A stretch of DNA of 64,000 nt from an uncultured Saprospiraceae bacterium (GTDB taxonomy: Bacteria > Bacteroidota > Bacteroidia > Chitinophagales > Saprospiraceae), in NCBI GenBank assembly GCA_964539805.1, contig CAZIKN010000001.1, positions 73,782 to 137,781 on the forward strand, in the 5' to 3' direction. The notes beneath the pieces are model-generated. The model had not been told where the DNA came from and did no database searches. It saw nothing but the letters and a program-made list of their open reading frames with translations. Made by a program: the position numbers and the translations under genes. Below, in pieces: positions 1 to 64,000 of the stretch. The first letter of the stretch is position 1, and each line of letters starts with the position of its first letter.

Positions 1-1
1 C

Positions 2-883
2 AAAACCTTTGTGGCCACACTCGCCCTGAAATTGGTGGAAGAAGGTAAATTTGGCCTTGACGACCCACTGACCCAATGGCTCCCCTCCGAAGTGCTGGAT
101 CGGGTGAAAAATGCCAAATCCTGCAGCGTCCGCCAATTGCTCAACCATACCACAGGCATCGCGGACGTGATTGACGACAACAAGTTTTACCTCGCGGTGC
201 TGAACGACCCCGACAAAAAATGGTCGCCCGAGGAGTTGATCCCATTTGTGTATGGTGACGAGCCTACTTTTGAATCAGGCAAGGGTATCTCCTACTCCAA
301 CACCAATTTTTTGTTGCTGGCTATGGTCATCAACAAGGCCACGGGGCAAGACCACGGGCGTCTGTTGCGCGAAAAAGTGCTGCTCCCCCTCCGGCTCGAT
401 CAGACGTTTTACTACTGGCATGATGATGTGCCGGCCACTACGGCACAGGGCTATTTTGACCTTTACAACAATGGAACGATCCTGAACATGACCAATTACA
501 ACACGGGCAGTGGCAATGGCTACGGCGGGCTCTACTCCAATGTGTTTGATTTACAAACATTTATAGAGGCTTTGGTGCGCAACAAAACAGTGCTTTCCCC
601 CAAAAGCATGGATCAAATGCTGACGTTCACCGCGCCCGAGGGAGAATCCAACCGCGCAAACGGGCTGGGCATTTTTAAGGATTTCCTTGAGCGCGCTCCC
701 GATCAGTTTGCGTACGGCCACCGCGGCCGCGACCTTGGCTATACGGCCGATATGTACTGGTTCCCGAACCAGGACTATACCATTACCTACTTGGTCAACT
801 ATGGCACAGATGCCAAAAGTGAATTGCGCCAGTCTTTTTATGATTTTAGAAAGGCATTGGTGGATGCTATGATGAAACCATGA
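2..883 (+). CDS. serine hydrolase, class C beta-lactamase / DD-peptidase family (5' end outside window)
   Basis: The reading frame is open to the window edge. TLALKLVEEGKFGLDDP, a Y-x-N box (YSNTNF) and an H-x-G box (YGHRGRDLGY) are typical of this fold. The S-x-x-K nucleophile would lie upstream of the window. Confidence 0.7.
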   Translation, partial: KTFVATLALKLVEEGKFGLDDPLTQWLPSEVLDRVKNAKSCSVRQLLNHTTGIADVIDDNKFYLAVLNDPDKKWSPEELIPFVYGDEPTFESGKGISYSNTNFLLLAMVINKATGQDHGRLLREKVLLPLRLDQTFYYWHDDVPATTAQGYFDLYNNGTILNMTNYNTGSGNGYGGLYSNVFDLQTFIEALVRNKTVLSPKSMDQMLTFTAPEGESNRANGLGIFKDFLERAPDQFAYGHRGRDLGYTADMYWFPNQDYTITYLVNYGTDAKSELRQSFYDFRKALVDAMMKP

Positions 884-891
884 TACCTTTG
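884..891 (+). promoter_or_regulatory. candidate Bacteroidota -7 promoter box (TACCTTTG)
   Basis: Exact match to the TAnnTTTG consensus, 25 nt upstream of the ATG at 916. Confidence 0.4.
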
Positions 892-915
892 TCGGCCATT
901 ATCAATTGACAATAT

Positions 916-1746
916 ATGATACCCGTCATACATCTTTTCCCTAAAATAGATGCGAAACTGATTGAACTGCTCCAATCTTTGACCGCTAATGATTGGGAAA
1001 AACAAAGCATTGCCCCTCTATGGACGGTCAAGGATATTGCAGCGCATTTGTTGGACGGAAATATCAGGGCAATTTCCATGTTAAGAGACCATTATTTTGG
1101 AGTAAAGCCCGAAGCGATCCATAACTACCGGGACTTGGTGCAATACTTAAACAACTTGAATGCCGACTGGGTGCATGCCCTTAAAAGGGTAAGCCCGAAG
1201 ATGTTGATTGACCTATTGGAGCATACGGGCAAGTCCTATGTTGCGCTGTTAGAGGCGTTGGACCCAAATGCTCCTGCAATGTTTGCCGTTGCCTGGGCAG
1301 GAGAGGATACGTCCGCCAATTGGTTTCACATAGCGAGGGAATATACGGAAAAATGGCATCACCAGCAACAGATCAGGTTGGCTGTAGGTAAAACTGAAGC
1401 ACTTTATTCAAAGGAATTCTATTTCCCTTATTTGGATACTTCAATGCGGGCTTTGCCCCATCATTACCAAGGCGTAAAAGGCGAAAAGCAGGAAAGCATA
1501 CAGTTCAGTATCATCACTGCCGATGAAACCTACCACTGGTTTTTACAATCAGATGGTCAAAAATGGGTCTTAAAAGAGACAGTAGCCAATGAACCAAGCA
1601 GTGTAGTACAAATCAACGGCGACATTGCCTGGCGCATTTTTACCAAGGGCATTGCTCGCGAGGAGGCACTAAAAGAGATAGACATAAGTGGAAAGACAGA
1701 AATTGGGATCAAAATTGTGGATATGTTGGCCATAATGGCCTTGTAG
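916..1746 (+). CDS. DinB-like / maleylpyruvate isomerase N-terminal domain family protein
   Basis: 276-aa ORF. The N-terminal helix bundle motifs (WTVKDIAAHLLDGN, YTEKWHHQQQI) resemble the DinB_2 / mycothiol-maleylpyruvate isomerase N-terminal domain. The C-terminal half looks SCP2-like. Confidence 0.55.
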   Translation: MIPVIHLFPKIDAKLIELLQSLTANDWEKQSIAPLWTVKDIAAHLLDGNIRAISMLRDHYFGVKPEAIHNYRDLVQYLNNLNADWVHALKRVSPKMLIDLLEHTGKSYVALLEALDPNAPAMFAVAWAGEDTSANWFHIAREYTEKWHHQQQIRLAVGKTEALYSKEFYFPYLDTSMRALPHHYQGVKGEKQESIQFSIITADETYHWFLQSDGQKWVLKETVANEPSSVVQINGDIAWRIFTKGIAREEALKEIDISGKTEIGIKIVDMLAIMAL

Positions 1747-1789
1747 ATCATTATGGTAGCCTCATAAAAAGTTAATAGCGTAATTAGAA

Positions 1790-2215
1790 TCATTCCTTCT
1801 TTTCAGGCATCAACCACCGCCGCAGCACCGCCTTGGCTTGCTCAGACAATGGCATAGGCTGGCCATCGGCCACTTGTACAATGGTGCTTTCGGCATCGGC
1901 TACACAGGCACCCTTTTGAAATAATTTTTGGTAAACTTTAATGGAACTATTCCCAATTTTTAGGATTCCTGTGCCTATATCCACCCGACCAGGCCACATT
2001 ATTTCCTTTTTCAAATGAAGCGTCAGGGAGGCAAGCACAAAACTGGAATGCTCCGTGAACGAAGGAAAATCAGGGTGATAAAGAAATTCTACCCGGCCGG
2101 TCTCCAAAAAAGTAGCAAATACGGCATTGTTCACATGTCCCTGCCTGTCGGTATCTGCGTAGCGGATTTTTTCAAACGTTATAAGCGGGAACGCATCTAA
2201 GGGTAAATCATTCAT
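1790..2215 (-). CDS. acyl-CoA thioesterase, hotdog fold (4HBT/YbgC-like)
   Basis: 141 aa. RYADTDRQGHVNNAVFATFLETGRVEF is the classic 4HBT thioesterase N-terminal motif. Confidence 0.75.
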   Translation of the reverse strand: MNDLPLDAFPLITFEKIRYADTDRQGHVNNAVFATFLETGRVEFLYHPDFPSFTEHSSFVLASLTLHLKKEIMWPGRVDIGTGILKIGNSSIKVYQKLFQKGACVADAESTIVQVADGQPMPLSEQAKAVLRRWLMPEKKE

Positions 2216-2220
2216 GGGTA

Positions 2221-2290
2221 AATGTGATAATGTGATAATGTGATAATGTGATAATGTGATAATGTGATAATTTTGGGAATGTGATAATAT
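2221..2290. repeat. tandem octamer array (AATGTGAT)x6 plus one spaced GGGAATGTGATAAT copy
   Basis: Read directly: six head-to-tail AATGTGAT units at 2221-2268, then AATTTTGGGAATGTGATAAT. The array fills the spacer between the LacI stop (2292) and the thioesterase start (2215). Confidence 0.95.
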
Positions 2291-2291
2291 T

Positions 2292-3377
2292 CTAGATCAT
2301 TTTCATGGCCACTTGCTGCTGTTTCAGGTAGTAATTCATATTTTCCGCTACTACAATATCCAGGGGTAAAAACTGGGTTTTGGACGGTATTTCTTTGAGA
2401 AACAGTAATTTATACAAACTAATAATACCTTGATAACCTTGTTCAATCGGGTTTTGATTGATCAAAAAATTGATCTTGTTAGCACTTAGATGCTGGATAT
2501 TGGCCGGAATGAGGTCAAAGCCCACAATAACAAACTTGTGAAGTTCTTCTTCATCAAGGCAGTCTATCACTTTATAAGCCCTGGAGTTGGTGACAAATAT
2601 GCCGCCAACTTGCGAGGGGCCTTTGGTAAAAGCAGAAAGATAAGCTTTGAGTTTGCTTCTATTGTCAAAATCATCAAAGTTGCTGGAAAACACTGCTATA
2701 TCTTGGTGGGGATGATTGGCAAAATAGTAGCGGAAACCGCGCTCTTTTTCCATCAGGTGACGGGCATTGGTCACGCCTTTTTCCAAGTTGAGCACTAAGG
2801 CAGGCTCGCCAGCGCGCAAGGCAAAGTTGAGGAGGCGTGCCGCCAGCACCCCGCTCTGAAAACTATCCTGACCAATATAGGCTGTTAGGTGCGGATGCTC
2901 CAAAAAGGTATTGATGAGCACTACCGGCAGTTTTATCTTTTCACAATTATCCAATACCAAACTGCCCTCGCGCCCGAACAATGGCGGGAACAACAGCCCA
3001 TCGGGCGGCTGGCGAAGTACCTGCGCTGATTTTTCGATAAAATCATCCGGGCTGAAGAGGTCAAAAAAAACGATTTCCACCGCGATGCCATAGTGCTTGA
3101 CCGACTGATAAGCCTGCTGTACTCCTCTGAAGGGCTGCTCCCAATATGGATCAAACTTGTGGTCGGGCAGTAACGCTACTATACGGATTTGCTTGTTGAA
3201 AGCTAAAGCACTGGCAATCAGGTTGCGCTCGTAGCCAAGTTCGTCCATAACCGCCAAAACCTTGTTGCGCACCGCTTCGGCCACATTGCCCCTGTTGTGC
3301 AGCACACGATCCACTGTGCCCGTTGACACTCCTGCTTTTAAGGCTATATCCTTGATTCTAACGCGGCTGTTTTTCAT
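2292..3377 (-). CDS. LacI family transcriptional regulator
   Basis: The N-terminal HTH (IKDIALKAGVSTGTVDRVLHNRGNV) is followed by a periplasmic-binding-protein-like sugar-binding core. It is divergent from nagB. Confidence 0.9.
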   Translation of the reverse strand: MKNSRVRIKDIALKAGVSTGTVDRVLHNRGNVAEAVRNKVLAVMDELGYERNLIASALAFNKQIRIVALLPDHKFDPYWEQPFRGVQQAYQSVKHYGIAVEIVFFDLFSPDDFIEKSAQVLRQPPDGLLFPPLFGREGSLVLDNCEKIKLPVVLINTFLEHPHLTAYIGQDSFQSGVLAARLLNFALRAGEPALVLNLEKGVTNARHLMEKERGFRYYFANHPHQDIAVFSSNFDDFDNRSKLKAYLSAFTKGPSQVGGIFVTNSRAYKVIDCLDEEELHKFVIVGFDLIPANIQHLSANKINFLINQNPIEQGYQGIISLYKLLFLKEIPSKTQFLPLDIVVAENMNYYLKQQQVAMKMI

Positions 3378-3398
3378 GACAACTGATGTTCAAATGGG

Positions 3399-3406
3399 CA
3401 AATGTA
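3399..3406 (-). promoter_or_regulatory. candidate -7 promoter box for the LacI gene (TACATTTG on the minus strand)
   Basis: CAAATGTA on the plus strand is TAnnTTTG on the minus strand, 22 nt upstream of the start codon at 3377. Confidence 0.4.
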
Positions 3407-3524
3407 CACGGCTTTGGCCCCGCCAACAAGCATATAGGGATTTTTCAGGTCGGTGATCTCCATTTAATTGATCATGCTGACAAAATATGGTGTTTTATAC
3501 CTTTTGGATCAAAAAAAACTTACC

Positions 3525-3536
3525 GTGTGCGCACAC
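3525..3536. promoter_or_regulatory. candidate LacI-family operator (perfect palindrome GTGTGCGCACAC)
   Basis: A 12-bp perfect palindrome with a central CG, as in LacI/GalR operators. It lies in the LacI-nagB divergent spacer, 18 nt upstream of the nagB -7 box. Confidence 0.45.
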
Positions 3537-3553
3537 AATTTCAATAAAGTATA

Positions 3554-3561
3554 TAATTTTG
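3554..3561 (+). promoter_or_regulatory. candidate -7 promoter box (TAATTTTG) for nagB
   Basis: TAnnTTTG match 45 nt upstream of the ATG at 3606. Confidence 0.4.
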
Positions 3562-3605
3562 TCCCAAAATCCATCCACATATATTTATCATATAGTCTAA
3601 AATTT

Positions 3606-5525
3606 ATGAGCAATTCACTAAAGTATCAACTTGAATCTTTTGAAAAGCTGCCGGTCAGGATTTGTCGCGATTCCGTAGAAGGTTCTGTTCATATTGCGCG
3701 TTCCATAGCCTTGGCTATTCGACAGAAACAACAGGATGGCGAGAACATCGTACTGGGTTTAGCCACGGGTTCTTCCCCCATTAAAATCTATGACGAGTTG
3801 GTTCGGCTGCACAAGGAAGAAGGATTAAGCTTCAAGAATGTAATCACCTTCAACTTGGATGAATACTACCCCATGATGCCCACAGCACCACAGAGTTATG
3901 TGCGTTTTATGAATGAATATCTCTTTGATCACGTGGACATCAAGCGCGAAAACATACACATTCCTGATGGCACCATAGCCATGGAAGAAGTGGACGTTTT
4001 TTGCCAGAAATATGAAAAACTAATTGATCAGTATGGCGGTATTGACATCCAGTTGCTTGGCATTGGTCGCAGCGGCCATATTGGTTTCAATGAGCCGGGT
4101 TCGTGGGAATCATCCGCCACGCGCATGGTGCGCTTGGATGCCATTACCCGTTTAGATGCAACCAAGGATTTTGACGAGGAAGACACTATACCCTACCGTG
4201 CCATCACCATGGGCATTGCCAGCATCAAAAAAGCGCGCATGGTGTACCTCATGGCCTGGGGCGGCCACAAGGCGAACATTATTAAAGAAGCGGTGGAGGG
4301 TGAAATAACGCCCAAAGTGCCCGCGAGTTTTCTGCAAAAGCACCCCAATGTAAAGGTTTATGTGGATGAAGCAGCTGCGGCAGAATTTACCCGCATCAAA
4401 ACGCCCTGGTTGTCAGGCATTTGTAAATGGGACGATGACTTGGTGTGCAAAGCAGTGGTTTGGCTTTCTCAAATCACCAACAAACCTATTCTCAAACTTA
4501 CAGAGGAGGATTATTCTGAAAACCACCTCAGTGATATGATCATGGAATATGATTTTGCTTACAATATAAACATTAAGGTGTTCAATCGCCTGCAGCACAC
4601 CATCACGGGATGGCCAGGCGGAAAACCCAATGCCGATGACAGCAACCGCCCTGAGCGCGCCATGCCGGCCAGCAAAAGGGTTATTTTATTCAGCCCGCAC
4701 CCTGATGATGATGTGATCTCTATGGGAGCCACTTTTGAGCGCTTGGTGGAGCAGGGGCATCAGGTACATGTGGCCTACCAAACTTCGGGCAATATTGCCG
4801 TGCACGACCATGATGCTCGCCGTTTTTTGGAGTTTTTCGATGAATTTACCAAAACAATAGGCCTTGAAAGTCAAGAAGTTATTGACAAAATCATCAAAAA
4901 AAACATGGCCTACTTCACGACCAAAGGAAAATCAGGCAATGACTCGGATACCATACGCCTTATCAAGGGCCTGGTTCGCAGGGGTGAAGCAAGGGCTGGC
5001 GCGCGTTTCACAGGGCTAAAAGATAACAATATCCACTTTTTAGATCTGCCATTTTACGAAACAGGCCGCCAGCGCAAAAAGCCTATTGGTGAAGAGGACA
5101 TTGCCATTATCATGGATTTGATCGAGCGGGTAAAGCCCCACCAGATATTTGCCGCAGGTGACTTGGCCGATCCGCACGGCACCCACCGCGTATGCCTTGA
5201 TGGTATTCTGGAGGCATGCAAGCGCCTGTCGGACCGCCCGTGGATGAAGGATTGCTGGCTTTGGCTCTATCGTGGTGCCTGGCACGAGTATGCCCTAGAT
5301 GAAATTGAAATGGCAGTGCCCATCAGTCCCAAACAATTGGAGAAAAAGCGCAGGGCCATTTTTATGCACCAAAGCCAAAAGGATCGCCCACCTTTCCCCG
5401 GCGATGACAGCCGCGAATTTTGGCAGCGCGCCGAAGAGCGCAACCGCGAGACCGCCCGCCTGTATCGCAGTCTCGGTCTGGCGGAGTATGAGGCGATGGA
5501 GGCCTTTAAGCGGTGGCATTTTTAG
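3606..5525 (+). CDS. nagB: long-form glucosamine-6-phosphate deaminase (NagB domain fused to a LmbE/PIG-L-like domain)
   Basis: NagB motifs LGLATGSSP, FNLDEY and LGIGRSGHIGFNEPGS are present. The C-terminal half has the PIG-L-type signature (FSPHPDDDVISMG). I chose the start at M47 of the track ORF (ATG 3606) because the upstream codons overlap the promoter region. Confidence 0.85.
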   Translation: MSNSLKYQLESFEKLPVRICRDSVEGSVHIARSIALAIRQKQQDGENIVLGLATGSSPIKIYDELVRLHKEEGLSFKNVITFNLDEYYPMMPTAPQSYVRFMNEYLFDHVDIKRENIHIPDGTIAMEEVDVFCQKYEKLIDQYGGIDIQLLGIGRSGHIGFNEPGSWESSATRMVRLDAITRLDATKDFDEEDTIPYRAITMGIASIKKARMVYLMAWGGHKANIIKEAVEGEITPKVPASFLQKHPNVKVYVDEAAAAEFTRIKTPWLSGICKWDDDLVCKAVVWLSQITNKPILKLTEEDYSENHLSDMIMEYDFAYNINIKVFNRLQHTITGWPGGKPNADDSNRPERAMPASKRVILFSPHPDDDVISMGATFERLVEQGHQVHVAYQTSGNIAVHDHDARRFLEFFDEFTKTIGLESQEVIDKIIKKNMAYFTTKGKSGNDSDTIRLIKGLVRRGEARAGARFTGLKDNNIHFLDLPFYETGRQRKKPIGEEDIAIIMDLIERVKPHQIFAAGDLADPHGTHRVCLDGILEACKRLSDRPWMKDCWLWLYRGAWHEYALDEIEMAVPISPKQLEKKRRAIFMHQSQKDRPPFPGDDSREFWQRAEERNRETARLYRSLGLAEYEAMEAFKRWHF

Positions 5526-5543
5526 GAAATGGTTAAAAACGAC

Positions 5544-5551
5544 TATTTTTG
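5544..5551 (+). promoter_or_regulatory. candidate -7 promoter box (TATTTTTG)
   Basis: TAnnTTTG match 31 nt upstream of the ATG at 5582. Confidence 0.4.
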
Positions 5552-5581
5552 CAGCGTTGCCCCTGTCGCAACCATTCTAAG

Positions 5582-8065
5582 ATGAAACAAGCCCTAAAAA
5601 CCCTGCTCGCCGAAGGCAAAACCGCCCAAGCCCTCGCCGAACTTCGCAAACTGTCCCTGACGGACAGCGATCTTTCCCATTCCATTATCCAAATTTCTGC
5701 CCGGTTTGCAGAGATGGAGCGACAGCAGCACGCAGGCACGCTTGCGCAGGAAGCCCTTGGTATTGAGCGGAATAAAATCAATGCGGCGGTGTTGGCGGTG
5801 ATTGATCGTTTGGATGACAATTATGGTCTGGACAGTAGTGATGGCCTGACTTGGAGTCAAGCCATCACTACCACGGTGAAAGCAGGCATCGTCCAAAATA
5901 CCGAAAAACAATACAATATTGACCAAATTAATGAGGCTAATTTTGGAATTAAAATAGATGGTTCGGAAAATGTTATTGCGGATAGCAAAATCGCAGCAGG
6001 GCGTGATATTCATATAGGTCCCAAACAACTTGAGACAATTATTGAAAATCAAACCATTATCAATGCCAGTAAACAAGCACTTCCCACCGAACTCACCATC
6101 AACCTCCCCAAAGTAGAAGACCTCAGCAAAATAATCGGGCGTGAAAAGGACTTAGAGCAACTGCGGGAACTATTGCAGCAAAAACTAAAGGTAGTAGTAG
6201 TCAATGGCCTTGGTGGTATTGGTAAGACCACCTTGGCACAGGCATATCTCACACAATATGGTGGCGAATACGCCCACCTGCTTTAGATAGCACAAAGCGA
6301 GGGGGATAATTTTGTGCTTGACGTAATCACCGCCCCTGGCCTGACCCACAACTTGAATATAGACACCAAGGGCAAAGACACGCAGACGATTTTTACCGAG
6401 ATCATCGCCCAACTCAAAAGCCTCTCTGCTGAAAGGCCCAACTTATTGGTGATAGACAATGCCAATACTACTTTGCAGCGATATTTTGAGTACCTGCCCA
6501 AACCACCCTACTGGCATACTTTGGCCACTTCGCGAGAGAAAATAGAGCGTTTTTACGTCAAAGATCTGGATTTTTTGAGCGAGGCAGATGCTGTGCTTTT
6601 GTTCCGACAGCATTGTCAACGCATCAGTGATGAGGCGCAGATCAGGTCGCTGCTCAAAACCATTGATTACCACACCCTGACCATTGAGATTTTGGCCAAG
6701 ACGGCGCAGCGTCACGATACGCCGCTTACTATCCTGCAAGAGGCTATCGAACGCGACCTGAAAGCCGAAGTCTATATTCCGCACAAAGGCGATAAAATTG
6801 GGAAAGTTACTTCTTATCTCTTATCCATTTTCGACCTCGCCCCCCTCAGCGCAGAGGAGCAGCGTCTATTACAGCATTTTACGGCTATGCCGACGGTGTT
6901 TATACCTTATGAGGGCATAAAATATTTGATACCGGAACAAGAAAAAAGCATAGCTGCCACCCTGCAAGACCTCAGCGACAAAGGCTGGCTGATGTACAGT
7001 AGCGATCACGAAGCCTATAAAATACACCGGATCATTCAGGAAGTGGTGAAGCGGAAACTACCGCCTAATATAGGAGAACTCTCTGAGTTGATTCTGCGAG
7101 TAGGTGATTTATTTAATATAGATCAAAACAAAGACAATCCGGTAGATAAATTCCCTTTTATTCCTTTCGGTGAGGCGGTTTTGGCGCTTTTTCCCGATGC
7201 GACAGAGCCCGAAATGAGTGTTTTGCAAAATAATCTAGCAACTGTTTTTAAAGCCCTTGGTGATTACTCCAGCGCCAAAGATTTGTTAGAAAAATCTATG
7301 CGTAGTGATGAGGCCAATTTTGGTGAAAAGCATCCAAATACCGCAGTCCGTTACTCCAATTTGGCATTAGTTCTCAGAGACCTTGGCGATTACAAAGGGG
7401 CCAAGAATTTATTGGAAAAGGCGATTATTAGTGATGAAGAAAACAATGGTGAAAACCATCCGAGCACAATGATTAGTTATTCAAATTTAGCTAATATTTT
7501 ATATACTATTGGTGACTATACAAGTGCCAAAGTTTTGTTAGAAAAAGTAATGTTGAGTAACAAAGCTAATTTTGGTGAAAATCATCCTATGACAACTGTT
7601 AGTTATTCAAATTTAGCCGTAGTTCTTCAAGCACTTGGCGATTATCCTAGCGCAAAGTATTTGTTTGAAAAGGCCTTGTACTATGATGAGACGAACTTCG
7701 TAGAAAATCACCCTATAACCGCAACTCGTTATAATAATTTGGCAACATCACTAATATACTCTCGAGATTATACAGTTGCAAAGGTGTTTTTAGAAAAGGC
7801 TATGCAAGTCACAGAGATAAACTTTGGCAAAAAGCACCCTACAACCGCCACCATTTATTTTAATTTAGCCGCCCTTTGTGTAGAATTAGAAGATTACAAA
7901 AATGCATTTTTGTATATTCAAAAAACCTGTGCTATTTATATGCAATATTTGGACAAAGACCACCCAAATACTAAAAATGCGTATGAGTGGTCAAATCATA
8001 TTACCAACAAAATGCTCGAAAACGGCTGGACGGAGGAGCAGATAGCAGCCTTGATAAGCGAATAG
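5582..8065 (+). pseudogene. STAND NTPase (adaptor-like N-terminal domain + NB-ARC + TPR) interrupted by one in-frame TAG at 6284-6286
   Basis: Track ORFs 5549..6286 and 6314..8065 share one frame. Walker A (VVNGLGGIGKTTLAQ) precedes the stop. Walker B-like NLLVIDNAN lies in the same frame ~50 codons after it. The C-terminus has six ~42-aa kinesin-light-chain-type TPR units (GDYxxAKxLLEKxxxxxxxNFGExHPxT). Confidence 0.75.
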
Positions 8066-8130
8066 GGCTGGATTGTTACACCTTCCTGCTAAAATCGTAC
8101 ATCCCGGCACGCAGCGAAACGTAAAAGCCC

Positions 8131-8138
8131 TATCTTTG
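8131..8138 (+). promoter_or_regulatory. candidate -7 promoter box (TATCTTTG)
   Basis: TAnnTTTG match upstream of the ATG at 8215. Confidence 0.35.
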
Positions 8139-8214
8139 TGGGGCTATGGGTGTGGTTTTACAACTGCTCTGTTTTATATCATCAAAAATTCGACACCAAA
8201 CCATTATTCAAAAT

Positions 8215-8589
8215 ATGACAAATAAAGAACGTCTTTATGACGCTTTTGGAGAACTCCTTTATGTAATTTCCATGGCGGACCATTCCATTCAACCAGAGGA
8301 AATAGAACAAATCAAACAAATGCTGCAACAACACCCCAGCGGGGAAGCCATTCAGTGGTCGTTCAACTATGAGGCGCGCAAACAACGCCCGGTAGAAAAA
8401 GTGTACGAGGCGGTGATAGATGCCTGTCAGGAAGTCGGCCCCGACCCCGAATATGTGTTTTTGATAGAAGTATTGGAAAAAGTAGCCGCCATCCACGCAG
8501 GCAAAAGTGCGGAGGAAGAACAGGTCATCCAGGGCTTTACGAATGACCTGCTCGAACGGTTCAGGAACGATGTGAAAGCGTTGTCTTAA
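8215..8589 (+). CDS. TerB-like (tellurite-resistance TerB family) small protein
   Basis: 124 aa from the internal ATG. The helical pattern LYDAFGELLYVISMADHSIQPEEIEQIK ... EVLEKVAAIHAGKSAEEEQVI resembles TerB/DjlA-N-type domains. Confidence 0.5.
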   Translation: MTNKERLYDAFGELLYVISMADHSIQPEEIEQIKQMLQQHPSGEAIQWSFNYEARKQRPVEKVYEAVIDACQEVGPDPEYVFLIEVLEKVAAIHAGKSAEEEQVIQGFTNDLLERFRNDVKALS

Positions 8590-8616
8590 AATGTCCGGCA
8601 CCTTATCTGGGCGTAT

Positions 8617-8671
8617 TATACGCTGCTAAATGTGCAAAAAATAAGCACATTTAGCAGCGTATATTTTTTTT
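8617..8671 (+). terminator. rho-independent terminator (19-bp perfect stem plus T-run)
   Basis: TATACGCTGCTAAATGTGC (8617-8635), a 9-nt loop, GCACATTTAGCAGCGTATA (8645-8663), then TTTTTTTT. It lies between convergent genes. Confidence 0.8.
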
Positions 8672-8672
8672 A

Positions 8673-8717
8673 ATGCTGCTGAATGTGTGTATATTTGTGC
8701 ACATTTAGCAGCATATA
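8673..8717 (+). repeat. second hairpin built from the same arm sequence as the terminator
   Basis: ATGCTGCTGAATGTGTGT (8673-8690) pairs with GTGCACATTTAGCAGCAT (8697-8714). All four mismatches are G-U wobbles on the plus-strand RNA. The arm is a variant of the 8621-8635 arm. Confidence 0.7.
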
Positions 8718-8821
8718 ATTTTAATATTTTTTGATATAAAATTGATAATCAATGCCTTAACAAAAAACAATATACCGGTTTTCACGCTGCAAATCCTAAC
8801 AAATTTACCCCCTACTCTACC

Positions 8822-11464
8822 CTACTCCACCCTCAATATTTCCCGCAACCGAATATCCGCTGCCGACGCCCCGATCATCACTTTAAAGGTGCCGGGTTCT
8901 ATAATCCTGTTCAGGTGGAGATCCAACATCGTGAGCATTTCGGGTTGTATTTCAAAGGAAAGGGTTTGGGATTCGCCTGCTCGCAGGTGCACGCGCTGAA
9001 AACCTTTCAGTTCCATCACCGGTCGTGATACGGAGGACAGCATATCGCGGATGTACAGTTGCACCACTTCGTCGCCATCTGTATTGCTTGTGTTTTTCAG
9101 GGTAAAAGAAACGGTCGCTGATTCATCGGTTTTGATCGTATTTCGGGACAATTTGATATCGTTGTATTCAAAATCGCTATAACTCAGGCCATACCCAAAC
9201 GGGAAAAGCGGCAGGCCGGATAGGTTGTTGTAATCATCCCCACGCCCCGTGGGCTTGTGGTTGTACACTAAGGGAACTTGCCCCTCGTGCAGTGGGAAGC
9301 TAATTGGCAGCCTCCCGGCAGGGTTATAATCGCCAAACAAAATATCCGCAATAGCATGTCCGCCCTCTTCACCCGGATACCAAACGGCGCCAATGGCATT
9401 CACTTGCTCAATCCAATTGTTCATGGTAATGGCGCTTCCGCCCACTAGCAGAACCACCACGGGTTTGCCGGTAGCGGCCACCGCACGGATCATTTCTTCC
9501 TGATGGCCGGGCAAGGAAAGCAAGGCCCTGTCCTGAAATTCACCTTCTGTAATGCCCACTGTTACGACGGCTATATCGGCTTGTTTTGCAATGGCCACGG
9601 CTTCCTTGATTTTCTGTTGCCAAGGGTTGTTTACACCTATATTCCAGACCAATTTAATGGTGGCATTTCCTTTGGGTTCATAGAATTCAACCTTGATGTC
9701 ATATTGTTGGCCTTTTTCAAAGGTGTAATCAGCCAATACAGTGTTGTAGGATAGTTTTTCCCAATGATCTATAATCAGTTTATGGTTAAGGTACAGTCGA
9801 AAACCATCATTGCCTTCTATACCGATGTTGTATTTCCCTGTTACCGGCGCGGTCAGTTTTCCGCTCCATCGAACAGAATAAAAATCGGCATCCATGCCAG
9901 CAGCAGGGCCGTAGAGCGTCCAGTGAAAATCAATCTTTTTATCGGTGCGCGCCGTAAATGGCTTTCCGCGGAGTGTTACATTGTTGAAATATTCCGCAAG
10001 AAGACCCTCCGTTTTTCCGGTGCTCAATTGCACGGATGGAATGACCACATAATCCTCCGTGAGGCGACCACAGCCCGGCGCGTACCCTACTTCTACGGCC
10101 TTTCCGGCCCTTTGTTGCAGACCCTCGAGGACGCTCACTTTGTTGTTGCCCGGCCCGCTGTAGCCACCCAGCCTTGCCTCTGTGGCATCCGAACCGATCA
10201 CGGCAATACGGCGGATATTTTTTGAAAAAGGCAAGGTTTTATCCTTGTTTTTGAGCAAAACAAATGATTCCAATGCGGCCTGCCTGGCGATTTGCTTGTG
10301 CGAAGGGATCGTTTGGATGTCTTCAGAAATGTACGGGTTCTCAAAAAGGCCGAGTTCAAACTTTGCCCTCAACACCCTGGCCACGGCATCATTGATCCTG
10401 TTACTGTCTATACGGCCATCCAAAAATGGCGGATCAAACAAGAGATGGTGCTTGTATTCGGTTTGGAAAATGACATCAAGGCCGCCGCTGATGGCATGTT
10501 GGCCGCTTTCCGCATAGTCTTTGGCGGTATTGTGCAGCACCAATTCGCCGCCAACTGCATTGGCATCCGAGATCACAAAACCTTTGAACCCCCATTGCTT
10601 TTTCAGTTTTTCCATTAACAGCCAATGGTTGGATGAGGCAGCAACGCCATCCACTGCATTATAAGCTGTCATAATAGAGCGGCTGCCTCCTTTTTCAATG
10701 CAGGCTTTGAAAGGCGGAAAATGGATTTCTTCAAGGTATCTTTCATTGCTGTGGATAGGGTAACTATCCCGGCCACCGTCACCCACATTGGCCACGAAAT
10801 GTTTGGGCGTGGTAATGATGCCCTTTTGTTCAAATGCACGCACAAAGGCGACGCCCATGGCAGCGGATAAAAAGGGGTCTTCTCCGTAGGTTTCCTCTGT
10901 TCGGCCCCAGCGTACATCGCTGGCGATGTTAACCACGGGGGAAAGTATTTGCCGTATGCCCCTTTGTTTGGTTTCTACGGCAATGGCGTTGGCCACGCGC
11001 CCCATCATAGCCGTGTCCCAGCTGGCAGCCAAGGCGATGGATTGCGGGAAAGTGGTGCCACCATCCCTGACCAAGCCATGGAGTGCCTCATCAAAGGGAA
11101 TAATGGGGATGCCCAGCCTTGTTTTTTCTATAAAATGTTTTTGGATACTATTGATTTTCCTGGCCAATGCCGTTGCTGGTTCGCTGGTATTATAGCTCAG
11201 CATCTGACCGCCCACATCGCCCCTGTTACCGGCGCTGACCTGCAAGCCAAAAATTCCGTGCTTGTATTGATCTGCTTCTGCTTGATCCAGATCGCCGGGC
11301 ACCATAAAAAGTTGCCAGAATTTCTCTTCAGGTGTCATCCGCCGGAGCAAGTCTGATACCCGTTTTTCTATTGGCTGATCCTTATTTTTATACAAGGGAT
11401 TATTTTGCGCCTTTAGGGAGACCGCAAAAAGGAGTAAACATACACAATGATATATGGGTGACAT
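8822..11464 (-). CDS. bglX: glycoside hydrolase family 3 beta-glucosidase with PA14 insertion
   Basis: 880 aa with a signal peptide (..FAVSLKAQ). GH3 motifs GIPIIPFDEALHG, KHFVANVG.GGRDS and GFKGFVISDANAV are present. A PA14-like insert follows (GLLAEYFNN...YSVRWSGKL...GFRLYLN). Confidence 0.85.
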   Translation of the reverse strand: MSPIYHCVCLLLFAVSLKAQNNPLYKNKDQPIEKRVSDLLRRMTPEEKFWQLFMVPGDLDQAEADQYKHGIFGLQVSAGNRGDVGGQMLSYNTSEPATALARKINSIQKHFIEKTRLGIPIIPFDEALHGLVRDGGTTFPQSIALAASWDTAMMGRVANAIAVETKQRGIRQILSPVVNIASDVRWGRTEETYGEDPFLSAAMGVAFVRAFEQKGIITTPKHFVANVGDGGRDSYPIHSNERYLEEIHFPPFKACIEKGGSRSIMTAYNAVDGVAASSNHWLLMEKLKKQWGFKGFVISDANAVGGELVLHNTAKDYAESGQHAISGGLDVIFQTEYKHHLLFDPPFLDGRIDSNRINDAVARVLRAKFELGLFENPYISEDIQTIPSHKQIARQAALESFVLLKNKDKTLPFSKNIRRIAVIGSDATEARLGGYSGPGNNKVSVLEGLQQRAGKAVEVGYAPGCGRLTEDYVVIPSVQLSTGKTEGLLAEYFNNVTLRGKPFTARTDKKIDFHWTLYGPAAGMDADFYSVRWSGKLTAPVTGKYNIGIEGNDGFRLYLNHKLIIDHWEKLSYNTVLADYTFEKGQQYDIKVEFYEPKGNATIKLVWNIGVNNPWQQKIKEAVAIAKQADIAVVTVGITEGEFQDRALLSLPGHQEEMIRAVAATGKPVVVLLVGGSAITMNNWIEQVNAIGAVWYPGEEGGHAIADILFGDYNPAGRLPISFPLHEGQVPLVYNHKPTGRGDDYNNLSGLPLFPFGYGLSYSDFEYNDIKLSRNTIKTDESATVSFTLKNTSNTDGDEVVQLYIRDMLSSVSRPVMELKGFQRVHLRAGESQTLSFEIQPEMLTMLDLHLNRIIEPGTFKVMIGASAADIRLREILRVE

Positions 11465-11748
11465 AATTAAGGCAAAATGGGTATCATGTCAAAAAGTGTA
11501 CCATAGCTAAGTGCCACGTCCGGCGAGTGCCCCACTAATCCGAGTGGCCGCTTTTTCCCTTCTTTTCGTTGCCCGGCGGTTAAAATGTCCCTTTCTTCCG
11601 TTGTTTCCTCCTTCTCCTTTTGATTATTTCCATCGTGAAGAAAAGCATGGCTGGAATTTTCCCGCTCAGGGCCATTGTATTTTTCTAAGCAACTGATATG
11701 GTTGATCAAAAAATACCTGACCTTTGCTTTTATTCATCAATATAGCCT

Positions 11749-12522
11749 ATGCAAAAAATAGGGATCATAGGGGCAGGCCGCATCGCCTATCACCTTGGCA
11801 AACGCCTGAAAGGCAAGGGCTTGCGCGTGCAGCAGGTCATTAGTCGCACCGAGGAGCACGCACGTGCGCTTGGGCAGGCGTTGGGTGCCAACTGGGCCAC
11901 AGATTGGTCGGCAGTGCATCCTGACACGGATTGGCTCTTGGTGGCCGTGCGCGATGATGTCATTGAGGAAGTAGCCGCTGCCTTGTCGCCACATGTGCCG
12001 TCAGCCTTGGTTACCCACACTTCTGGTGCCACGCCCGGCGCTATTCTGAAGCCTTATTTTGAGCGATACGGTGTGTTTTACCCCTTGCAGTCCTTCTCCT
12101 TTGATCGTTCGCCCATTTGGTCCAAAATACCCTTTTGTGTGGACGCAAGCCGACATGAAGATCTGCTTCACTTGAAAAAAGTGGCTAAAATCATAGGCAA
12201 TTTGGTGTATCAGGTCAATGATGAGCAAAGGGCCTTCCTACATGTAGCAGCAGTGTTTGCCAATAATTTTGCCAACCATTGCTTTGCCATCGCCGAAAAA
12301 ATATTGGATGAAAAAGACCTGCCCTTTGAAATGCTGCATCCGCTCATGGAAGAAACCGTGGCCAAGGCCTTGCTGGATTCTCCAGAGCGGATGCAAACGG
12401 GGCCTGCCCTTCGCGGCGACACCGATACGCTACTCAAACACCTGAGCCTTTTGGAACATCACCCTGATTGGCAGCAGATGTACCGCATGCTATCCAAAGG
12501 AATCAATGATCAGGTGCTGTAG
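11749..12522 (+). CDS. Rossmann-fold NAD(P)-binding protein with DUF2520-like C-terminal domain
   Basis: The N-terminal IGIIGAGRIAYHLGKRL dinucleotide-binding motif is present. Overall length and layout match the DUF2520 family common in Bacteroidota. Confidence 0.55.
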   Translation: MQKIGIIGAGRIAYHLGKRLKGKGLRVQQVISRTEEHARALGQALGANWATDWSAVHPDTDWLLVAVRDDVIEEVAAALSPHVPSALVTHTSGATPGAILKPYFERYGVFYPLQSFSFDRSPIWSKIPFCVDASRHEDLLHLKKVAKIIGNLVYQVNDEQRAFLHVAAVFANNFANHCFAIAEKILDEKDLPFEMLHPLMEETVAKALLDSPERMQTGPALRGDTDTLLKHLSLLEHHPDWQQMYRMLSKGINDQVL

Positions 12523-12547
12523 TGATAAATTGGGGAATGTGATAATG
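12522..12547. repeat. dispersed motif copy GTGATAAATTGGGGAATGTGATAAT
   Basis: Nearly identical to 2263-2288 (GTGATAATTTTGGGAATGTGATAAT). It starts at the last base of the stop codon of the 11749-12522 gene, in a convergent spacer. Confidence 0.85.
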
Positions 12548-12616
12548 GCGGCTTCGGCCGGACATCTCAGGTAATCATCGGCCAGGCTTAAGTCAACGGC
12601 ATTGAGCAAGAGCCTA

Positions 12617-13261
12617 TTAATCGCGCTCGGTTCGAATCCGTTTGTCGCGATTGCCACTGTCGGAGTAGCGCTTGTGGTAACGGCCCCAGGAAAATCCAAA
12701 TTTGAGGCTCAATTGACCATAGGCACCACTGAGCTGTTCATTGCTTAAGGATACATAATCGCTGTTGTTAACAAAGCGGTATCCGCCTTCCAGGCCAACG
12801 CGAAACCAGCGGAACACATTGATTTCCAAGCCACCGGAAGGGTGCATAAAGAGCATTTCATCCGTGCCTTCGTTTTGAAGTTTGGTTCGGGCACGACCGA
12901 TCTCAAAGTTCAGCACGGGGTGAATGGCCCTGTAAGGTATAAAGGCATAACTGATTTTGGCGCCGTTGTAGCGCGTGATATCAAAACGGCGGGTTTCGTT
13001 GTTGCGAAGCAAAATATCATCGCGCAGGCGGTAGTTGCTCCAACCGATGCTGAGGGATTTGCCAAATTCAAAACCAAAAAAACCACCGCGGTTCCAGCCT
13101 TCGGTAGCATCATAATTAGTCAGTTGATGGGAGTATCCGCCCCAAATACCGCTGAAACCCCAACCGCGCTCCCCGATCAGGGTTTCTTCACGCTGGGCCA
13201 TGGCAGTATTGAGCAAAATAAAGGAAAATAAAATAAACAGAAAAGACTTTGCGAACTTCAT
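12617..13261 (-). CDS. outer-membrane beta-barrel protein (OmpW/porin-like small barrel)
   Basis: Signal peptide MKFAKSFLFILFSFILLNTAMAQ from the internal ATG at 13261. The protein shows alternating aromatic/glycine beta-strand patterning and a C-terminal ..LSLKFGFSW aromatic end. Confidence 0.55.
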   Translation of the reverse strand: MKFAKSFLFILFSFILLNTAMAQREETLIGERGWGFSGIWGGYSHQLTNYDATEGWNRGGFFGFEFGKSLSIGWSNYRLRDDILLRNNETRRFDITRYNGAKISYAFIPYRAIHPVLNFEIGRARTKLQNEGTDEMLFMHPSGGLEINVFRWFRVGLEGGYRFVNNSDYVSLSNEQLSGAYGQLSLKFGFSWGRYHKRYSDSGNRDKRIRTERD

Positions 13262-13372
13262 ACGTGAACAGTTTGTCAGGTTAAAAAATGCTTGTTGCAG
13301 AAAATGATACGACGGTTGAACGGACAAAAACGTTACACGAGGGTTGCAGTTCCTAACATGATTTTAACTAAA

Positions 13373-14233
13373 TCAAAATAAAGCGCCTTGGCTCATCACT
13401 TCATCCAATTCTATACTTTCTGTTTCTATATTATCATAGGTCTCAAGGGGAGTGTCGGGCAGTAAGCGCTTGACAATACGCAATTGGTGGGTATAACGGT
13501 TCAGGTCTTTATTGAAAATACCGAAATGGTCCAATTTATCAATGCGTACTTTACCTGAGGCGTGTATAATGTGGCAATCAGGCAAGATAAGGCCGACATG
13601 GGTAATTTGGCCCTTGCCGTTGTCAAAAAAGGCCAGGTCTCCCGTCTGGCATTGCTCCATAAAATCAACCGGGCGGCCCTGCGTCACCTGTTGTGAGGCA
13701 TCGCGGAGGAGGCGGATGCCCGCTATCTTGAACACCATTTGGGTAAAACCAGAGCAATCAATGCCAAATGGAGAGCGTCCGCCCCACAGATAGGGTGCAT
13801 TCAAATAACGGCGGGCTACTTTGATCACCCAATCGGCTGTACCCGGCGAATGGCCAGGGGTGACCACAGGCCCCGAAAACTGAAAAAACTGCTCTCCCAG
13901 CTGACAGCGCAGTCCATCATAACAGGGCAATGATGCCCCTAAGGTAATGGGCATAAAATGATCAGCGGCCATCAGGCCTTCCACCAAAGAAAGGGAAACA
14001 GCATGCTGTGCTGTATAGGCTTCATATTCTCCTGCACTCAGTGTTTTAAGTTGCTTGGCATCCACCCAACCGATGTAACCATCCCAAGCGCAGCTGACCA
14101 TGCGCCAGTTATCCTTTGACTCCTGTATCTGCACGGTTTCACCAAACAGCAACTGGGATACCATCTCGCTTTTATCAGAAGGCTGAGCACGCAAAGGCGC
14201 AATAGACACAGCGCAAACGGCGTAGGGGGACAT
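13373..14233 (-). CDS. C40 (NlpC/P60) family peptidase with N-terminal SH3b domains
   Basis: The catalytic region YLWGGRSPFGIDCSGFTQMVF ... GDLAFF....ITHVGL is present. The N-terminal SH3b-like motif is IAPLRAQPSDKSEMVSQLLFGE. Confidence 0.85.
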   Translation of the reverse strand: MSPYAVCAVSIAPLRAQPSDKSEMVSQLLFGETVQIQESKDNWRMVSCAWDGYIGWVDAKQLKTLSAGEYEAYTAQHAVSLSLVEGLMAADHFMPITLGASLPCYDGLRCQLGEQFFQFSGPVVTPGHSPGTADWVIKVARRYLNAPYLWGGRSPFGIDCSGFTQMVFKIAGIRLLRDASQQVTQGRPVDFMEQCQTGDLAFFDNGKGQITHVGLILPDCHIIHASGKVRIDKLDHFGIFNKDLNRYTHQLRIVKRLLPDTPLETYDNIETESIELDEVMSQGALF

Positions 14234-14235
14234 TT

Positions 14236-14258
14236 GAGTGATGAATTATGAGTGATGA
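14236..14258. repeat. direct 9-mer repeat GAGTGATGA-ATTAT-GAGTGATGA
   Basis: Read directly. It fills the 26-nt spacer between the M42 stop (14260) and the C40 peptidase start (14233). GTGATGA is a variant of the GTGATAA motif. Confidence 0.8.
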
Positions 14259-14259
14259 G

Positions 14260-15372
14260 TTAAATTTCTTTAAAATAACGGAAGTCATGGTTGGCTTTGA
14301 TGCGCTTGAGGCTTTCAAAAATCAGGCGAATCAAGTTGTTGACATCGTCTTTGTGCACCATTTCCACCGTGGTGTGCATGTAGCGCAAGGGCAGCGAGAT
14401 CAAAGCCGAGGGTACACCACCGTTAGAGTAGGCAAATGCATCGGTGTCCGTACCGGTAAATCGGCTGGCAGCCTCGCGCTGGAAAGGGATCTGGTTATCC
14501 GTGGCAGCTTCAATGATCAGGTCCAACAGTTTTTGATGTACAGCGGGCGCATAGGTTACGGTAGGGCCATTGCCGCAGCGCACATCTCCATGCTTTTTAG
14601 AACTCATCATTGGGGTGTGAGTATCATGGGTCACATCCGTTACGATGGCCACGTTGGGCTTTATGGTTTGGGCTATCATTTCGGCACCGCGCAGCCCAAC
14701 TTCTTCTTGCACGGAATTGACCACATAAAGGGTGTAGGGCAACTCCACTTTTTGTTCGTTAATCAGTCTGGCTACTTCCGCTATACAAAAACCGCCCACG
14801 CGGTTGTCAATGGCACGGCAGGCGTAATAGCGGTCGTTCAGCGTAGTAAACTCATCTTGAAAGGTAACCACGCAACCTACGTGAATACCCATTTTGAGCA
14901 CCTCTTCCCGATCTTTTGCACCTACATCAATAGTCAGGTTGTCCTGGGCGGGCGCCACGTTGGAGTCTTTATCGCTACGGGTATGTATGGCAGGCCAGCC
15001 AAATACGCCTTGAACCTTGCCCCCCTGACGCAGGTGTATCCATACGCGCATACTGGGTGCGATGAGGTAATCACTTCCGCCATTGCGTATGATGTGGATA
15101 AAACCATCGTCCGTGATATAATGAACAAACCAGGAAATCTCGTCGGCATGGCCTTCTATGACCACCTTAAAGTCTTTACCGGGGTTGATAATGCCATAAG
15201 CAGTACCATAATTATCTAATTGCCAGTCGTGTATATATGGTTTAAGGTATTCAAGCCATAATTTTTGGCCTGGAGCTTCGAATCCAGTGGGGCTGAAGTT
15301 GTTGAGATAGCGGCGAAGGAAAGCCTCTGAATGTGCTGTTAAGATAGGTGATGCAACCGATGCGTTGTCCAT
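14260..15372 (-). CDS. M42 family metallo-aminopeptidase (FrvX / glutamyl aminopeptidase-like)
   Basis: 370 aa. VIEGHADEISW, RAIDNRVG, VQEEVGLRGA and a C-terminal ..YMHTTVEMV are typical M42 signatures. Confidence 0.8.
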   Translation of the reverse strand: MDNASVASPILTAHSEAFLRRYLNNFSPTGFEAPGQKLWLEYLKPYIHDWQLDNYGTAYGIINPGKDFKVVIEGHADEISWFVHYITDDGFIHIIRNGGSDYLIAPSMRVWIHLRQGGKVQGVFGWPAIHTRSDKDSNVAPAQDNLTIDVGAKDREEVLKMGIHVGCVVTFQDEFTTLNDRYYACRAIDNRVGGFCIAEVARLINEQKVELPYTLYVVNSVQEEVGLRGAEMIAQTIKPNVAIVTDVTHDTHTPMMSSKKHGDVRCGNGPTVTYAPAVHQKLLDLIIEAATDNQIPFQREAASRFTGTDTDAFAYSNGGVPSALISLPLRYMHTTVEMVHKDDVNNLIRLIFESLKRIKANHDFRYFKEI

Positions 15373-16025
15373 TTAATAAAAGTATAATAGCGGGATTTTT
15401 AGCCGAAATATCGGCTGCAAAGGAAATAATATTTTTATTAGTTCATCAAAAATTGGTTGTGGATAAGGCAATTCTGAATAATTCTGATTTATTTTTTGAA
15501 AATACAACAATATTATTTTGCACAAAAAACATATTATTTAATTGATTTTCAATTAAATAAAAAAATAAAGCAACGACAAACAAGAAAATCTGTTTTTGCG
15601 TCAAGCATACAGATCCTCTCATGTTTGTGGAACAATTGGCGCACTAACAAAAGAAACACGTCATTGCACCGAAAGAATTTACCAATAAAAAGAAGGATAA
15701 ATATGTTTACAATTCCTGAAAATGTTACCTTTACGGCGATTATTTATTTTACTCCAAACACTAACGGCAAAATCACCTCCAATCCCGATTGCGCTGTTTT
15801 TCCTGCCACTCCGTGTTGTTCTTGTGAAAAGCGTTGACCTGTGTGCACTGGTTAATCGCCATTGGTATGCTTTTTGCCTTTTTAACATATGGTATAAGCG
15901 CCTACCCATATATGGTTAATTTATATCAAATCAAACCCCAATTTGGTTACCAATAAAACTTTAACCGTTTGTTTTCCGAAAATAGAGCAAACGTTTTTTC
16001 CATAAATAATAAATTTTAGACGCCT

Positions 16026-17105
16026 GTGATAAAAGTTTTCACAACCCCGCGTTTTCTTTTCCTGATTTGCCTGTTCATTTGGCAAAATGTGGCCTCGTAT
16101 GCTCAGGACATCCATTTTTCCCAGTTTGGCAATTCGCCACTAAACCTCAACCCTGCACAAGCGGGCGTATTTGGAGGTGACATGCGCTTTGTAGGTAACT
16201 ATCGTGACCAATGGCGCTCTGACAGAAACCAGCCTTTGGTGCCTTACCTGACTTTTTCAGGAAGTTTGGAGAACAAAATCTACTTCAATCCGGGCCGTTA
16301 TGACCGGTTTCTCACCGGCTCCATTTTGTTCAATTATGACCGCCAAGGTGATCTGCGCCTCACCTCCCTTCAGATAGGCTTCCCAATTAGCCTTACCCTG
16401 CCTGTAGCCAGCGGCCATTTCCTGACTTTTGGGGTCACCCCTATGTTTGCGCAAAGGGCAGTCAACAGCGACCAATGGAGTTTTGACGCACAATGGTTTG
16501 ACTGCATGTACAATCCTGGTGCCCCCATACGTGAGAACCAATTGGTTGCCAATGATGCTATCCGATATTTTGACCTCAGTGCCGGCTTAAATTATCGGCT
16601 CCAGGCTCAATCCTCTCGCACACGCCTCAATTTTGGGGCAGCCATGCATCATATCAACCGCCCGCACCATGATTTTTGGTCCGCCTCCTTGACCGATCCA
16701 GGCCAGATACGCTTGTACAATAAACTCACCCTTCAGGGCCAAGCCCTGATTCAGGCTACGGCCAACATGGATTTCATTGGCCAGGCTGTGCACCAAAGCC
16801 AGGGTACCTATCGCGAATTCGTTTACGGTGTTGCGGCACGCCTGCACCTCAACCGAAATCCTTACAAAGAATTGGCCCTTCAGGTAGGTGTGGACATGCG
16901 CAACAACCGGCGCAACAATGACGCTCTCATACCATCCATAACCGTGCTGTACAAAACCTGGCAGTTGGGCCTCAGCTATGACGCCAATGTATGGACTGAC
17001 GTTGAACGCGTAACCAGAGGACGCGGCGGCCCGGAACTCTCCTTGATCCACCGTTTGTATCGGGTAAAACCGTTGCCGGTGTTCAAGACCTGCCCTATCA
17101 TGTAA
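16026..17105 (+). CDS. type IX secretion system membrane protein, PorP/SprF family
   Basis: The N-terminus (signal peptide then AQDIHFSQFGNSPLNLNPAQAG..GDMRFVGNYRDQW) is the hallmark PorP/SprF motif. The predicted start is GTG. Confidence 0.85.
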   Translation: MIKVFTTPRFLFLICLFIWQNVASYAQDIHFSQFGNSPLNLNPAQAGVFGGDMRFVGNYRDQWRSDRNQPLVPYLTFSGSLENKIYFNPGRYDRFLTGSILFNYDRQGDLRLTSLQIGFPISLTLPVASGHFLTFGVTPMFAQRAVNSDQWSFDAQWFDCMYNPGAPIRENQLVANDAIRYFDLSAGLNYRLQAQSSRTRLNFGAAMHHINRPHHDFWSASLTDPGQIRLYNKLTLQGQALIQATANMDFIGQAVHQSQGTYREFVYGVAARLHLNRNPYKELALQVGVDMRNNRRNNDALIPSITVLYKTWQLGLSYDANVWTDVERVTRGRGGPELSLIHRLYRVKPLPVFKTCPIM

Positions 17106-17138
17106 TCCACCGTTCCAAAAACTCACCTTTTTTATATA

Positions 17139-20100
17139 ATGAGGCATTTCAAGTCCTTTCTATTTGTATTTTTTATTGGCCTTACGCAAGTGCTAACGGC
17201 TCAGGTTGATGGTAAAAATACCGTTGTAACCGATCGTGTGAATGAAGAATTTGACCGCGCGCCCCTTAACTCAATAGAAAAAGCAGCCGAAAAAGCCATG
17301 GCCGAGGGAGATTATTATGCGGCCATGCAGTACTACAAACGAGTAGTACGATTTGACAGCAGCAATGTGAAAGCCTGGCGGGGAATAGGTGATGCAGCCA
17401 TGCATTTCGCAGCGTATGAAGAGGCCGAAAACGCATTTCAACACCTTATCAACATCAATCAGATTGGCAGCGATGCCGCCCCCATACTCAAACTGGCAGA
17501 ACTGAAATACCGTAGGTACAATTTTGTAGAAGCTAAACTGATCTATGAAAGGCTTTTGGCAGAAAAACCAGCAGGAGTAAGCCAGGAAGCACTGGCAGAA
17601 GCCCAAAAACAACTCATCAACTGCCAATGGGCGGAAAGTGTTGCGGACAATTCGGATGTGACTTCACCCGCCACTGCTATTCGCGAGGTCAATAGCGAAC
17701 ACTCAGAGTACTCGCCTTACCTTTATGGTGATACACTTTATTTTTCTTCCTATCGTTTTGAAAATCAGAAAGATAAACATATTCCCAAACGCAACGTCAT
17801 TAAAATTATGACGGGCATTCCAGACAAAGATACCCTTGCTATTGGCACTGCGGAATTTAATGCGCCTGTCAATGGCGAGCAGCAGCACAGTGCGCACGTG
17901 GCATTTAACCGCAACAAGACGCTTCTTATTTACGCGGTAGGCAAATATACGGATGCTTCCAAGATAGAATGCCGCTTGTTCATGCGCAAGCGCAATGGCA
18001 ATGTATGGGGAGACCCCACTCCCCTTCCTGCCAGTATCAATATGGCAGGCTATACAACCACCGAACCATCCATTGGCCACTCCATCAGTGACCCTGGCAA
18101 AGAAGTATTGTATTTTGTAAGTGACCGCCCGGGCGGAAAAGGAGGCCGTGATATATGGTACAGCAACATACTTGCGGACAGTTTTTCGCATCCGGTCAAT
18201 ATTGGGTCTTTGAACACGGCTGGTGAGGATGTTACGCCTTTTTATCATTCCAAATCAGGAACCTTGTTTTATAGCACAAATGGACTTCGTACCATTGGTG
18301 GTTATGATGTATATCAAGCCCGTGGTATGCGCACGAATTGGGGCGCACCTGATCACATGGGCATCCCGATCAATTCTGGAGACAACGATGTATTCTATTT
18401 TCAAAATGATGATAGCAGTATAGGCTTATTGGCCAGCAACCGCGAAGGCTCCAGAAACTTGTCAGAAGAAGCCTGCTGTTATGACATCTACAAGGTCAAC
18501 CTGTTCAAGCCCAAAATGGAAGTGGTCATTTTGGACAAAACGACTAAAGATTCCCTGCGCCGTTCCTCGGTGTGGCTGTATGCCCTCAAACCTGATGGCA
18601 GTCCTGAGGACCAGGGAACAAAAGTAGAGGTAATAGGTGCCAAATGGGCATTTGACCTTCAGCCCGGCAAAAGCTATATGCTGGTGGGTGCCAAGGAAAA
18701 CTACTACAATGACACCCTTCGCTTCCAAACCCCTGCAAAGCCTTGGAAAGACCTGATGGTCAAAAAGTTATACCTCGGCCAGCAGACCCCTGTCTTAGTG
18801 GCGACCATATTTGACCAACTGACACGCGAGCCAATCATGGGCGCCACGCTGCGCTTTATTGACCTGGGCCCCGTTAGTGTTGAGCCTCCTCGCCCTGTCA
18901 TCAAAACGGATGTGCATCCTTTGGACAACTCCTATCGCTATAATTTGGACTACGAGCACCGGTACCGTGTTTTTGCTTCAAAAAATGGGTACTCTACGGA
19001 TTCAACCGACATTATCTCAACTATTGGCCTTAAAACACCCTCGCTGATTCAGCGCCAACTTTTCCTGCGCAATGGCCTTGCATTACAAGCGCACACCATC
19101 AACCGCGCCAATCGTGATACCATGTATCAGGTCAATTATGAGTTGGTTGACCTTACAGGTGGTACAGCACCCAAGACCTATGTCAATCCTTTGGGCAACA
19201 AATATTTTATCACCGGGCTTCAGCCCAATCGCGAATATCGCCTGATTGCCAAAAAGGAGGGTTTTGAGCCGGACACCGTAATGTTCAATACCAATGGCCT
19301 TGACCCATTGTCTTTCCAGACCATCATCAAGCAACTCGAACTCAAGCCACCCAAAGTGCGCCTGATCGTTACCGTATTTGACAAAGATACCAAAGAGGCC
19401 ATAAACGGTGCCGCTTCCCGATTTGTAAATCTAGGCATAATCGGTTCAAAATCATATCGTTACCTGTATCGTGACGAATCACATCCCGCTGATAACCGCT
19501 ATGAATATATGCTTGAGTCCGATCAGTATTATCGGGTTTCGGCCAATAAAATTGGTTACACTGTTGACTCAACAGAAATCATCAACCCAACAGAAAAGGC
19601 CATCAATGGCGTGATTGAACGAAAATTGTACCTCCAGCGAGGCGTCTCTTTCAAAGGTTATGCGGTGAATAAGCTGACGCGTGACACCTTGCACGATGTA
19701 ACATTTAGACTGATAGACCTGAGGTCAAATGAGCCAGAAAAGGTTTTTGTCAACCCGGTGCCTGTAAAATCATATCAAACGGTTTTGGCTTTTGAAAAAA
19801 GATATATGCTGATTGCGCAAAAAGAAAACTGGAGCTCTGATACGGTTCGCTTCAACACCGTGAACCTGCCCAAGGTAGAGTTCCAAAAGATCGTTCGCGA
19901 ACTTCAGTTGTTGCCTTTGTCTTTAGATGCATATCTGCCGATCAAACTCTTTTTTGACAATGATGAACCTGACAAACGCACCCTTGCGACAACCACACAG
20001 CGACAATATCAGCCGACATATGTAGATTATATCCGCCGCAAACAAGAATTCCAGAAAAACTACACGGCAGACATGCCAGAGGGCAAAGCAAAAGAAGATG

Positions 20101-20537
20101 CCTTGGTGGCCATTGACAATTTCTTTGAGAAAGAAGTGCGTGAAGGCTGGAACCGCCTTTTTGCCTTCTCCGAGGCACTATATAAAATGATGGAACGCGG
20201 TGACTCAGTAGTGCTCACCTTACGCGGCTTTGCCTCACCTCGTGCAGCAAGTAACTACAACATGGCCTTGACCTCGCGGCGTGTATCGAGCGTAAACAAC
20301 CACTTCAAACTTTTTGATGGTAGCATATATCGGAAATTCCAGGAAAATGGCCAGTTGGCCATTGAATTGGAGCCACGCGGTGAAACCAACCCTCCCGGAG
20401 TAAGTGATGTTATTGGCGACCAAAAACGGTCCGTGTTCAGCGTAGAAGCCTCCCGTGAAAGGCGGCTTGAAATCATTGGCGTTGAGGTGAACAAAGTTAA
20501 GTACGATCTGCGAAAGACTACGGCTCCAAGAAAGTAA
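17139..20537 (+). CDS. large OmpA-family protein (TPR + PD40/TolB-like repeats + CarboxypepD_reg-like repeats + C-terminal OmpA domain)
   Basis: Signal peptide ..LTAQ, N-terminal TPR, and PD40-like SEYSPYLYGDTLYFSS. At least five ~95-aa repeats follow (e.g. VATIFDQLTREPIMGATLRFIDLG). The C-terminus is OmpA-like (TLRGFASPRAASNYNMALTSRRVSSV). Confidence 0.75.
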   Translation: MRHFKSFLFVFFIGLTQVLTAQVDGKNTVVTDRVNEEFDRAPLNSIEKAAEKAMAEGDYYAAMQYYKRVVRFDSSNVKAWRGIGDAAMHFAAYEEAENAFQHLININQIGSDAAPILKLAELKYRRYNFVEAKLIYERLLAEKPAGVSQEALAEAQKQLINCQWAESVADNSDVTSPATAIREVNSEHSEYSPYLYGDTLYFSSYRFENQKDKHIPKRNVIKIMTGIPDKDTLAIGTAEFNAPVNGEQQHSAHVAFNRNKTLLIYAVGKYTDASKIECRLFMRKRNGNVWGDPTPLPASINMAGYTTTEPSIGHSISDPGKEVLYFVSDRPGGKGGRDIWYSNILADSFSHPVNIGSLNTAGEDVTPFYHSKSGTLFYSTNGLRTIGGYDVYQARGMRTNWGAPDHMGIPINSGDNDVFYFQNDDSSIGLLASNREGSRNLSEEACCYDIYKVNLFKPKMEVVILDKTTKDSLRRSSVWLYALKPDGSPEDQGTKVEVIGAKWAFDLQPGKSYMLVGAKENYYNDTLRFQTPAKPWKDLMVKKLYLGQQTPVLVATIFDQLTREPIMGATLRFIDLGPVSVEPPRPVIKTDVHPLDNSYRYNLDYEHRYRVFASKNGYSTDSTDIISTIGLKTPSLIQRQLFLRNGLALQAHTINRANRDTMYQVNYELVDLTGGTAPKTYVNPLGNKYFITGLQPNREYRLIAKKEGFEPDTVMFNTNGLDPLSFQTIIKQLELKPPKVRLIVTVFDKDTKEAINGAASRFVNLGIIGSKSYRYLYRDESHPADNRYEYMLESDQYYRVSANKIGYTVDSTEIINPTEKAINGVIERKLYLQRGVSFKGYAVNKLTRDTLHDVTFRLIDLRSNEPEKVFVNPVPVKSYQTVLAFEKRYMLIAQKENWSSDTVRFNTVNLPKVEFQKIVRELQLLPLSLDAYLPIKLFFDNDEPDKRTLATTTQRQYQPTYVDYIRRKQEFQKNYTADMPEGKAKEDALVAIDNFFEKEVREGWNRLFAFSEALYKMMERGDSVVLTLRGFASPRAASNYNMALTSRRVSSVNNHFKLFDGSIYRKFQENGQLAIELEPRGETNPPGVSDVIGDQKRSVFSVEASRERRLEIIGVEVNKVKYDLRKTTAPRK

Positions 20538-20621
20538 CTTGACTAAAAATCAATGTTTTACAAAAAGAAATTCATTCTTGACTTAAAAAATAATCCATCC
20601 CGGATGCAACATATTTTAATT

Positions 20622-23600
20622 ATGAAAAACGGTATCAAACACACTTACCGGCTGGTGCTTTCTTTCTTGCTGATAATCACCATATCTGCACAAATGGCGG
20701 CCCAGGTTTCATCGCCGCCTCCTTGCGATGGCCCGTTGACAATCTACTTCTCAGTGTCTTATCTGGGATGTGACAACCCTGGAGCCAACGCAAAAGTAAT
20801 TCCCAACTGTGGCACCTTGCCTTTCAGTTATCAATGGAGCAATGGTACCATCAGTGCGGAAATCTTAAACGTCCTGCCGGGCACATACACTGCAACGGTA
20901 ACAGATGCCAAAGGATTGAAGGCTATTGGTAGTGTGGTAGTACCTACAGCACCCGCTACCAACCTGAGTGTTTCGGCCGTCATAAACGGGGGCGCTTGCA
21001 CATCCGGGGCCACAGGTTCAGTTACCTTAACCATGAACGGCGGTACCGCTCCTTATGACGTGAAATGGTACACCAATCCTAATAATACCAATATAAAAAA
21101 TGACCAGAGCTCGCCTTTTGTTATCAGCAATTTGGCTCCAGGCAGCTACACGATTGTAGTAACAGACGAACGGTATTGCCGTGACACCATAAAAGCAGAA
21201 ATCAAGGCTGGGCTTGTGGTAACCGCCACCTCATCACCTGTTACCTGTACCAATCCCAATGCGGGTAAAATTACCCTCAACATTGGTACTCCTGGTGGAA
21301 CAGCGCCTTACACCATTTCCGGTGCTGGCCCTGCTGCTATTACCACTTCTACATTCCCGTTTTCCATTAGCAATCTGACAGCAGGAAACTATACCCTCAC
21401 CGTAACTGATGCCAACGGATGCACTGGAACGGTAAGCAGCAAAGTAGAAACCGCCCTTGATGTGGTCCTTACCGCTACGGCACCCTCTAACCCTGTTTGT
21501 GGAGGACAAGACCTTAGCATCAACCTTGGCAATAGCGGCATTGCACCTTATCTTGTGTCTTGGGAAGGGCCAAATGGTTTTGTGGGAAGCACAACAACCA
21601 ATACGTTTCCGGTTGTATTAAAAAATGTTCCTCCCGGAAATTATACTGTAAAAGTTACAGATGCAACAGGATGTACTGGCGTGGAAACCACGACAACCGG
21701 AGGCAATCCGGTTATGCAGATCACCGCAACAGCAACGCCCGTTAGTTGTACGGATTCAAAAGCGGGTACAATCACGGTCAATTTTATCACGCCTGGCAAT
21801 CCAAACTATACCCTTTCATGGTCAGGCGGTTCTCAGGCCTTAAGCAATTTGCCTTTCACCATCAGTGGCTTATCTGCAGCCACTTATGTGATAACTATAA
21901 CGGATTCAAAGGGTTGCACAGCAACCACCACAACTAAGGTAGAAAGCGCTCTGGATGTGGTACTCGTAGCTTCCGCCCCCTCCAATCCACTTTGTGGAGG
22001 ATCTGATTTAAAAATTGACCTGAACGGTTTCAAGGGCACCGCCCCTTATGACCTCGCATGGGACGGCCCGGGACAGTTTGACGGCACCGCCAACGATATC
22101 AACCTGCCCTTTACCCTGAAAAACGTACCTTCCGGAACCTACACCATTACGGTAACTGATGTTACAGGATGTACTGGTACAGAAACAATTGAAATCAAAA
22201 ACACTAAGGAGCCGCTGCTAATTATAGCAACTGGAACCCAGGTCTCTTGCCAAAATGATAAGGATGGTACAGTTACACTAACCACAGTGTTCCCCGGAAC
22301 TGCGCCGTACCGGGTCTCTTGGTCAGGCAATGAAATAACAGGGGCACTACTACCCCTAACAATAAACAACCTCGCGCCTGGCAACTACTGCTTCACGGTT
22401 ACCGATGCCAACGGCTGCACCGCCACTGCCTGCGCAAGGGTGGAAACCGCCCTCGACGTCACCCTAACAGCCAAAACTCCGGTTTTAGTTAATTGTGGAG
22501 GTGTTGATTTGGAGATTGACATTAATGGTTTTAAAGGCACTCTTCCTTATAAAATCACATGGGATGGTCCAGGCAGCTTTGACGGCATGCAATCGGGAGT
22601 GACTACGCTTCCTTTTGTGCTCAAAAACGTACCATCGGGTACTTACCATGTGACCATAACAGATGCCACAGGGTGCTCAGGCACAGAAACCCTGGATGTA
22701 AAAGCGGGCAATGAGCCTATGATTATTGCAGCAGTAGGTACACAGGTAAGTTGTGGTTTGGATGACGGAATGATTACATTGACAATGCTTAGCCCGGGCA
22801 CTGCCCCATACACGATAACATGGACAGGTGGCACGGCTGTGCCAAACGCAACTTTCCCATTCAAATTTAATGATCTGAAACCTGGTGAATATTGCTTTAC
22901 AGTGACCGATGCCAATGGTTGTACCGCAACGGCTTGCGCAACCGTCAAGTTTGCTTTAGATGTTAAATTAACGGTTATTGAAGGCACACAACTTTGTGGC
23001 GGGGGAAGTTTGATCGTAGATGTTATCGGTTTTCAAGGTATGGCACCGTATAAAATCGAGCTTCAAGGGCCAACGAGTGGCACCAAATTAAATGTGCCTT
23101 CTTTGCCAGACACAATACAAGGACTTCAGCCCGGTAAATACACTGTTATTTTAACCGACAAAAATGGCTGCTCAGGGCTTGCGATGGCAACGATCAAAGG
23201 AGACACCATGATGCAGGTATCCCTCGCTCCGACAGATCTATTGTGCACAGGCAATGGTAAAGATGGTAAAATCACTGTTGCAATTAGCAATCCAAAAACA
23301 GCCCCCTATGCTATAGGTTGGAATACAGGAAGTATTAGTGGCGTAAATACCAACCAATTTCCGTTCACGATCATTGAATTGGAAGCCAATACCTATACTG
23401 TAACGGTCACGGATGCCAACGGATGCTCCAGCACAGCCTCTACTACGATAAAAGGCGGTCCAGTGGATATCACTCTTTTACCCACAAGTGATGTAAAGGC
23501 TTGCATTGACAGCACTATACAACTAAAAATCAATAACTTAGATCCAAAGGATTTGCTTATATTCGAATGGACTGCCAATAGCACTAATATCACGATAACT

Positions 23601-25460
23601 CCGTCCAACGGTGATAGCCCAATCGTCAAAGCAACCGAACCGGGCACTTATATCATTACTTTGACGACCAAAAATCAGTTCAATTGTATTGATGTCAAGA
23701 CTATAAATGTCACGTTCGATTCCGTACAAAACATTGATCCAACATTAGTTGTCAATCCCTGCAATGGGCTTTTGGTTAAATTTGAGAACAATAGTGGCAA
23801 AAACGGCACCTGGACATTTGGTGACGGCAAATCCAGTACGGAACCAAGTCCAACACACCTGTATGAAAAAGCCGGAAACTATACCGTAACTTTTGCCGCA
23901 GCAGAAGATTGTGTAAAAAAATTCAGTAAGGAGATTAAAGTTATTGATGTAGAGGCCGTCCAAACCGATTTTAATATTAAGTATAAAGACTGCTCTGACA
24001 AAGCCGAAATACAATTCAATGACGCCACTAAGTTTGCTGCTGTGGGCGTATCATGGGAATGGACCTTTGATCCACCACAGCAAAGCTCATCGCTTCAAAA
24101 TCCAACCATTACTTTCACCAAAGAGGACACTATTAAGGTGCGATTGATCGTAAAAGACAATAATGGATGTTTGGATACCTTGCTGAAAGAGGTAAAAGTG
24201 GATTTCATCGCGGACAAAATTGACAAAGAATTCAAATTCTGCCCCGGTGACTCAATTGAACTGAATAAAGATGGTGCTGTAGTCACGGATATCTATACAT
24301 GGACGTCAAACCCTGCTGATCCTACCTTGGTTAGCAATTTGCCGAATCCTAAGGTATCACCGGTCACAACAACGACTTATAATTTGACTATAATGACACC
24401 GGATAGTGCATGCTCCGTGGATTTCAGTGCAGAAGCCATTGTGATTCCTACGGTAAGTGGCGCATTGCCAAAAGATACCGTACTATGCAATGCCAATCCT
24501 TTCACCATTAATTTGATCTCCAACAACGCCACTAATATCATCTGGTCTGGCAACAAACAATTTGATCCGGTGATTGGTACTGGCAATAGTGTCACGATTA
24601 ATCCTGAGAAAAATGGCGTCTATTATGTAAAGGCCACCAATCAATCAGATTGCCCTTTGTTAGACAGTATTATTGTCAATGATGGTTCAGTAAACATGGA
24701 TCCCGGGTCTAAAGATCAGCGTATTTGCCTTGGAGAAACGGCTATCCTAAACCTTAGCAATTTGGATCCATCTGATATATTAACCTACAAATGGACTCCA
24801 GAGGTGACACCACCTGCCCAACCGGAAGTAAAACCTACCACGGAGACCAAGTATGGCGTTGTGGTTACCAATCAGTTTGGTTGTACTGCTACAGCAGAGT
24901 TTAACGTAGATGTTATTGCTGTAGATGTGGTGGCTTCCATTGACGGTAAAGATACCATTTGTATCGGGGAAACTGCAAAATTGATCGCTACAATCACCAG
25001 CAATAAAACCCCTGTGCAAATAGCCTGGACACCAGCAAATACACTGACGGGTGCCAACACAGCAACACCGATAGCGAAGCCACAGGAAACCACAACCTAC
25101 ACTGTGAGGGTTACCTATGACGATGAACTTTGTCCCGTAGAGGATCAGGTAACCTTGTTCGTGCGTACAGATCAGTGTGTTGAACCCTTTATTTTTGTTC
25201 CCAAGGCATTTACCCCCAATGGGGATGGCAACAACGACCGCTTTGTATTTAGGGGGGTCAACTTGACCGAGGTTGAATTCATTGTATGGGACCGTTGGGG
25301 TGAAAAGGTTTATGAAACCACTGACGTAAATGACCTGGGTTGGGATGGTAGTTACCGCGGCAACAGCCTAACCCCTGATTCGTATGCGTTTTATTTTAAA
25401 GCGCGTTGTGGCAATGGCGCATTTTATGAAAAGAAAGGAAATGTGACATTGCTGAAATAA
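20622..25460 (+). CDS. SprB-repeat / PKD adhesin with T9SS type-B (gliding-motility-associated) C-terminal sorting domain
   Basis: Many SprB repeats (C..G..G.ITL....GTAPY...W ... Y.VTVTDANGCT) and a PKD-like segment (GTWTFGDGKSSTEPSPTHLYEKAGNYTVTF). The C-terminus FVPKAFTPNGDGNNDRF......VWDRWGEKVYET...GWDG matches the type-B CTD. Start taken at MKNGIKHTYR.. (ATG 20622); 20553 or 20604 are possible. Confidence 0.85.
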   Translation: MKNGIKHTYRLVLSFLLIITISAQMAAQVSSPPPCDGPLTIYFSVSYLGCDNPGANAKVIPNCGTLPFSYQWSNGTISAEILNVLPGTYTATVTDAKGLKAIGSVVVPTAPATNLSVSAVINGGACTSGATGSVTLTMNGGTAPYDVKWYTNPNNTNIKNDQSSPFVISNLAPGSYTIVVTDERYCRDTIKAEIKAGLVVTATSSPVTCTNPNAGKITLNIGTPGGTAPYTISGAGPAAITTSTFPFSISNLTAGNYTLTVTDANGCTGTVSSKVETALDVVLTATAPSNPVCGGQDLSINLGNSGIAPYLVSWEGPNGFVGSTTTNTFPVVLKNVPPGNYTVKVTDATGCTGVETTTTGGNPVMQITATATPVSCTDSKAGTITVNFITPGNPNYTLSWSGGSQALSNLPFTISGLSAATYVITITDSKGCTATTTTKVESALDVVLVASAPSNPLCGGSDLKIDLNGFKGTAPYDLAWDGPGQFDGTANDINLPFTLKNVPSGTYTITVTDVTGCTGTETIEIKNTKEPLLIIATGTQVSCQNDKDGTVTLTTVFPGTAPYRVSWSGNEITGALLPLTINNLAPGNYCFTVTDANGCTATACARVETALDVTLTAKTPVLVNCGGVDLEIDINGFKGTLPYKITWDGPGSFDGMQSGVTTLPFVLKNVPSGTYHVTITDATGCSGTETLDVKAGNEPMIIAAVGTQVSCGLDDGMITLTMLSPGTAPYTITWTGGTAVPNATFPFKFNDLKPGEYCFTVTDANGCTATACATVKFALDVKLTVIEGTQLCGGGSLIVDVIGFQGMAPYKIELQGPTSGTKLNVPSLPDTIQGLQPGKYTVILTDKNGCSGLAMATIKGDTMMQVSLAPTDLLCTGNGKDGKITVAISNPKTAPYAIGWNTGSISGVNTNQFPFTIIELEANTYTVTVTDANGCSSTASTTIKGGPVDITLLPTSDVKACIDSTIQLKINNLDPKDLLIFEWTANSTNITITPSNGDSPIVKATEPGTYIITLTTKNQFNCIDVKTINVTFDSVQNIDPTLVVNPCNGLLVKFENNSGKNGTWTFGDGKSSTEPSPTHLYEKAGNYTVTFAAAEDCVKKFSKEIKVIDVEAVQTDFNIKYKDCSDKAEIQFNDATKFAAVGVSWEWTFDPPQQSSSLQNPTITFTKEDTIKVRLIVKDNNGCLDTLLKEVKVDFIADKIDKEFKFCPGDSIELNKDGAVVTDIYTWTSNPADPTLVSNLPNPKVSPVTTTTYNLTIMTPDSACSVDFSAEAIVIPTVSGALPKDTVLCNANPFTINLISNNATNIIWSGNKQFDPVIGTGNSVTINPEKNGVYYVKATNQSDCPLLDSIIVNDGSVNMDPGSKDQRICLGETAILNLSNLDPSDILTYKWTPEVTPPAQPEVKPTTETKYGVVVTNQFGCTATAEFNVDVIAVDVVASIDGKDTICIGETAKLIATITSNKTPVQIAWTPANTLTGANTATPIAKPQETTTYTVRVTYDDELCPVEDQVTLFVRTDQCVEPFIFVPKAFTPNGDGNNDRFVFRGVNLTEVEFIVWDRWGEKVYETTDVNDLGWDGSYRGNSLTPDSYAFYFKARCGNGAFYEKKGNVTLLK
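21240..23240 (+). repeat. four tandem ~501-bp (167-aa) super-repeats, each equal to two SprB repeats, inside the adhesin gene
   Basis: Unit starts read at V-[TS]-C codons 21240, 21741, 22242 and 22746, giving periods of 501, 501 and 504 nt. Units align along their whole length (..APYxxxW...NLxxGNYxxTVTDANGCTxT...VExALDVxLxA..CGG.DL.I....G.APY..WDGPG.F...LKNVPSGTY.xTxTDxTGC.GTET). Confidence 0.8.
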
Positions 25461-25483
25461 TTTTGAGCAATGCAAATTTTAAA

Positions 25484-25527
25484 CATGAGTCATCCCGAAA
25501 ATTAGGGGTGGCTCATGTTGTTTGGTT
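25484..25527 (+). terminator. rho-independent terminator after the adhesin gene
   Basis: CATGAGTCATCCC (25484-25496), a 9-nt loop and GGGTGGCTCATG (25506-25517) form a 12-13-bp stem that includes two G-U pairs. The tail is T-rich (TTGTTTGGTT). Confidence 0.65.
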
Positions 25528-25582
25528 CAAAAGAAGAACCTCCTGTATTAGGGTGGTCTTGAATCACAAAACAAACAGAGGT

Positions 25583-25738
25583 CTTTATGTGTAGGAGAGC
25601 AGCAAGGGCAAGTGTGCTCCCTTTTTATCGCGCTTTCTATACCCTGATTGTCGTTTCGTCTCCCATCAAATAACCGCTCTGGAGCAGTTGTTTTCTGATT
25701 TTTGCATAAATGACATCCAATATCTGCACGTTCTTGTG
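25583..25738 (-). mobile_element. degenerate fragment of an IS66-family transposase gene
   Basis: The minus-strand translation reads HKNVQILDVIYAKIRKQLLQSGYLMGDETTIRV*KARDKKGAH... From memory this resembles the conserved IS66 TnpC segment (..L..S.Y+..DET.IKVLDKDKKG..H..). It is interrupted by a stop (plus-strand CTA at 25637-25639) and truncated at both ends. Confidence 0.4.
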
Positions 25739-25740
25739 CT

Positions 25741-25793
25741 TACACAAAAAAAATAGCCATCAACATAGGTCTGATGGCTATTTTTTTTGTGTA
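25741..25793. terminator. perfect 22-bp-arm palindrome; likely bidirectional terminator
   Basis: TACACAAAAAAAATAGCCATCA, a 9-nt loop, then TGATGGCTATTTTTTTTGTGTA. The GC core is ATAGCCATCA/TGATGGCTAT, flanked by A- and T-runs. It lies 3' of the minus-strand gene ending at 25825. Confidence 0.65.
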
Positions 25794-25824
25794 AGGGAGT
25801 AATTTTTTTTGTGGTTTAGATTTT

Positions 25825-26079
25825 TTAGTGCGAAATGTTGTGCTGATCCAGAATGCTCAGCGCGTGATTAAGGATTGTGGTGTCTTCCAGATGCACTATG
25901 CCGCCGTTTGGGCCTGGCTCCAAGTGAAATTCTACGACTTGACCTTCCGCATAATTATGCGCTCCGAAATAGTTTCGAACGGTTTGTTCTTCCAGATTCA
26001 GGTCTTGGGCGATTTTGGACACACTGCCATGTGGTAAAGCGTGTTTGATACGGCGGAGTTCATCGAATGTAATGTTCAT
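25825..26079 (-). CDS. small hypothetical protein with putative helix-turn-helix
   Basis: 84 aa from the internal ATG (MNITFDELRRIKHALPHGSVSKIAQDLNLEEQTVRNYFG...). The GSVSKIAQDLNLEEQTVRNY segment looks like an HTH. I do not recognise a family. Confidence 0.4.
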   Translation of the reverse strand: MNITFDELRRIKHALPHGSVSKIAQDLNLEEQTVRNYFGAHNYAEGQVVEFHLEPGPNGGIVHLEDTTILNHALSILDQHNISH

Positions 26080-26203
26080 AACCCTTTTGTTTTGGTGAGC
26101 AATAAAAATTTGAATGTTCAAGGAATTACCCTTAAAAAGTCTCCCTAAGGTACAGGCATTGACAAATCATTTGCAAGAAAAAACACAAAAAAAAATTTTG
26201 TGT

Positions 26204-29086
26204 TCAATAACCAAAGACCTCTTCAATACTCAGTTCTTCCACTTTACCTATTTTTTTCAAAAATTTGAAATCCATGCGTTCCCGATCGCCCAGAACAAGC
26301 CAGGTAAACTTTCTTCCTTTCAGGTATTTCTGATGGTATGCTATCAGGGCTTCTGGGCTGACACTTTCCATTTTTCGGAATATTTCTTCTCGTAAGTCCT
26401 TGTTTTTGAATCCTTTTTGAATATTGCTGCGCCAATTCCAGTAAATATCGGCATTGATGATCCGGCCTGCCGCGATCTGTTTGATCACGCTCAAACGAGC
26501 ACTTTCCATTTGAGGGATGGATATCGGCATGTTTTCCATAATGTTGCGGAAGGCATCAACGGCATCGCGCAATTTGTCCGGTTGCGTGCCCACGTACGCG
26601 CGCAAGAAGTGCGCACTGTCCTTACGGGCGGGGTTGGCTGCAATGGCGTAGGCCGAATAAGCCAAAGCCTTGGATTCCCGAATTTCCTGAAACACGATGG
26701 ATGAAAGCCCGTATCCAAAATATTGGTTGTACCATTCGCTCATGATGTATTCCTCCATATTGAAATATGGTGTGCCTTTGGATACCAGCATAAGCTCTAC
26801 CTGTACGGTTGGGAAATGCACGAAAACCACCTTGTCCTTTGTGACCGCTATTTCCTTGTATTTTTTGTTTTTCAATACCTTCTGCAGCGAGGCATTTTGC
26901 TTGCCAACCGGATGAGTATTTTTCAAAATTGACCCAACGGTACGAGGAGAGCGGCTGCCATAATAAAAGGCTTCATGCTTGAAAGTCAACAGCTTGCGCA
27001 ACAAATCTGTTATTTCTTGAGGAGTCAGAGCCAGTAATTGTTCTTTGCTTAAGCGATCTTTCATCGGGGATCGGTGGCCATACATAGCATAGGACAACAT
27101 GGCTTTGTTCAGTACCTCTTGTTTGTTTTTTTTGTTGTTTTCTCTCCGCTGGAGTACGTCAGCTACCATGTTGTGCAAGGCATCCGTGTTGGGCTGCAGA
27201 TCGGAAAGAAACTCGTGCATCAGCGCCAGGGCTTCGTCAAATGACTCTTCGAGACCGCTGAGCGTGAGGTAAAAATGGTCGTCATTGCAAGAGGCATAAA
27301 GCTGTGCGCCGATACGATAAAAAGCCTGCTGTATTTGTACCGGGCTTTGAGTGCTCGTGCCAAGATAGTTCAGGTAGCCTGCTGCAATGCTCAGCCTTTG
27401 ATCACTGTTTTTTCCCATATCAAAGGTGTAATGCAGCCTAAAAATTTTGGCTGTTTTGTCTTGTACAGCAAACAATTTGAGGTCTTTAGATAGGGTACTT
27501 TTTTTAATGGATTTTTTGTAGTCCAAAAACTCGGGCGCGATGTCCGGCGTTTTTTGGCTCAAAAAATTGGAGGCAAACAGGGATGTATCCGTACGGTTGA
27601 CTTCTATAGGGGTTATGGGTGGTTTTTCCACTTTCATGACGGATTTGTCCTCACCGCTATGCTTGTACACCACTACATAGTTGTCGGGGCGCAGGTGCTT
27701 TTGGGCAAAGGCCATAATATCTGCTTTGCCGACATTGGCCCAGAAATCCCATCGGCGCACAAAATCGGTCCAATTGATACCCAAGATAAAAGCGCTTGTC
27801 AGCACGGAGGTGCGACCGCTGTTTTTTTGAAATGATTTGATTTCACTGAGTTTCATGTCTTTTCGAACCGCATCCAGTAACCAGTCCTCAAATTCTCCAT
27901 GTTGTAATTTACGGACCTGTTCCAGCATCAATTGTTCAACATCGGCATGAGTTTGGCCCTCGCGAGGGTTTCCATGCAGGATCAATTGGCCAAAATCTTC
28001 ATATTGGTACGAATGAGCGTATGCATCCAACAGTTTTTGCTGCTGAACAATGTTCAGGTCAAAAAGGCCGGCTTGGCCGTTGTAAAGTAAAGCTGAAACC
28101 AACGGCATGATCTTAGCCTCATCACTGTTGACATTGCCGCAGCGCCAGGCCATTTCTACCCAAGGGGCCTCATTGCCGTACACATCGCGCTGTGTACGCT
28201 GTTGAAGTTCGGGTTGCGGTTCGTATTGGAACGTTGGGATTTTTTTAGCCTCAAATTTGCCAAAATATTGCTCCGCCAAACGAACGGCCTCTTGTGGGTC
28301 AAAGTCGCCACTGATAGATATGGCCATGTTATTGGGCACATAGTAGCGGTCAAAAAATTGATAAATATTGGTTTGTGACGGATTTTTGAGGTCTTCTCCC
28401 CGCCCGAGGGTAGTCTGAGTACCATAAGGGTGTGAGGGCGTAAGCACTTCCTGGGCGGCTTTCAGCACCTTTCGGAAATCCTTATCCTGGCTGATGTTGA
28501 ACTCTTCAAATACCGTTTCCAATTCCGTATGGAACAAGCGCAATACAGGCCTGCGAAAACGCTCGCTTTCCAAGCGGAACCATCGTTCCAATTCATTTGA
28601 AGGAATATCATTGACGTACACCGTTTGTTCTACCCAAGTATAGGCATTGGTGTTTTTTGCCCCCATTGAGCTGACCAATTTGTCATATTCATTGGCTGCG
28701 GCATATTTGGCCGCTTCAAAGGAAAGGCGATCTATTTCTGCATATAACTCTTTCTTTATGATTGGGTTAGGTTCGTTTCGATGGGTCTCAAAGAGGGCTT
28801 CAATCTTATCCAATAACGCTTTTTCCTTGACCCAATCCAAAGAACCTAATTGGTCAGTGCCCTTGAACATCATGTGTTCAAAATAATGTGCCAGCCCGGT
28901 ACTGTCAGCAGGATCATGTTTGCTGCCTGCCCTTACGGCTATTTCCGTAAATACGCGAGGCTCATTTTTGTTGATCGTCAGAAATAGCTTCAGGCCATTG
29001 GCAAGGGTGTGCATTTTAACCTGAATTGGATCACCTGGAACTGTTTTAAATTTTATTGGTGCTTTTATGGTAGTAACTTCGAACAT
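26204..29086 (-). CDS. M16 (insulinase/pitrilysin) family zinc peptidase, ~960 aa
   Basis: The inverted zinc motif HYFEHMMFKGT (HxxEH) is near the N-terminus, and the length allows four M16-type half-domains. Start set at MFEVTTIK (29086), because the longer track ORF to 29470 overlaps pabB and has no homology-like content. Confidence 0.8.
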   Translation of the reverse strand: MFEVTTIKAPIKFKTVPGDPIQVKMHTLANGLKLFLTINKNEPRVFTEIAVRAGSKHDPADSTGLAHYFEHMMFKGTDQLGSLDWVKEKALLDKIEALFETHRNEPNPIIKKELYAEIDRLSFEAAKYAAANEYDKLVSSMGAKNTNAYTWVEQTVYVNDIPSNELERWFRLESERFRRPVLRLFHTELETVFEEFNISQDKDFRKVLKAAQEVLTPSHPYGTQTTLGRGEDLKNPSQTNIYQFFDRYYVPNNMAISISGDFDPQEAVRLAEQYFGKFEAKKIPTFQYEPQPELQQRTQRDVYGNEAPWVEMAWRCGNVNSDEAKIMPLVSALLYNGQAGLFDLNIVQQQKLLDAYAHSYQYEDFGQLILHGNPREGQTHADVEQLMLEQVRKLQHGEFEDWLLDAVRKDMKLSEIKSFQKNSGRTSVLTSAFILGINWTDFVRRWDFWANVGKADIMAFAQKHLRPDNYVVVYKHSGEDKSVMKVEKPPITPIEVNRTDTSLFASNFLSQKTPDIAPEFLDYKKSIKKSTLSKDLKLFAVQDKTAKIFRLHYTFDMGKNSDQRLSIAAGYLNYLGTSTQSPVQIQQAFYRIGAQLYASCNDDHFYLTLSGLEESFDEALALMHEFLSDLQPNTDALHNMVADVLQRRENNKKNKQEVLNKAMLSYAMYGHRSPMKDRLSKEQLLALTPQEITDLLRKLLTFKHEAFYYGSRSPRTVGSILKNTHPVGKQNASLQKVLKNKKYKEIAVTKDKVVFVHFPTVQVELMLVSKGTPYFNMEEYIMSEWYNQYFGYGLSSIVFQEIRESKALAYSAYAIAANPARKDSAHFLRAYVGTQPDKLRDAVDAFRNIMENMPISIPQMESARLSVIKQIAAGRIINADIYWNWRSNIQKGFKNKDLREEIFRKMESVSPEALIAYHQKYLKGRKFTWLVLGDRERMDFKFLKKIGKVEELSIEEVFGY

Positions 29087-29173
29087 ATTTGATAATACAC
29101 AGTTTGGGGAAAAGTTAGTGGGGCGAAGTAAAAGCATTTTTTCGGTTAATAGTTTATATATACGACGTATTTC

Positions 29174-29181
29174 TACCTTTG
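29174..29181 (+). promoter_or_regulatory. candidate -7 promoter box (TACCTTTG) for pabB
   Basis: TAnnTTTG match 14 nt upstream of the ATG at 29195. Confidence 0.35.
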
Positions 29182-29194
29182 AGCGAAAAGAAAT

Positions 29195-30517
29195 ATGCTC
29201 AAGCCCACAACACGGCGGACATTTGCGGCAAATATTCCAATTATAGACACCGCAATTTGGAAAAACAAACTCTTGCACTGGGCTGCCACTTTCCCTGTTT
29301 GTGTGTATTTGGACAGCAATACCGTAGATGCGGGCAGCCAAAAGATGCCTGTGGAAACAGACTGGGATTGTTTGGTGGCGATGGGGAGCAAAAATGTATT
29401 GGAATGCCCTGTGGGGCAAGCTTTTGAAGCATTGGCCAGATGGAGAAAAGAAATTGGATCGGATTGGCATTTTGGTTTTATGGCATACGATTTGAAAAAC
29501 GAATTGGAAACTTTACGCTCTGATCATTGGGATGGGATCAAATTGCCCGATTTAGCCTTTTTTCAACCCGATATCGTCATTGCTATTCGTCAAAAACATA
29601 TAGAAGTTCAAACTTTGGATGCGGATCCGGAGGCAGTTTGGCAACAGGTAAAGGACTATTGTGTACATGAAAATGAGGTCAAAGGGATGCCTGTTTATTT
29701 AAGCCCCAGAATGTCAAAGAACCAATATACCACAACTGTGGAAGCCATACGGGAGCATATAGTTGCTGGTGATCTGTATGAGATGAATTTGTGCCAGGAG
29801 TTTTACGCGGCGCAAGCCATCATTGATCCTGTTGCTGTTTTTGAGCGCCTGAATGCATTGGCCAAAGCCCCTTTTTCTGCTTTTATGCGTTGGCGCGACA
29901 AGTTTCTTTTATCCGCAAGCCCCGAGCGTTTTTTAAAAAAAACAGGACAAAAAGTCATTTCACAGCCCATAAAAGGTACCCGAAAACGGGGCAATAGCAC
30001 GAAAGAGGATGAAGCCATTCGGCACGAATTGGCTCAAAGCCCAAAGGACAGAGCCGAAAATGTCATGATTGTGGATTTGGTCCGCAATGATCTTGCAAAG
30101 CATTGTGTGCCGGGTACCGTACGAGTGGAGGATCTGTTTGGTATTTACACCTTTAATACGGTGCACCAAATGATAACTACAGTTTGTGGTCAGATCAAAC
30201 CGGGTACAGATACTTTGCAGCTGCTTAGGGATGCTTTTCCCATGGGTAGTATGACGGGCGCACCGAAAGTAATGGCCATGCAATTGATTGAAAAGTATGA
30301 ATGTACGCGTCGGGGGCTTTATGCCGGGACGATTGGTTATTTTGCGCCCAATGATGATTTTGATTTCAACGTGGTGATCCGCAGTATTTTGTATAACGCT
30401 TCGGATGCCTATCTGTCCGTACAGGCTGGAGGTGCCATAGTTTATGATTCTGATCCTGAAAGCGAGTACGCGGAGTGTATGTTAAAGGCGCAGGCTATGG
30501 TAAATGCACTGAAATAA
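29195..30517 (+). CDS. pabB: aminodeoxychorismate synthase component I (chorismate-binding enzyme)
   Basis: Chorismate-utilising enzyme motifs SASPERFL, IKGTRKRG, ENVMIVDLVRNDL, FPMGSMTGAPK and RGLYAGTIGYF. At 440 aa with a short N-terminus it fits PabB better than TrpE. Confidence 0.75.
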   Translation: MLKPTTRRTFAANIPIIDTAIWKNKLLHWAATFPVCVYLDSNTVDAGSQKMPVETDWDCLVAMGSKNVLECPVGQAFEALARWRKEIGSDWHFGFMAYDLKNELETLRSDHWDGIKLPDLAFFQPDIVIAIRQKHIEVQTLDADPEAVWQQVKDYCVHENEVKGMPVYLSPRMSKNQYTTTVEAIREHIVAGDLYEMNLCQEFYAAQAIIDPVAVFERLNALAKAPFSAFMRWRDKFLLSASPERFLKKTGQKVISQPIKGTRKRGNSTKEDEAIRHELAQSPKDRAENVMIVDLVRNDLAKHCVPGTVRVEDLFGIYTFNTVHQMITTVCGQIKPGTDTLQLLRDAFPMGSMTGAPKVMAMQLIEKYECTRRGLYAGTIGYFAPNDDFDFNVVIRSILYNASDAYLSVQAGGAIVYDSDPESEYAECMLKAQAMVNALK

Positions 30518-30659
30518 AGCGGCTGTTTGTCTGCGAATGTCCGGTATTTTTCATCTTTTTTTTGTTTTTTACTGTTTTTGGTCGAAACTTGCGTAGTCTG
30601 TTTACTTGTTTCCCGATGTTGCGCTTTTCCATAAAAAACGAATTGTCAAAATTGTAGTC

Positions 30660-31364
30660 ATGTTGAACTGTATTATTGTTGAAGACGAGCCATTGGCAGC
30701 GGAACTGATAGCTGAGTATATCGGTCAGATACCCTTTTTGCAGCTTACGCACACCTGTAATGATGCTATACAAGCATTGGATGTGGTGCGCAACCACCCG
30801 GTTGATGTTATATTTTTGGACATACAAATGCCCAAACTTAATGGTATGGCATTTCTCAAAACACTGCACAAAGCGCCCAAAATTATTATTACCTCGGCCT
30901 ATCCGGAGTATGCCGTGGAGGGTTTTGACCTGAGGGTAACGGATTATCTCCTCAAACCAATTGAGTTTAGCCGCTTTGAGCGGGCATGCAAAAAACTGCT
31001 CTCTCCTCAATTGCGCGCCCAGACAGAGCCTAAACAGGAAGCTGCCCAGCGCCCCTTTTACTTTTTCACGGTCAACAAGCGTTCGGTGAAGATATTTTTG
31101 GATGAAATCCTTTTCATTGAAAGCCTCAAAGATGCCGTAACCATTCATACCCCCGGAAAATCATACGCGACCCACTACCAATTAGGCGAACTGGAAGAAT
31201 GGATGCGCCAACACAACTTCCTTCGTATTCATCGCTCTTTTTTGGTATCAATGGATAAAATTGAATCTTTTTCAGCGGCAGAAGTCGAAATTGGGGGCCG
31301 TATTTTGCCCATTGGCCGCAGCCATAAAGAATATGTGATGAGCAAATTAGGTAAAGCGAGTTAA
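30660..31364 (+). CDS. LytTR-family two-component response regulator
   Basis: Receiver domain (MLNCIIVEDEPLAAELI..., DVIFLDIQMPKLNG) plus a C-terminal LytTR DNA-binding domain (ILFIESLKDAVTIHT...FLRIHRSFLV). No histidine kinase gene is adjacent. Confidence 0.85.
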   Translation: MLNCIIVEDEPLAAELIAEYIGQIPFLQLTHTCNDAIQALDVVRNHPVDVIFLDIQMPKLNGMAFLKTLHKAPKIIITSAYPEYAVEGFDLRVTDYLLKPIEFSRFERACKKLLSPQLRAQTEPKQEAAQRPFYFFTVNKRSVKIFLDEILFIESLKDAVTIHTPGKSYATHYQLGELEEWMRQHNFLRIHRSFLVSMDKIESFSAAEVEIGGRILPIGRSHKEYVMSKLGKAS

Positions 31365-31381
31365 TTGGCATGCTCATTGTC

Positions 31382-31389
31382 TAACTTTG
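31382..31389 (+). promoter_or_regulatory. candidate -7 promoter box (TAACTTTG)
   Basis: TAnnTTTG match 33 nt upstream of the ATG at 31422. Confidence 0.4.
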
Positions 31390-31421
31390 CGCGGATCATA
31401 ACAAACTCCGATTTTCACAAA

Positions 31422-32369
31422 ATGCGCAAAAAACGTGTACTTGTCACCGGCGCTGCCGGTTTTATTGGATCGCATCTCTGCGATCGCTTTTTGGCTGAAG
31501 GCTGTACTGTAGTGGCTATGGATAACCTGCTCACAGGTGATTTGGCCAACATAGAGCATCTTTTTAAGGAAAAAGACTTTGAATACTATCACCACGATGT
31601 AACCAAGTTCGTTCATGTGCCGGGTGAACTGGATTATATCATGCACTTTGCCTCACCTGCAAGCCCGATTGATTACTTGCAAATGCCCATCCAAACCCTA
31701 AAAGTGGGTGCGCTGGGCACCCACAACCTGCTTGGCTTGGCCAAGGACAAAGGCGCCCGCATCTTGGTGGCCTCCACCTCCGAGGTGTATGGTGATCCGC
31801 TGGTGCACCCTCAAGTGGAGGAATATTGGGGCAATGTCAATCCTATTGGCCCACGCGGCGTTTATGATGAAGCCAAGCGTTATATGGAGGCCATTACCAT
31901 GGCTTACCGTACTTTTCACAATGTGGATACCCGAATAGTGCGTATTTTCAATACTTATGGCCCGCGCATGCGCGTGAATGATGGCCGTGTATTGCCTGCT
32001 TTTTTTTCACAAGCTATTCGTGGTGAAGGACTTACGGTGTTTGGAGACGGCTCACAGACCCGCTCTTTTTGCTACGTGGATGATCTAGTGGAAGGGATTT
32101 ACCGCTTGTTGCTGAGTGATTATTTTATGCCCATGAATATGGGAAATCCCTCAGAAATCACCATGATGCAGTTTGCCCATGAAATTCTGGCTTTAGTCAA
32201 CAATCCCAAGGCTTACATTGATTACCGCCCACTGCCGCAGGACGATCCCAAACAGCGCCAACCAAATATTACCAAGGCCCGTGACATCCTTGGCTGGGAA
32301 CCAAAATTTGACCGTGCAACGGGCTTAAAATTGACGTATGAATATTTCAAGGTGGCAGTAAAATCCTGA
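31422..32369 (+). CDS. UDP-glucuronate decarboxylase (UDP-xylose synthase), SDR family
   Basis: [28 protein letters not shown] and YDEAKR (YxxxK) are present, with overall UXS-like length. Start set at MRKKRVLV (31422). Confidence 0.8.
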
Positions 32370-32401
32370 TTCCCAACCATTTTATTATAAATACTTACAC
32401 T

Positions 32402-33433
32402 ATGCAAACCATACTAATCACTGGCGGAGCCGGATTTATCGGCTCTCATGTGGTAAGGCTTTTTGTGCGGCAGCATCCCGAATACAAAGTTATCAATTTG
32501 GATGCACTTACTTACGCCGGGAACCTTGAAAACCTTAAGGACCTGGCGGATGCACCCAATTATGTATTTGAGCATGGAGATATTTGTGACGCTCCGTTTT
32601 TGGAGCAGCTGTTCAAAAAATACGATATTGAAGGGGTGATCCATCTCGCAGCAGAAAGCCATGTGGATCGGAGCATTACCGATCCGCTGTCTTTTGTCCG
32701 AACCAATGTCATGGGCACGGTTACTTTGCTCAATGCAGCGCGCAATCATTGGAAAGGCGTAGAGGGAGGCAAGCGTTTTTATCACGTCAGCACAGATGAG
32801 GTGTATGGCTCTTTGGGCGAAGAAGGCTTTTTTACAGAACAAACAGCTTATGATCCTCGCTCTCCTTACTCCGCCTCAAAAGCTTCCAGCGATCATTTCG
32901 TGCGGGCCTATTGGCATACCTATCACTTGCCTGTGGTCATGTCCAACTGTAGCAACAACTACGGCCCAAATCATTTCCCGGAAAAACTTATTCCGCTGAT
33001 GATCAGCAATATACGACATGGAAAGCCGCTTCCTGTGTATGGAGATGGCAAAAACGTGCGCGACTGGCTCTGGGTAAAAGATCATGCAACGGCCATTCAC
33101 ACTATTTTCCACACAGGCCGCCTTGGAGAAACCTATAACATTGGCGGCAATAATGAGTGGCGCAATATTGATCTGGTAGAAAAAATATGTGACATCATGG
33201 ATGAACTGCTCGGGCGCCCGCAAGGTACTGCCCGCCAGTTGATCACGTTTGTCAAAGACCGCCCTGGCCATGACCAGCGCTATGCCATTGATGCCTCCAA
33301 ATTACGCGACGAACTGGGCTGGGAACCTTCCATCAAGGCAGAAGAGGGCTTTAGGGAAACAGCGTTATGGTATTTACAAAATGACGAATGGCTGTCCCAT
33401 ATCTTGAGTGGGGAGTACAAGAAAGGTTATTAA
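32402..33433 (+). CDS. rfbB: dTDP-glucose 4,6-dehydratase
   Basis: [55 protein letters not shown] and DRPGHDQRYAID are canonical RfbB motifs. Confidence 0.9.
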   Translation: MQTILITGGAGFIGSHVVRLFVRQHPEYKVINLDALTYAGNLENLKDLADAPNYVFEHGDICDAPFLEQLFKKYDIEGVIHLAAESHVDRSITDPLSFVRTNVMGTVTLLNAARNHWKGVEGGKRFYHVSTDEVYGSLGEEGFFTEQTAYDPRSPYSASKASSDHFVRAYWHTYHLPVVMSNCSNNYGPNHFPEKLIPLMISNIRHGKPLPVYGDGKNVRDWLWVKDHATAIHTIFHTGRLGETYNIGGNNEWRNIDLVEKICDIMDELLGRPQGTARQLITFVKDRPGHDQRYAIDASKLRDELGWEPSIKAEEGFRETALWYLQNDEWLSHILSGEYKKGY

Positions 33434-33436
33434 AAT

Positions 33437-33477
33437 AAAAAAGCCCTCCAGCGCAATGATGTCTGGAGGGCTTTTTT
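33437..33477. terminator. bidirectional rho-independent terminator
   Basis: AAAAAAGCCCTCCAG, an 11-nt loop, then CTGGAGGGCTTTTTT. It lies between the convergent rfbB and thioredoxin-like genes. Confidence 0.8.
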
Positions 33478-33483
33478 CTGTAT

Positions 33484-33975
33484 TTACTTCTTCAATTCTT
33501 TTAGTTTTTCTTCCAGTTCCAGCTCGTCGCCGGGGGCATAGCCGGAATGCTCAAACACGATGTTGCCAGTGGCATCCAGCACAATGGTATGTGGTACGGA
33601 GTTCACATTGGCAGTTTGTTGAAATTCCTTGTTGGTATCTACCAAGATGCGGTAATCCCATCCTTTTTCTTTTACCATGGCAGGTATTTTGGCGGCGGTT
33701 CGAGCATCGTCCACACTGATGGCAATGAGTTCCATACCGTATTTTTCACGCCATTCCTCATAATAATCTTTAATGGCATCCAATTCTTTTTTGCAAGGTG
33801 AGCACCAGGTAGCCCAGAAACTGATGACCGTGATTTTTCCGGTTTTGCCAAGTTCCTGTACATTGATGGCTTGCCCTTCAAGGGTTTTCACCGTAGCAGA
33901 GGCGAGGGTTTTGTTTTGGGCCGAAGCGGCAAAAGCAAAGAGTACGGCCGCAAAGGCAATCAGCGTTTTTTTCAT
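33484..33975 (-). CDS. TlpA-family thiol:disulfide oxidoreductase (thioredoxin fold)
   Basis: Signal peptide MKKTLIAFAAVLFAFAASAQ and the active site FWATWCSPCKKEL. Confidence 0.85.
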   Translation of the reverse strand: MKKTLIAFAAVLFAFAASAQNKTLASATVKTLEGQAINVQELGKTGKITVISFWATWCSPCKKELDAIKDYYEEWREKYGMELIAISVDDARTAAKIPAMVKEKGWDYRILVDTNKEFQQTANVNSVPHTIVLDATGNIVFEHSGYAPGDELELEEKLKELKK

Positions 33976-34121
33976 TAGTATTACTTGTTGAATGTTAGTT
34001 AGTGACAGGTGTGAAACAGGTATGGCTTTCGTGGGCAACATATCGTACCTGATACGAAAAGAAGCCCAAAAGTAGCGCGTTTAGAATGATAATTGTACAG
34101 GTTTAACCTGTCTTTAAGAAT

Positions 34122-34934
34122 TCAACGCAAACAAAATTTGCGCAAAGCAAGGCTGTCGCCATAGAAAACATTAAAATCCACTTTTTCGTTGATCCCATTT
34201 ACATGGCCACGGTCACTGTGCTGCCAAAAATGCCATTTTTCGTCATTGGGCATATTTAAGTCACTGACATGATAATGTGCAATCCAAAGCGGATAATCTT
34301 CAAATTCTTTAACCCCGGCAAAGTAGTTCTTGTAAAAGTCGCGGTTGGTGTACAGGATGGGTTTTGCTTTGTAATATTTTTCCAATAAATCCATAAAAGC
34401 CTTTGTATAACGCTGTATTTGCGCACGGCTCATACCTCTTGTTTCTTCTACATCCACCACAGGAGGCAAGTCGCCGGGGCTTAATTTAACGGTATTGGTA
34501 AATCGAACGGCCTGCATTTTGGGGCTAATATCGGGCAGAAAGAAATGGTATGCCCCTCTGATGATGCCATTTCGTTTGGCATTTTCCCAGTTTCTGGCAA
34601 ACTGCGGGTCAACTTGCCATGACCCTTCACAGGCTTTCATAAAAGCAAAATGAATGCGGATGTTTCCCACACGCATCTTTCGGATCCGGCTCCAATCCAC
34701 CCTTTGTTGCCATTTACTGACATCTATGCCATGAATGATATAATTGCCGGGTATGCGGATACCAAATTGTTTGTATTCTTTGTAGTGAATGGGGTACTCT
34801 AACCAGGAGCGTACGTAATACCTGAACTCCTCGCTCAAGCCCAGCGCAATAAAAAAAACGGCCAGTGCCAATGCGGCAAAGCGACGAAAAGATGGCGTTT
34901 TCCTCAGAGCGTAATTTTTGGGAATAATGCGCAT
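34122..34934 (-). CDS. glycoside hydrolase family 25 lysozyme (muramidase), membrane-anchored
   Basis: GIDVSKWQ..VDW, FAFMKACEG and RGAYHFF are typical GH25 motifs. The N-terminus has a hydrophobic anchor. Confidence 0.75.
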   Translation of the reverse strand: MRIIPKNYALRKTPSFRRFAALALAVFFIALGLSEEFRYYVRSWLEYPIHYKEYKQFGIRIPGNYIIHGIDVSKWQQRVDWSRIRKMRVGNIRIHFAFMKACEGSWQVDPQFARNWENAKRNGIIRGAYHFFLPDISPKMQAVRFTNTVKLSPGDLPPVVDVEETRGMSRAQIQRYTKAFMDLLEKYYKAKPILYTNRDFYKNYFAGVKEFEDYPLWIAHYHVSDLNMPNDEKWHFWQHSDRGHVNGINEKVDFNVFYGDSLALRKFCLR

Positions 34935-34942
34935 GATCGGGA

Positions 34943-35719
34943 TTATACACCAATAAATATCGGTTTTCTTTTTTCTAAAAAGGCGGATACGCCTTCCTGA
35001 TAATCACGAGTGGAGCCTGCTTCCGTTTGGTATTTGTCCTCCAAACTGACCTGTTGGTAAAAGCTGTTGCCATAACTCTCATTTAGGGCCATTTTGGTCA
35101 GTGCGAGACCGCGAGTAGGCATTTGGGCCAAGGTCTCGGCTATTTTAACAGACTCTTCCCCAAAACTTTCATCGGAGAATACTTTCCAGATCATGCCCAT
35201 GCCAGCTGCTTCAGCAGCACTGATTTTATCAGAAAGCATCATAAGGGCGGTTGCGCGCTGCAGCCCTACTAATCTTGGCAGCGTCCAGCTGCCGCCGGAG
35301 TCGGGGATAAGGCCTATTTTGGAGAATGCCTGGGTGAAGCTGGCAGAGGCTGTAGCTATTGTAATATCACATGCCAAGGCAATGTTGGCGCCTGCGCCTG
35401 CCGCCACGCCGTTGACAGCCGCTATAACGGGCTTGGCCAATGATCTGATTTTCAAAACAATAGGGTTGTATCCGCTTGAAATGATTTCCGTCAGGGATGG
35501 GCCGTTGGGGTCAATAACTTCTTGCAAATCCTGCCCCGCACAAAAAGCTTTGCCTACACCTGTGATATAAACGGCCCTTATATCCGTTTCGTTTTCACAG
35601 GTTTCCAGGACATTCAATATCTCCTGGCGCATAGGATGATTCATGGAATTGAATACCTGTGGGCGATTGAAGCGCAAATAGGCAACCTGGTTTTTTATTT
35701 CAAATTCAATGTATTGCAT
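34943..35719 (-). CDS. enoyl-CoA hydratase/isomerase (crotonase) family protein
   Basis: GKAFCAGQDL and AAVNGVAAGAGANIALACD are oxyanion-hole motifs of the crotonase fold. The 258-aa length fits. Confidence 0.85.
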   Translation of the reverse strand: MQYIEFEIKNQVAYLRFNRPQVFNSMNHPMRQEILNVLETCENETDIRAVYITGVGKAFCAGQDLQEVIDPNGPSLTEIISSGYNPIVLKIRSLAKPVIAAVNGVAAGAGANIALACDITIATASASFTQAFSKIGLIPDSGGSWTLPRLVGLQRATALMMLSDKISAAEAAGMGMIWKVFSDESFGEESVKIAETLAQMPTRGLALTKMALNESYGNSFYQQVSLEDKYQTEAGSTRDYQEGVSAFLEKRKPIFIGV

Positions 35720-35843
35720 AGTGCTGTACGGTTGGGTTAGGAACTGCCTGAATTGATCATCTGTTACAATTCAGCTTATTGTTGAGGGCGGCAAAATTAT
35801 CAAATTAATGAGAACAGCTGCGAAAACTCTTGTGCATATTCCC

Positions 35844-35851
35844 TATCTTTG
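35844..35851 (+). promoter_or_regulatory. candidate -7 promoter box (TATCTTTG) for the tRNA
   Basis: TAnnTTTG match ending 17 nt before the first tRNA base. Confidence 0.45.
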
Positions 35852-35867
35852 CGGCGCCAAAAGCAAA

Positions 35868-35939
35868 GGTCCCGTAGTTCAATGGATAGAATAGAGGTTT
35901 CCTAAACCTTAGATATGGGTTCGATTCCCGTCGGGACTA
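35868..35939 (+). tRNA. tRNA-Arg (anticodon CCT)
   Basis: Cloverleaf folded by hand. The acceptor stem is GGTCCCG/CGGGACT and the D-arm is GTTC..GAAT. The anticodon stem GAGGT/ACCTT carries the loop TTCCTAA (CCT at positions 34-36). The T-arm is ATGGG-TTCGATT-CCCGT. No CCA is encoded. Confidence 0.85.
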
Positions 35940-35997
35940 CTTCTTCTTGCAGTTCAACAAACCCAAGTCCTTGTCCATCCCCCTACACCATATATAT

Positions 35998-37041
35998 ATG
36001 CAGCGATGTTTTGATCTGGCCCGCTTAGGTGGTGGTCAGGTCAGCCCCAACCCTTTGGTGGGAGCGCTGCTGGTGCACGAAAACAGGATCATCGGTGAAG
36101 CTTGGCATCAAAAATATGGTGGCCCACATGCAGAAGTCAACTGCATACGCTCCGTTCCTCCCGAGCTACAGCACCTTATTCCCAAATCCACACTATATTG
36201 TTCTTTGGAGCCGTGTTTTCATTATGGCAAGACACCGCCTTGCGTGGATCTGATCTTAGAAAAAAAAATACCACACGTTGTGATTGCCAACACTGATCCC
36301 AATCCTCTTACGGCTGGCAAGAGCATTGCCAAATTGCGTGCCGCAGGGGTAAGTGTCACAGAAGCAATCCTGGAAGAAGAAGGTGCTGTAATGAATCGGG
36401 CTTTTTTTACCTGGATTACCCAAAAACGGCCTTATGTCATTTTAAAATGGGCACAAAGCGCAGACGGTTTTTTGGCCATACACGGAGAGCGCACCGCCAT
36501 AAGTGGACCTTTGGTGCAACGATTGGTACACCGTTGGCGATCAGAAAGTGATGCCATCTTAGTAGGTACCAATACTGCAGTTGTTGACAATCCGCGCCTG
36601 GATACCCGTTATTATCCTGGTAAATTACCCCTGCGCATCAGCTTTGATCGGCACATGCGGATACCCTTGAGCCATCATATTTTGAATGATAGCACCCCAA
36701 CCTGGATTATAGGCCCGGCAAGGGAGGGCGGACATTGGCGACATACAAGTTTTTTCCCAGCCGACAGCATGGTGGAGACCTCTGCTTTATTGGAAAAATT
36801 ATATCAACACAATAAAGCCATTTTGTTTGTAGAAGGCGGCGCAATGCTGCTGCAACAATTCATTCACTCAGGGCTATGGGATGAAGCAAGGGTCATTCAA
36901 AGTGCTAAAGTAATAGGTGACGGCATAGCAGCACCCTTGTTGCTGGATGCCAGCCATGTCAGTGCGGAAAGGGTAAGGGAGGACCAAGTTAGAATATACA
37001 ACCGTGGATTACGGTCAAGTAAAAGGTCCGATTGTGGCTAA
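35998..37041 (+). CDS. ribD: bifunctional riboflavin biosynthesis protein RibD (deaminase + reductase)
   Basis: Deaminase motifs NPLVGALLV, HAEVNCI and EPCFHYGKTPPC, followed by the reductase domain (RPYVILKWAQSADG). Start set at MQRCFDLA (35998). Confidence 0.85.
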   Translation: MQRCFDLARLGGGQVSPNPLVGALLVHENRIIGEAWHQKYGGPHAEVNCIRSVPPELQHLIPKSTLYCSLEPCFHYGKTPPCVDLILEKKIPHVVIANTDPNPLTAGKSIAKLRAAGVSVTEAILEEEGAVMNRAFFTWITQKRPYVILKWAQSADGFLAIHGERTAISGPLVQRLVHRWRSESDAILVGTNTAVVDNPRLDTRYYPGKLPLRISFDRHMRIPLSHHILNDSTPTWIIGPAREGGHWRHTSFFPADSMVETSALLEKLYQHNKAILFVEGGAMLLQQFIHSGLWDEARVIQSAKVIGDGIAAPLLLDASHVSAERVREDQVRIYNRGLRSSKRSDCG

Positions 37042-37168
37042 TTTTATCAATTTTCATCGAAAAACATATAATCCAGCGAGCAGATTTGCGTTAGTTGGGC
37101 CAATTTTACAGATAAGTCACATCTTTGCGGCTTTATCCTCATATTGTCAAATATTTTTACTTATTTCC

Positions 37169-39730
37169 ATGAACAAAGTTGTTTTCCTGCCCATCCGTTT
37201 GCTTGTACTGCTGGCGGTTTGTGCGCTTTCCTTGCCCATAGCTGGCCAAACGAAAAAAGGCTTCAAGGCTCTTGACAAACAAAAATGGGACGAAGCCTTT
37301 GCAGCCTTTGCCCTTGACTCTGCCCATCAGGAACTTAAGCCGGTAGCCCTGTTCGGTATGGCCAAAACCTTGAGCGACCTTAACAATCCCAACAAAAACC
37401 TTCGCCGTGGTATGTACTACCAAACTGCAGCCAAAGTTGCCTGGAAATCACTAAAGCCCAGTCAGCGCAATGAGCTGACCAAAGACTGGGATGTGAAAGG
37501 GATAGATATTGACAAACTGCGCACTCAAACGGCCAATGCGGTGTGGAAAACTTTGAACAAGGATAAATCAACAATTAAGGAAGTGGATGAATACATTAAT
37601 GCATTCCCCTCTCTTAACCCTGATCGGGATCAAAAAGCCCGTGAAATGCAGGAATCCGTTTTGGAAAGGGCCATTTATGAGGCAAAAACCTATCAGGATT
37701 ATGCCTACTTGAGCCAGAACCATAGGAAAAGCATACCTGAAAAATTCCCTTCCGCTCTGGAAAACATTGATGACAAGGCAATCACTTTGTTTCTGGAAAG
37801 CAATGGAATAGATAAAATCGGCCAATTTTTTAAGGAGGTATCCAACCACCCCATTTCAAAAGATCGCCAACGCGAGCGTTTTGCCGATGTGTACAAGGCT
37901 ACAGAGCTGCGCCCTTTGGTGACTTTTATCAATGATGCGCCTCGGAGTGCATTTGCCACCATGGCACGCCAAAAAGCGCTTGATATCCTTAAGAAAAAGC
38001 CCCTTTCCGATGCAGATCGCGCCAAGTACCCGCAGGAGGAGCGCAATGTGCTGGTTGACCTTGAATTAGAGGCAAGCGGGGTAAGCATTAACACGCGCCG
38101 ACCTTTTAACGAAAGTGAATTAAATGATTGGAAAACATTTATAAAGCGCACGGCTCCCACATACCGCGGTTGGCAGGCATTTGAAAAGCTGTTTGAACAT
38201 TACATGAACAAACGGGACTGGAAAATGTCCTCTACACTTTTGCATGAACATGAATCACTTTTCCCAGACAAAAAGAAATGGTTTGGCACATTAATCCCTT
38301 TGGTAGATGCGCCGGATAGCGGTATAGCCCCCCAGGATGCAGGGCCCAATATCAACGCCGCCGGATCTGAATACGTACCCGTCCCGAGTGCGGATGGCAA
38401 ATATTTGTATTTCTGTGGTTCCAATAGAGCGGACAATGAAAATGGCGAAGACATTTTTGTCAGCACTTTTGAGAACGGACAGTGGAGCAAGCCAAGTCTT
38501 ATCAAAGAACTAAGCGGTTTTGGCAATCAGGCACCACTTTCTATCACGGCAGATGGCAACAGGATGATCATTTTTGATGATGGCAAACCGTTTTATTCGG
38601 ATAAAACAGCTACCGGGTGGGCTGAGGCTAAACCGTTGGAACTGAACACCTCTATGTTCGGCTGGGTGGGCTTGGTACAAATAGCGCCAAACAACCAGGT
38701 AATGATCCTTGAGGCTCGTGGCGACAATATGTCCGCAACTGACCTGTATATTTCCCTTCGCCAGCCTGATGGCTCTTGGAAGGATCCCATTCGTTTGGAT
38801 ACTACCATCAACACCAATCAAGAAGACCGCAGCGCCTATTTGCATCCTGATATGCGTACCCTTTACTTCAGCAGTGCCGGCCACAACGGCTTAGGCGGTA
38901 TGGATGTATTCAAAACCACCCGCTTGGACGATACGTGGCTGCGTTGGAGCAAGCCCGTGAACTTGGGCAAGGAGGTCAATACCATGAGCGATGACTGGGC
39001 CTACAAAGTAACAACTGATGGCATAACTGCCTGGTTTTCAAATAGAAAAACCAGTACCAACCAGGATATATTCACCATAACACTGCCCGAGAATATGCGC
39101 CCGCAATCCGTCCGTGTTGTGGAGTTGCAGGTGAAGGACAATCAAGGCGTGGCATTGGAGGCTGAGGTAGTGTTGGAAGACCCACTCACTGGGCAAAAAG
39201 TTGGCCTTTTCCGTACAGATCCTACCAACGGAAAAACATTTATCACGGTGCCAAATGATAAAAGCTACACCCTGCGCCTCCAAAAAGAAGGATATTACCC
39301 GAAAAGTATGCCTTTGCCCAAGCAAGAAAAAGCCTCGGCCAAGTTGGATATAGTATGGAAGCCGGTGAGCCTCCCTGAAATGCTGGAAAAAGGCAAAACA
39401 GAGGTATTGAACATCTTTTTTGACTATGACAAATCAACGCTTCGCCCCGAATCTATGCCAGAACTGCAAAAGGTAGCAGAATTGGCACAAAAGAACAATT
39501 ACCGCATCAATTTGTTGGGTTATTCGGACAATGCCGGTGGCCCTGCCTATAATACTGAACTTTCCCAGCGCCGCAGCAATGCCGCCCGACAGGCCCTTAT
39601 TGACCTGGGGGTATCAGCAGATAAAATTACGGCAAAGGGTTATGGCGAGGCCAATCCGGTAGCAGATAACAAAACAGAAGAAGGACGCCAGCTCAATCGG
39701 CGCGTAGAAGTTCAGTTTTTAAAGGGATAA
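37169..39730 (+). CDS. OmpA-family protein with PD40/TolB-like repeats
   Basis: Signal peptide MNKVVFLPIRLLVLLAVCALSLPIAGQ and PD40-type segments (SEYVPVPSADGKYLYFCG; SAYLHPDMRTLYFSS). The C-terminus is OmpA_C (NIFFDYDKSTL...LLGYSDNAGGPAYNTELSQRRSNAA...NRRVEVQF). Confidence 0.8.
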   Translation: MNKVVFLPIRLLVLLAVCALSLPIAGQTKKGFKALDKQKWDEAFAAFALDSAHQELKPVALFGMAKTLSDLNNPNKNLRRGMYYQTAAKVAWKSLKPSQRNELTKDWDVKGIDIDKLRTQTANAVWKTLNKDKSTIKEVDEYINAFPSLNPDRDQKAREMQESVLERAIYEAKTYQDYAYLSQNHRKSIPEKFPSALENIDDKAITLFLESNGIDKIGQFFKEVSNHPISKDRQRERFADVYKATELRPLVTFINDAPRSAFATMARQKALDILKKKPLSDADRAKYPQEERNVLVDLELEASGVSINTRRPFNESELNDWKTFIKRTAPTYRGWQAFEKLFEHYMNKRDWKMSSTLLHEHESLFPDKKKWFGTLIPLVDAPDSGIAPQDAGPNINAAGSEYVPVPSADGKYLYFCGSNRADNENGEDIFVSTFENGQWSKPSLIKELSGFGNQAPLSITADGNRMIIFDDGKPFYSDKTATGWAEAKPLELNTSMFGWVGLVQIAPNNQVMILEARGDNMSATDLYISLRQPDGSWKDPIRLDTTINTNQEDRSAYLHPDMRTLYFSSAGHNGLGGMDVFKTTRLDDTWLRWSKPVNLGKEVNTMSDDWAYKVTTDGITAWFSNRKTSTNQDIFTITLPENMRPQSVRVVELQVKDNQGVALEAEVVLEDPLTGQKVGLFRTDPTNGKTFITVPNDKSYTLRLQKEGYYPKSMPLPKQEKASAKLDIVWKPVSLPEMLEKGKTEVLNIFFDYDKSTLRPESMPELQKVAELAQKNNYRINLLGYSDNAGGPAYNTELSQRRSNAARQALIDLGVSADKITAKGYGEANPVADNKTEEGRQLNRRVEVQFLKG

Positions 39731-39766
39731 TTGCACAAAACATAACATTTCAACACAAAATATATT

Positions 39767-41062
39767 ATGAAAAAAATATTTATATTTTTGCTCCTTGCGC
39801 TTTCAGGGGCTTCCATAGTAGCGCAAAAGCAAGAGCCATATAGTTTTAAGGAGCACAAACGTTTGGCCGCAACACCTGTAAAAAATCAGCAAAACACAGG
39901 TACCTGCTGGAGTTTTTCCACTACCTCTTTTTTGGAAAGTGAGATCATTCGCTTAGGTAAAGGTGAGGTTGATTTGTCAGAAATGTTTACGGTTCGTCAT
40001 ATTTATCGGAATAAATGTGAGAACTATGTCCGTAGGCAGGGCAGTGCCCAGTTGAGCCAAGGCGGCTTGGCACATGACAATCTGAATATCGTTCGCCAAT
40101 ATGGCTTAATGCCTGAGAGCGCATACCCCGGGCGTAAAAGCGCCGACAAGCCATTTAACCATACCCAGTTGGAAAAAGACCTTAAAAAGGCATGTGATGA
40201 GCTGGTTCAATTGGGAAAGGAAGGTAAATTGCCTATGAACTGGTTGTCTGGTATTGACAGCCTTTTAGACATTGAGTTTGGCAAACTTCCACTTACTTTT
40301 GAGGTCAAAGGCACCCAGTTTTCACCCATCAGCTATCGGGATTACTTAGGCATCAATGCGGATGACTATGTCAATATTACCTCATTTACACATCATCCCT
40401 TTCATACCTGGTTTATTTTGGAAGTACCCGACAATTTTTCAAACGGACAATTTTACAATTTGCCCTTGGGTGAAATGATGCGCTGTTTGGAATATTCACT
40501 TGGCCAGGGTTATACGGTGGAGTGGGATGCCGATGTCAGCAATGCGGGCTTTTCAGCGCGCAACGGCCTTGCGTTGGTGCCTCAATTGGATGGCAAAAAA
40601 GAAGATGATATGGCTGCGGTGTTCAAATATTGGAGTCCTGAAAAAGAAGTCAATCAACAATATCGCCAACAGTTGTTTGACCAACAAATAACAATGGATG
40701 ATCATTTGATGCACATAACAGGTATGATGGATGAATCACACAGCGGCAATTTTTACGTGGTGAAAAATTCATGGGGCGAAGTGTCGGACAACAAAGGCTA
40801 CGTATATGTCTCAGAAGCCTATATGCGTTTGAATACCATCTCGTTTACCCTGCACAAAAATGCAATTCCTGCTGATCTGCGTGTCAAGATACTTAAACCA
40901 TCGCCAGATGCAACCATATCACCAGTACAAATGGATAATAAGGGGTCGGACCCGGCTAAAGTGATACAGCCCGGAAGTATTCGGGCCATTAAACCACGCG
41001 CTGCAAACCCCCGCACCATGCCGACGGATCGAGACGTGAAACCACAAGAAGAGAACAACTGA
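39767..41062 (+). CDS. pepC: C1-family cysteine peptidase (aminopeptidase C / bleomycin hydrolase-like)
   Basis: The active-site region VKNQQNTGTCWSFSTTSFLES is present, with a C-terminal HLMHITG..VKNSWG. A signal peptide is present. Confidence 0.75.
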   Translation: MKKIFIFLLLALSGASIVAQKQEPYSFKEHKRLAATPVKNQQNTGTCWSFSTTSFLESEIIRLGKGEVDLSEMFTVRHIYRNKCENYVRRQGSAQLSQGGLAHDNLNIVRQYGLMPESAYPGRKSADKPFNHTQLEKDLKKACDELVQLGKEGKLPMNWLSGIDSLLDIEFGKLPLTFEVKGTQFSPISYRDYLGINADDYVNITSFTHHPFHTWFILEVPDNFSNGQFYNLPLGEMMRCLEYSLGQGYTVEWDADVSNAGFSARNGLALVPQLDGKKEDDMAAVFKYWSPEKEVNQQYRQQLFDQQITMDDHLMHITGMMDESHSGNFYVVKNSWGEVSDNKGYVYVSEAYMRLNTISFTLHKNAIPADLRVKILKPSPDATISPVQMDNKGSDPAKVIQPGSIRAIKPRAANPRTMPTDRDVKPQEENN

Positions 41063-41068
41063 TCAAAT

Positions 41069-41794
41069 TTGGCCAAGATATTATTAATTGAAACAGCCAC
41101 AGAGGTTTGCTCAGCCGCTATTGCGCAAGAAGGGCAGATCATGGCCATGGCAGAAGTAACCAACAGCTCCAACCATGCGGCACTGCTTACGATGCAGATA
41201 CAAGATTGCTGTGTGCAAAGTGAAATTTCCCTGGCCGAGTTGGATGCAATTGCGGTCAGTAGTGGGCCTGGGTCCTATACATCATTACGTGTAGGCGCCT
41301 CCGTGGCAAAAGGCATTTGCTATGCCTTGGACAAGCCTTTGATCACTGTAGATACCCTATTGAGCATGGCCATGGCCTCAGGCCTTGAGCTGCCAAATTC
41401 CCCTGATACAAAGCAGGTATATATCCCCATGATTGATGCACGCCGTCAAGAAGTATGGCTGGCGGTATATGATACTGATTTTAAGGTTTTGATACCTGCA
41501 CAGCCCTTGATAATTGCCAACAATTTATTTGATAATGACCTTTTGCGCGCGTTTGGGCCGGACAACGGCGTAAGGCCGGTAAGGTCTGTATTGTCAGGGA
41601 ACGGTATGTTTAAGGCTGAAAATGCTATGGATATACAGAAAGCGGCATTTAGTAGCATAAAAAAATGTAGCGCTGAATTTTTAGCTGTATTAGCTGAGGC
41701 TGCTTTTCAGAGTGCTGATTATCAAGATATTGCTACTTGGACGCCGTTTTACATGAAAGCCCCGAATATTACAAAACCTGTTAATGTATTATAA
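41069..41794 (+). CDS. tsaB: tRNA N6-threonylcarbamoyladenosine biosynthesis protein TsaB
   Basis: ILLIETATEVCSAAIA, AIAVSSGPGSYTSLRVGASVAKG. TTG start 6 nt after the pepC stop. Confidence 0.8.
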   Translation: MAKILLIETATEVCSAAIAQEGQIMAMAEVTNSSNHAALLTMQIQDCCVQSEISLAELDAIAVSSGPGSYTSLRVGASVAKGICYALDKPLITVDTLLSMAMASGLELPNSPDTKQVYIPMIDARRQEVWLAVYDTDFKVLIPAQPLIIANNLFDNDLLRAFGPDNGVRPVRSVLSGNGMFKAENAMDIQKAAFSSIKKCSAEFLAVLAEAAFQSADYQDIATWTPFYMKAPNITKPVNVL

Positions 41795-41831
41795 AGATTG
41801 GAATTTTTTTGGACTGAATTTCAATAAGTTG

Positions 41832-41839
41832 TACATTTG
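41832..41839 (+). promoter_or_regulatory. candidate -7 promoter box (TACATTTG)
   Basis: TAnnTTTG match 137 nt upstream of the ATG at 41976. This would imply a long leader, so confidence is lower. Confidence 0.3.
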
Positions 41840-41975
41840 CCCCCGATATTTGTTTGCTATTTTTTTAATCGTTTACACTTTTCTTCCTGCCTTTTATATA
41901 TTGAAAAATTGGCATAATATCTGTAATGTTATTTGCTGGTTCAAAAACTGATTTTTTTAATTTCAAACATTTTAT

Positions 41976-42317
41976 ATGAGAAAGGCAAAACTAGAGAAGG
42001 TCGTATTGAAAAATGGTTCAGAAGATCTTCAATTGGATTACACTGAATTACGCAAAGCTGTACTGGTATTGCGTGCCGTAAACCACAAACTTAGACAAAC
42101 GATGATTGATTTATTAGATGAAAACCAGCGCATGACGGTAACTGATATTTACGTAAAAATGCGGCTGGAACAAAGTGTGGCAAGTCAACATCTCGCTATT
42201 TTGCGTCGTGCAGGCGTGGTTATTACGGAACGCAATGGTAAATTCATCTACTATTCGTTGAACAAAAGCCGTTTGGGCCAGATTTCACAAGTTGTAGAAG
42301 AATTGCTCGCGGCTTAA
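41976..42317 (+). CDS. ArsR/SmtB-family winged-helix transcriptional regulator
   Basis: 113 aa. AVNHKLRQTMIDLL....MTVTDIYVKMRLEQSVASQHLAILRRAGVV..ERNGKFIYYSL is the ArsR HTH pattern. Confidence 0.75.
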   Translation: MRKAKLEKVVLKNGSEDLQLDYTELRKAVLVLRAVNHKLRQTMIDLLDENQRMTVTDIYVKMRLEQSVASQHLAILRRAGVVITERNGKFIYYSLNKSRLGQISQVVEELLAA

Positions 42318-42360
42318 AGCCTGCTTGCTCAAACACCGAAAAGATATTGACCAATAAAAC

Positions 42361-42397
42361 AGAGCCATCCCGTTTTCCGGTGATGGCTCTTGTTTTT
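42361..42397 (+). terminator. rho-independent terminator
   Basis: AGAGCCATC, a 12-nt loop, GATGGCTCT, then TGTTTTT. Confidence 0.65.
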
Positions 42398-42432
42398 CAA
42401 CCGCTATTTCCATACATTATATAAAGCACTTT

Positions 42433-43044
42433 TTGATGCCCAAGATTTTAAATCTAAATCTCCTGATCTGTGTTTTTGCACTGCTGAACTGTACCGCAAA
42501 TACCAAAAATAATATGATTGCTCAACCTGTTAGCCGTATTACGGCCAATCAGATCATCCAAAAGGATGGCCAAGTTATAGCCTTGCCCGGTGCTGAGGAT
42601 AGCAGCTTGATTATTCTTTTTTGCGTGCGCCACTGCGAAAAGGAAAAAGATGGAACCAAAGACCCCAATCTGACAGCTGAGGGACAGGCCAGAGCAGCCC
42701 AATTGGGGAGAATATTGGCCGATGCTCAACTGACAAGAGTAAGTGCCACACCATATAAACGCACCCAACAAACGGCAATGGCCGTGCGGGAAGCAGCGGG
42801 CAACAAAATATCATTGGAAACCTATCCGCCTGACGCACAAGAGGTATTTGTATCATCCTTATTAGCAGGTGGCGGAGGAAAGCGATACCTTATTGTGGGG
42901 CATCAGAATACAATACCCGAGCTTTTGAACTACCTGCTGGGAGATGTCAGGTACTATAATCTGGGTGATTATGAATACGATAAACTGTTTATTGTAAGGA
43001 CTAAAGCTGTGGGTCAGACAGAAGTACTTCAGGCAAGCTATTAA
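42433..43044 (+). CDS. histidine phosphatase (phosphoglycerate mutase-like / SixA-like) family lipoprotein
   Basis: An RH catalytic motif (LFCVRHCEK) and a later GHQNTIPEL. The N-terminus has a lipoprotein-like signal (..ALLNC). Confidence 0.6.
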   Translation: MMPKILNLNLLICVFALLNCTANTKNNMIAQPVSRITANQIIQKDGQVIALPGAEDSSLIILFCVRHCEKEKDGTKDPNLTAEGQARAAQLGRILADAQLTRVSATPYKRTQQTAMAVREAAGNKISLETYPPDAQEVFVSSLLAGGGGKRYLIVGHQNTIPELLNYLLGDVRYYNLGDYEYDKLFIVRTKAVGQTEVLQASY

Positions 43045-44716
43045 CCCTTGTTTCGGGCATGCTTTCAAAAAAATTAAGCATAAGTGGTTGATTCACGCCA
43101 TTATAAGCAAACAGTATAACGGCATTTTGGGCTTCAATACGGTTCTCTGAATCAAAAATAGCCAGATCAAAAGTTAAGGGCAGGCCTATGAATCGGTAAA
43201 CCCTCGCATCCAAGCTTGTTTGGCTTATGTAGCCACTTTTGCTCACTTTGTCTATTTCCGGAACAACACTGGCTTTGGGTCTGGTTTTGTATGAAAGATG
43301 GTAGTCAATGGCCAATAATTGGTGCATTATGGGGTCGTCAGGGTAATAACTTTGAACGAAATCGGTCAAGCTGTCAAATACATTATTCAAGGAATACCGA
43401 TGAAAATCATGCCGCTTGCCCCAGTAATCCCCGAAATGTAGCAGGAAGTCAAATACTCCGTATGTTATGGATACATATTTGAGCATTCGAGGGCATCTTT
43501 TTTTGTTCCAAAGTATCTCGAGCGCGTGCTCTACCTCTTCTATCTTACGCAGTTCTTCACGACTAAGATATTGGCTTTTAATGATTTGATAAGGCGGGTT
43601 GCTGTCAAATACATAACCGTGCTGCGCATGTTTACTTCGCATAGGGGTGCCTTTAAGAAACTTTAGGAAACCCAACTGAAGCTCTGGCGGGTGCAAGGCA
43701 AACACCGTTTCAAAACTATATTTTACATCATCCCAATATTCTAAAGGCAAACCGACGATCAGATCCAAGTGCATTTCGATCTTGTGCCTAAGTGTTTCTA
43801 CCACAGCCTGTATTTTATGAAAGTGCTGTTTGCGGCTAACCGCCAGGTTAACTTCCCGACTTACTGACTGGATACCGATTTCAAAGCGGAACAATCCGGC
43901 AGGTACATGGTCCTCAATGTATCGTATAAGATCAGGGTGCAAAATATCTGCGGTTATTTCAAACTGGAATACGTTGCCGGGCTTGTGGTGCGATAGAATG
44001 TATTGAAAAATATCCAATGAAAAATCGCGCTTGACATTAAAGGTGCGATCCAAAAACTTGATCACCCGACCATGTTGCATCACGAACAACAATTGTTTTT
44101 TGATGGTGTCATTGGGCAGGTAGCGCACTTTGTTGTCAAGGCTGGCCAAACAAAACTCACATTTGTACGGACAACCTCTTGAGGTCTCAATGTAAACAAC
44201 CTTATGGGCCAAATCTTCAGCTGGCTCGTAGGCATAAGGGTTGATATCTTGGTATTCTTTCAGGTCAAATGTTACATTTTGTGGATTGTACAATACCTCA
44301 CCATGCTCTTTGTGCACGAGATTGGGCACTTCGCCGAGGTAGGGATATGACAACAAAAAACGTTGAAAAGGAATTTCACCTTCTCCTGTAATGATGTAAT
44401 CAACCTGATCTGTTGTGATAATTTCTTGCCAATCATAACTTACTTCGGGGCCGCCGAGTAGTATTTTGGTCGCCGGGTTTTTGGCTTTTATCCGTGCTGC
44501 CACATCAAGCGTTTGGGTAATGTTCCAGATGTAACAACTAAAGGCAACGATGTCATATTGAGCGCAATAATGTGCTGTTTCATCTTTGTCCTGCTTTATG
44601 GTAAACTCTTTCCATTCCAGACCAGGATGCGCCTGATGGTTTTGGGCATACAACAGTCGTATGGCCAAATTGGTGTGGATATACTTGGCATTGAGGGTGG
44701 TGAGTAGGACTTTCAT
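43001..44716 (-). CDS. B12-binding-domain radical SAM protein (DUF4080-type C-terminus)
   Basis: N-terminal MKVLLTTLNAKYIHTNLAIRLL (B12-binding-like domain) and the radical SAM cluster motif SRGCPYKCEFC. Its 3' end overlaps the convergent 42433-43044 gene by 44 nt. Confidence 0.75.
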   Translation of the reverse strand: MKVLLTTLNAKYIHTNLAIRLLYAQNHQAHPGLEWKEFTIKQDKDETAHYCAQYDIVAFSCYIWNITQTLDVAARIKAKNPATKILLGGPEVSYDWQEIITTDQVDYIITGEGEIPFQRFLLSYPYLGEVPNLVHKEHGEVLYNPQNVTFDLKEYQDINPYAYEPAEDLAHKVVYIETSRGCPYKCEFCLASLDNKVRYLPNDTIKKQLLFVMQHGRVIKFLDRTFNVKRDFSLDIFQYILSHHKPGNVFQFEITADILHPDLIRYIEDHVPAGLFRFEIGIQSVSREVNLAVSRKQHFHKIQAVVETLRHKIEMHLDLIVGLPLEYWDDVKYSFETVFALHPPELQLGFLKFLKGTPMRSKHAQHGYVFDSNPPYQIIKSQYLSREELRKIEEVEHALEILWNKKRCPRMLKYVSITYGVFDFLLHFGDYWGKRHDFHRYSLNNVFDSLTDFVQSYYPDDPIMHQLLAIDYHLSYKTRPKASVVPEIDKVSKSGYISQTSLDARVYRFIGLPLTFDLAIFDSENRIEAQNAVILFAYNGVNQPLMLNFFESMPETRVNSLPEVLLSDPQL

Positions 44717-44813
44717 GCTCGGTCAGATTCCCCTAAACCGTTGTTTGCGAGGGTAGTGTTTTGGGTGAAATCAGGCACAAATATAGTTCATTTCCTTGGC
44801 AGCCCATCCTTCT

Positions 44814-45437
44814 TTACCGAAAGAGCTGGAATATCACCCTTGGAATGGCCAAACCAAACTCCAAAATCACGGCAAGAACAGGTAAGGCCAGATATGCCCA
44901 GACAGGATACCCAAACTTTGTACTTACTCCTTCCCATGCTGCCTTCCAGATCAGCAACAAGCGATCTTTGTAGTGCCACAGAATGAAAAAATCTAATAAT
45001 ATATAAAAAGAAAGGCGCCAGGTAAATCCTTCTTTCAGATGAGGGGGCATAAAACTCAGATCAATGACAAGTATGGTGCTGACAATGGGCAGGAAGATAA
45101 ACGCGCCAAGTATTGCCGTTTGGTGAAAGATTAGCATCAGGCCACAAATGATCTGTGATACCCCGATGAAAGACTTAAAAGGCTCATGGTCAAACAAATA
45201 CCATGATAAACGGAATAAATCCACCTGATTCAACGGTGTTATCAACTCCGATTCTGTTATGCCAAATTGGCCTTCTGTCAGTTTGGCATAACCATAGCTA
45301 AGGAATGTCCATCCCAATAAAAATCGGGCAACTAAGACAAAATAATCTTGGATTTTTGCATGCATCATGTTGCATAAGTGGATTTTTGACATTGTATTTC
45401 CATTCATATTAGACCAAAATGGTTTTTCAAACGACAT
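44814..45437 (-). CDS. integral membrane protein, DoxX-like
   Basis: Four or five hydrophobic helices. VLVARFLLGWTFLSYGYAKL resembles the DoxX family N-terminus. The start codon is ambiguous, with several in-frame ATGs. Confidence 0.4.
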   Translation of the reverse strand: MSFEKPFWSNMNGNTMSKIHLCNMMHAKIQDYFVLVARFLLGWTFLSYGYAKLTEGQFGITESELITPLNQVDLFRLSWYLFDHEPFKSFIGVSQIICGLMLIFHQTAILGAFIFLPIVSTILVIDLSFMPPHLKEGFTWRLSFYILLDFFILWHYKDRLLLIWKAAWEGVSTKFGYPVWAYLALPVLAVILEFGLAIPRVIFQLFR

Positions 45438-45470
45438 AAGAGCATATCTGTGATAAAACCTGCCTCCTCA

Positions 45471-45506
45471 GCGGGCCTGTCCGACCATAAAGGGCGGGCC
45501 TGTCCG
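45471..45506. promoter_or_regulatory. 13-bp direct repeat GCGGGCCTGTCCG x2 (candidate operator)
   Basis: Copies at 45471-45483 and 45494-45506, 23 bp start to start. They lie in the divergent spacer between the DoxX-like gene and the CRTAC1-like gene. Confidence 0.35.
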
Positions 45507-45570
45507 CCCATACAAGATTGCTTTTTTATGGTTTGAAGCCGATTTTCATCTAACTTTCCGCCCAAAAAAG

Positions 45571-48500
45571 ATGCACCAGTTCAAGCTTCAGCATTTTTCA
45601 ATTCTTTTGCTGTATATTATCACCCCTATTGTTTTTTTTGCATGTCAAAATACAGCATCAAACGCTGATTTCTCACCTGCTAACCCGGTAAAAAAGGCAA
45701 CAGCTGCTACAACCCAGTTTGAGTTGCTTGCTCCCGAGCGTACAGGTATTCAATTTGTACCAAGTATAACAGATGAGTACCGTTATAATTTTATAGCAGA
45801 TCCATATATTTATAACGGTGGCGGCGTCGGGATACTGGATGTTAACAATGACGGCTTGCAAGATTTGTTCTTTACTGCCAGATTGCAGCCATGCCGGTTG
45901 TACCTGAACAAAGGGGGAATGCATTTTGAAGATATCAGCGAAAAAGCGGGCCTGAGCAAGCATATTGGCCTTAAAACGGGCATTGTCATAGTGGACATCA
46001 ATGCGGATGGCTGGCAGGATGTGTATGTTACGCGCACCTGGTTTGAGCCTATACCTGAAAGGCGTAACTTGCTGTTTATCAACAATAAGGATAATACTTT
46101 TAGCGAACAGGCTGCCGCCTATGGCTTAGATGACATTTCCGCATCCCAGCATGCCAATTTCTTTGATTACGATGGCGACGGGGATTTGGACTGTTATGTG
46201 TTGAACCATCCCACGGATTTTAAAACCATGAACAATTTGGATTACTCGGCAGGAAACGCAGCGGTTCAGCCTCCCAGAAACGAATATGAAAGTGATCGTT
46301 TGTTCCAAAACAATGGCCCTGCCCTACCCCACTTTACCGATATAAGCCAAAAGGCAGGTATATACAATCGCGCTTATGGTTTGAGTACTCTTTTCACCGA
46401 TTTTGATGCAGATGGCCGCTCCGAATTGTTCGTGGGCAATGATTTTGTAATGCCCGATTTCTTATACCAAAGTGGCGCTGACAATAAATTCATCAATTTA
46501 GCCACATTGGAAAGTAGAAATCTCTTTCGCCACAGTTCCAATCACACCATGGGCGCGGATGCCGCCGACCTTAACCGAGATGGTCTGCCAGATCTGGTCA
46601 CTTTGGATATGCTGGCCGAACCCTGGGGGCGCCGACAACGCCTTATGAGCACCATGCAACTGCCCCGTGACCGCCAAATGCAGGCACAGGGCTACGGACG
46701 ACAGGTGATGCGCAATGTATTGCAACTCTCTGATGGACCCGGAAATATGAGCGAACTGGGCCAGTTGGCCGGCATTGCGGCAACCGATTGGAGCTGGGCA
46801 CCCCTCATTGCTGATTTTGACAACGATGGCTGGCGGGACATATTTATTTCCAATGGCATCAAACGCGACCTGAACGACCTCGATTTTTTCCTGTACACAG
46901 CCGACAGCATCAACAAAACCGGAGGAGTGAATGAAAAACGCTTTGCCTCTTTTGAAGACTATGTCAAATTGATGCCCTCTCATCCCGTTCACAATTATAT
47001 GTTTCAAAACACAGGAAGCTTGCCCTACGCAGATGTTTCGGACAGTTGGGGATTTACCCAAAAGGGATTTAGCAACGGTGCAGCATACGCCGACTTAGAC
47101 AACGACGGCGATCTTGACCTGATTACCAACAATTTAGAAGCTGCCCCGAGCTTGTATGAAAATAAAGCGACGAACTTCAACACCAACCATTGGCTACAGA
47201 TAAAATGCAAGGGCACTGCACTCAACCCGATGGGGATTGGTGCAAAGATTCGGGTATATGTATCTGACAATGAAGGCAATATGAGCTCTATTTTCACACA
47301 GGACATGACCAATATTCGCGGGTTTTATTCCTCTGTGGAACCCATTTTCCAAATTGGATTAGGCTCGTTCTCCAGCGTAAAAAGGATTGAAATAGATTGG
47401 TTCGAAGGACGCTGCCAGATATTGGAAAATGTAGCAGCCAACCAACGTGTTACCTTGGATATCAGTGCCGCAAGCGCTGGCCATTGCCCCAACTCCAATT
47501 CAACACAAAAAACTGTTTTTCAGGATATTACACAACAATCCGGCCTGAATTTCAAACACATTGAAAATGAATTTGAAGATTTTGACCGTGAAAAACTGCT
47601 CCCCTATCGCCTTTCTCGCAGGGGGCCTTGCATGGCGCAGGGGGATTGGAACGGCGATGGTTTGGAAGATCTGTTTGTAGGAGGCGCATCAGGGCAAGCA
47701 GGTGGCTTGTTTTTACAAAAAAAAGAGGGTAACTTCCAAAAAACAAACCAAGTGGCGCTAGAAAAAGACAAGGCTCACGAAGATACCGGAGCTGTTGCTT
47801 TTGATGCCGACAAAGACGGCGATCTCGATCTTTTAGTACTCAGTGGCGGCAATGAAGCACCTGCCAATTCATCCGTTTATCAGGATCGGCTTTACCTAAA
47901 CGATGGAAAAGGCCAATTTATTCGTGCGGAAAAAAACCTTCCAACAGAAACAAAATCAGGCACTTGTGCTGCTGCACACGACTATGATGGCGATGGCTGG
48001 ACAGATTTATTTATTGGGAATGGTGCTGTACCGGGACGCTATCCCGAAGCCGCCGGAAATACCGTCTGGAAAAACGAACAAGGTGTTTTTAAGGATGTCA
48101 CCAACGCCGTTGCACCTGAATATGCCAAGGCAGGCTTGCTCACAGACCTCAGCGTAGGTGATTTTGACGGCGATGGAAGCCAGGAATTGGTTATCTGCGG
48201 GGATTGGCTGCCTATTGGTTTTTATACCATAAAAGAGGGTAAAATTCAGCCAAAACTGACCATTCCGCAATCTTCGGGCTGGTGGAATTGTCTCCTTGCG
48301 ACCGACATGGATGCTGATGGCGACCTCGATCTGGTGGCTGGCAATGAGGGCCGAAACACCCGCCTTCAAGCCTCCGCTGCTGCCCCGTTGCGCCTCTGGG
48401 CCAAGGATTTTGACCAGAACGCCAGTATAGACCCCATACTTTGTATAGCAGATCAAGGGAAATACCGCCCTGTGGCCCAAAGGGATTTGCTGGTGTCCCA

Positions 48501-48990
48501 AATGCCTTTTGTAAAGAAAAAATTTCCCCGTTACAATGCTTATGCCCAAGCCTCAATAACGGATATAGTGCCGGAAAAAGACTTGGAAAAGGCCATCTCT
48601 TTGTCAGCACAAACCTTTGACTCCCAATGGTTTGAAAACAAAGGGAATGGCTGGGAAGCCCATGTTTTCCCCTGGCAATTGCAGCTAGCCCCAATCCATG
48701 ACTGCTTAATGACCGATTTTAACCAAGACGGGAAAAAAGATTTGCTGGCCATCGGCAATGATTATGGCCCTGATATTGAAACTTATCGCCATGATGCCTT
48801 CAATGGTTGCTTGCTGCTGGGGCAGGGCAACGGATCGTTTTTGCCAATCCCTGCGGCACAAAGTGGTTTTTTGGCCAACAGGGATGCGCGGCGCATGGCT
48901 ATGATTACGGGAAAAGGTGGCGCAAGTTGGATCCTCGTAGGCAATAACAACGACAACATACAAATTTTTAAGCATAAATATGAAAATTGA
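45571..48990 (+). CDS. CRTAC1-like FG-GAP/VCBS repeat protein with UnbV/ASPIC domain (lipoprotein)
   Basis: Lipoprotein signal (..IVFFAC). Two groups of DxDxDG FG-GAP loops (DVNNDGLQDLF, DINADGWQDVY, ... DMDADGDLDLV) flank an ASPIC/UnbV-like segment (GIGAKIRVY....RIEIDW). Confidence 0.8.
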   Translation: MHQFKLQHFSILLLYIITPIVFFACQNTASNADFSPANPVKKATAATTQFELLAPERTGIQFVPSITDEYRYNFIADPYIYNGGGVGILDVNNDGLQDLFFTARLQPCRLYLNKGGMHFEDISEKAGLSKHIGLKTGIVIVDINADGWQDVYVTRTWFEPIPERRNLLFINNKDNTFSEQAAAYGLDDISASQHANFFDYDGDGDLDCYVLNHPTDFKTMNNLDYSAGNAAVQPPRNEYESDRLFQNNGPALPHFTDISQKAGIYNRAYGLSTLFTDFDADGRSELFVGNDFVMPDFLYQSGADNKFINLATLESRNLFRHSSNHTMGADAADLNRDGLPDLVTLDMLAEPWGRRQRLMSTMQLPRDRQMQAQGYGRQVMRNVLQLSDGPGNMSELGQLAGIAATDWSWAPLIADFDNDGWRDIFISNGIKRDLNDLDFFLYTADSINKTGGVNEKRFASFEDYVKLMPSHPVHNYMFQNTGSLPYADVSDSWGFTQKGFSNGAAYADLDNDGDLDLITNNLEAAPSLYENKATNFNTNHWLQIKCKGTALNPMGIGAKIRVYVSDNEGNMSSIFTQDMTNIRGFYSSVEPIFQIGLGSFSSVKRIEIDWFEGRCQILENVAANQRVTLDISAASAGHCPNSNSTQKTVFQDITQQSGLNFKHIENEFEDFDREKLLPYRLSRRGPCMAQGDWNGDGLEDLFVGGASGQAGGLFLQKKEGNFQKTNQVALEKDKAHEDTGAVAFDADKDGDLDLLVLSGGNEAPANSSVYQDRLYLNDGKGQFIRAEKNLPTETKSGTCAAAHDYDGDGWTDLFIGNGAVPGRYPEAAGNTVWKNEQGVFKDVTNAVAPEYAKAGLLTDLSVGDFDGDGSQELVICGDWLPIGFYTIKEGKIQPKLTIPQSSGWWNCLLATDMDADGDLDLVAGNEGRNTRLQASAAAPLRLWAKDFDQNASIDPILCIADQGKYRPVAQRDLLVSQMPFVKKKFPRYNAYAQASITDIVPEKDLEKAISLSAQTFDSQWFENKGNGWEAHVFPWQLQLAPIHDCLMTDFNQDGKKDLLAIGNDYGPDIETYRHDAFNGCLLLGQGNGSFLPIPAAQSGFLANRDARRMAMITGKGGASWILVGNNNDNIQIFKHKYEN

Positions 48991-49741
48991 CAACCCCGCT
49001 TTTGATTATGATCGTTTTGGGCAAAAATATTCCGGCCAGCGCCGCACCGACCCGCGCATTGCAGCATACGTCATGGCCGCTTTAGGTGATGCCCAAACCA
49101 TCCTGAACGTGGGGGCCGGCGCAGGCTCCTACGAACCGGAAGACCGTTATGTGGTGGCCGTAGAGCCTTCGGCAACGATGCGCGCCCAACGTATGGCCAA
49201 TCAAAAAGTCCCCGCCATCAACGCCAAAGCAGATGCACTTCCGTTTGATGAGGGCGCATTTGATGCCACTATGGCCATGGTAACTGTGCACCACTGGCCC
49301 GATATGGTCAAAGGATTGAAGGAATTGCGCCGGGTAACAAAAAATCAGGTCGTCATCATGACTTTTGACCCAGATGCGCTGGACCTGTTTTGGAATGCCC
49401 GGTACTTTCCTGAATTGATCGCTGTAGAAAAGTCTCGCTACCCTACCCTTGATTTTATCTGTCAGGCGCTGGGTGGCCAAAGTGAAGTGGTGCCTGTGCC
49501 CATCCCTTTAGACTGCGTAGATGGCTTTCAGGAGGCTTATTATGGCCGCCCGGAAGCCTTTTTGCAAAAAGAAGTCCGCATGTCACAATCCGCCTGGGGC
49601 TTTTTATCCCCTGAAGTTGAAGCCCGGTTGGTACAAAACCTCGCCGATGAATTGGCTTCCGGGGCATGGGATCGCAAATACAGCCATTATCGCACACAGC
49701 CGACGTTTACCTGTGCCTTGCGTTTGGTTATTGCGCGGTGA
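48980..49741 (+). CDS. class I SAM-dependent methyltransferase
   Basis: Motif I ILNVGAGAGSY, with later motifs (ADALPFDEGAFDATMAMVTVHHW). The ATG overlaps the upstream gene's last codons by 11 nt. Confidence 0.75.
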   Translation: MKIDNPAFDYDRFGQKYSGQRRTDPRIAAYVMAALGDAQTILNVGAGAGSYEPEDRYVVAVEPSATMRAQRMANQKVPAINAKADALPFDEGAFDATMAMVTVHHWPDMVKGLKELRRVTKNQVVIMTFDPDALDLFWNARYFPELIAVEKSRYPTLDFICQALGGQSEVVPVPIPLDCVDGFQEAYYGRPEAFLQKEVRMSQSAWGFLSPEVEARLVQNLADELASGAWDRKYSHYRTQPTFTCALRLVIAR

Positions 49742-49743
49742 AC

Positions 49744-50853
49744 TCACTCTGTGATTTTTATTTCTACCCGTCTGTTTTGTTCCTGCTCTTTGCCTGACAC
49801 AGCATTGGGAAACAGCATATGATTGTTTTTATAGCCAATAGTACTCATCCGAAGGCTGTCAATACCATTTTGAACTAAATACGAAAATACGGTCTCGGCA
49901 CGCTGTTGTGATAATCCCTGCTTCCACATCGGCTCCTTTTCCATAACGTATTGCTCAGGGGTCAGGCCTTTCATTTTGGGGTACTGCATGCCCTTGGGGT
50001 ATGGCACATTGACATGGCCGCCTATTTCTATTTTCAGTTTTGGGTTTAACTGCATAAATTTCAACACTTTAGGCAACTCTCCTTCCGAAGATTTCAGCAA
50101 AATGGCCGCATCGCCAACAAAAAACAGATCACGCAACACCGCTTTTGCGCCCACTTTGGCAGGCGGAAGTTCGATATTGGGCGACAACTTGTATTTTGCA
50201 TATAATTCGGGACTGCCCAGTACTTTTAGGGCAAAGGACTCAAAGAAAAAATCCTTAGCCACGGCCTCTATTTTGACCACCGTATCCTTGGGCAAACGAA
50301 CGCGGTAATGTCCCGAAGTATCTGTTTGCACGGAATCTTTGCGCGTTTTGTTCCGGAAACTCACCCAGGACTGCACACCATTGCCCGTGCTTTTATCCGT
50401 AACACGCCCGCTCAGGGTGGCCATGGGCACGGTACGCGCGACTTCTACGGTGGCCCTTCGGTTCCGTTGGCGGCCTTCCTCGGTGGCATTTGTTGCTGCG
50501 GGCCGACGCTCACCAAAGGTTTTTACATCTATAATAGTAGCAGCGGGTATGCCCTGTTTCTGAAGGTACTGGCTCACAGCTGCGGCCCTGTTGCGCGCCA
50601 ATACCTCATTGCGATCCGTTTGACCAACGGAATCGGTATGTGCGGTAATGCGCACCGCTTTGGCCGTACTGATTTGGTTAAACAGGCGCACGATTTCGTC
50701 AAGGGTAGATATAGCGGCTCTATCCAAATCGTATTTGCCCGTTGCAAAATAAATTTCTGACGCTTGTGAGTTGTACAAAGAATCAAAGACAGATTGGGCT
50801 GGCAAAAGCATGGCGCGGCACGCAAGCAAAAGAAACAATATGGGATGCTTCAT
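49744..50853 (-). CDS. OmpA-family protein with two OmpA-like domains flanking a CarboxypepD_reg-like domain
   Basis: Signal peptide ..LLPAQ. The first OmpA_C domain is RITAHTDSVGQTDRNEVLARNRAAAV...NRRATVEV. The middle beta-sandwich is LSGRVTDKSTGNGV. The second OmpA-like domain ends NRRVEIKI. Confidence 0.75.
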   Translation of the reverse strand: MKHPILFLLLACRAMLLPAQSVFDSLYNSQASEIYFATGKYDLDRAAISTLDEIVRLFNQISTAKAVRITAHTDSVGQTDRNEVLARNRAAAVSQYLQKQGIPAATIIDVKTFGERRPAATNATEEGRQRNRRATVEVARTVPMATLSGRVTDKSTGNGVQSWVSFRNKTRKDSVQTDTSGHYRVRLPKDTVVKIEAVAKDFFFESFALKVLGSPELYAKYKLSPNIELPPAKVGAKAVLRDLFFVGDAAILLKSSEGELPKVLKFMQLNPKLKIEIGGHVNVPYPKGMQYPKMKGLTPEQYVMEKEPMWKQGLSQQRAETVFSYLVQNGIDSLRMSTIGYKNNHMLFPNAVSGKEQEQNRRVEIKITE

Positions 50854-50854
50854 A

Positions 50855-50911
50855 GGGAATGTGATAATTTATGAAATGTGATAATGTGATAATTTATAAA
50901 ATGTGATGATG
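50855..50911. repeat. cluster of AATGTGATAAT motif copies (GGGAATGTGATAAT...AATGTGATAATGTGATAAT...AATGTGATGATG)
   Basis: Read directly. It begins 2 nt beyond the start codon of the minus-strand OmpA gene (50853) and shares the 14-mer GGGAATGTGATAAT with 2274-2288 and 12533-12547. Confidence 0.9.
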
Positions 50912-51104
50912 TATTTGTGCGAAGATAAAGGTGCAATTTAAGCGCTAAATGCTGCACTTAAAACTTGATACAAGCCAAATAGGCGACCCAAAATCCCGTT
51001 CAGCCACACGTTTTTCCTATTCAGCCAAACTATTTTGCCCCCCCAAAAAAGGGCCTTCACCTTTGCGATACATTAAATTTCACCATCCATTCAACTTTTC
51101 GATT

Positions 51105-51518
51105 ATGACAAACCGATTCATGATTTTTGTGCTTTACTGTTTTCTCACCCTGCCTTTTATGGCCTGCAACAAAAACAACGGGAACCTCGTATCACCCAAT
51201 ACAGGCAAATGGAAGCTAACGTACTTCTGGGACAAAGAGGACGAAACCAACTACTACACCAATTACACTTTTGATTTTGGCAGCAACGGCGCTCTGACAG
51301 CAAGCAAAAATGGCCAAAACTGGGCCGGCACTTGGCAAACGGGCATTGATGACAGCAAAGAGAAAATCATCCTCGATTTTAACGGTTCCATCCCATCCGA
51401 ACTGGAAGAATTGGAAGAAGATTGGCTCATCATCAGCATGAAAGACAATTTCATGCACTTCGAACATACCAGCGGCGGCAACGGCGATACCGATGTGGTC
51501 AAATTTGAAAAAATATAG
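51105..51518 (+). CDS. small hypothetical lipoprotein (lipocalin-like pattern)
   Basis: Signal and lipobox MTNRFMIFVLYCFLTLPFMAC from the internal ATG at 51105. The protein is 137 aa with beta-rich patterning (GKWKLTYFWD...YTFDFGSNG). Confidence 0.5.
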   Translation: MTNRFMIFVLYCFLTLPFMACNKNNGNLVSPNTGKWKLTYFWDKEDETNYYTNYTFDFGSNGALTASKNGQNWAGTWQTGIDDSKEKIILDFNGSIPSELEELEEDWLIISMKDNFMHFEHTSGGNGDTDVVKFEKI

Positions 51519-51570
51519 GCACAGATGGGGAGACAGCTCAAGCAATGCTCCTTTTCATTTCCCGCTTTTC

Positions 51571-51602
51571 AGGGCGCGTTTCACCCAACGCGCCCTTTTT
51601 TT
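51571..51602 (+). terminator. rho-independent terminator
   Basis: AGGGCGCGTT, loop TCACCC, AACGCGCCCT, then TTTTTTT. Confidence 0.8.
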
Positions 51603-51966
51603 ACTCATTTATGTTAAAATTTATCACAATATAAAAGACCGTTTTTGGAAAATCAAAAAAAAGTGTCCAAAAAACGGCAAGCAATTTCAAGGTAAGGAAT
51701 AACCAAAAACATCAAAAATTACTTTTTTTAACTATGTTTCATCTATCTTCTTGGTATGCTTTTAACAAAACATTAAAATATATTAAAATTTGTATGCTAA
51801 AACCCGTCCAAAATTATTAATTTCAGGCAGCCCACCTTTGCACCGCAATGTTGCTACTGTTGCACATTAATCATCACCGGATGAAGCCCACAGCGTAAAT
51901 ATGTATAGTGCTTTTTACAAAGTGATCTCATCCCTAAACCGTTTCATTTTTTTAATACTTTTCATT

Positions 51967-52551
51967 ATGAAAAAATTATTTTTTGTTCCTTTCGTGCTTA
52001 TGTTACTGTTTGCTGCCTGTTCCAAAGACAGCAACATTATCCCCGCTAACGAAAATGTTTTGAATGCCCAGGAAGAGCACATTTCGTATGTTGTCCCTTC
52101 CACAGATGGTACCACGGATCGCAGCACCTGCAATTTGTATATGAAGATTGCTTTCCGCAAGACAGCAACTTACTCAGGGTTAGCGGCAGATCTTTTGCCT
52201 TGTAACCGCTTTTTTCGTGTAATGCGTAACAATGGAGGTGTCATTACCCAGATATTTCCTGCAAGCGGGTATTTCGGTTCAGGGACATCTACTTCAACGG
52301 GCAACAATTTGTCACTTGTAGTACCTAACGGCGGTCAATACTATGTAGAGTTTGACACTGTTGTTGACCCGACCAATACGTTCAACGAGAATACTTATGT
52401 GTTCTTCTCCGACAATATTCTGGTGCAGATTGACCCATTGACCCATGCTGATGTAAGTTGGTCACATCATGTCCAAATCGGTCCGGCTGCAACGCCTGAT
52501 GTTGCGTCATCCAACGCCAATGTGAGTGCTACTTGCGTGGTTACGCCGTAA
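51967..52551 (+). CDS. hypothetical lipoprotein
   Basis: MKKLFFVPFVLMLLFAAC lipobox from the internal ATG at 51967. I do not recognise a family. Confidence 0.5.
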   Translation: MKKLFFVPFVLMLLFAACSKDSNIIPANENVLNAQEEHISYVVPSTDGTTDRSTCNLYMKIAFRKTATYSGLAADLLPCNRFFRVMRNNGGVITQIFPASGYFGSGTSTSTGNNLSLVVPNGGQYYVEFDTVVDPTNTFNENTYVFFSDNILVQIDPLTHADVSWSHHVQIGPAATPDVASSNANVSATCVVTP

Positions 52552-52585
52552 TAACCCACCATACAACAGAGCAACACTGCGAAGT

Positions 52586-52625
52586 GAAGGCCATGCCGTT
52601 TATACGGTGTGGCCTTCTTTTTTTG
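52586..52625 (+). terminator. rho-independent terminator
   Basis: GAAGGCCATGCCG, loop TTTATA, CGGTGTGGCCTTC (13-bp stem including two G-U pairs), then TTTTTTT. Confidence 0.75.
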
Positions 52626-52745
52626 CCTATTTCTTGCACAACGCAAATAGGCTGCGTTGCAGACGATATATATTGGCTCCTCATTAACGTACCTTTGTGG
52701 ATTGGTGCCTTCCAAGCACAATTACCTTAAAACAAACAACTAACG

Positions 52746-55700
52746 ATGAGAAGCCTGTTTTTTACCTGTTTATTTTTGGTGCATTTACCCGTTTTATACG
52801 CCCAGTTTGGGAACACGCCAATAATCATCAGCCGCAGCACCAATGCTTCACTCTTCAGCGTAACCCCTGCCGATCTGGATGATGACGGAGATACCGATAT
52901 GCTCGCCACCCATGAAAACGCTATTGTTTATTATGAAAATCTGGACGGAAAGGGCACTTTTTCAAATGACAGGGTTTGGATGGATGCGGATTTTCAGGTT
53001 TTTACCTCTATTTACCTCCGCACAGTGTTCCAGGATTTGGATGCCGATGGCCGGCTCGATGTGGCGGCTGACCGTTATTGGCGAAAAAACCTTGGGGGCG
53101 GCAACTTCGCACCACGCGCCACAGCCTTTAGCAGCAGCCTTGATGCGCTGTGTGATGTAAACGGCGACAACTTACCCGATGCCATTAACCATGATGCATC
53201 CAAAATATACTGGCAACGCAACCTCGGTAATGGCAGTTTTGCCGCAAGGGTCACCATCAAAAATGCCGCTTCTGCCAATATTTTTGAGGCCAAAGACCTC
53301 AATTTTGATGGCAAAATGGATTTTGTAGTCAATCAGATTAGTGGCTGCTTTTGGTATAAAAACCTGGGAACCAATCAGTTTGACACCCTTCGGCTGTTGT
53401 CGTTCCAGCCCAACAATATCAAGTTTTTGGACATTGACACTGATGGTAAATACGATGTTTTTTCCTCAGCAGGCAGCTCCATTTATTGGCACGAACTCGA
53501 AGCAGATGGAAAATTGTCCCTCATCCAAACCGTTACCACCACTCAATTTGACGGCGGCGCACTCCTCATAGGCGACATGAACGCTGACGGATTTGCTGAT
53601 ATTTTTGCAGGCAATACAGGCGGTTCCGCCAATCGGGCACAGTATTTTCCCTTCATTCCGGCTACTGGCAGATTCTCCGGCACACCAGTTAGCCACAACA
53701 CGTATCTGATTCGTCATGGTTGGGCGACATTCACCAATATTGACAATGACCCTGAGCCCGATATTTTGGCTGCTACCACCTATGGCTTTGGTTGGATGAA
53801 AAAATTATCGCCCACGCAGTTCTCTGCCGTGTTCAATATCACTCAAAATTTGGGCCTGCCAAAAGCAATCGAATCCTCCGACTTTGAAAACGATGGCGAT
53901 ATGGATCTGTTTACCAATGGTTTCGTGTTACGGCATTTGGGCAATGGTAACTACGCAGAAAAAGCCAGAACAACCTCTTCCGGTAGCCGTACTTTTTATG
54001 CTGACCTGGACGGTGATGAACGGAAAGACCTCGCCCGTCCCCTTGGCGATTCCATTTCATGGCGCAAAAACATGGGCAGCGGACAATACGGGCCTGCGGT
54101 TTTGCTGCCCGGCTTGGTTACCTCCTGCAAGCAGATCGGCGGCGGCGACCTCGACCAGGATGGGGATATTGACCTTTTTGCAGCCAATGGAACGGACGCC
54201 ATTGCCGTGAACGCGCGGTTTTATTGGTTTGAAAATGATGGAAAAGGTAATTTCACGGCCCATCTGCTCGAAACGGACATCCAACTCTGCTCAGGAGCCT
54301 TTTCATTAGATGTGAACGAAGATGGCAAATCAGACATGGTTTTGACCTTTTTCAACGGTAAGGCTACTCGTTGGTACCCCAATCTCGGCAATGGCAATTT
54401 TGACACTTACCGCCCACTTTTGGGCAATCTGCCCTCGCCGACAAATGTTAATCAATCAATGGTCACAGACCTGGATGCAGATGGGCGCCTTGACTATTTG
54501 TATTCCAACCAAATCACCACCCAAAGCAAGGTAGCCTGGTTCCGAAACCTCGGCAACTCAACTTTTGCGCCAGAGCAATCGCTCGTAACCATGAATCATC
54601 AAGGCTCCTATGCAACGCCTTATTTTGCTGTTTTTGATGCCACCTTGGATGGGCTGCCTGACCTCATTGTTTCTGACAACTATTGGAACCGTTTTCACTT
54701 GGTGCCCAGCGCGGGAGGCGGCAAGTTTGGAGCAGGCAAAGTGGTGTTTGATGCAGATGGTTATGGTGCTTTTTTTGGCGTGGCAGGGCATGATGTGGAC
54801 GGTGACGGGCGCCTGGATCTCGTATTTGGCAACCGCACGGAGAGCATTAACACACAGGGCTTTTACCAACTTTCCTGGCTGGGCAATCTGCACCCAAAGC
54901 CGGTGGTGCCATTTTCCGTACATGAAAAATCCGCCACCTGCTCAGATAATCAAACTCCCGCCAATGCCAATGATGATTTCCTGACTATTTCCCTAAAAAT
55001 CAAGGGATTGGATAATAGTTCCACCCGGTTTGTCGTGACCGACCTGAACAACAACACCGTGGTTGACACCTTTGATTATGACAAAAACATTTCTTTCGTT
55101 TTGCCTCCCGGAAGCGCAGGCGATGGAGTCCTGAAAAAATTCAAACTGCAAGACCTCTTGGTAAAAGATAGCTTTCTGGTACTGACGTTTGAAAGTGGCA
55201 GCCCTTGCTCGGTGTCTGCCCCAACCGAAATATCACTGCTAAACTTCCGGGTAGAATGCCGTGACAATAACACGCCCAACAACGCCAAAGATGACAAATT
55301 GGTGATATGGTTCACGCCACGGATCATCAATCCGCCTGTTGCAAGTACCCAATTCAACATCAACTCAAATCTTGGCTGGCCCATTGACACGGCAAAATTT
55401 AATCCGTCGGGTAAATATAATCAAGAAAACTATTTTGAACTGCCCGATGGCAGTGCAGCCGTTGAAGGCAAACTAATCCTGACTATACAGGATAGCAAAA
55501 ACTTGACAATAATCAAACATTTTCTCAGTAAAGTACCCGGTACTTGTTCTGGCGCCCCCCTGCCATGTCCTTTTTCTGTCAATTACCACAGCCAAACTGA
55601 AATTGACTCCTTTCCAATCAAATACCCGGGGTGTCGTGTGCTGGAAGGCGACCTCACCCTAAACGAGGTGTTGCCTGCGGCTGATGCACCAAGCATCGAA

Positions 55701-56687
55701 AACCTGTTGGGTTTTAAGGAAATCATAGAGCTGCGTGGTGACTTGAACATCAGCCACACCCATCTGAAAAACCTGAAGGGCCTTGATTCCCTGCGGCTCA
55801 TCGGACGCAGTTTATCTGTCTTGTTTTTTAACAGTCCCGAACTAAATTCACTAAATGGGCTTAACCAACTGCGCAGCATCGGGCAAGACTTGTGGCTTTC
55901 TGACACTATAAATACATTGAAGCATCTCGATGGCCTTGACCATTTAGACAGCATTGGCAGAGACCTGACGCTTTTCCAAATGAGGGGAATAAAAAACTTT
56001 AAAGGGATGGAAAAATTGAAAACTGCTGGTATCTGGACCTACCAATGCGATGCCCTTGAAAGCTTAGAGGGCCTTGAGAACCTGGATCAGGCCACAGCCA
56101 TTGCCATGCAGGACAATACCTCTTTGAAGACCCTGAAAGGCCTGGAAAACCTAAAAACAATATCGGGCGGCCCCCTATCTCTATTACTATTGGTCAAAAA
56201 CCCGCTGCTGGACGACATTTCGTCCCTGAATCACGACATGTTTATCGAGGCCGTACAGATAGAGGACAACCCCAAATTGAGCCTTTGTGCCGTAAAAGCC
56301 ATTTGCCAGTATTTGAAAAACCATGATCCGCAATTAACCACAATTACCGACAACCTGCTGGGCTGCAATTCAACTACAGAAATTTTAGATGCCTGCACGT
56401 CCTCGACTGCCGATTTTATTCAACATTTATCCTTGAAAATTTTCCCCAACCCTGTTTCCGATAACCAGCCGCTCCAAATCACTTTGGAAAATGATTTCAC
56501 AGGCACGGTCAAATTTGACCTGTTGAGCTTGGATGGGCGGGTGTTGGCGTCGTTTTGTGAAGAAAAAACAGCGCGGGTATTAAGCGTAAGCAGGGTTTTG
56601 AATCCTGCCTATGTTGATAGCGCGGCGTTTTTCCTGCGCGTTTCGGATGGGAAAAGATCGGCTACGCAATTAGTTATAAAAATGTAA
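52746..56687 (+). CDS. T9SS cargo paralog 1: 14 FG-GAP/VCBS loops + two Cys/TP/DD modules + L-domain/LRR-like solenoid + type-A CTD
   Basis: Signal peptide ..LPVLYAQ and 14 DxDxDG-type loops (DLDDDGDTDML ... DVDGDGRLDLV). The solenoid has ~23-aa repeats (LKGLDSLRLIGRSLSV.., LNGLNQLRSIGQDLWL.., LEGLENLDQATAIAMQ..). The C-terminal LKIFPNPVSDNQPLQITL....LLSLDGRVL....FFLRVSDGKRSATQLVIKM matches the Por secretion tail pattern. Confidence 0.8.
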   Translation: MRSLFFTCLFLVHLPVLYAQFGNTPIIISRSTNASLFSVTPADLDDDGDTDMLATHENAIVYYENLDGKGTFSNDRVWMDADFQVFTSIYLRTVFQDLDADGRLDVAADRYWRKNLGGGNFAPRATAFSSSLDALCDVNGDNLPDAINHDASKIYWQRNLGNGSFAARVTIKNAASANIFEAKDLNFDGKMDFVVNQISGCFWYKNLGTNQFDTLRLLSFQPNNIKFLDIDTDGKYDVFSSAGSSIYWHELEADGKLSLIQTVTTTQFDGGALLIGDMNADGFADIFAGNTGGSANRAQYFPFIPATGRFSGTPVSHNTYLIRHGWATFTNIDNDPEPDILAATTYGFGWMKKLSPTQFSAVFNITQNLGLPKAIESSDFENDGDMDLFTNGFVLRHLGNGNYAEKARTTSSGSRTFYADLDGDERKDLARPLGDSISWRKNMGSGQYGPAVLLPGLVTSCKQIGGGDLDQDGDIDLFAANGTDAIAVNARFYWFENDGKGNFTAHLLETDIQLCSGAFSLDVNEDGKSDMVLTFFNGKATRWYPNLGNGNFDTYRPLLGNLPSPTNVNQSMVTDLDADGRLDYLYSNQITTQSKVAWFRNLGNSTFAPEQSLVTMNHQGSYATPYFAVFDATLDGLPDLIVSDNYWNRFHLVPSAGGGKFGAGKVVFDADGYGAFFGVAGHDVDGDGRLDLVFGNRTESINTQGFYQLSWLGNLHPKPVVPFSVHEKSATCSDNQTPANANDDFLTISLKIKGLDNSSTRFVVTDLNNNTVVDTFDYDKNISFVLPPGSAGDGVLKKFKLQDLLVKDSFLVLTFESGSPCSVSAPTEISLLNFRVECRDNNTPNNAKDDKLVIWFTPRIINPPVASTQFNINSNLGWPIDTAKFNPSGKYNQENYFELPDGSAAVEGKLILTIQDSKNLTIIKHFLSKVPGTCSGAPLPCPFSVNYHSQTEIDSFPIKYPGCRVLEGDLTLNEVLPAADAPSIENLLGFKEIIELRGDLNISHTHLKNLKGLDSLRLIGRSLSVLFFNSPELNSLNGLNQLRSIGQDLWLSDTINTLKHLDGLDHLDSIGRDLTLFQMRGIKNFKGMEKLKTAGIWTYQCDALESLEGLENLDQATAIAMQDNTSLKTLKGLENLKTISGGPLSLLLLVKNPLLDDISSLNHDMFIEAVQIEDNPKLSLCAVKAICQYLKNHDPQLTTITDNLLGCNSTTEILDACTSSTADFIQHLSLKIFPNPVSDNQPLQITLENDFTGTVKFDLLSLDGRVLASFCEEKTARVLSVSRVLNPAYVDSAAFFLRVSDGKRSATQLVIKM

Positions 56688-56740
56688 GAAGTTGAAAAAC
56701 AAAAATTTAACACAATGCGAATATCAATTTGCCTATTCTT
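56349..56740 (+). repeat. junction block copy 1 (3' CTD coding + stop + 27-nt spacer + first 26 nt of the next gene)
   Basis: Hand alignment with 60495-60886 at a constant offset of 4146 nt. There are no indels and I count 7 mismatches in 392 positions. Confidence 0.9.
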
Positions 56741-59700
56741 GACCTGTTTTTTTGTTGTACCCATACAATATTTATACGCCCAATTCGGTAATACGCCCCA
56801 AGTACTCACCCAAAGCACCAACGCCAACCAACTCGGCATTTGGACCGCTGACCTTGATAGCGACGGAGATACCGACTTACTGAGTGCGCAATTAAACAGC
56901 TTGATCTGGTATAAAAATGACGGAACGGGCAACTTCTCGAATGACCTCGAGATCATGACCGCCGACATGTCCAATTCCATCGGTTTTCTTACCGGGGCTT
57001 TTGAAGATATCAACACTGACGGACTACCCGATCTTGTTTTCGACCGCGCCTGGCGGCGCAACCTTGGTAACGGTCAGTTCGCTCCACAGGCCACAATCCT
57101 GACCAATACGCTGGCTACATTGTGTGATGTAAACTCGGATGGATTGCCTGACGCCATCACCATAGAATATACCAAATTTTATTGGCAGCGCAACCTCGGC
57201 AATGGCAGCTTTGCCACCCGCCAAACGTTGCGCATAGTAAACGGTGCAGATGTTTACAACCTTAAAGTTGATTTGGATGCCGACGGGCGGCAGGACTTTT
57301 TTGCGCGGCACAACAATGCTTTTTTCTGGTATAAAAACAGGGGAAACAGCCAGTTTGACACCGTCCGGCTGCTCTCCACCTTCCCTGGGGCCGTGTCGGC
57401 CACCGATGTTGAAGGCAACGGCAAAACCGATCTTCTGCTTGGCACTGGCGGACAACTTTTGTGGTATGAATACGATGCAGCAGGGAAGCCAACGCTTCGG
57501 CAAACCTTAACTCAATATTACAGCGGAGAAATCAGTTTCGGCGACCTCGATGCCGACGGCGATCGAGACCTTTTTGTGGGCAGTGTGGGCACGGTGAACG
57601 GGCATCGAGCCAAATATTTCACCTTCGACTCTTCTAAAGGACTGTTTGATCTTGCACCGAAAAACCACAACATTTACCTGAACGACCACTATTACGCAGA
57701 GGTTCTGGATGTAAACGGCGATACCCAACCCGATATTTTGGTCGGTGATGTTGGCGGTGGCAGGCAGCTGGGTTGGTTGAAAAACCTCGCACCGGGCAGT
57801 TTCTCCAATTTTAACAACATCAACCGCAAATTCGACTTGCCCTACGAAATAGAAATTGCCGACCTCGAAAACGACGGCGACATGGATATTTTTACCGTAG
57901 GCATCGTGCTCGAAAACCTCGGCGGCGGCCAATATGCCGAAAAACGCCCCGCAACACCCAGTTCAGGCAGCCGCGCCTTCTCCGGTGACCTCGACGGTGA
58001 TGGGCTGAAAGATTTGGCTTTGCCGCTCGGAGACTCCATTTCCTGGCGAAAAGGCTTGGGCAATGGCCAATTTTCAGCACCCAAACTCCTCCCTGGCCTT
58101 GTCACCTCCTGTAAACAAGTAGGAGGAGCTGACCTCGACAATGACGGAGACCTCGATCTTTTTGCCGCCAACGGAACCGATGCGGTGGTGGCAAACGCCC
58201 GATTTTATTGGTTTGAAAATGATGGAAAAGGCAACTTCAAAGGACATTTGCTCGAAACAGGCCTTCAGTTTTGCGCCGCAGCCCTCGCTTTGGATGCCAA
58301 TGAGGACGGACTTATGGACATAGGGCTGTTGTTTTTCAATGGGTATTCACCACGTTTATACCTTAATTTAGGCAAAGGAAATTTCGCGCCGCCAACGGGT
58401 TTGTTTCCCGCCGGAACACCCTCACCAAATAATGTAAATCAGGATTTGCTGACGGATCTGGACGGTGACGGGCGGCTGGACTATGTTTATTGCACCCGCG
58501 ATTGGGGGCTAACCAAAGTGGCTTGGTACCAAAATTTGGGCGCGGCAGGCTTCAGCGCGGAAAAATCACTGGCGACCATGGCGCATCAAGCGGTTTATGC
58601 CGTGCCGCGTTTTTGTGTGTTTGATGCCAATTTGGATGGCATCACCGACGTGGTGGTAAGCGACAATTATTGGAACCGCTTTTTATTTGTCAAAGGTCTG
58701 GGCAACAGTGCATTTGCCTCTGCCACAACCGTTTATGATGAGCCTAACTTCGGAAATTTTTACGGCGTAGCCGCGCATGACGTTGACGGTGACGGGAAAT
58801 TGGACATCGTTTACGGCTCCGACACCGATTACCTTGGCAATTTCAATGGCTACAACCGTCTTTCGTGGCTGAAAAACCTGCATCCAACTCCTGCTCCAGG
58901 GCTGCAAATAGCCTTCAATTCAAGCAGTTGCTACGACAATGATACCCCGCTTGATGCCACCGACGACAGTCAGGTTTTGAATTTCAAAGTTGTACCTATT
59001 GGCAATGCAATGGCTTCCAACCAATATGTTTTGTTCAAAGAGAGCAGCCCGACACCGCTTGACACCTTTTCTTATAATGTCTTGACAAATTATGCCCTAT
59101 CACCTGGTTCGGCAGGTTTTTCCATTTTCGAGGCGTACTCGTTCCGTGATTTGGCAAATCCTGATTTGAAAAAAGTATTTTACCCGGTTAGCGTGGGCAA
59201 TTGTTCGCCCGCCGCACCGCCCGGAATCGGGATCCATACCTTAAAAACTTCCTGCGACGATACCGGAACCCCCGCTGATCCAACCGACGATCGTGTCCGA
59301 ATCGAGGTCAGCGCAGGGTTATACAACGGCTTGCCTGGACAAAATTATTACACAATCTATGCTAACCTCGGTTTACCAGCCAACATTTTTGACGAAACGA
59401 ACATCGGGTTTTACACTTTCCCGGAAGTGTTTTTGTTGCCAGAAGGCAGTGCCACCGTACCGGGGAAACTGCATTTGACCTTGCGCCACCAGTTGGACAC
59501 AAGCGTTATCAAACACTTGTTTATTGAAAATCCCGGAACCTGTGCCACTACACCGCCACCTTGTCCAAGAGATATTTTGTACACCAAACAAAGCCAGATT
59601 GACCTTTTCCCGCTGACTTACCCAACTTGTCGGATCATAGAAGGTTCGGTAATTTTAAAACAAAGTACGCTCCCGGGGGCTGTGCCAATCAAAAACCTGG

Positions 59701-60833
59701 ACGGTTTTGCAAACCTTGACATCATCCGGGGTAACCTGGAAATAGAAAGAACACAACTTCAAGATTTACAGGGTTTTCAACATTTGGACTCACTCGGCGG
59801 CAATTTTTTCTTGTATGAAAACCCGGGTTTGCAACGCTTGCAAGGCATAAATAGCCTAAAATCGGTAGGCGGCAGTATTTGGATAAGCAACGCGCCTATC
59901 TTGGAGAACCTAAATGGATTAGATGCCTTAAAGCATCTCGGAATCGGACTTAGCCTGCAAAGTCTGCCTGCTTTGAAGTCATTGGATGCCCTACAAAACC
60001 TGACCAATGTACCCGGTTCGCTTTGGATAACAGGCTGCGATGCCTTAGCTTCACTGACAGGCTTGCAACATTTGGAAAACATAGGTACGGCAGGCGATCC
60101 CTTTTCTGGCCAAATAGTTATTGCCGACTGTCCTTTGTTGGAAAATTTGACTGGTTTGGAAAAATTAAAATCCATCTCCGCACTGCTTTTGCAAAAAAAC
60201 ACTGGCTTGAAAAATCTCTCCGGAGTGGTCAATCTGGATACTATTCGCTTGGATATCAGGCTATTTGACAATCCTTTACTCGATAATATGGATGCGCTGG
60301 CAAGCATAAAATCAGCCAAATTGGAAAACCTTTTGCTCCGAAACAATGATGCGCTCACCAACCTCAACAGCCTCAAAAATATGGATTTTTCGAGGCTCCA
60401 AAATCTTGAAATCACCAATTCAGAGCTGCTTTCGGGCTGTGTACAGGCCAATATCTGTGCCTATCTGGGCAGCGGTGGCAAAGCAACCGTGAGCGACAAC
60501 CTGCTGGGCTGCAATTCAACTACAGAAATTTTAGATGCCTGCACGTCCTCGACTGCCGATTTTATTCAACATTTATCCTTGAAAATTTTCCCCAACCCTG
60601 TTTCCGATAACCAGCCGCTCCAAATCACTTTGGAAAATGATTTCACCGGCACGGTCAAATTTGACCTGTTGAGCTTGGATGGGCGGGTGTTGGCGTCGTT
60701 TGGGGAAGAAAAAACAGCGCGGGTATTAAACGTAAGCAGGGTTTTGAATCCTGCCTATGTTGATGGCGCGGCGTTTTTCCTGCGCGTTTCGGATGGAAAA
60801 AGATCGGCTACGCAATTAGTTATAAAAATGTAA
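56715..60833 (+). CDS. T9SS cargo paralog 2 (same architecture as paralog 1, longer solenoid)
   Basis: Signal peptide ..IQYLYAQ and 14 DxDxDG loops (DLDSDGDTDLL ... DVDGDGKLDIV). The solenoid runs from CRIIEGSVIL through ..LEITNSELLSGC. The type-A CTD is nearly identical to that of paralog 1. Confidence 0.8.
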   Translation: MRISICLFLTCFFVVPIQYLYAQFGNTPQVLTQSTNANQLGIWTADLDSDGDTDLLSAQLNSLIWYKNDGTGNFSNDLEIMTADMSNSIGFLTGAFEDINTDGLPDLVFDRAWRRNLGNGQFAPQATILTNTLATLCDVNSDGLPDAITIEYTKFYWQRNLGNGSFATRQTLRIVNGADVYNLKVDLDADGRQDFFARHNNAFFWYKNRGNSQFDTVRLLSTFPGAVSATDVEGNGKTDLLLGTGGQLLWYEYDAAGKPTLRQTLTQYYSGEISFGDLDADGDRDLFVGSVGTVNGHRAKYFTFDSSKGLFDLAPKNHNIYLNDHYYAEVLDVNGDTQPDILVGDVGGGRQLGWLKNLAPGSFSNFNNINRKFDLPYEIEIADLENDGDMDIFTVGIVLENLGGGQYAEKRPATPSSGSRAFSGDLDGDGLKDLALPLGDSISWRKGLGNGQFSAPKLLPGLVTSCKQVGGADLDNDGDLDLFAANGTDAVVANARFYWFENDGKGNFKGHLLETGLQFCAAALALDANEDGLMDIGLLFFNGYSPRLYLNLGKGNFAPPTGLFPAGTPSPNNVNQDLLTDLDGDGRLDYVYCTRDWGLTKVAWYQNLGAAGFSAEKSLATMAHQAVYAVPRFCVFDANLDGITDVVVSDNYWNRFLFVKGLGNSAFASATTVYDEPNFGNFYGVAAHDVDGDGKLDIVYGSDTDYLGNFNGYNRLSWLKNLHPTPAPGLQIAFNSSSCYDNDTPLDATDDSQVLNFKVVPIGNAMASNQYVLFKESSPTPLDTFSYNVLTNYALSPGSAGFSIFEAYSFRDLANPDLKKVFYPVSVGNCSPAAPPGIGIHTLKTSCDDTGTPADPTDDRVRIEVSAGLYNGLPGQNYYTIYANLGLPANIFDETNIGFYTFPEVFLLPEGSATVPGKLHLTLRHQLDTSVIKHLFIENPGTCATTPPPCPRDILYTKQSQIDLFPLTYPTCRIIEGSVILKQSTLPGAVPIKNLDGFANLDIIRGNLEIERTQLQDLQGFQHLDSLGGNFFLYENPGLQRLQGINSLKSVGGSIWISNAPILENLNGLDALKHLGIGLSLQSLPALKSLDALQNLTNVPGSLWITGCDALASLTGLQHLENIGTAGDPFSGQIVIADCPLLENLTGLEKLKSISALLLQKNTGLKNLSGVVNLDTIRLDIRLFDNPLLDNMDALASIKSAKLENLLLRNNDALTNLNSLKNMDFSRLQNLEITNSELLSGCVQANICAYLGSGGKATVSDNLLGCNSTTEILDACTSSTADFIQHLSLKIFPNPVSDNQPLQITLENDFTGTVKFDLLSLDGRVLASFGEEKTARVLNVSRVLNPAYVDGAAFFLRVSDGKRSATQLVIKM

Positions 60834-60886
60834 GAAGTTGAAAAACAAAAATTTAACACAATGCGAATATCAATTTGCCTATTTTT
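60495..60886 (+). repeat. junction block copy 2
   Basis: See 56349-56740. It includes the identical spacer GAAGTTGAAAAACAAAAATTTAACACA and the ATGCGAATATCAATTTGCCTATT start of the following gene. Confidence 0.9.
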
Positions 60887-63317
60887 ACTCATTAATTTTT
60901 GCACAAAAACTGAAGCCCAATTTTCGTCAACAATCCAAAACCTGACGGAGTACAGCAGCGCAAAAATGCACGGTATTTCGCTCCATGACCTCGATGCGGA
61001 CGGCGATTTGGACATCCTGGCGACGTTCCCGGACGGTGTGATCTTGTTGGAAAACAAAAGCGCAGCTAATTTTTCAGGTGAAAAAAATCAGTTTGTTTTT
61101 GATCTGCCGCTGACGGGCGGGCGCAGGCCGGCGCGTTTTGCCGATTTGGACGGCGATACACTGCCTGATTTGGCGGTCAATAAATCGTGGCGAAAAAATG
61201 TAGGCAAGGGACAATTCTCCACGCCTGTCGAAGTTTTTAAAAATCCGCTCGCCGCGCTATGCGATGTGGACGGCGACGGTTTTCCCGATGCAATCCACCA
61301 TAATGCAAGCAATCTTTTTTGGCAAAAAAACACCCAAAACGGCACGTTTTCTCCTTTTTCAACCAATATCGGTTCGGGTGCAAACTGGCAGCTTTGGGCC
61401 GTGGCAGACCTCAATTCCGATGGGTTTCAGGATTTAGTTTTGAGCCGGAATTTCCGGTTTTATTGGTACAAAAATTTGAAAAACGGCACTTTCGAGGGCA
61501 TTCAACTTGACGCAAGTTTCCCAAAAGAGGCCATCACCGAAGACTTGGACGGTGACGGGCGGGTGGATTTGCTGGCTGGTTTTGGCAATCAAATACGCTG
61601 GCTGAAATTCGATTCGCTTGGGGCCTGGACGCTGCATCAGGCCATTACGGTTTCGACATTTCAGGGCGGGCTGGCGGTCGGTGATTCGGACGGCGACGGC
61701 GACCGGGATTTGGTGGCCGGCGATTTAAGCGACAACTCTAACAGCCGTCTGCGCTGGTTTTTGATGCAGCCAAACGGACTGTTTTCGACCACCGCAACGG
61801 GCGGTATCGCGGCTTACCCTGATGGCTACAACCTGAATATTTGTGCGCTTGGCGACCTCAATGGGAACGGGGAAATTGACCTCGCTGTCGGCTCATCCAT
61901 CAAAGAAAATGGCGTATCTATCTCGTTTAATGGTTCTATTGCAGGGAGTTTTCAACCGTTGGTTTTGGCGGGCTTACCAATCGGAAACATCCGTCAAATA
62001 CATTCAGTGGACCTGGATTTGGACGGCGACAGCGACCTGGTGGCCGCCAATTTTCTGCTTGAACGTACTGGAATCGGGCAACTTGCTCCGCGCCGGCGAC
62101 TCAATATGCCCAACCAAAAAGTGCAATTTGCTGACCTTAACGGCGATACCTTGCCCGATGCAGTTTATCCCTTTGGCAACTCAATTGCATGGCAACGGAA
62201 CCTGGGAAATTTTCAATTTGACACCCAAATCAAACTCGACGAACTCATTTTTTTGGCTAAAGACGTGGGCATTTCCGACCTTGACAACGACGGCGACCTC
62301 GACCTTTTTGCGGCCTGTGGAACCGACGCGCCGAATGGAACCGCCGTTGCCCGTTGGTACAAAAACGATGGTGCAGGCCATTTTTCGGGATTCGAATTGG
62401 GGCAGGGCATCAAATTTTGTAATAATGTATTTCCACTTGATTTCAATGAAGATGGGCGAATGGATCTCGTTTTCATGCGCGGCGCGCCCGATTCTGACCT
62501 ATGGTTTAAAAATTGGGGCGGAGGAAATTTTTCGACGGCTCAAAATTTTTGGGCTGCCGGAACCCTCGAACCTGACGGCAATTTGAACCAAAAAATGCTC
62601 ATTGACCTCAACAGCGATGGCCGCTCCGATCTCATTTGCTGCACCCGCGATTACGGCATCGTGTCGGTTTATTGGTACCAGAATCTGGGCGATGGCGCGT
62701 TTTCAGACCGAAAAATCTTGCTGAACATCAGTCAGAATGCTTCAGCAGGCGGGCTGTTTTTCACTGTTTTGGATACGGATGGCGATAATAGATTGGATGT
62801 AGTGGTATCACAGGATTATGCCAGAAAAATTGTGTTTTTGAAAAACCTTGGCAACGGCGTTTTTGCGTCAGCGAAAGATGTTGTGGATGACCCGAGCGGT
62901 TTTAGTGGTTTTGATGCAATTTCAAATTACGATGTGGACGGCGACGGTCGGCTCGACCTCGTTTTTGGCAATGCCAACGCACAAAACGGGGGCAAAAACG
63001 CGCTTTCGTGGCTCGGTGGCACGGGTTTAAGTTTCGGTTTTGAACCTTTTCAAAACACTGATTTTCAAGTATTTCCGAATCCTGTTTCCGAAGGTCAGCC
63101 GCTCCAAATCACTTTGGAAAATGATTTCACCGGCACGGTCAAATTTGAGGTATTGAGCTTGGATGGGCGGGTGTTGGCGGCGTTTGGGGAAGAAAAAACA
63201 GCGCGGGTATTAAACGTAAGCAGGGTTTTGAATCCTGCCTATGTTGATCGCGCGGCGTTTTTCCTGCGCGTTTCGGATGGGAAAAGATCGGCTACGCGTT
63301 TGGTCATCACATATTAA
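60861..63317 (+). CDS. T9SS cargo paralog 3: 14 FG-GAP/VCBS loops joined directly to the type-A CTD (no solenoid)
   Basis: The signal peptide MRISICLFLL.. shares its first 8 codons with paralog 2. There are 14 DxDxDG loops (DLDADGDLDIL ... DVDGDGRLDLV). The CTD is FQVFPNPVSEGQPLQITLENDFTGTVKFEVLSLDGRVL...RLVITY. Confidence 0.8.
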   Translation: MRISICLFLLINFCTKTEAQFSSTIQNLTEYSSAKMHGISLHDLDADGDLDILATFPDGVILLENKSAANFSGEKNQFVFDLPLTGGRRPARFADLDGDTLPDLAVNKSWRKNVGKGQFSTPVEVFKNPLAALCDVDGDGFPDAIHHNASNLFWQKNTQNGTFSPFSTNIGSGANWQLWAVADLNSDGFQDLVLSRNFRFYWYKNLKNGTFEGIQLDASFPKEAITEDLDGDGRVDLLAGFGNQIRWLKFDSLGAWTLHQAITVSTFQGGLAVGDSDGDGDRDLVAGDLSDNSNSRLRWFLMQPNGLFSTTATGGIAAYPDGYNLNICALGDLNGNGEIDLAVGSSIKENGVSISFNGSIAGSFQPLVLAGLPIGNIRQIHSVDLDLDGDSDLVAANFLLERTGIGQLAPRRRLNMPNQKVQFADLNGDTLPDAVYPFGNSIAWQRNLGNFQFDTQIKLDELIFLAKDVGISDLDNDGDLDLFAACGTDAPNGTAVARWYKNDGAGHFSGFELGQGIKFCNNVFPLDFNEDGRMDLVFMRGAPDSDLWFKNWGGGNFSTAQNFWAAGTLEPDGNLNQKMLIDLNSDGRSDLICCTRDYGIVSVYWYQNLGDGAFSDRKILLNISQNASAGGLFFTVLDTDGDNRLDVVVSQDYARKIVFLKNLGNGVFASAKDVVDDPSGFSGFDAISNYDVDGDGRLDLVFGNANAQNGGKNALSWLGGTGLSFGFEPFQNTDFQVFPNPVSEGQPLQITLENDFTGTVKFEVLSLDGRVLAAFGEEKTARVLNVSRVLNPAYVDRAAFFLRVSDGKRSATRLVITY
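63096..63297 (+). repeat. partial third copy of the CTD block
   Basis: Aligns without indels to 60612-60813 (offset 2484) with a handful of mismatches. Similarity stops before the stop codon, so this copy lacks the spacer and signal-peptide part. Confidence 0.85.
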
Positions 63318-63356
63318 CATCCCCCCGGATATCACTTTTTCAACAAAGAATAAAAA

Positions 63357-64000
63357 ATGAGGTATTTATTTTACTTTTTGGCAGTATTTTCATTATCTAC
63401 TCCATCACTGCAAGCACAGTATTGCCACCCGAAGGACTCGCTCGAACTTGTCAAATTTTACATTGCCGTAAACGGTCAAAACTCAACGCTAAACTGGAAA
63501 CTTTCCCAACCGGTGAGCAGCTGGGAATGGGTTGCATTGACCCCTCAAGGCCGTGTGAAATCGCTTTGGCTTATCGGCAAAAACTTGAGCGGCGAATTGC
63601 CTGCCGACCTCAATTTACCTAATTTGACCTTGTTGGGATTGGGAAACAACAAGATTGGGGGAACACTCCCAAAGTTTGAATTATTGCCTAACCTACGGGA
63701 GTTGGAACTGCCGAACAACCGACTGACAGGCAATATACCTAATTATAATCAACCCTTTTTGCAAGACCTTGAACTGAACCATAACCAACTAACGGGCAAC
63801 ATCCCAAAATTCAAGCTTCCCTTTTTGATTTTCCTCTCTCTTAACCACAACCAACTGACGGGCGAAATCCCAGCCTTTGATACGCCTTTGCTCGGCGGAC
63901 TGCATTTGGAACACAACCAACTGACGGGCAGCATTCCTGATTTCCAAAATATGCCCAAACTGCAATGGCTGGTAGGTGACTTTAATCAGTTGAGCGGCAA
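63357..64000 (+). CDS. secreted leucine-rich repeat protein with plant-type (LxxLxLxxNxLtGxIP) repeats, 3' end outside window
   Basis: Not in the ORF track because there is no stop within the window. My translation from ATG 63357 starts with the signal peptide and cap: MRYLFYFLAVFSLSTPSLQAQ YCHPKDSLELVKFYIAVNGQNSTLNWKLSQPVSSWEWVALTPQGRVKSLWLIGKNLSGELP. LRR units of 23-24 aa follow: ..LELPNNRLTGNIP.., ..LELNHNQLTGNIP.., ..LSLNHNQLTGEIP.., ..LHLEHNQLTGSIP... Confidence 0.8.
   Translation, partial: MRYLFYFLAVFSLSTPSLQAQYCHPKDSLELVKFYIAVNGQNSTLNWKLSQPVSSWEWVALTPQGRVKSLWLIGKNLSGELPADLNLPNLTLLGLGNNKIGGTLPKFELLPNLRELELPNNRLTGNIPNYNQPFLQDLELNHNQLTGNIPKFKLPFLIFLSLNHNQLTGEIPAFDTPLLGGLHLEHNQLTGSIPDFQNMPKLQWLVGDFNQLSG

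Follow-up and report, generated by a model that had tools for sequence, protein, structure and literature searches.

The locus described here is probably an operon of a Saprospiraceae-like bacterium (Bacteroidota) that encodes non-enzymatic T9SS cargo proteins, for which we infer co-transcription, secretion, anchoring at the cell surface and a function as lectin-like adhesins. It lies in a 64,000-nt window (the whole stretch of DNA that was analysed) and contains three tandem paralogs. Their substitution patterns identify them as old, diverged lineages under purifying selection, and point to recent gene conversion that is confined to the 3' linker, the C-terminal sorting domain (CTD), the spacer and the start of the next gene.

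The three genes are co-directional ORFs on the plus strand, at 52746-56687, 56715-60833 and 60861-63317, and encode proteins of 1313, 1372 and 818 aa (P1, P2 and P3). These ORFs and the 27-nt spacers are as an earlier note on this DNA had described them, and the two spacers (gene 1/gene 2 and gene 2/gene 3) are identical (GAAGTTGAAAAACAAAAATTTAACACA). According to the ORF calls, the Pfam and NCBIfam-type HMMs and the translation, P1 consists of a signal peptide ending in LYA and followed by QF, 14 FG-GAP blades (aa ~24-715), two Ig-like modules, A and B (aa ~716-935), a receptor-L-domain/LRR solenoid (aa ~938-1200), a Cys cap with a linker, and a type-A CTD (aa 1232-1313). P2 has the same architecture with a longer solenoid (aa 946-1262). 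P3 carries a signal peptide and 14 FG-GAP blades and lacks both the Ig-like modules and the solenoid; its type-A CTD comes after blade 14 by way of an 18-aa linker modelled with low confidence. The domain anatomy proposed earlier (double propeller, two Cys/TP/DD modules, solenoid, T9SS CTD) was right by Pfam, AlphaFold models (pLDDT about 86) and profile search of the PDB.

An intrinsic-terminator-like hairpin, with a 14-bp stem followed by a T run (52586-52617, plus strand), closes the upstream gene, so the array would open a new transcription unit. This hairpin is the only notable inverted repeat there, and an upstream invertible promoter or phase-variation switch was rejected for that reason. 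The Bacteroidota -7 promoter consensus is TAnnTTTG, and TACCTTTG at 52690-52697 (plus strand), which lies 49 nt before the ATG of gene 1, matches it; such motifs occur across the window at chance level, and the match is thus weak evidence. A plant-type (24-residue) LRR protein gene follows gene 3 at a distance of 39 nt, as the earlier note had pointed out, and is a recurrent partner of the array in relatives. Only its start lies in the window (63357-64000, plus strand, cut by the window end); an ortholog at locus L004 is 85% identical and ends in the same CTD subtype as the array, and the gene is probably the fourth of the unit. Given the terminator upstream of gene 1 and the lack of any terminator in the 27-, 27- and 39-nt gaps between genes 1 and 2, genes 2 and 3, and gene 3 and the LRR gene, the three genes and probably the LRR gene are likely to form one co-transcribed unit.

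The N-terminal heads of all three proteins are clearly of the FG-GAP type. FG-GAP_3 matched P1, P2 and P3 with E = 4.7e-48, 2.4e-58 and 2e-56, respectively, in 7-10 separately scored stretches, and PF01839 also scored above its cutoff. The claim of exactly 14 DxDxDG loops in each protein holds for a degenerate DxDxDGxxD-like loop, of which there are 14 per protein at a spacing of 40-57 aa (the 13th in P1, read from the translation, is DATLDGLPD at aa 629); it does not hold for the strict DxDxDG motif, found only 6, 7 and 7 times in P1, P2 and P3. The AlphaFold2 (AF2) model of P3 consists of beta strands throughout, arranged in about 14 blades of four strands each (pLDDT 85.9, pTM 0.76). A phmmer search of PDB sequences with P2 gave zero matches; Foldseek against the PDB matched the head to the double propellers BT4673, Elp2 and DDB1 and to the FG-GAP sugar-binding propellers PVL (2bwm), AAL2 (4tqm) and UmbA4 (9oee). 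The models and profile matches support two seven-bladed FG-GAP/VCBS propellers in the head, with loops of the Ca2+ type that may bind metal. FG-GAP propellers are also found in enzymes, such as the PL11 rhamnogalacturonan lyase, and in toxins (TcB), and binding is not the sole option for the fold.

In P1 and P2 the head is followed by two Ig-like beta-sandwich modules of the Cys/TP/DD kind and by the solenoid. Recep_L_domain (PF01030) scored 35.5 bits in P1 and 42.4 bits in P2, against a gathering cutoff of 21.8, and was absent from P3 in the Pfam scan. The AF2 model of P2 aa 700-1372 had a pLDDT of 85.6 and showed the solenoid as a regular structure of ~12 turns with a pLDDT > 90. A family profile of the solenoid matched ErbB2 L1/L3 in the PDB with E = 3.4e-6 and IGF1R L2 with 3e-3, followed by LRR proteins; LRR_EndoS was among the Pfam matches, and the C-terminal two-thirds of the solenoid score as LRR. 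Foldseek with the C-terminal model returned LRR proteins and the insulin receptor/IGF1R, all weakly (TM 0.1-0.3) because the model holds several domains. The Ig-like module had no Pfam or NCBIfam match. Its profile nevertheless retrieved 571 representative clusters, in which single proteins hold as many as 27 copies and partner proteins carry CHU_C or Por_Secre_tail; the module type is widespread in giant T9SS cargo proteins, where it forms tandem arrays. Homolog searches with the module segment and with the CTD profile gave almost nothing, short fragments only.

Each protein begins with a signal peptide followed by an invariant A-Q-F, in keeping with the Q-rule of Bacteroidetes, by which Gln follows the signal peptide cut (PMC5837995). 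At the other end, TIGR04183 scored 17.3-19.2 bits on the full proteins, below its cutoff of 23, and PF18962 was without a match at E <= 0.01 in the full-length proteins, which suggests that the CTD is a divergent subtype. The isolated CTD of P2 reached 23.4 bits, 21 of 24 family CTDs matched TIGR04183 at E <= 0.01, and some homologs carry a precomputed PF18962 annotation. By these scores the CTD is a divergent type-A subtype near or below the model cutoffs. The AF2 models of P2 and P3 place six to seven strands of a beta-sandwich in the last ~80 residues (pLDDT 65-86), close to the type-A topology, a seven-strand Ig-like beta-sandwich of ~80 aa, described in PMC11285876. The CTD profile had zero matches to PDB sequences. 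The evidence for a T9SS in the host comes from the window, which encodes PorP/SprF (16026-17105) and a protein with SprB repeats and a type-B CTD of the CHU_C family (20553-25460); the core genes sprA, porV and porU are not among the genes of the window.

The same CTD subtype is also found on non-homologous neighbours (LRR, PQQ-like propeller, DUF5122 + LamG and solenoid-only proteins), in a cargo repertoire that was sampled from neighbouring genes only; a metagenome scan with a tighter CTD alignment gave only 2 loci. Because this tag is common to non-homologous binding proteins encoded side by side and evolves in concert across these unlike cargo genes within a genome, it might mark a dedicated sorting or anchoring route with a cognate T9SS accessory partner, for which PorP/SprF, the accessory partner of type-B CTDs, could serve as a model, or a co-assembly of the cargo into one multi-component adhesive surface structure. 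We consider either unlikely and offer the idea tentatively.

The 3' ends of the genes have a history different from that of the gene bodies. A 390-nt tract at 56348-56737 (plus strand) takes in the final 340 nt of gene 1, with its linker, CTD and stop codon, then the 27-nt spacer and the opening 23 nt of gene 2. It recurs at 60494-60883 (plus strand), across the junction of genes 2 and 3; the two copies have sharp edges and differ by 6 mismatches. Positions 60612-60813 of the second copy are 97% identical to 63096-63297 in gene 3 (plus strand), a third copy of about 202 nt that covers the CTD only and has 6 mismatches to copy 2. Inside the 390-nt tract pS is 0.00 in the linker and 0.043 in the CTD, compared with saturated values of about 0.75-0.85 between the paralogs outside it; the CTD of P3 is intermediate, with a pS of 0.11-0.18 to P1 and P2. 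Among 41 family CTDs, those of the window are mutual nearest neighbours (96%, 88% and 86% identity), whereas they are 49-63% identical to the CTDs of their orthologs (family median 53%), and the propellers instead pair with orthologs in other assemblies. This pattern is that of recent gene conversion confined to linker, CTD, spacer and next-gene start. Purifying selection was rejected as the cause of the CTD identity, since this identity extends to synonymous sites and to the non-coding spacer. The within-genome grouping of CTDs is less pronounced in L004 and L001 and is missing from L003 and a 10371-bp contig, and conversion would therefore be episodic.

The gene bodies, in turn, are closer to genes elsewhere than to each other. 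P1, P2 and P3 are 35-53% identical among themselves, and their closest orthologs, which come from other Saprospiraceae assemblies, are 80% (P1 to P0016), 87% (P2 to P0006) and 71% (P3 to P0045) identical. Tandem paralogy is real, as the earlier note had held, and recent whole-gene duplication was rejected in view of these closer orthologs and of synonymous sites that are saturated along the gene bodies. The nearest homologs, with up to 75% identity, came from Saprospiraceae MAGs. A contig scan with the family alignment, which relied on generic FG-GAP loop patterns alone, found no close relatives but only unrelated FG-GAP proteins of 21-32% identity. Other Saprospiraceae assemblies hold arrays that vary in the number of copies, the types of cassette and the neighbouring genes, which bears out the idea of a modular cassette family that varies between relatives; among the relatives are proteins with the head on the stalk alone, without a solenoid.

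The earlier note had gone further and read the array as a diversifying receptor/adhesin family in which ongoing recombination between paralogs keeps blades 8-12 and the CTD partly alike, a reading that now seems distinctly improbable. The mosaic on which it was built is real, as the identity profile along P1 and P2 is not uniform: it is 33-60% for blades 1-7, rises to 67-82% near aa 400-500, is only some 30% across the modules and the solenoid, and reaches 94-98% over the last ~110 aa. Recombination is also favoured by the conversion at the 3' end, by the variation of cassette types among relatives, and by a 29-nt identical run in blade 10 (54219-54247 and 58203-58231), which is present as described and mildly unusual (P = 0.014, codon resampling). 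Beyond that run, however, the longest identical runs are only 12-14 nt, the synonymous sites of propeller 2 are saturated (pS 0.745), and the identical-codon fractions of aa 376-525 (0.40-0.57) are those of the background. Blades 9-11, with the conserved residues PLGDSISWRK, LLPGLVTSCKQ, DLFAANGTDA and FYWFENDGKGNF, are the most conserved part across all 32 family members and between orthologs, with propeller 1 being more variable. Since the most similar blades are those conserved family-wide and their synonymous sites are saturated, the high identity of blades 8-12 points to constraint by purifying selection and not to recombination. For the propeller, then, these comparisons largely refute the recombination reading; partial homogenisation stands for the linker, CTD, spacer and next-gene start, and falls for blades 8-12. 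The claim of diversification is unsupported, as dN/dS between orthologs, taken over whole regions, lies at 0.06-0.30 and none of the regions bears a sign of positive selection.

The near-identical junctions might, in principle, come from a short-read misjoin at the shared CTD repeat, in which case the tandem order would not be real. The source is a metagenome-assembled contig, and the tract contains an exact stretch of 153 nt (56348-56500) that is longer than the usual k-mers. Yet the assembler kept the copies distinct, the 390-nt copies differing at 6 positions and the third copy diverging further; similarly tight tandem arrays, with spacers of 14-54 nt, are found in independent assemblies of relatives; the FG-GAP-then-LRR adjacency in L003 and L004 mirrors the P3-then-LRR order seen here; and the proteins are recorded on two contigs. 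Such an artefact is thus very unlikely. The proteins could also be secreted enzymes or toxin components, with the propellers as catalytic (PL11) or gating (TcB) scaffolds and the solenoid as a carbohydrate-binding or targeting module. Saprospiraceae degrade polymers, weak TcdB_toxin_midN matches were obtained, and TcB chains were among the Foldseek matches. RGL11 lyases, moreover, belong to the VCBS supercluster (PMC8023676). We nonetheless hold this to be unlikely: neither the three proteins nor the cluster partners with the same CTD showed any catalytic-domain family, the TcdB match was below threshold and over FG-GAP repeats only, and the closest sequence-similar structures are the lectins PVL and AAL2, at 18-20% identity.

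The combined results suggest a model of lectin-like surface adhesins that follows general T9SS biology. The proteins would be exported by Sec, with the signal peptide cut before the invariant Gln; the T9SS would then recognise and remove the type-A CTD, and the new C-terminus would anchor the protein to the outer membrane, or the protein would be released. The distal N-terminal double propeller may present a multivalent lectin- or integrin-like ligand-binding surface, with blades 9-11 as the putative conserved site of the head. In the products of genes 1 and 2, two Ig-like modules would form a stalk that carries this head, with the solenoid as a possible second binding surface; in that of gene 3, the head would sit directly on the anchor. 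CTDs are cleaved by PorU and are exchangeable within a species but incompatible between species (PMC11285876); homogenisation of the CTD is probably tolerated because this domain works as a removable export tag, matched to the species and interchangeable among cargoes. The 390-nt direct repeats that result are also substrates for unequal crossing-over, and this would account for the copy-number and cassette differences in relatives.

Saprospiraceae attach themselves to other bacteria, to algae and to flocs, and the array family is for this reason a reasonable candidate for their attachment molecules. It offers a natural length series, with the same head without a stalk, on a stalk alone (in relatives) and on a stalk with a solenoid, that could be used to probe reach and valency in adhesion. 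The locus also appears to be a clean case of gene conversion limited to a cleaved secretion tag, which fits the interchangeability of CTDs within a species; no paper on FG-GAP with T9SS or on T9SS CTDs with gene conversion turned up in the literature searched. In other respects it is a tidy and fairly ordinary bacterial adhesin-like gene family that does not overturn current views.

FG-GAP/VCBS cargo of the T9SS abounds in environmental Bacteroidota, and hardly any of it has been characterised. Like such cargo, the present proteins start with a signal peptide, contain several FG-GAP_3 repeats and end in a type-A sorting domain, and their nearest homologs are named 'VCBS repeat-containing protein', 'FG-GAP-like repeat-containing protein' or 'T9SS type A sorting domain-containing protein' at NCBI. 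They differ in the divergent CTD subtype and, in P1 and P2, in the addition of two Ig-like modules and a solenoid of the Recep_L_domain/LRR type, an arrangement that among the best 120 matches is confined to this Saprospiraceae-centred family. The lectins PVL of Psathyrella velutina and AAL2 of Agrocybe aegerita likewise have a seven-bladed FG-GAP propeller with DxDxDG-type Ca2+ loops (Foldseek probability 1.00), but are single soluble propellers, whereas here two propellers are fused and joined to a T9SS tag, with a stalk in genes 1 and 2 and with putative sugar binding. The first ~100 residues of the solenoid match PF01030 and share the start Cys-x-x-(I/V)-x-G-x-(L/V) with the L domains of ErbB and the insulin receptor. 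Unlike those receptors, the solenoid proteins have no furin-like Cys-rich domain, kinase or eukaryotic context, and the remainder of the solenoid is ordinary 22-24-residue LRR, as in dynein LC1, internalins and LRR_EndoS; the likeness is one of fold and repeat type, and not receptor homology with a known ligand.

T9SS-exported Ig-repeat adhesins such as GhpA and SprB carry a distal head on an Ig-like stalk and make cell-to-cell contact (bioRxiv 10.1101/2024.01.29.577165). GhpA, also from Saprospiraceae, is similarly a T9SS substrate with a binding head on an Ig-like stalk, but it is a heptamer of > 5000 aa that is paired with PorP/PorE homologues, whereas the present proteins have 0.8-1.4 kaa, propeller heads and type-A CTDs and no adjacent PorP. 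Kinship with the GhpA grappling hooks was rejected, as no shared domains and no sequence relationship were found. A parallel to the pattern of identity is found in Porphyromonas gingivalis, where rgpA, kgp and hagA share recombined C-terminal regions. These gingipain and haemagglutinin genes likewise encode T9SS cargo paralogs with near-identical 3' segments beside diverged bodies. The blocks shared in P. gingivalis are mainly adhesin domains of dispersed genes, whereas those shared here comprise the export tag, the spacer and the start of the next gene in a tight tandem array, with a tag subtype that non-homologous neighbours carry as well.

The three tandem FG-GAP/VCBS genes were found on re-analysis at exactly the positions claimed in the earlier note, all on the + strand: P1 at 52746-56687 (1313 aa), P2 at 56715-60833 (1372 aa) and P3 at 60861-63317 (818 aa). 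The 27-nt spacers (P1/P2 and P2/P3) are likewise present and share one sequence. Each protein starts with a hydrophobic leader ending in ...A followed by QF; this A-Q-F is invariant in 32 family members, in keeping with the Q-rule for substrates of signal peptidase I in Bacteroidetes (PMC5837995). The gene upstream of the array is followed by a strong terminator-like hairpin (52586-52617), a TAnnTTTG motif is located 49 nt upstream of the P1 start codon, and no terminator-like sites were found in the 27-, 27- and 39-nt gaps (P1/P2, P2/P3, P3/LRR); P1, P2, P3 and the following LRR gene are likely co-transcribed. The array is immediately preceded by two small ORFs (50949-52551) of 189 and 216 aa; neither has a Pfam match, their NCBIfam matches are all sub-threshold, and the second terminates at the strong terminator. 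Elsewhere in the window, an FG-GAP_3 + UnbV_ASPIC (CRTAC1-like) protein of 1139 aa (45571-48990, 3.7 kb upstream of the array) is without the family CTD and falls outside the paralog family, and a DUF4080-containing, B12-binding radical SAM protein (43001-44716, - strand) is unrelated to the array.

All three proteins matched FG-GAP_3 in Pfam (E = 5e-48 to 2e-58). The earlier count of exactly 14 DxDxDG loops per protein fails for the strict motif, which occurs only 6, 7 and 7 times in P1, P2 and P3, but a degenerate DxDxDGxxD-type loop occurs 14 times in each, at a spacing of 40-57 residues, and the 14 blades therefore stand. The AlphaFold2 model of P3, calculated from a 32-sequence family alignment (pLDDT 85.9, pTM 0.76), was all-beta, with ~14 blades of four strands each and, after them, a sandwich at the C-terminus. 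Foldseek matched it to the double propellers BT4673, Elp2 and DDB1 in the PDB, bearing out the predicted propeller fold; the highest-identity structural matches were the FG-GAP lectins PVL and AAL2 (18-20%), and the TcB and UmbA4 propellers were also among the matches.

The model of P2 aa 700-1372 (pLDDT 85.6) comprised two seven-strand beta-sandwich modules in this C-terminal half, a regular solenoid of ~12 turns (pLDDT > 90) and, beyond it, a short linker with a Cys cap that leads to a terminal beta-sandwich. Foldseek matches to this multi-domain model were weak and included tandem Ig domains (intimin D00-D0, LILR), LRRs and insulin receptor/IGF1R. In Pfam, Recep_L_domain passed its threshold in both P1 (aa 962-1021) and P2 (aa 972-1046), LRR_EndoS was detected in P2, and P3 had neither. 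In profile searches the solenoid matched the L1 and L3 domains of ErbB2 (E = 3.4e-6) and L2 of IGF1R (E = 3e-3), while its later repeats matched ordinary LRR proteins (dynein LC1, internalins); the label 'receptor-L-domain-like' is thus fair for the first ~100 residues, the remainder being LRR-like. The Cys/TP/DD modules (54891-55553 and 58881-59549; beta-sandwiches of ~105 aa each) had no match in Pfam or NCBIfam, yet their profile retrieved 571 representative protein clusters (proteins P0129-P0269), 269 of them at E <= 1e-10, and a single protein of 5677 aa has as many as 27 copies in tandem. The partners sampled carry a C-terminal CHU_C or Por_Secre_tail, the modules mostly standing alongside T9SS CTDs. 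The module is thus a stalk domain that is common in T9SS cargo but lacks annotation, and a candidate for a new domain family.

The type-A T9SS sorting domain proposed for the three proteins was accepted as a divergent type-A CTD. Full-length P1-P3 reached 17-19 bits against TIGR04183, under the cutoff of 23; the P2 CTD on its own reached 23.4 bits, and E was <= 0.01 for 21 of the 24 family CTDs. P1-P3 are predicted from sequence to be exported by the T9SS. The same window holds a PorP/SprF gene (16026-17105) in a cluster (16026-25460) with the genes for a TPR protein (1132 aa) and a SprB-repeat/PKD protein (1635 aa) ending in a CHU_C type-B T9SS CTD; together they resemble a gliding-type adhesin cluster that includes the cognate PorP-like partner.

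The mosaic amino-acid identity of P1 and P2 is as the earlier note described, and its two high-identity regions have different causes. Partial homogenisation by recombination had been suggested for the family, and for blades 8-12 it is not supported: synonymous divergence (pS) in propeller 2 is saturated at 0.745, the identical-codon fraction at conserved residues (0.40-0.57) is the same as in the rest of the genes, and blades 9-11 are the best conserved across the 32-member family (mean pairwise identity 61% for blade 10, 29-51% for other blades). The 29-nt identical run is present but only mildly unusual (P = 0.014, codon resampling; the next runs are 12-14 nt). Identity in blades 8-12 reflects functional constraint; between orthologs, too, propeller 2 is better conserved than propeller 1 (e.g. 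89% vs 79%, 71% vs 46%). Recombination does account for the 3' end, where 56348-56737 and 60494-60883 differ by 6 mismatches in 390 nt and identity falls abruptly to unaligned sequence at both edges. Besides the linker, CTD and stop codon, the tract takes in the entire spacer and 23 nt at the start of the next gene. Its linker has a pS of 0.00 and its CTD one of 0.043, whereas the gene bodies stand at 0.75-0.85, and P3 shares a shorter version (~202 nt). It is the product of recent gene conversion.

The plant-type LRR gene noted earlier begins 39 nt after P3 (63357-64000), and such genes recur beside arrays in other assemblies (loci L003, L004, L005). Its N-terminal cap is plant-like (CHPxDSLELVKFY..NGxN..W), its repeats are of the 24-residue plant-specific type, and it is 85% identical to L004_LRR562, whose C-terminus carries the CTD subtype of the FG-GAP paralogs. 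This subtype also ends L003_LRR537, an unannotated 501-aa protein, a PQQ-like propeller protein, a DUF5122 + Laminin_G protein and a solenoid-only protein (non-homologous carriers: L003 13995-17128; L004 13144-14832 and 18805-21345; L005 13962-15266; L087 7048-9276), other neighbours having ordinary type-A CTDs unrelated to it. The CTDs cluster partly by genome, with identities of 96%, 88% and 86% among the window paralogs, 83% in the L004 FG-GAP pair, 75-76% in L001, 49-63% between cross-genome orthologs and a median of 53% over all family pairs; CTD pS is 0.24-0.40 among four different L004 cargo genes and 0.47-0.62 between L004 and the window. Homogenisation is absent from the L003 FG-GAP pair and a 10371-bp contig, and is thus episodic. 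CTDs are cleaved by PorU and can be swapped between cargoes of one species but fail across species (PMC11285876), so that tag swapping within a genome is expected to be harmless or even favoured.

Relatives in other assemblies are much closer to each paralog than its array mates, with propeller identities of 80% (P1 and P0016), 87% (P2 and P0006) and 71% (P3 and P0045) against 35-53% among P1-P3; source-named homologs are from Saprospiraceae MAGs. The family is modular, a two-propeller head and CTD being common to all types around a variable middle: two modules plus solenoid (~1310-1370 aa), two modules alone (~1035 aa), no middle region (~815 aa), or solenoid plus extra region (~1323 aa). The loci of relatives vary in their flanking genes as well as in the number, type and order of copies, from a single copy (L006) or two genes (L001) to a 1312-aa, a solenoid-only and an LRR gene (L005), 1319-aa, LRR, 501-aa and 807-aa genes (L003), and 815-aa, 1035-aa, LRR, 1197-aa and 846-aa genes (L004). 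At L088 10001-19177 (GCA_016706365.1) two family genes are apparently frameshift-split (920+399+219 aa and 424+941 aa), being either pseudogenes or assembly indel errors. The description of the family as diversifying was not upheld, since region-wide ortholog dN/dS (0.06-0.30) gives no gross sign of diversifying selection.

No catalytic domains were detected by Pfam or NCBIfam in P1-P3 or their tag-sharing partners, and T9SS-exported adhesins serve cell contact in Saprospiraceae (bioRxiv 10.1101/2024.01.29.577165). We moderately favour a model in which P1-P3 would be surface adhesin or lectin-like proteins of differing reach, in which blades 9-11 would carry a conserved site and propeller 1 would be the more variable; the domain architecture and the conversion tract are held with greater confidence. 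The earlier observation is borne out and its interpretation upheld in part. Three points are worth keeping: gene conversion that is confined to the export tag, the single tag subtype across unrelated adjoining cargo, and a stalk module that lacks annotation. In its fold the head is similar to propellers with Ca2+ loops whose ligands are sugars or proteins (Foldseek; PMC8023676), and the stalk modules of P1 and P2 are of the type found in giant T9SS surface proteins. The array belongs to a known kind, the multi-domain T9SS surface binding proteins, for which the sources already use generic names (VCBS or FG-GAP repeat proteins).

Follow-up and report, generated by a model that had tools for sequence, protein, structure and literature searches.

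Near-identical 3' ends of neighbouring predicted T9SS cargo genes in a Saprospiraceae bacterium and their probable origin by gene conversion

Genes of the array and their predicted sorting domains

The window analysed here is a 64,000-nt stretch of a contig from an uncultured Saprospiraceae bacterium. It contains three co-oriented neighbouring FG-GAP/VCBS propeller genes, A, B and C, each with a predicted T9SS type-A sorting domain (CTD) at its end. All three lie on the forward strand and are complete, with a start codon, a signal peptide and an intact reading frame in each. Gene A (52746 to 56687, 1313 aa) encodes a signal peptide, an FG-GAP/VCBS propeller, a Recep_L/LRR region, a linker and the CTD, and was matched by PF13517 at 162 bits and also by PF01030. 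Gene B (56715 to 60833, 1372 aa) has the same architecture, with a body 45% identical to that of A in protein. In gene C (60861 to 63317, 818 aa) the propeller is fused straight to the CTD without the LRR region, and the body shares 34-40% identity with those of A and B. The C-terminal ends read -LVIKM or -LVITY, and a Pfam search found no protease domain in any of the three proteins. Upstream of A, at 52586 to 52617 on the forward strand, lies a strong terminator-like hairpin with a 14 bp stem and a T run after it. No comparable hairpin was present in the A/B or B/C spacer, and the array is therefore probably one transcription unit. Downstream on the same strand, the 5' part of an LRR protein gene begins at 63357 and runs past the window end at 64000; at two loci in relatives (L044 and L046) its orthologues have a CTD of the same type, and it is homogenised with the CTDs of their neighbours. 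From their sequences, A, B and C are predicted to be old tandem paralogues for secreted or surface FG-GAP propeller proteins.

The CTD alone scored 23.3 bits against TIGR04183 (Por_Secre_tail), barely above the cutoff of 23, with a match over model positions 1-71 of 72, the same span as in gene A. Whole proteins scored 17-19 bits, under the cutoff. At E<=0.01, TIGR04183 matched 17 of the 18 CTDs of this gene family. An AF2 model of the CTD had seven strands and low model confidence (mean pLDDT 62). The best PDB fold match to this low-confidence model was the NucA CTD in the T9SS translocon (8glk_D; target-normalised TM 0.64), a weak match at E 3e-3, and the RemA CTD (8gl6_D) ranked 13 among the fold matches with TM 0.62, also at a weak E-value. 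Elsewhere in the window a PorP/SprF-family T9SS membrane protein is encoded at 16026 to 17105 on the forward strand (TIGR03519, 111.5 bits, cutoff 90.55) and a type-B cargo protein at 20553-25460 (TIGR04131, 51.4 bits, cutoff 35). Together these two genes indicate that a T9SS is present in the genome, an assignment drawn from the 64-kb window, outside which the core translocon genes lie. The CTDs of A, B and C are accordingly classed as T9SS type-A sorting domains, predicted to act as secretion tags.

A shared block across two gene junctions

The original prediction held that a 392-bp block occurs twice in the array at a fixed offset of 4146 nt, without indels and with 7 mismatches, that its 5' boundary is sharp, that it crosses a gene boundary and that a third copy is limited to the CTD. 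Exact alignment bore out all of these points. The first copy (56349 to 56740) and the second (60495 to 60886), both on the forward strand, differ at 7 of 392 positions with no indels (98.2% identity), the mismatches falling at 56501, 56556, 56558, 56584, 56619, 56651 and 56738 in coordinates of the first copy. The first copy takes in the last 112 codons of A (LRR-cap linker and CTD), the TAA stop, the 27-nt spacer (GAAGTTGAAAAACAAAAATTTAACACA, 56688 to 56714) and the first 26 nt (8.7 codons) of B, and the second takes in the equivalent parts of B and C. The B/C spacer (60834 to 60860, forward strand) is identical to the A/B spacer over its 27 nt. At the 4146-nt offset, 50-nt windows gave identities of 0.14-0.40 immediately upstream of the block and 0.10-0.30 immediately downstream, which is chance level, so that the 3' boundary is sharp as well as the 5' boundary. 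The 5' edge lies within the LRR-cap motif, off any domain border and at homologous codons in A and B, a position that fits a process acting on DNA. The third copy (63096 to 63297, forward strand) covers the CTD core only, being 97.0% identical to the B copy (6/202 mismatches) and 95.5% identical to the A copy (9/202 mismatches). It starts inside the CTD and stops about 6 codons ahead of the stop codon, so its ends are unlike those of the 392-bp block, and in the CTD codons flanking it identity drops to about 65-73%.

Divergence was compared inside and outside the block. Inside it, NG86 estimates were dS 0.032 and dN 0.014, whereas in the A and B bodies dS was 3.4 in the propeller and saturated to the point of being incomputable over the whole pre-block region, with dN 0.41-0.54. 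The aligned bodies share about 53-57% nucleotide identity. Third-position identity was 0.97-1.0 in the block, and only the terminal windows exceeded 0.7. The best-conserved stretch of the bodies, which starts at 54108, has 87% amino-acid identity and a third-position identity of just 0.33. The claim that synonymous and non-coding sites are conserved far above the rest of the genes thus stands, as does the claim that selection on the protein would not explain it; sharp edges and a tract that crosses a gene boundary exclude protein-level selection by inspection. In a permutation test with 2000 column permutations of the A-B codon alignment, the longest perfect run was 153 nt and the maximal segment score 301, against a permuted maximum of 28 in both cases. 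Runs and scores for B-C and A-C were likewise far above their own permutations, which rules out chance.

The array and its sorting domains in relatives

Relatives were available as MAGs and short contigs, of which one or more (L004) break off within a CTD. Orthologues of B with 72-77% amino-acid identity were found in the Saprospiraceae MAGs L001, L002 and L004, and comparison of bodies between orthologues gave 77% amino-acid identity for B (with L001_B), 67% for C (L044_C) and 60% for A (L004_A). An NJ tree and identity matrices, built for CTDs and bodies from the window together with loci L001-L008 and L044, grouped the bodies by orthology and the CTDs by genome. Nucleotide identity among CTDs of the same genome was 91-97% in the window and 81-85% in L044, where it included an LRR protein with an unrelated body; in L007, CTDs attached to unrelated bodies were 85% identical. 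Window CTDs were 63-75% identical to those of other genomes. A search of a metagenome contig collection with the exact junction 30-mer returned no match. A protein search with the 112-aa block returned 2 matches and missed the source proteins themselves, which makes the count no guide to how rare the CTD is.

The make-up of the array varies between relatives, and junction relics are present. An A-like gene followed by a B-like gene across a spacer of about 25-27 nt is intact in L004, while L001 and L002 keep a CTD or a CTD relic with the spacer upstream of B'; on this comparison the A-like/B-like order with its short spacer is taken to be ancestral. The B-C adjacency was seen in no relative: other DNA follows the B orthologues in L001, L002, L045 and L046, and a GH43 gene lies upstream of the C orthologue in L044. 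The signal peptide of C orthologues also begins differently (MLLRLLFCF). In L002 and L045 about 100 nt of the CTD 3' end are kept upstream of downstream genes although the gene body is gone, L010 has a decayed CTD upstream of B', L046 retains a relic of the A/B junction left after rearrangement, and L006 and L009 contain whole-gene tandem duplications. L044 and L046 have adjacent complete genes; homogenisation there reaches no further than the stop codon, and the spacers are different.

Gene conversion as the probable origin, and competing explanations

The near-identical 3' ends of A, B and C very likely arose by repeated non-reciprocal homologous recombination, that is, gene conversion. The CTD-coding segment would have been overwritten repeatedly from a neighbouring copy, presumably by RecA-type conversion as far as the enzymology can be inferred, with the outcome that the CTDs of one genome stay near-identical and the gene bodies diverge. 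The latest tract would have been the 392-bp one, running from the LRR-cap linker across the CTD, stop codon and spacer to a point 26 nt into the next gene, and the A/B and B/C junctions would owe their identity to it. The CTD core of C would have been homogenised by another tract, of about 202 bp, whose different end points show that there were at least two separate tracts. B remains homologous to A immediately beyond the 3' end of the block, and this, with the differing starts of C orthologues, hints at copying from the A/B junction to the B/C junction. The opposite direction is suggested by the CTD differences: at the six coding differences between A and B, C agrees with B at four and with A at one, and all three differ at one. 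An additional patch copied from C to B was considered, as six of the seven A/B mismatches lie within the 202 of 392 nt shared with C, and was rejected as non-significant (binomial p ~0.07). Because there is little DNA homology on either side of the 392-bp tract, micro-homology, and not classical conversion, may have resolved one or both of its ends.

The original prediction had offered recent gene conversion or unequal crossing-over. Recent non-reciprocal recombination is upheld by the dS of 0.032 and the identical spacer, but unequal crossing-over alone cannot be the origin, because other genomes contain a separate orthologue for each of A, B and C. A broader version of this reading makes the repeat the scar of a single structural event (unequal crossing-over, junction duplication or Campbell-type integration of a B/C cassette via the CTD) with no conversion between resident genes. 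The X-B-X topology, with 392-bp direct repeats around 3754 bp, is what such an event would leave, and the B-C adjacency missing from every relative, the tandem duplications in L006 and L009 and the rearranged A/B junction in L046 are in keeping with it. We nevertheless regard it as improbable, since the ancestral A-like/B-like order (intact in L004, with relics in L001 and L002) means that B is no recent insertion, and a crossover in the CTD would not put the spacer and first 9 codons of B onto C, whose orthologues start MLLRLLFCF. The independent tract ends of the third copy and the repetition of CTD homogenisation in unrelated arrays also count against it.

An assembly artefact, either one consensus placed at two repeat copies or a chimeric MAG contig, is very improbable. 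The 153-nt perfect run is longer than common assembler k-mer sizes and the relatives come from MAGs and short contigs, one of which breaks off in a CTD, but 7 sites separate the two copies and 6-9 sites set the third apart from them, every reading frame is intact, the contig passes through three copies with unique flanks, and the same phenomenon recurs at lower identity in independent assemblies of other species. Least credible, to the point of being negligible, is selection acting on a function of the nucleotide sequence itself, for example a structured RNA, a regulatory element or the antisense ORFs at 56609-57061 and 60755-61057. The spacer probably holds the translation-start context of the next gene, and the CTD 3' end that outlasts its gene body in L002 and L045 would suit such a function. 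However, identity of the segment between species is no more than 63-75%, which shows no sign of constraint at the nucleotide level, and in relatives the homogenised tracts stop by the stop codon and leave spacers that differ. A structured RNA or known RNA family was dismissed, as no Rfam family matched at E<=1 in 50000-64000 and the RNA fold of the block was ordinary (z-score -0.54). The antisense ORFs have only the block in common, use TTG starts and were set aside as unsupported.

The idea of a portable joint, through which recombination could add, delete or swap whole cassettes, has indirect support only. The joint is physically plausible, given direct repeats of 392 bp at 98% identity, and fits the array differences and junction relics in relatives. 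In L044 and L046, however, tracts end by the stop codon and spacers differ, so the extension across the junction looks like a one-off and not a designed module. We consider it doubtful that the CTD segment of this lineage, and here the whole CTD-stop-spacer-start junction, is a shared recombination module that shuffles, loses or duplicates T9SS cargo genes, with the CTD relics of about 100 nt in L002 and L045 and the decayed CTD of L010 kept for the expression signals of the next gene. A programmed cassette or antigenic-variation locus of the pilE/pilS, vls or msp2 type was rejected: all three genes are complete, and no recombinase, integron or phase-variation gene was found among the genes in 37004-64000.

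Comparable patterns have been described in other bacteria. In the outer-membrane protein genes babA/babB and homA/homB of Helicobacter pylori, the 5' and middle portions cluster across strains but the 3' segment is strongly similar within a genome, which was attributed to gene conversion between paralogues (Pride & Blaser 2002, as summarised in PMC3960876). As in the array here, the homogenised 3' part encodes an export or anchoring module in that account, but the bab/hom loci are dispersed, the module is a beta-barrel and not a T9SS CTD, and the portion of PMC3960876 that deals with them mentions no tract that runs on over an intergenic spacer into the gene beyond. Tannerella forsythia has KLIKK proteases, encoded by clustered T9SS cargo genes with a near-identical C-terminal extension and CTD and differing N-terminal bodies, according to the passages of PMC4404884 devoted to them. 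The same passages report that these repeats confused the original genome assembly, propose that existing or horizontally acquired protease genes were fused to shared SP and extension sequences, and contain no synonymous-site analysis; the text of PMC4404884 uses neither the word 'recombination' nor the word 'duplication'. The KLIKK bodies are described there as different protease classes ending in -KLIKK, whereas the array here has FG-GAP paralogue bodies (and an LRR protein in relatives) and a CTD ending in -LVIKM. With ends of -LVIKM or -LVITY and no protease domain, membership in a KLIKK-type cargo array was rejected and the system is an analogue only. For the gingipains and HagA of Porphyromonas gingivalis, also Bacteroidota T9SS cargo genes with common modular C-terminal parts, homologous recombination and gene conversion have been invoked for domain rearrangement (PMC5266723), but that work deals with adhesin modules and with allelic exchange between strains at dispersed loci, and not with a CTD and junction homogenised within a tandem array (PMC5266723).

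The process is of a known kind, concerted evolution by intragenomic gene conversion, and the case is clean but ordinary, with no new mechanism. Its value lies in being a very clean and quantifiable example in a bacterial tandem array. The case shows that CTD trees are no guide to the history of the genes, and annotators and assemblers should be aware that near-identical 3' modules in T9SS cargo arrays break or mis-join short-read assemblies. Through the 392-bp direct repeats the 4146-bp B unit could be lost or duplicated, and its copy number is expected to be unstable.

Tandem T9SS cargo genes and the block at their junctions

The three tandem propeller genes A (52746-56687, 1313 aa), B (56715-60833, 1372 aa) and C (60861-63317, 818 aa) are co-oriented, and neighbouring ORFs are separated by 27 nt at both the A/B and B/C junctions. 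Each begins with a signal-peptide-like N-terminus and contains a long FG-GAP/VCBS propeller (PF13517, 162-195 bits), and A and B carry a Recep_L/LRR region. The last ~80 residues of all three proteins matched TIGR04183, the T9SS type-A sorting domain, over the full model. Scores were 17-19 bits in the whole proteins and 23.3 bits for the C-terminal sorting domain (CTD) alone (cutoff 23), and 17 of the 18 CTDs of the A/B/C gene family were matched. An AF2 model of the CTD, of low to moderate confidence (pLDDT 62), contained seven strands. Among PDB folds it came closest, with a weak E-value, to 8glk_D (TM 0.64 by target), the CTD of a substrate in complex with the T9SS translocon; another translocon-bound substrate CTD, 8gl6_D, ranked 13th. 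A strong terminator-like hairpin (52586-52617) precedes A and no comparable site was found in the A/B or B/C spacer, suggesting that A, B and C are likely co-transcribed.

Exact pairwise alignment of 56349-56740 with 60495-60886 gave 7 mismatches over 392 nt with no indels at a fixed offset of 4146, and the coordinates, mismatch counts and gene geometry of the original prediction were all correct. At this offset, identity in 50-nt windows was 0.14-0.40 in the upstream flank and 0.10-0.30 in the downstream flank. In both A (at Asp1202) and B the block's 5' edge falls on a homologous codon within the Cys-containing cap at the end of the LRR region, and coincides with no domain border. From there the block runs through the linker and the CTD to TAA, crosses the 27-nt spacer and takes in the next gene's ATG with the 23 nt after it, so that the B and C proteins both begin MRISICLFL. 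A third copy at 63096-63297 spans 202 nt and has 6 mismatches to the B copy and 9 to the A copy; identity dropped to ~65-73% in the CTD codons flanking it on both sides. One codon (56619/60765/63249) reads AGC, GGC and CGC, encoding Ser, Gly and Arg in A, B and C; elsewhere the CTDs are near-identical.

Elsewhere in the window, a PorP/SprF-family gene, a PorE/OmpA-like gene and a type-B T9SS cargo of 1635 aa, which has periodic ~250-nt repeats with the motif …YTVTVTDA.GC, are grouped at 16026-25460. This is a second, distinct T9SS cargo locus, whose CTD has not been homogenised with those of A, B and C. Other repeats were also present. The motif AATGTGATAAT was found 11 times, always on the + strand, where 0.04 copies would be expected; it forms short arrays of 8-nt period at three intergenic spots (2221-2288, 12536-12546 and 50858-50893), one of them between the divergent genes 49744-50853(-) and 50949-51518(+). 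These arrays may serve as binding sites for a regulator or represent a small repeat element. A 126-nt unit is present in four tandem copies (7232-7800, 62-71% identical) within ORF 6314-8065, a TPR-repeat protein by NCBIfam.

Recombination versus selection

Synonymous divergence was compared inside and outside the block. The A and B bodies share ~45% protein identity with dN of 0.41-0.54 and saturated dS, while within the block dS was 0.032 and dN 0.014. In a sliding-window comparison of A and B, third-position identity exceeded 0.7 in the terminal windows only. The best-conserved stretch of the bodies, which starts at 54108 and has 87% amino-acid identity, showed a third-position identity of 0.33, and codons were identical at just 38% of its identical residues. 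In a permutation test on the codon alignments the longest perfect A-B run was 153 nt, and none of 2000 shuffles gave a run longer than 28. The 27-nt spacer is non-coding and identical at both junctions. No RNA family match was found for the block, and its predicted fold was ordinary, with no unusual RNA structure found. The low dS within the block relative to the saturated bodies, together with the identical non-coding spacer, argues for recombination rather than selection on the protein, as originally proposed; that interpretation is correct and the feature is real.

At the six coding differences between the A and B copies, C agreed with B at four and with A at one, and all three differed at one. 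The resemblance between B and A continues just past the block's 3' end (repeat D10), and C orthologues begin with a different signal peptide. The block copies have diverged by 1.8%. The signal-peptide regions of A (52753-52846) and B (56731-56824) share 70% DNA identity and look alike (…LYAQFGNTP), a likeness that may go back to an earlier conversion tract at these genes' 5' ends. All B orthologues start MQK…LLCFFILEKA.AQ, except for the more distant L007_B (MKK…) and the copies of locus L006.

Array remodelling in relatives

The comparison set comprised 16 loci from Saprospiraceae MAGs and three metagenome or SRA contigs. By its relatives the window belongs to Saprospiraceae. Array order was A'-B' in L004, C'-D-LRR-BNR in L044 and B'-LRR-A' in L046. 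L006 and L009 carry B1-B2 tandem duplicates (11113-14594 and 16092-19570; 11476-14560 and 16069-19150) that are 74-76% identical over 3.1-3.5 kb, indicating that whole-gene duplication happens in this family. In L044 and L046, which have adjacent complete genes, no homogenised tract extends past the stop codon, and each junction has its own spacer and next-gene start, suggesting that the run-on of the tract across a spacer and into the following gene is specific to the window genome.

L046 also carries a 73-nt, 90%-identical copy of the spacer and first ~20 B' codons (157-229 and 9943-10015), which sits past the A' stop codon, is followed by a stop and is what a rearrangement left of an ancestral A/B junction. 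CTD 3' relics of ~100 nt precede B' and an unrelated WG-repeat/TonB_C gene in L002 (9863-9972, 15217-15316) and L045 (5745-5840, 15970-16068, 17470-17561), and a further relic in L010 (914-1030) has two stop codons. The relics in these three loci abut the next gene's start, the body of the CTD-bearing gene having been lost, and L002 has a DUF1016_N ORF between B' and one relic. Array make-up is fluid among relatives, and the varied orders and relics point to recombination at or near these junctions having reshaped the arrays.

Concerted evolution of the sorting domains

By amino-acid identity the bodies clustered by orthology, with the window B body 74-77% identical to L001_B and L002_B, C 67% to L044_C and A 60% to L004_A. 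The CTDs clustered by genome. The three window CTDs share 91-97% nucleotide identity among themselves and only 63-75% with any other genome. Three L044 genes, encoding a C orthologue, a paralogue of 1035 aa and an LRR protein whose body is unrelated, have CTDs that are 81-85% alike. In L007 the CTD of a B orthologue is 85% alike to that of a 667-aa protein unrelated to it.

The closest analogues are H. pylori babA/babB and homA/homB, whose 3' segments are homogenised within a strain (PMC3960876), the Tannerella forsythia KLIKK proteases, which are encoded in a cluster and have nearly identical CTD-containing extensions (PMC4404884), and P. gingivalis gingipains and HagA, where modularity is driven by recombination (PMC5266723). 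A literature text search returned no paper describing concerted evolution specifically for T9SS CTDs; the single hit was, by its title, a phylogenetic study of T9SS components. The mechanism behind the block is standard, and the block adds one more case of a process already known. Bodies that sort by orthologue while CTDs sort by genome are the classical signature of concerted evolution, which recurs across the lineage, and the window block is simply the most recent event.
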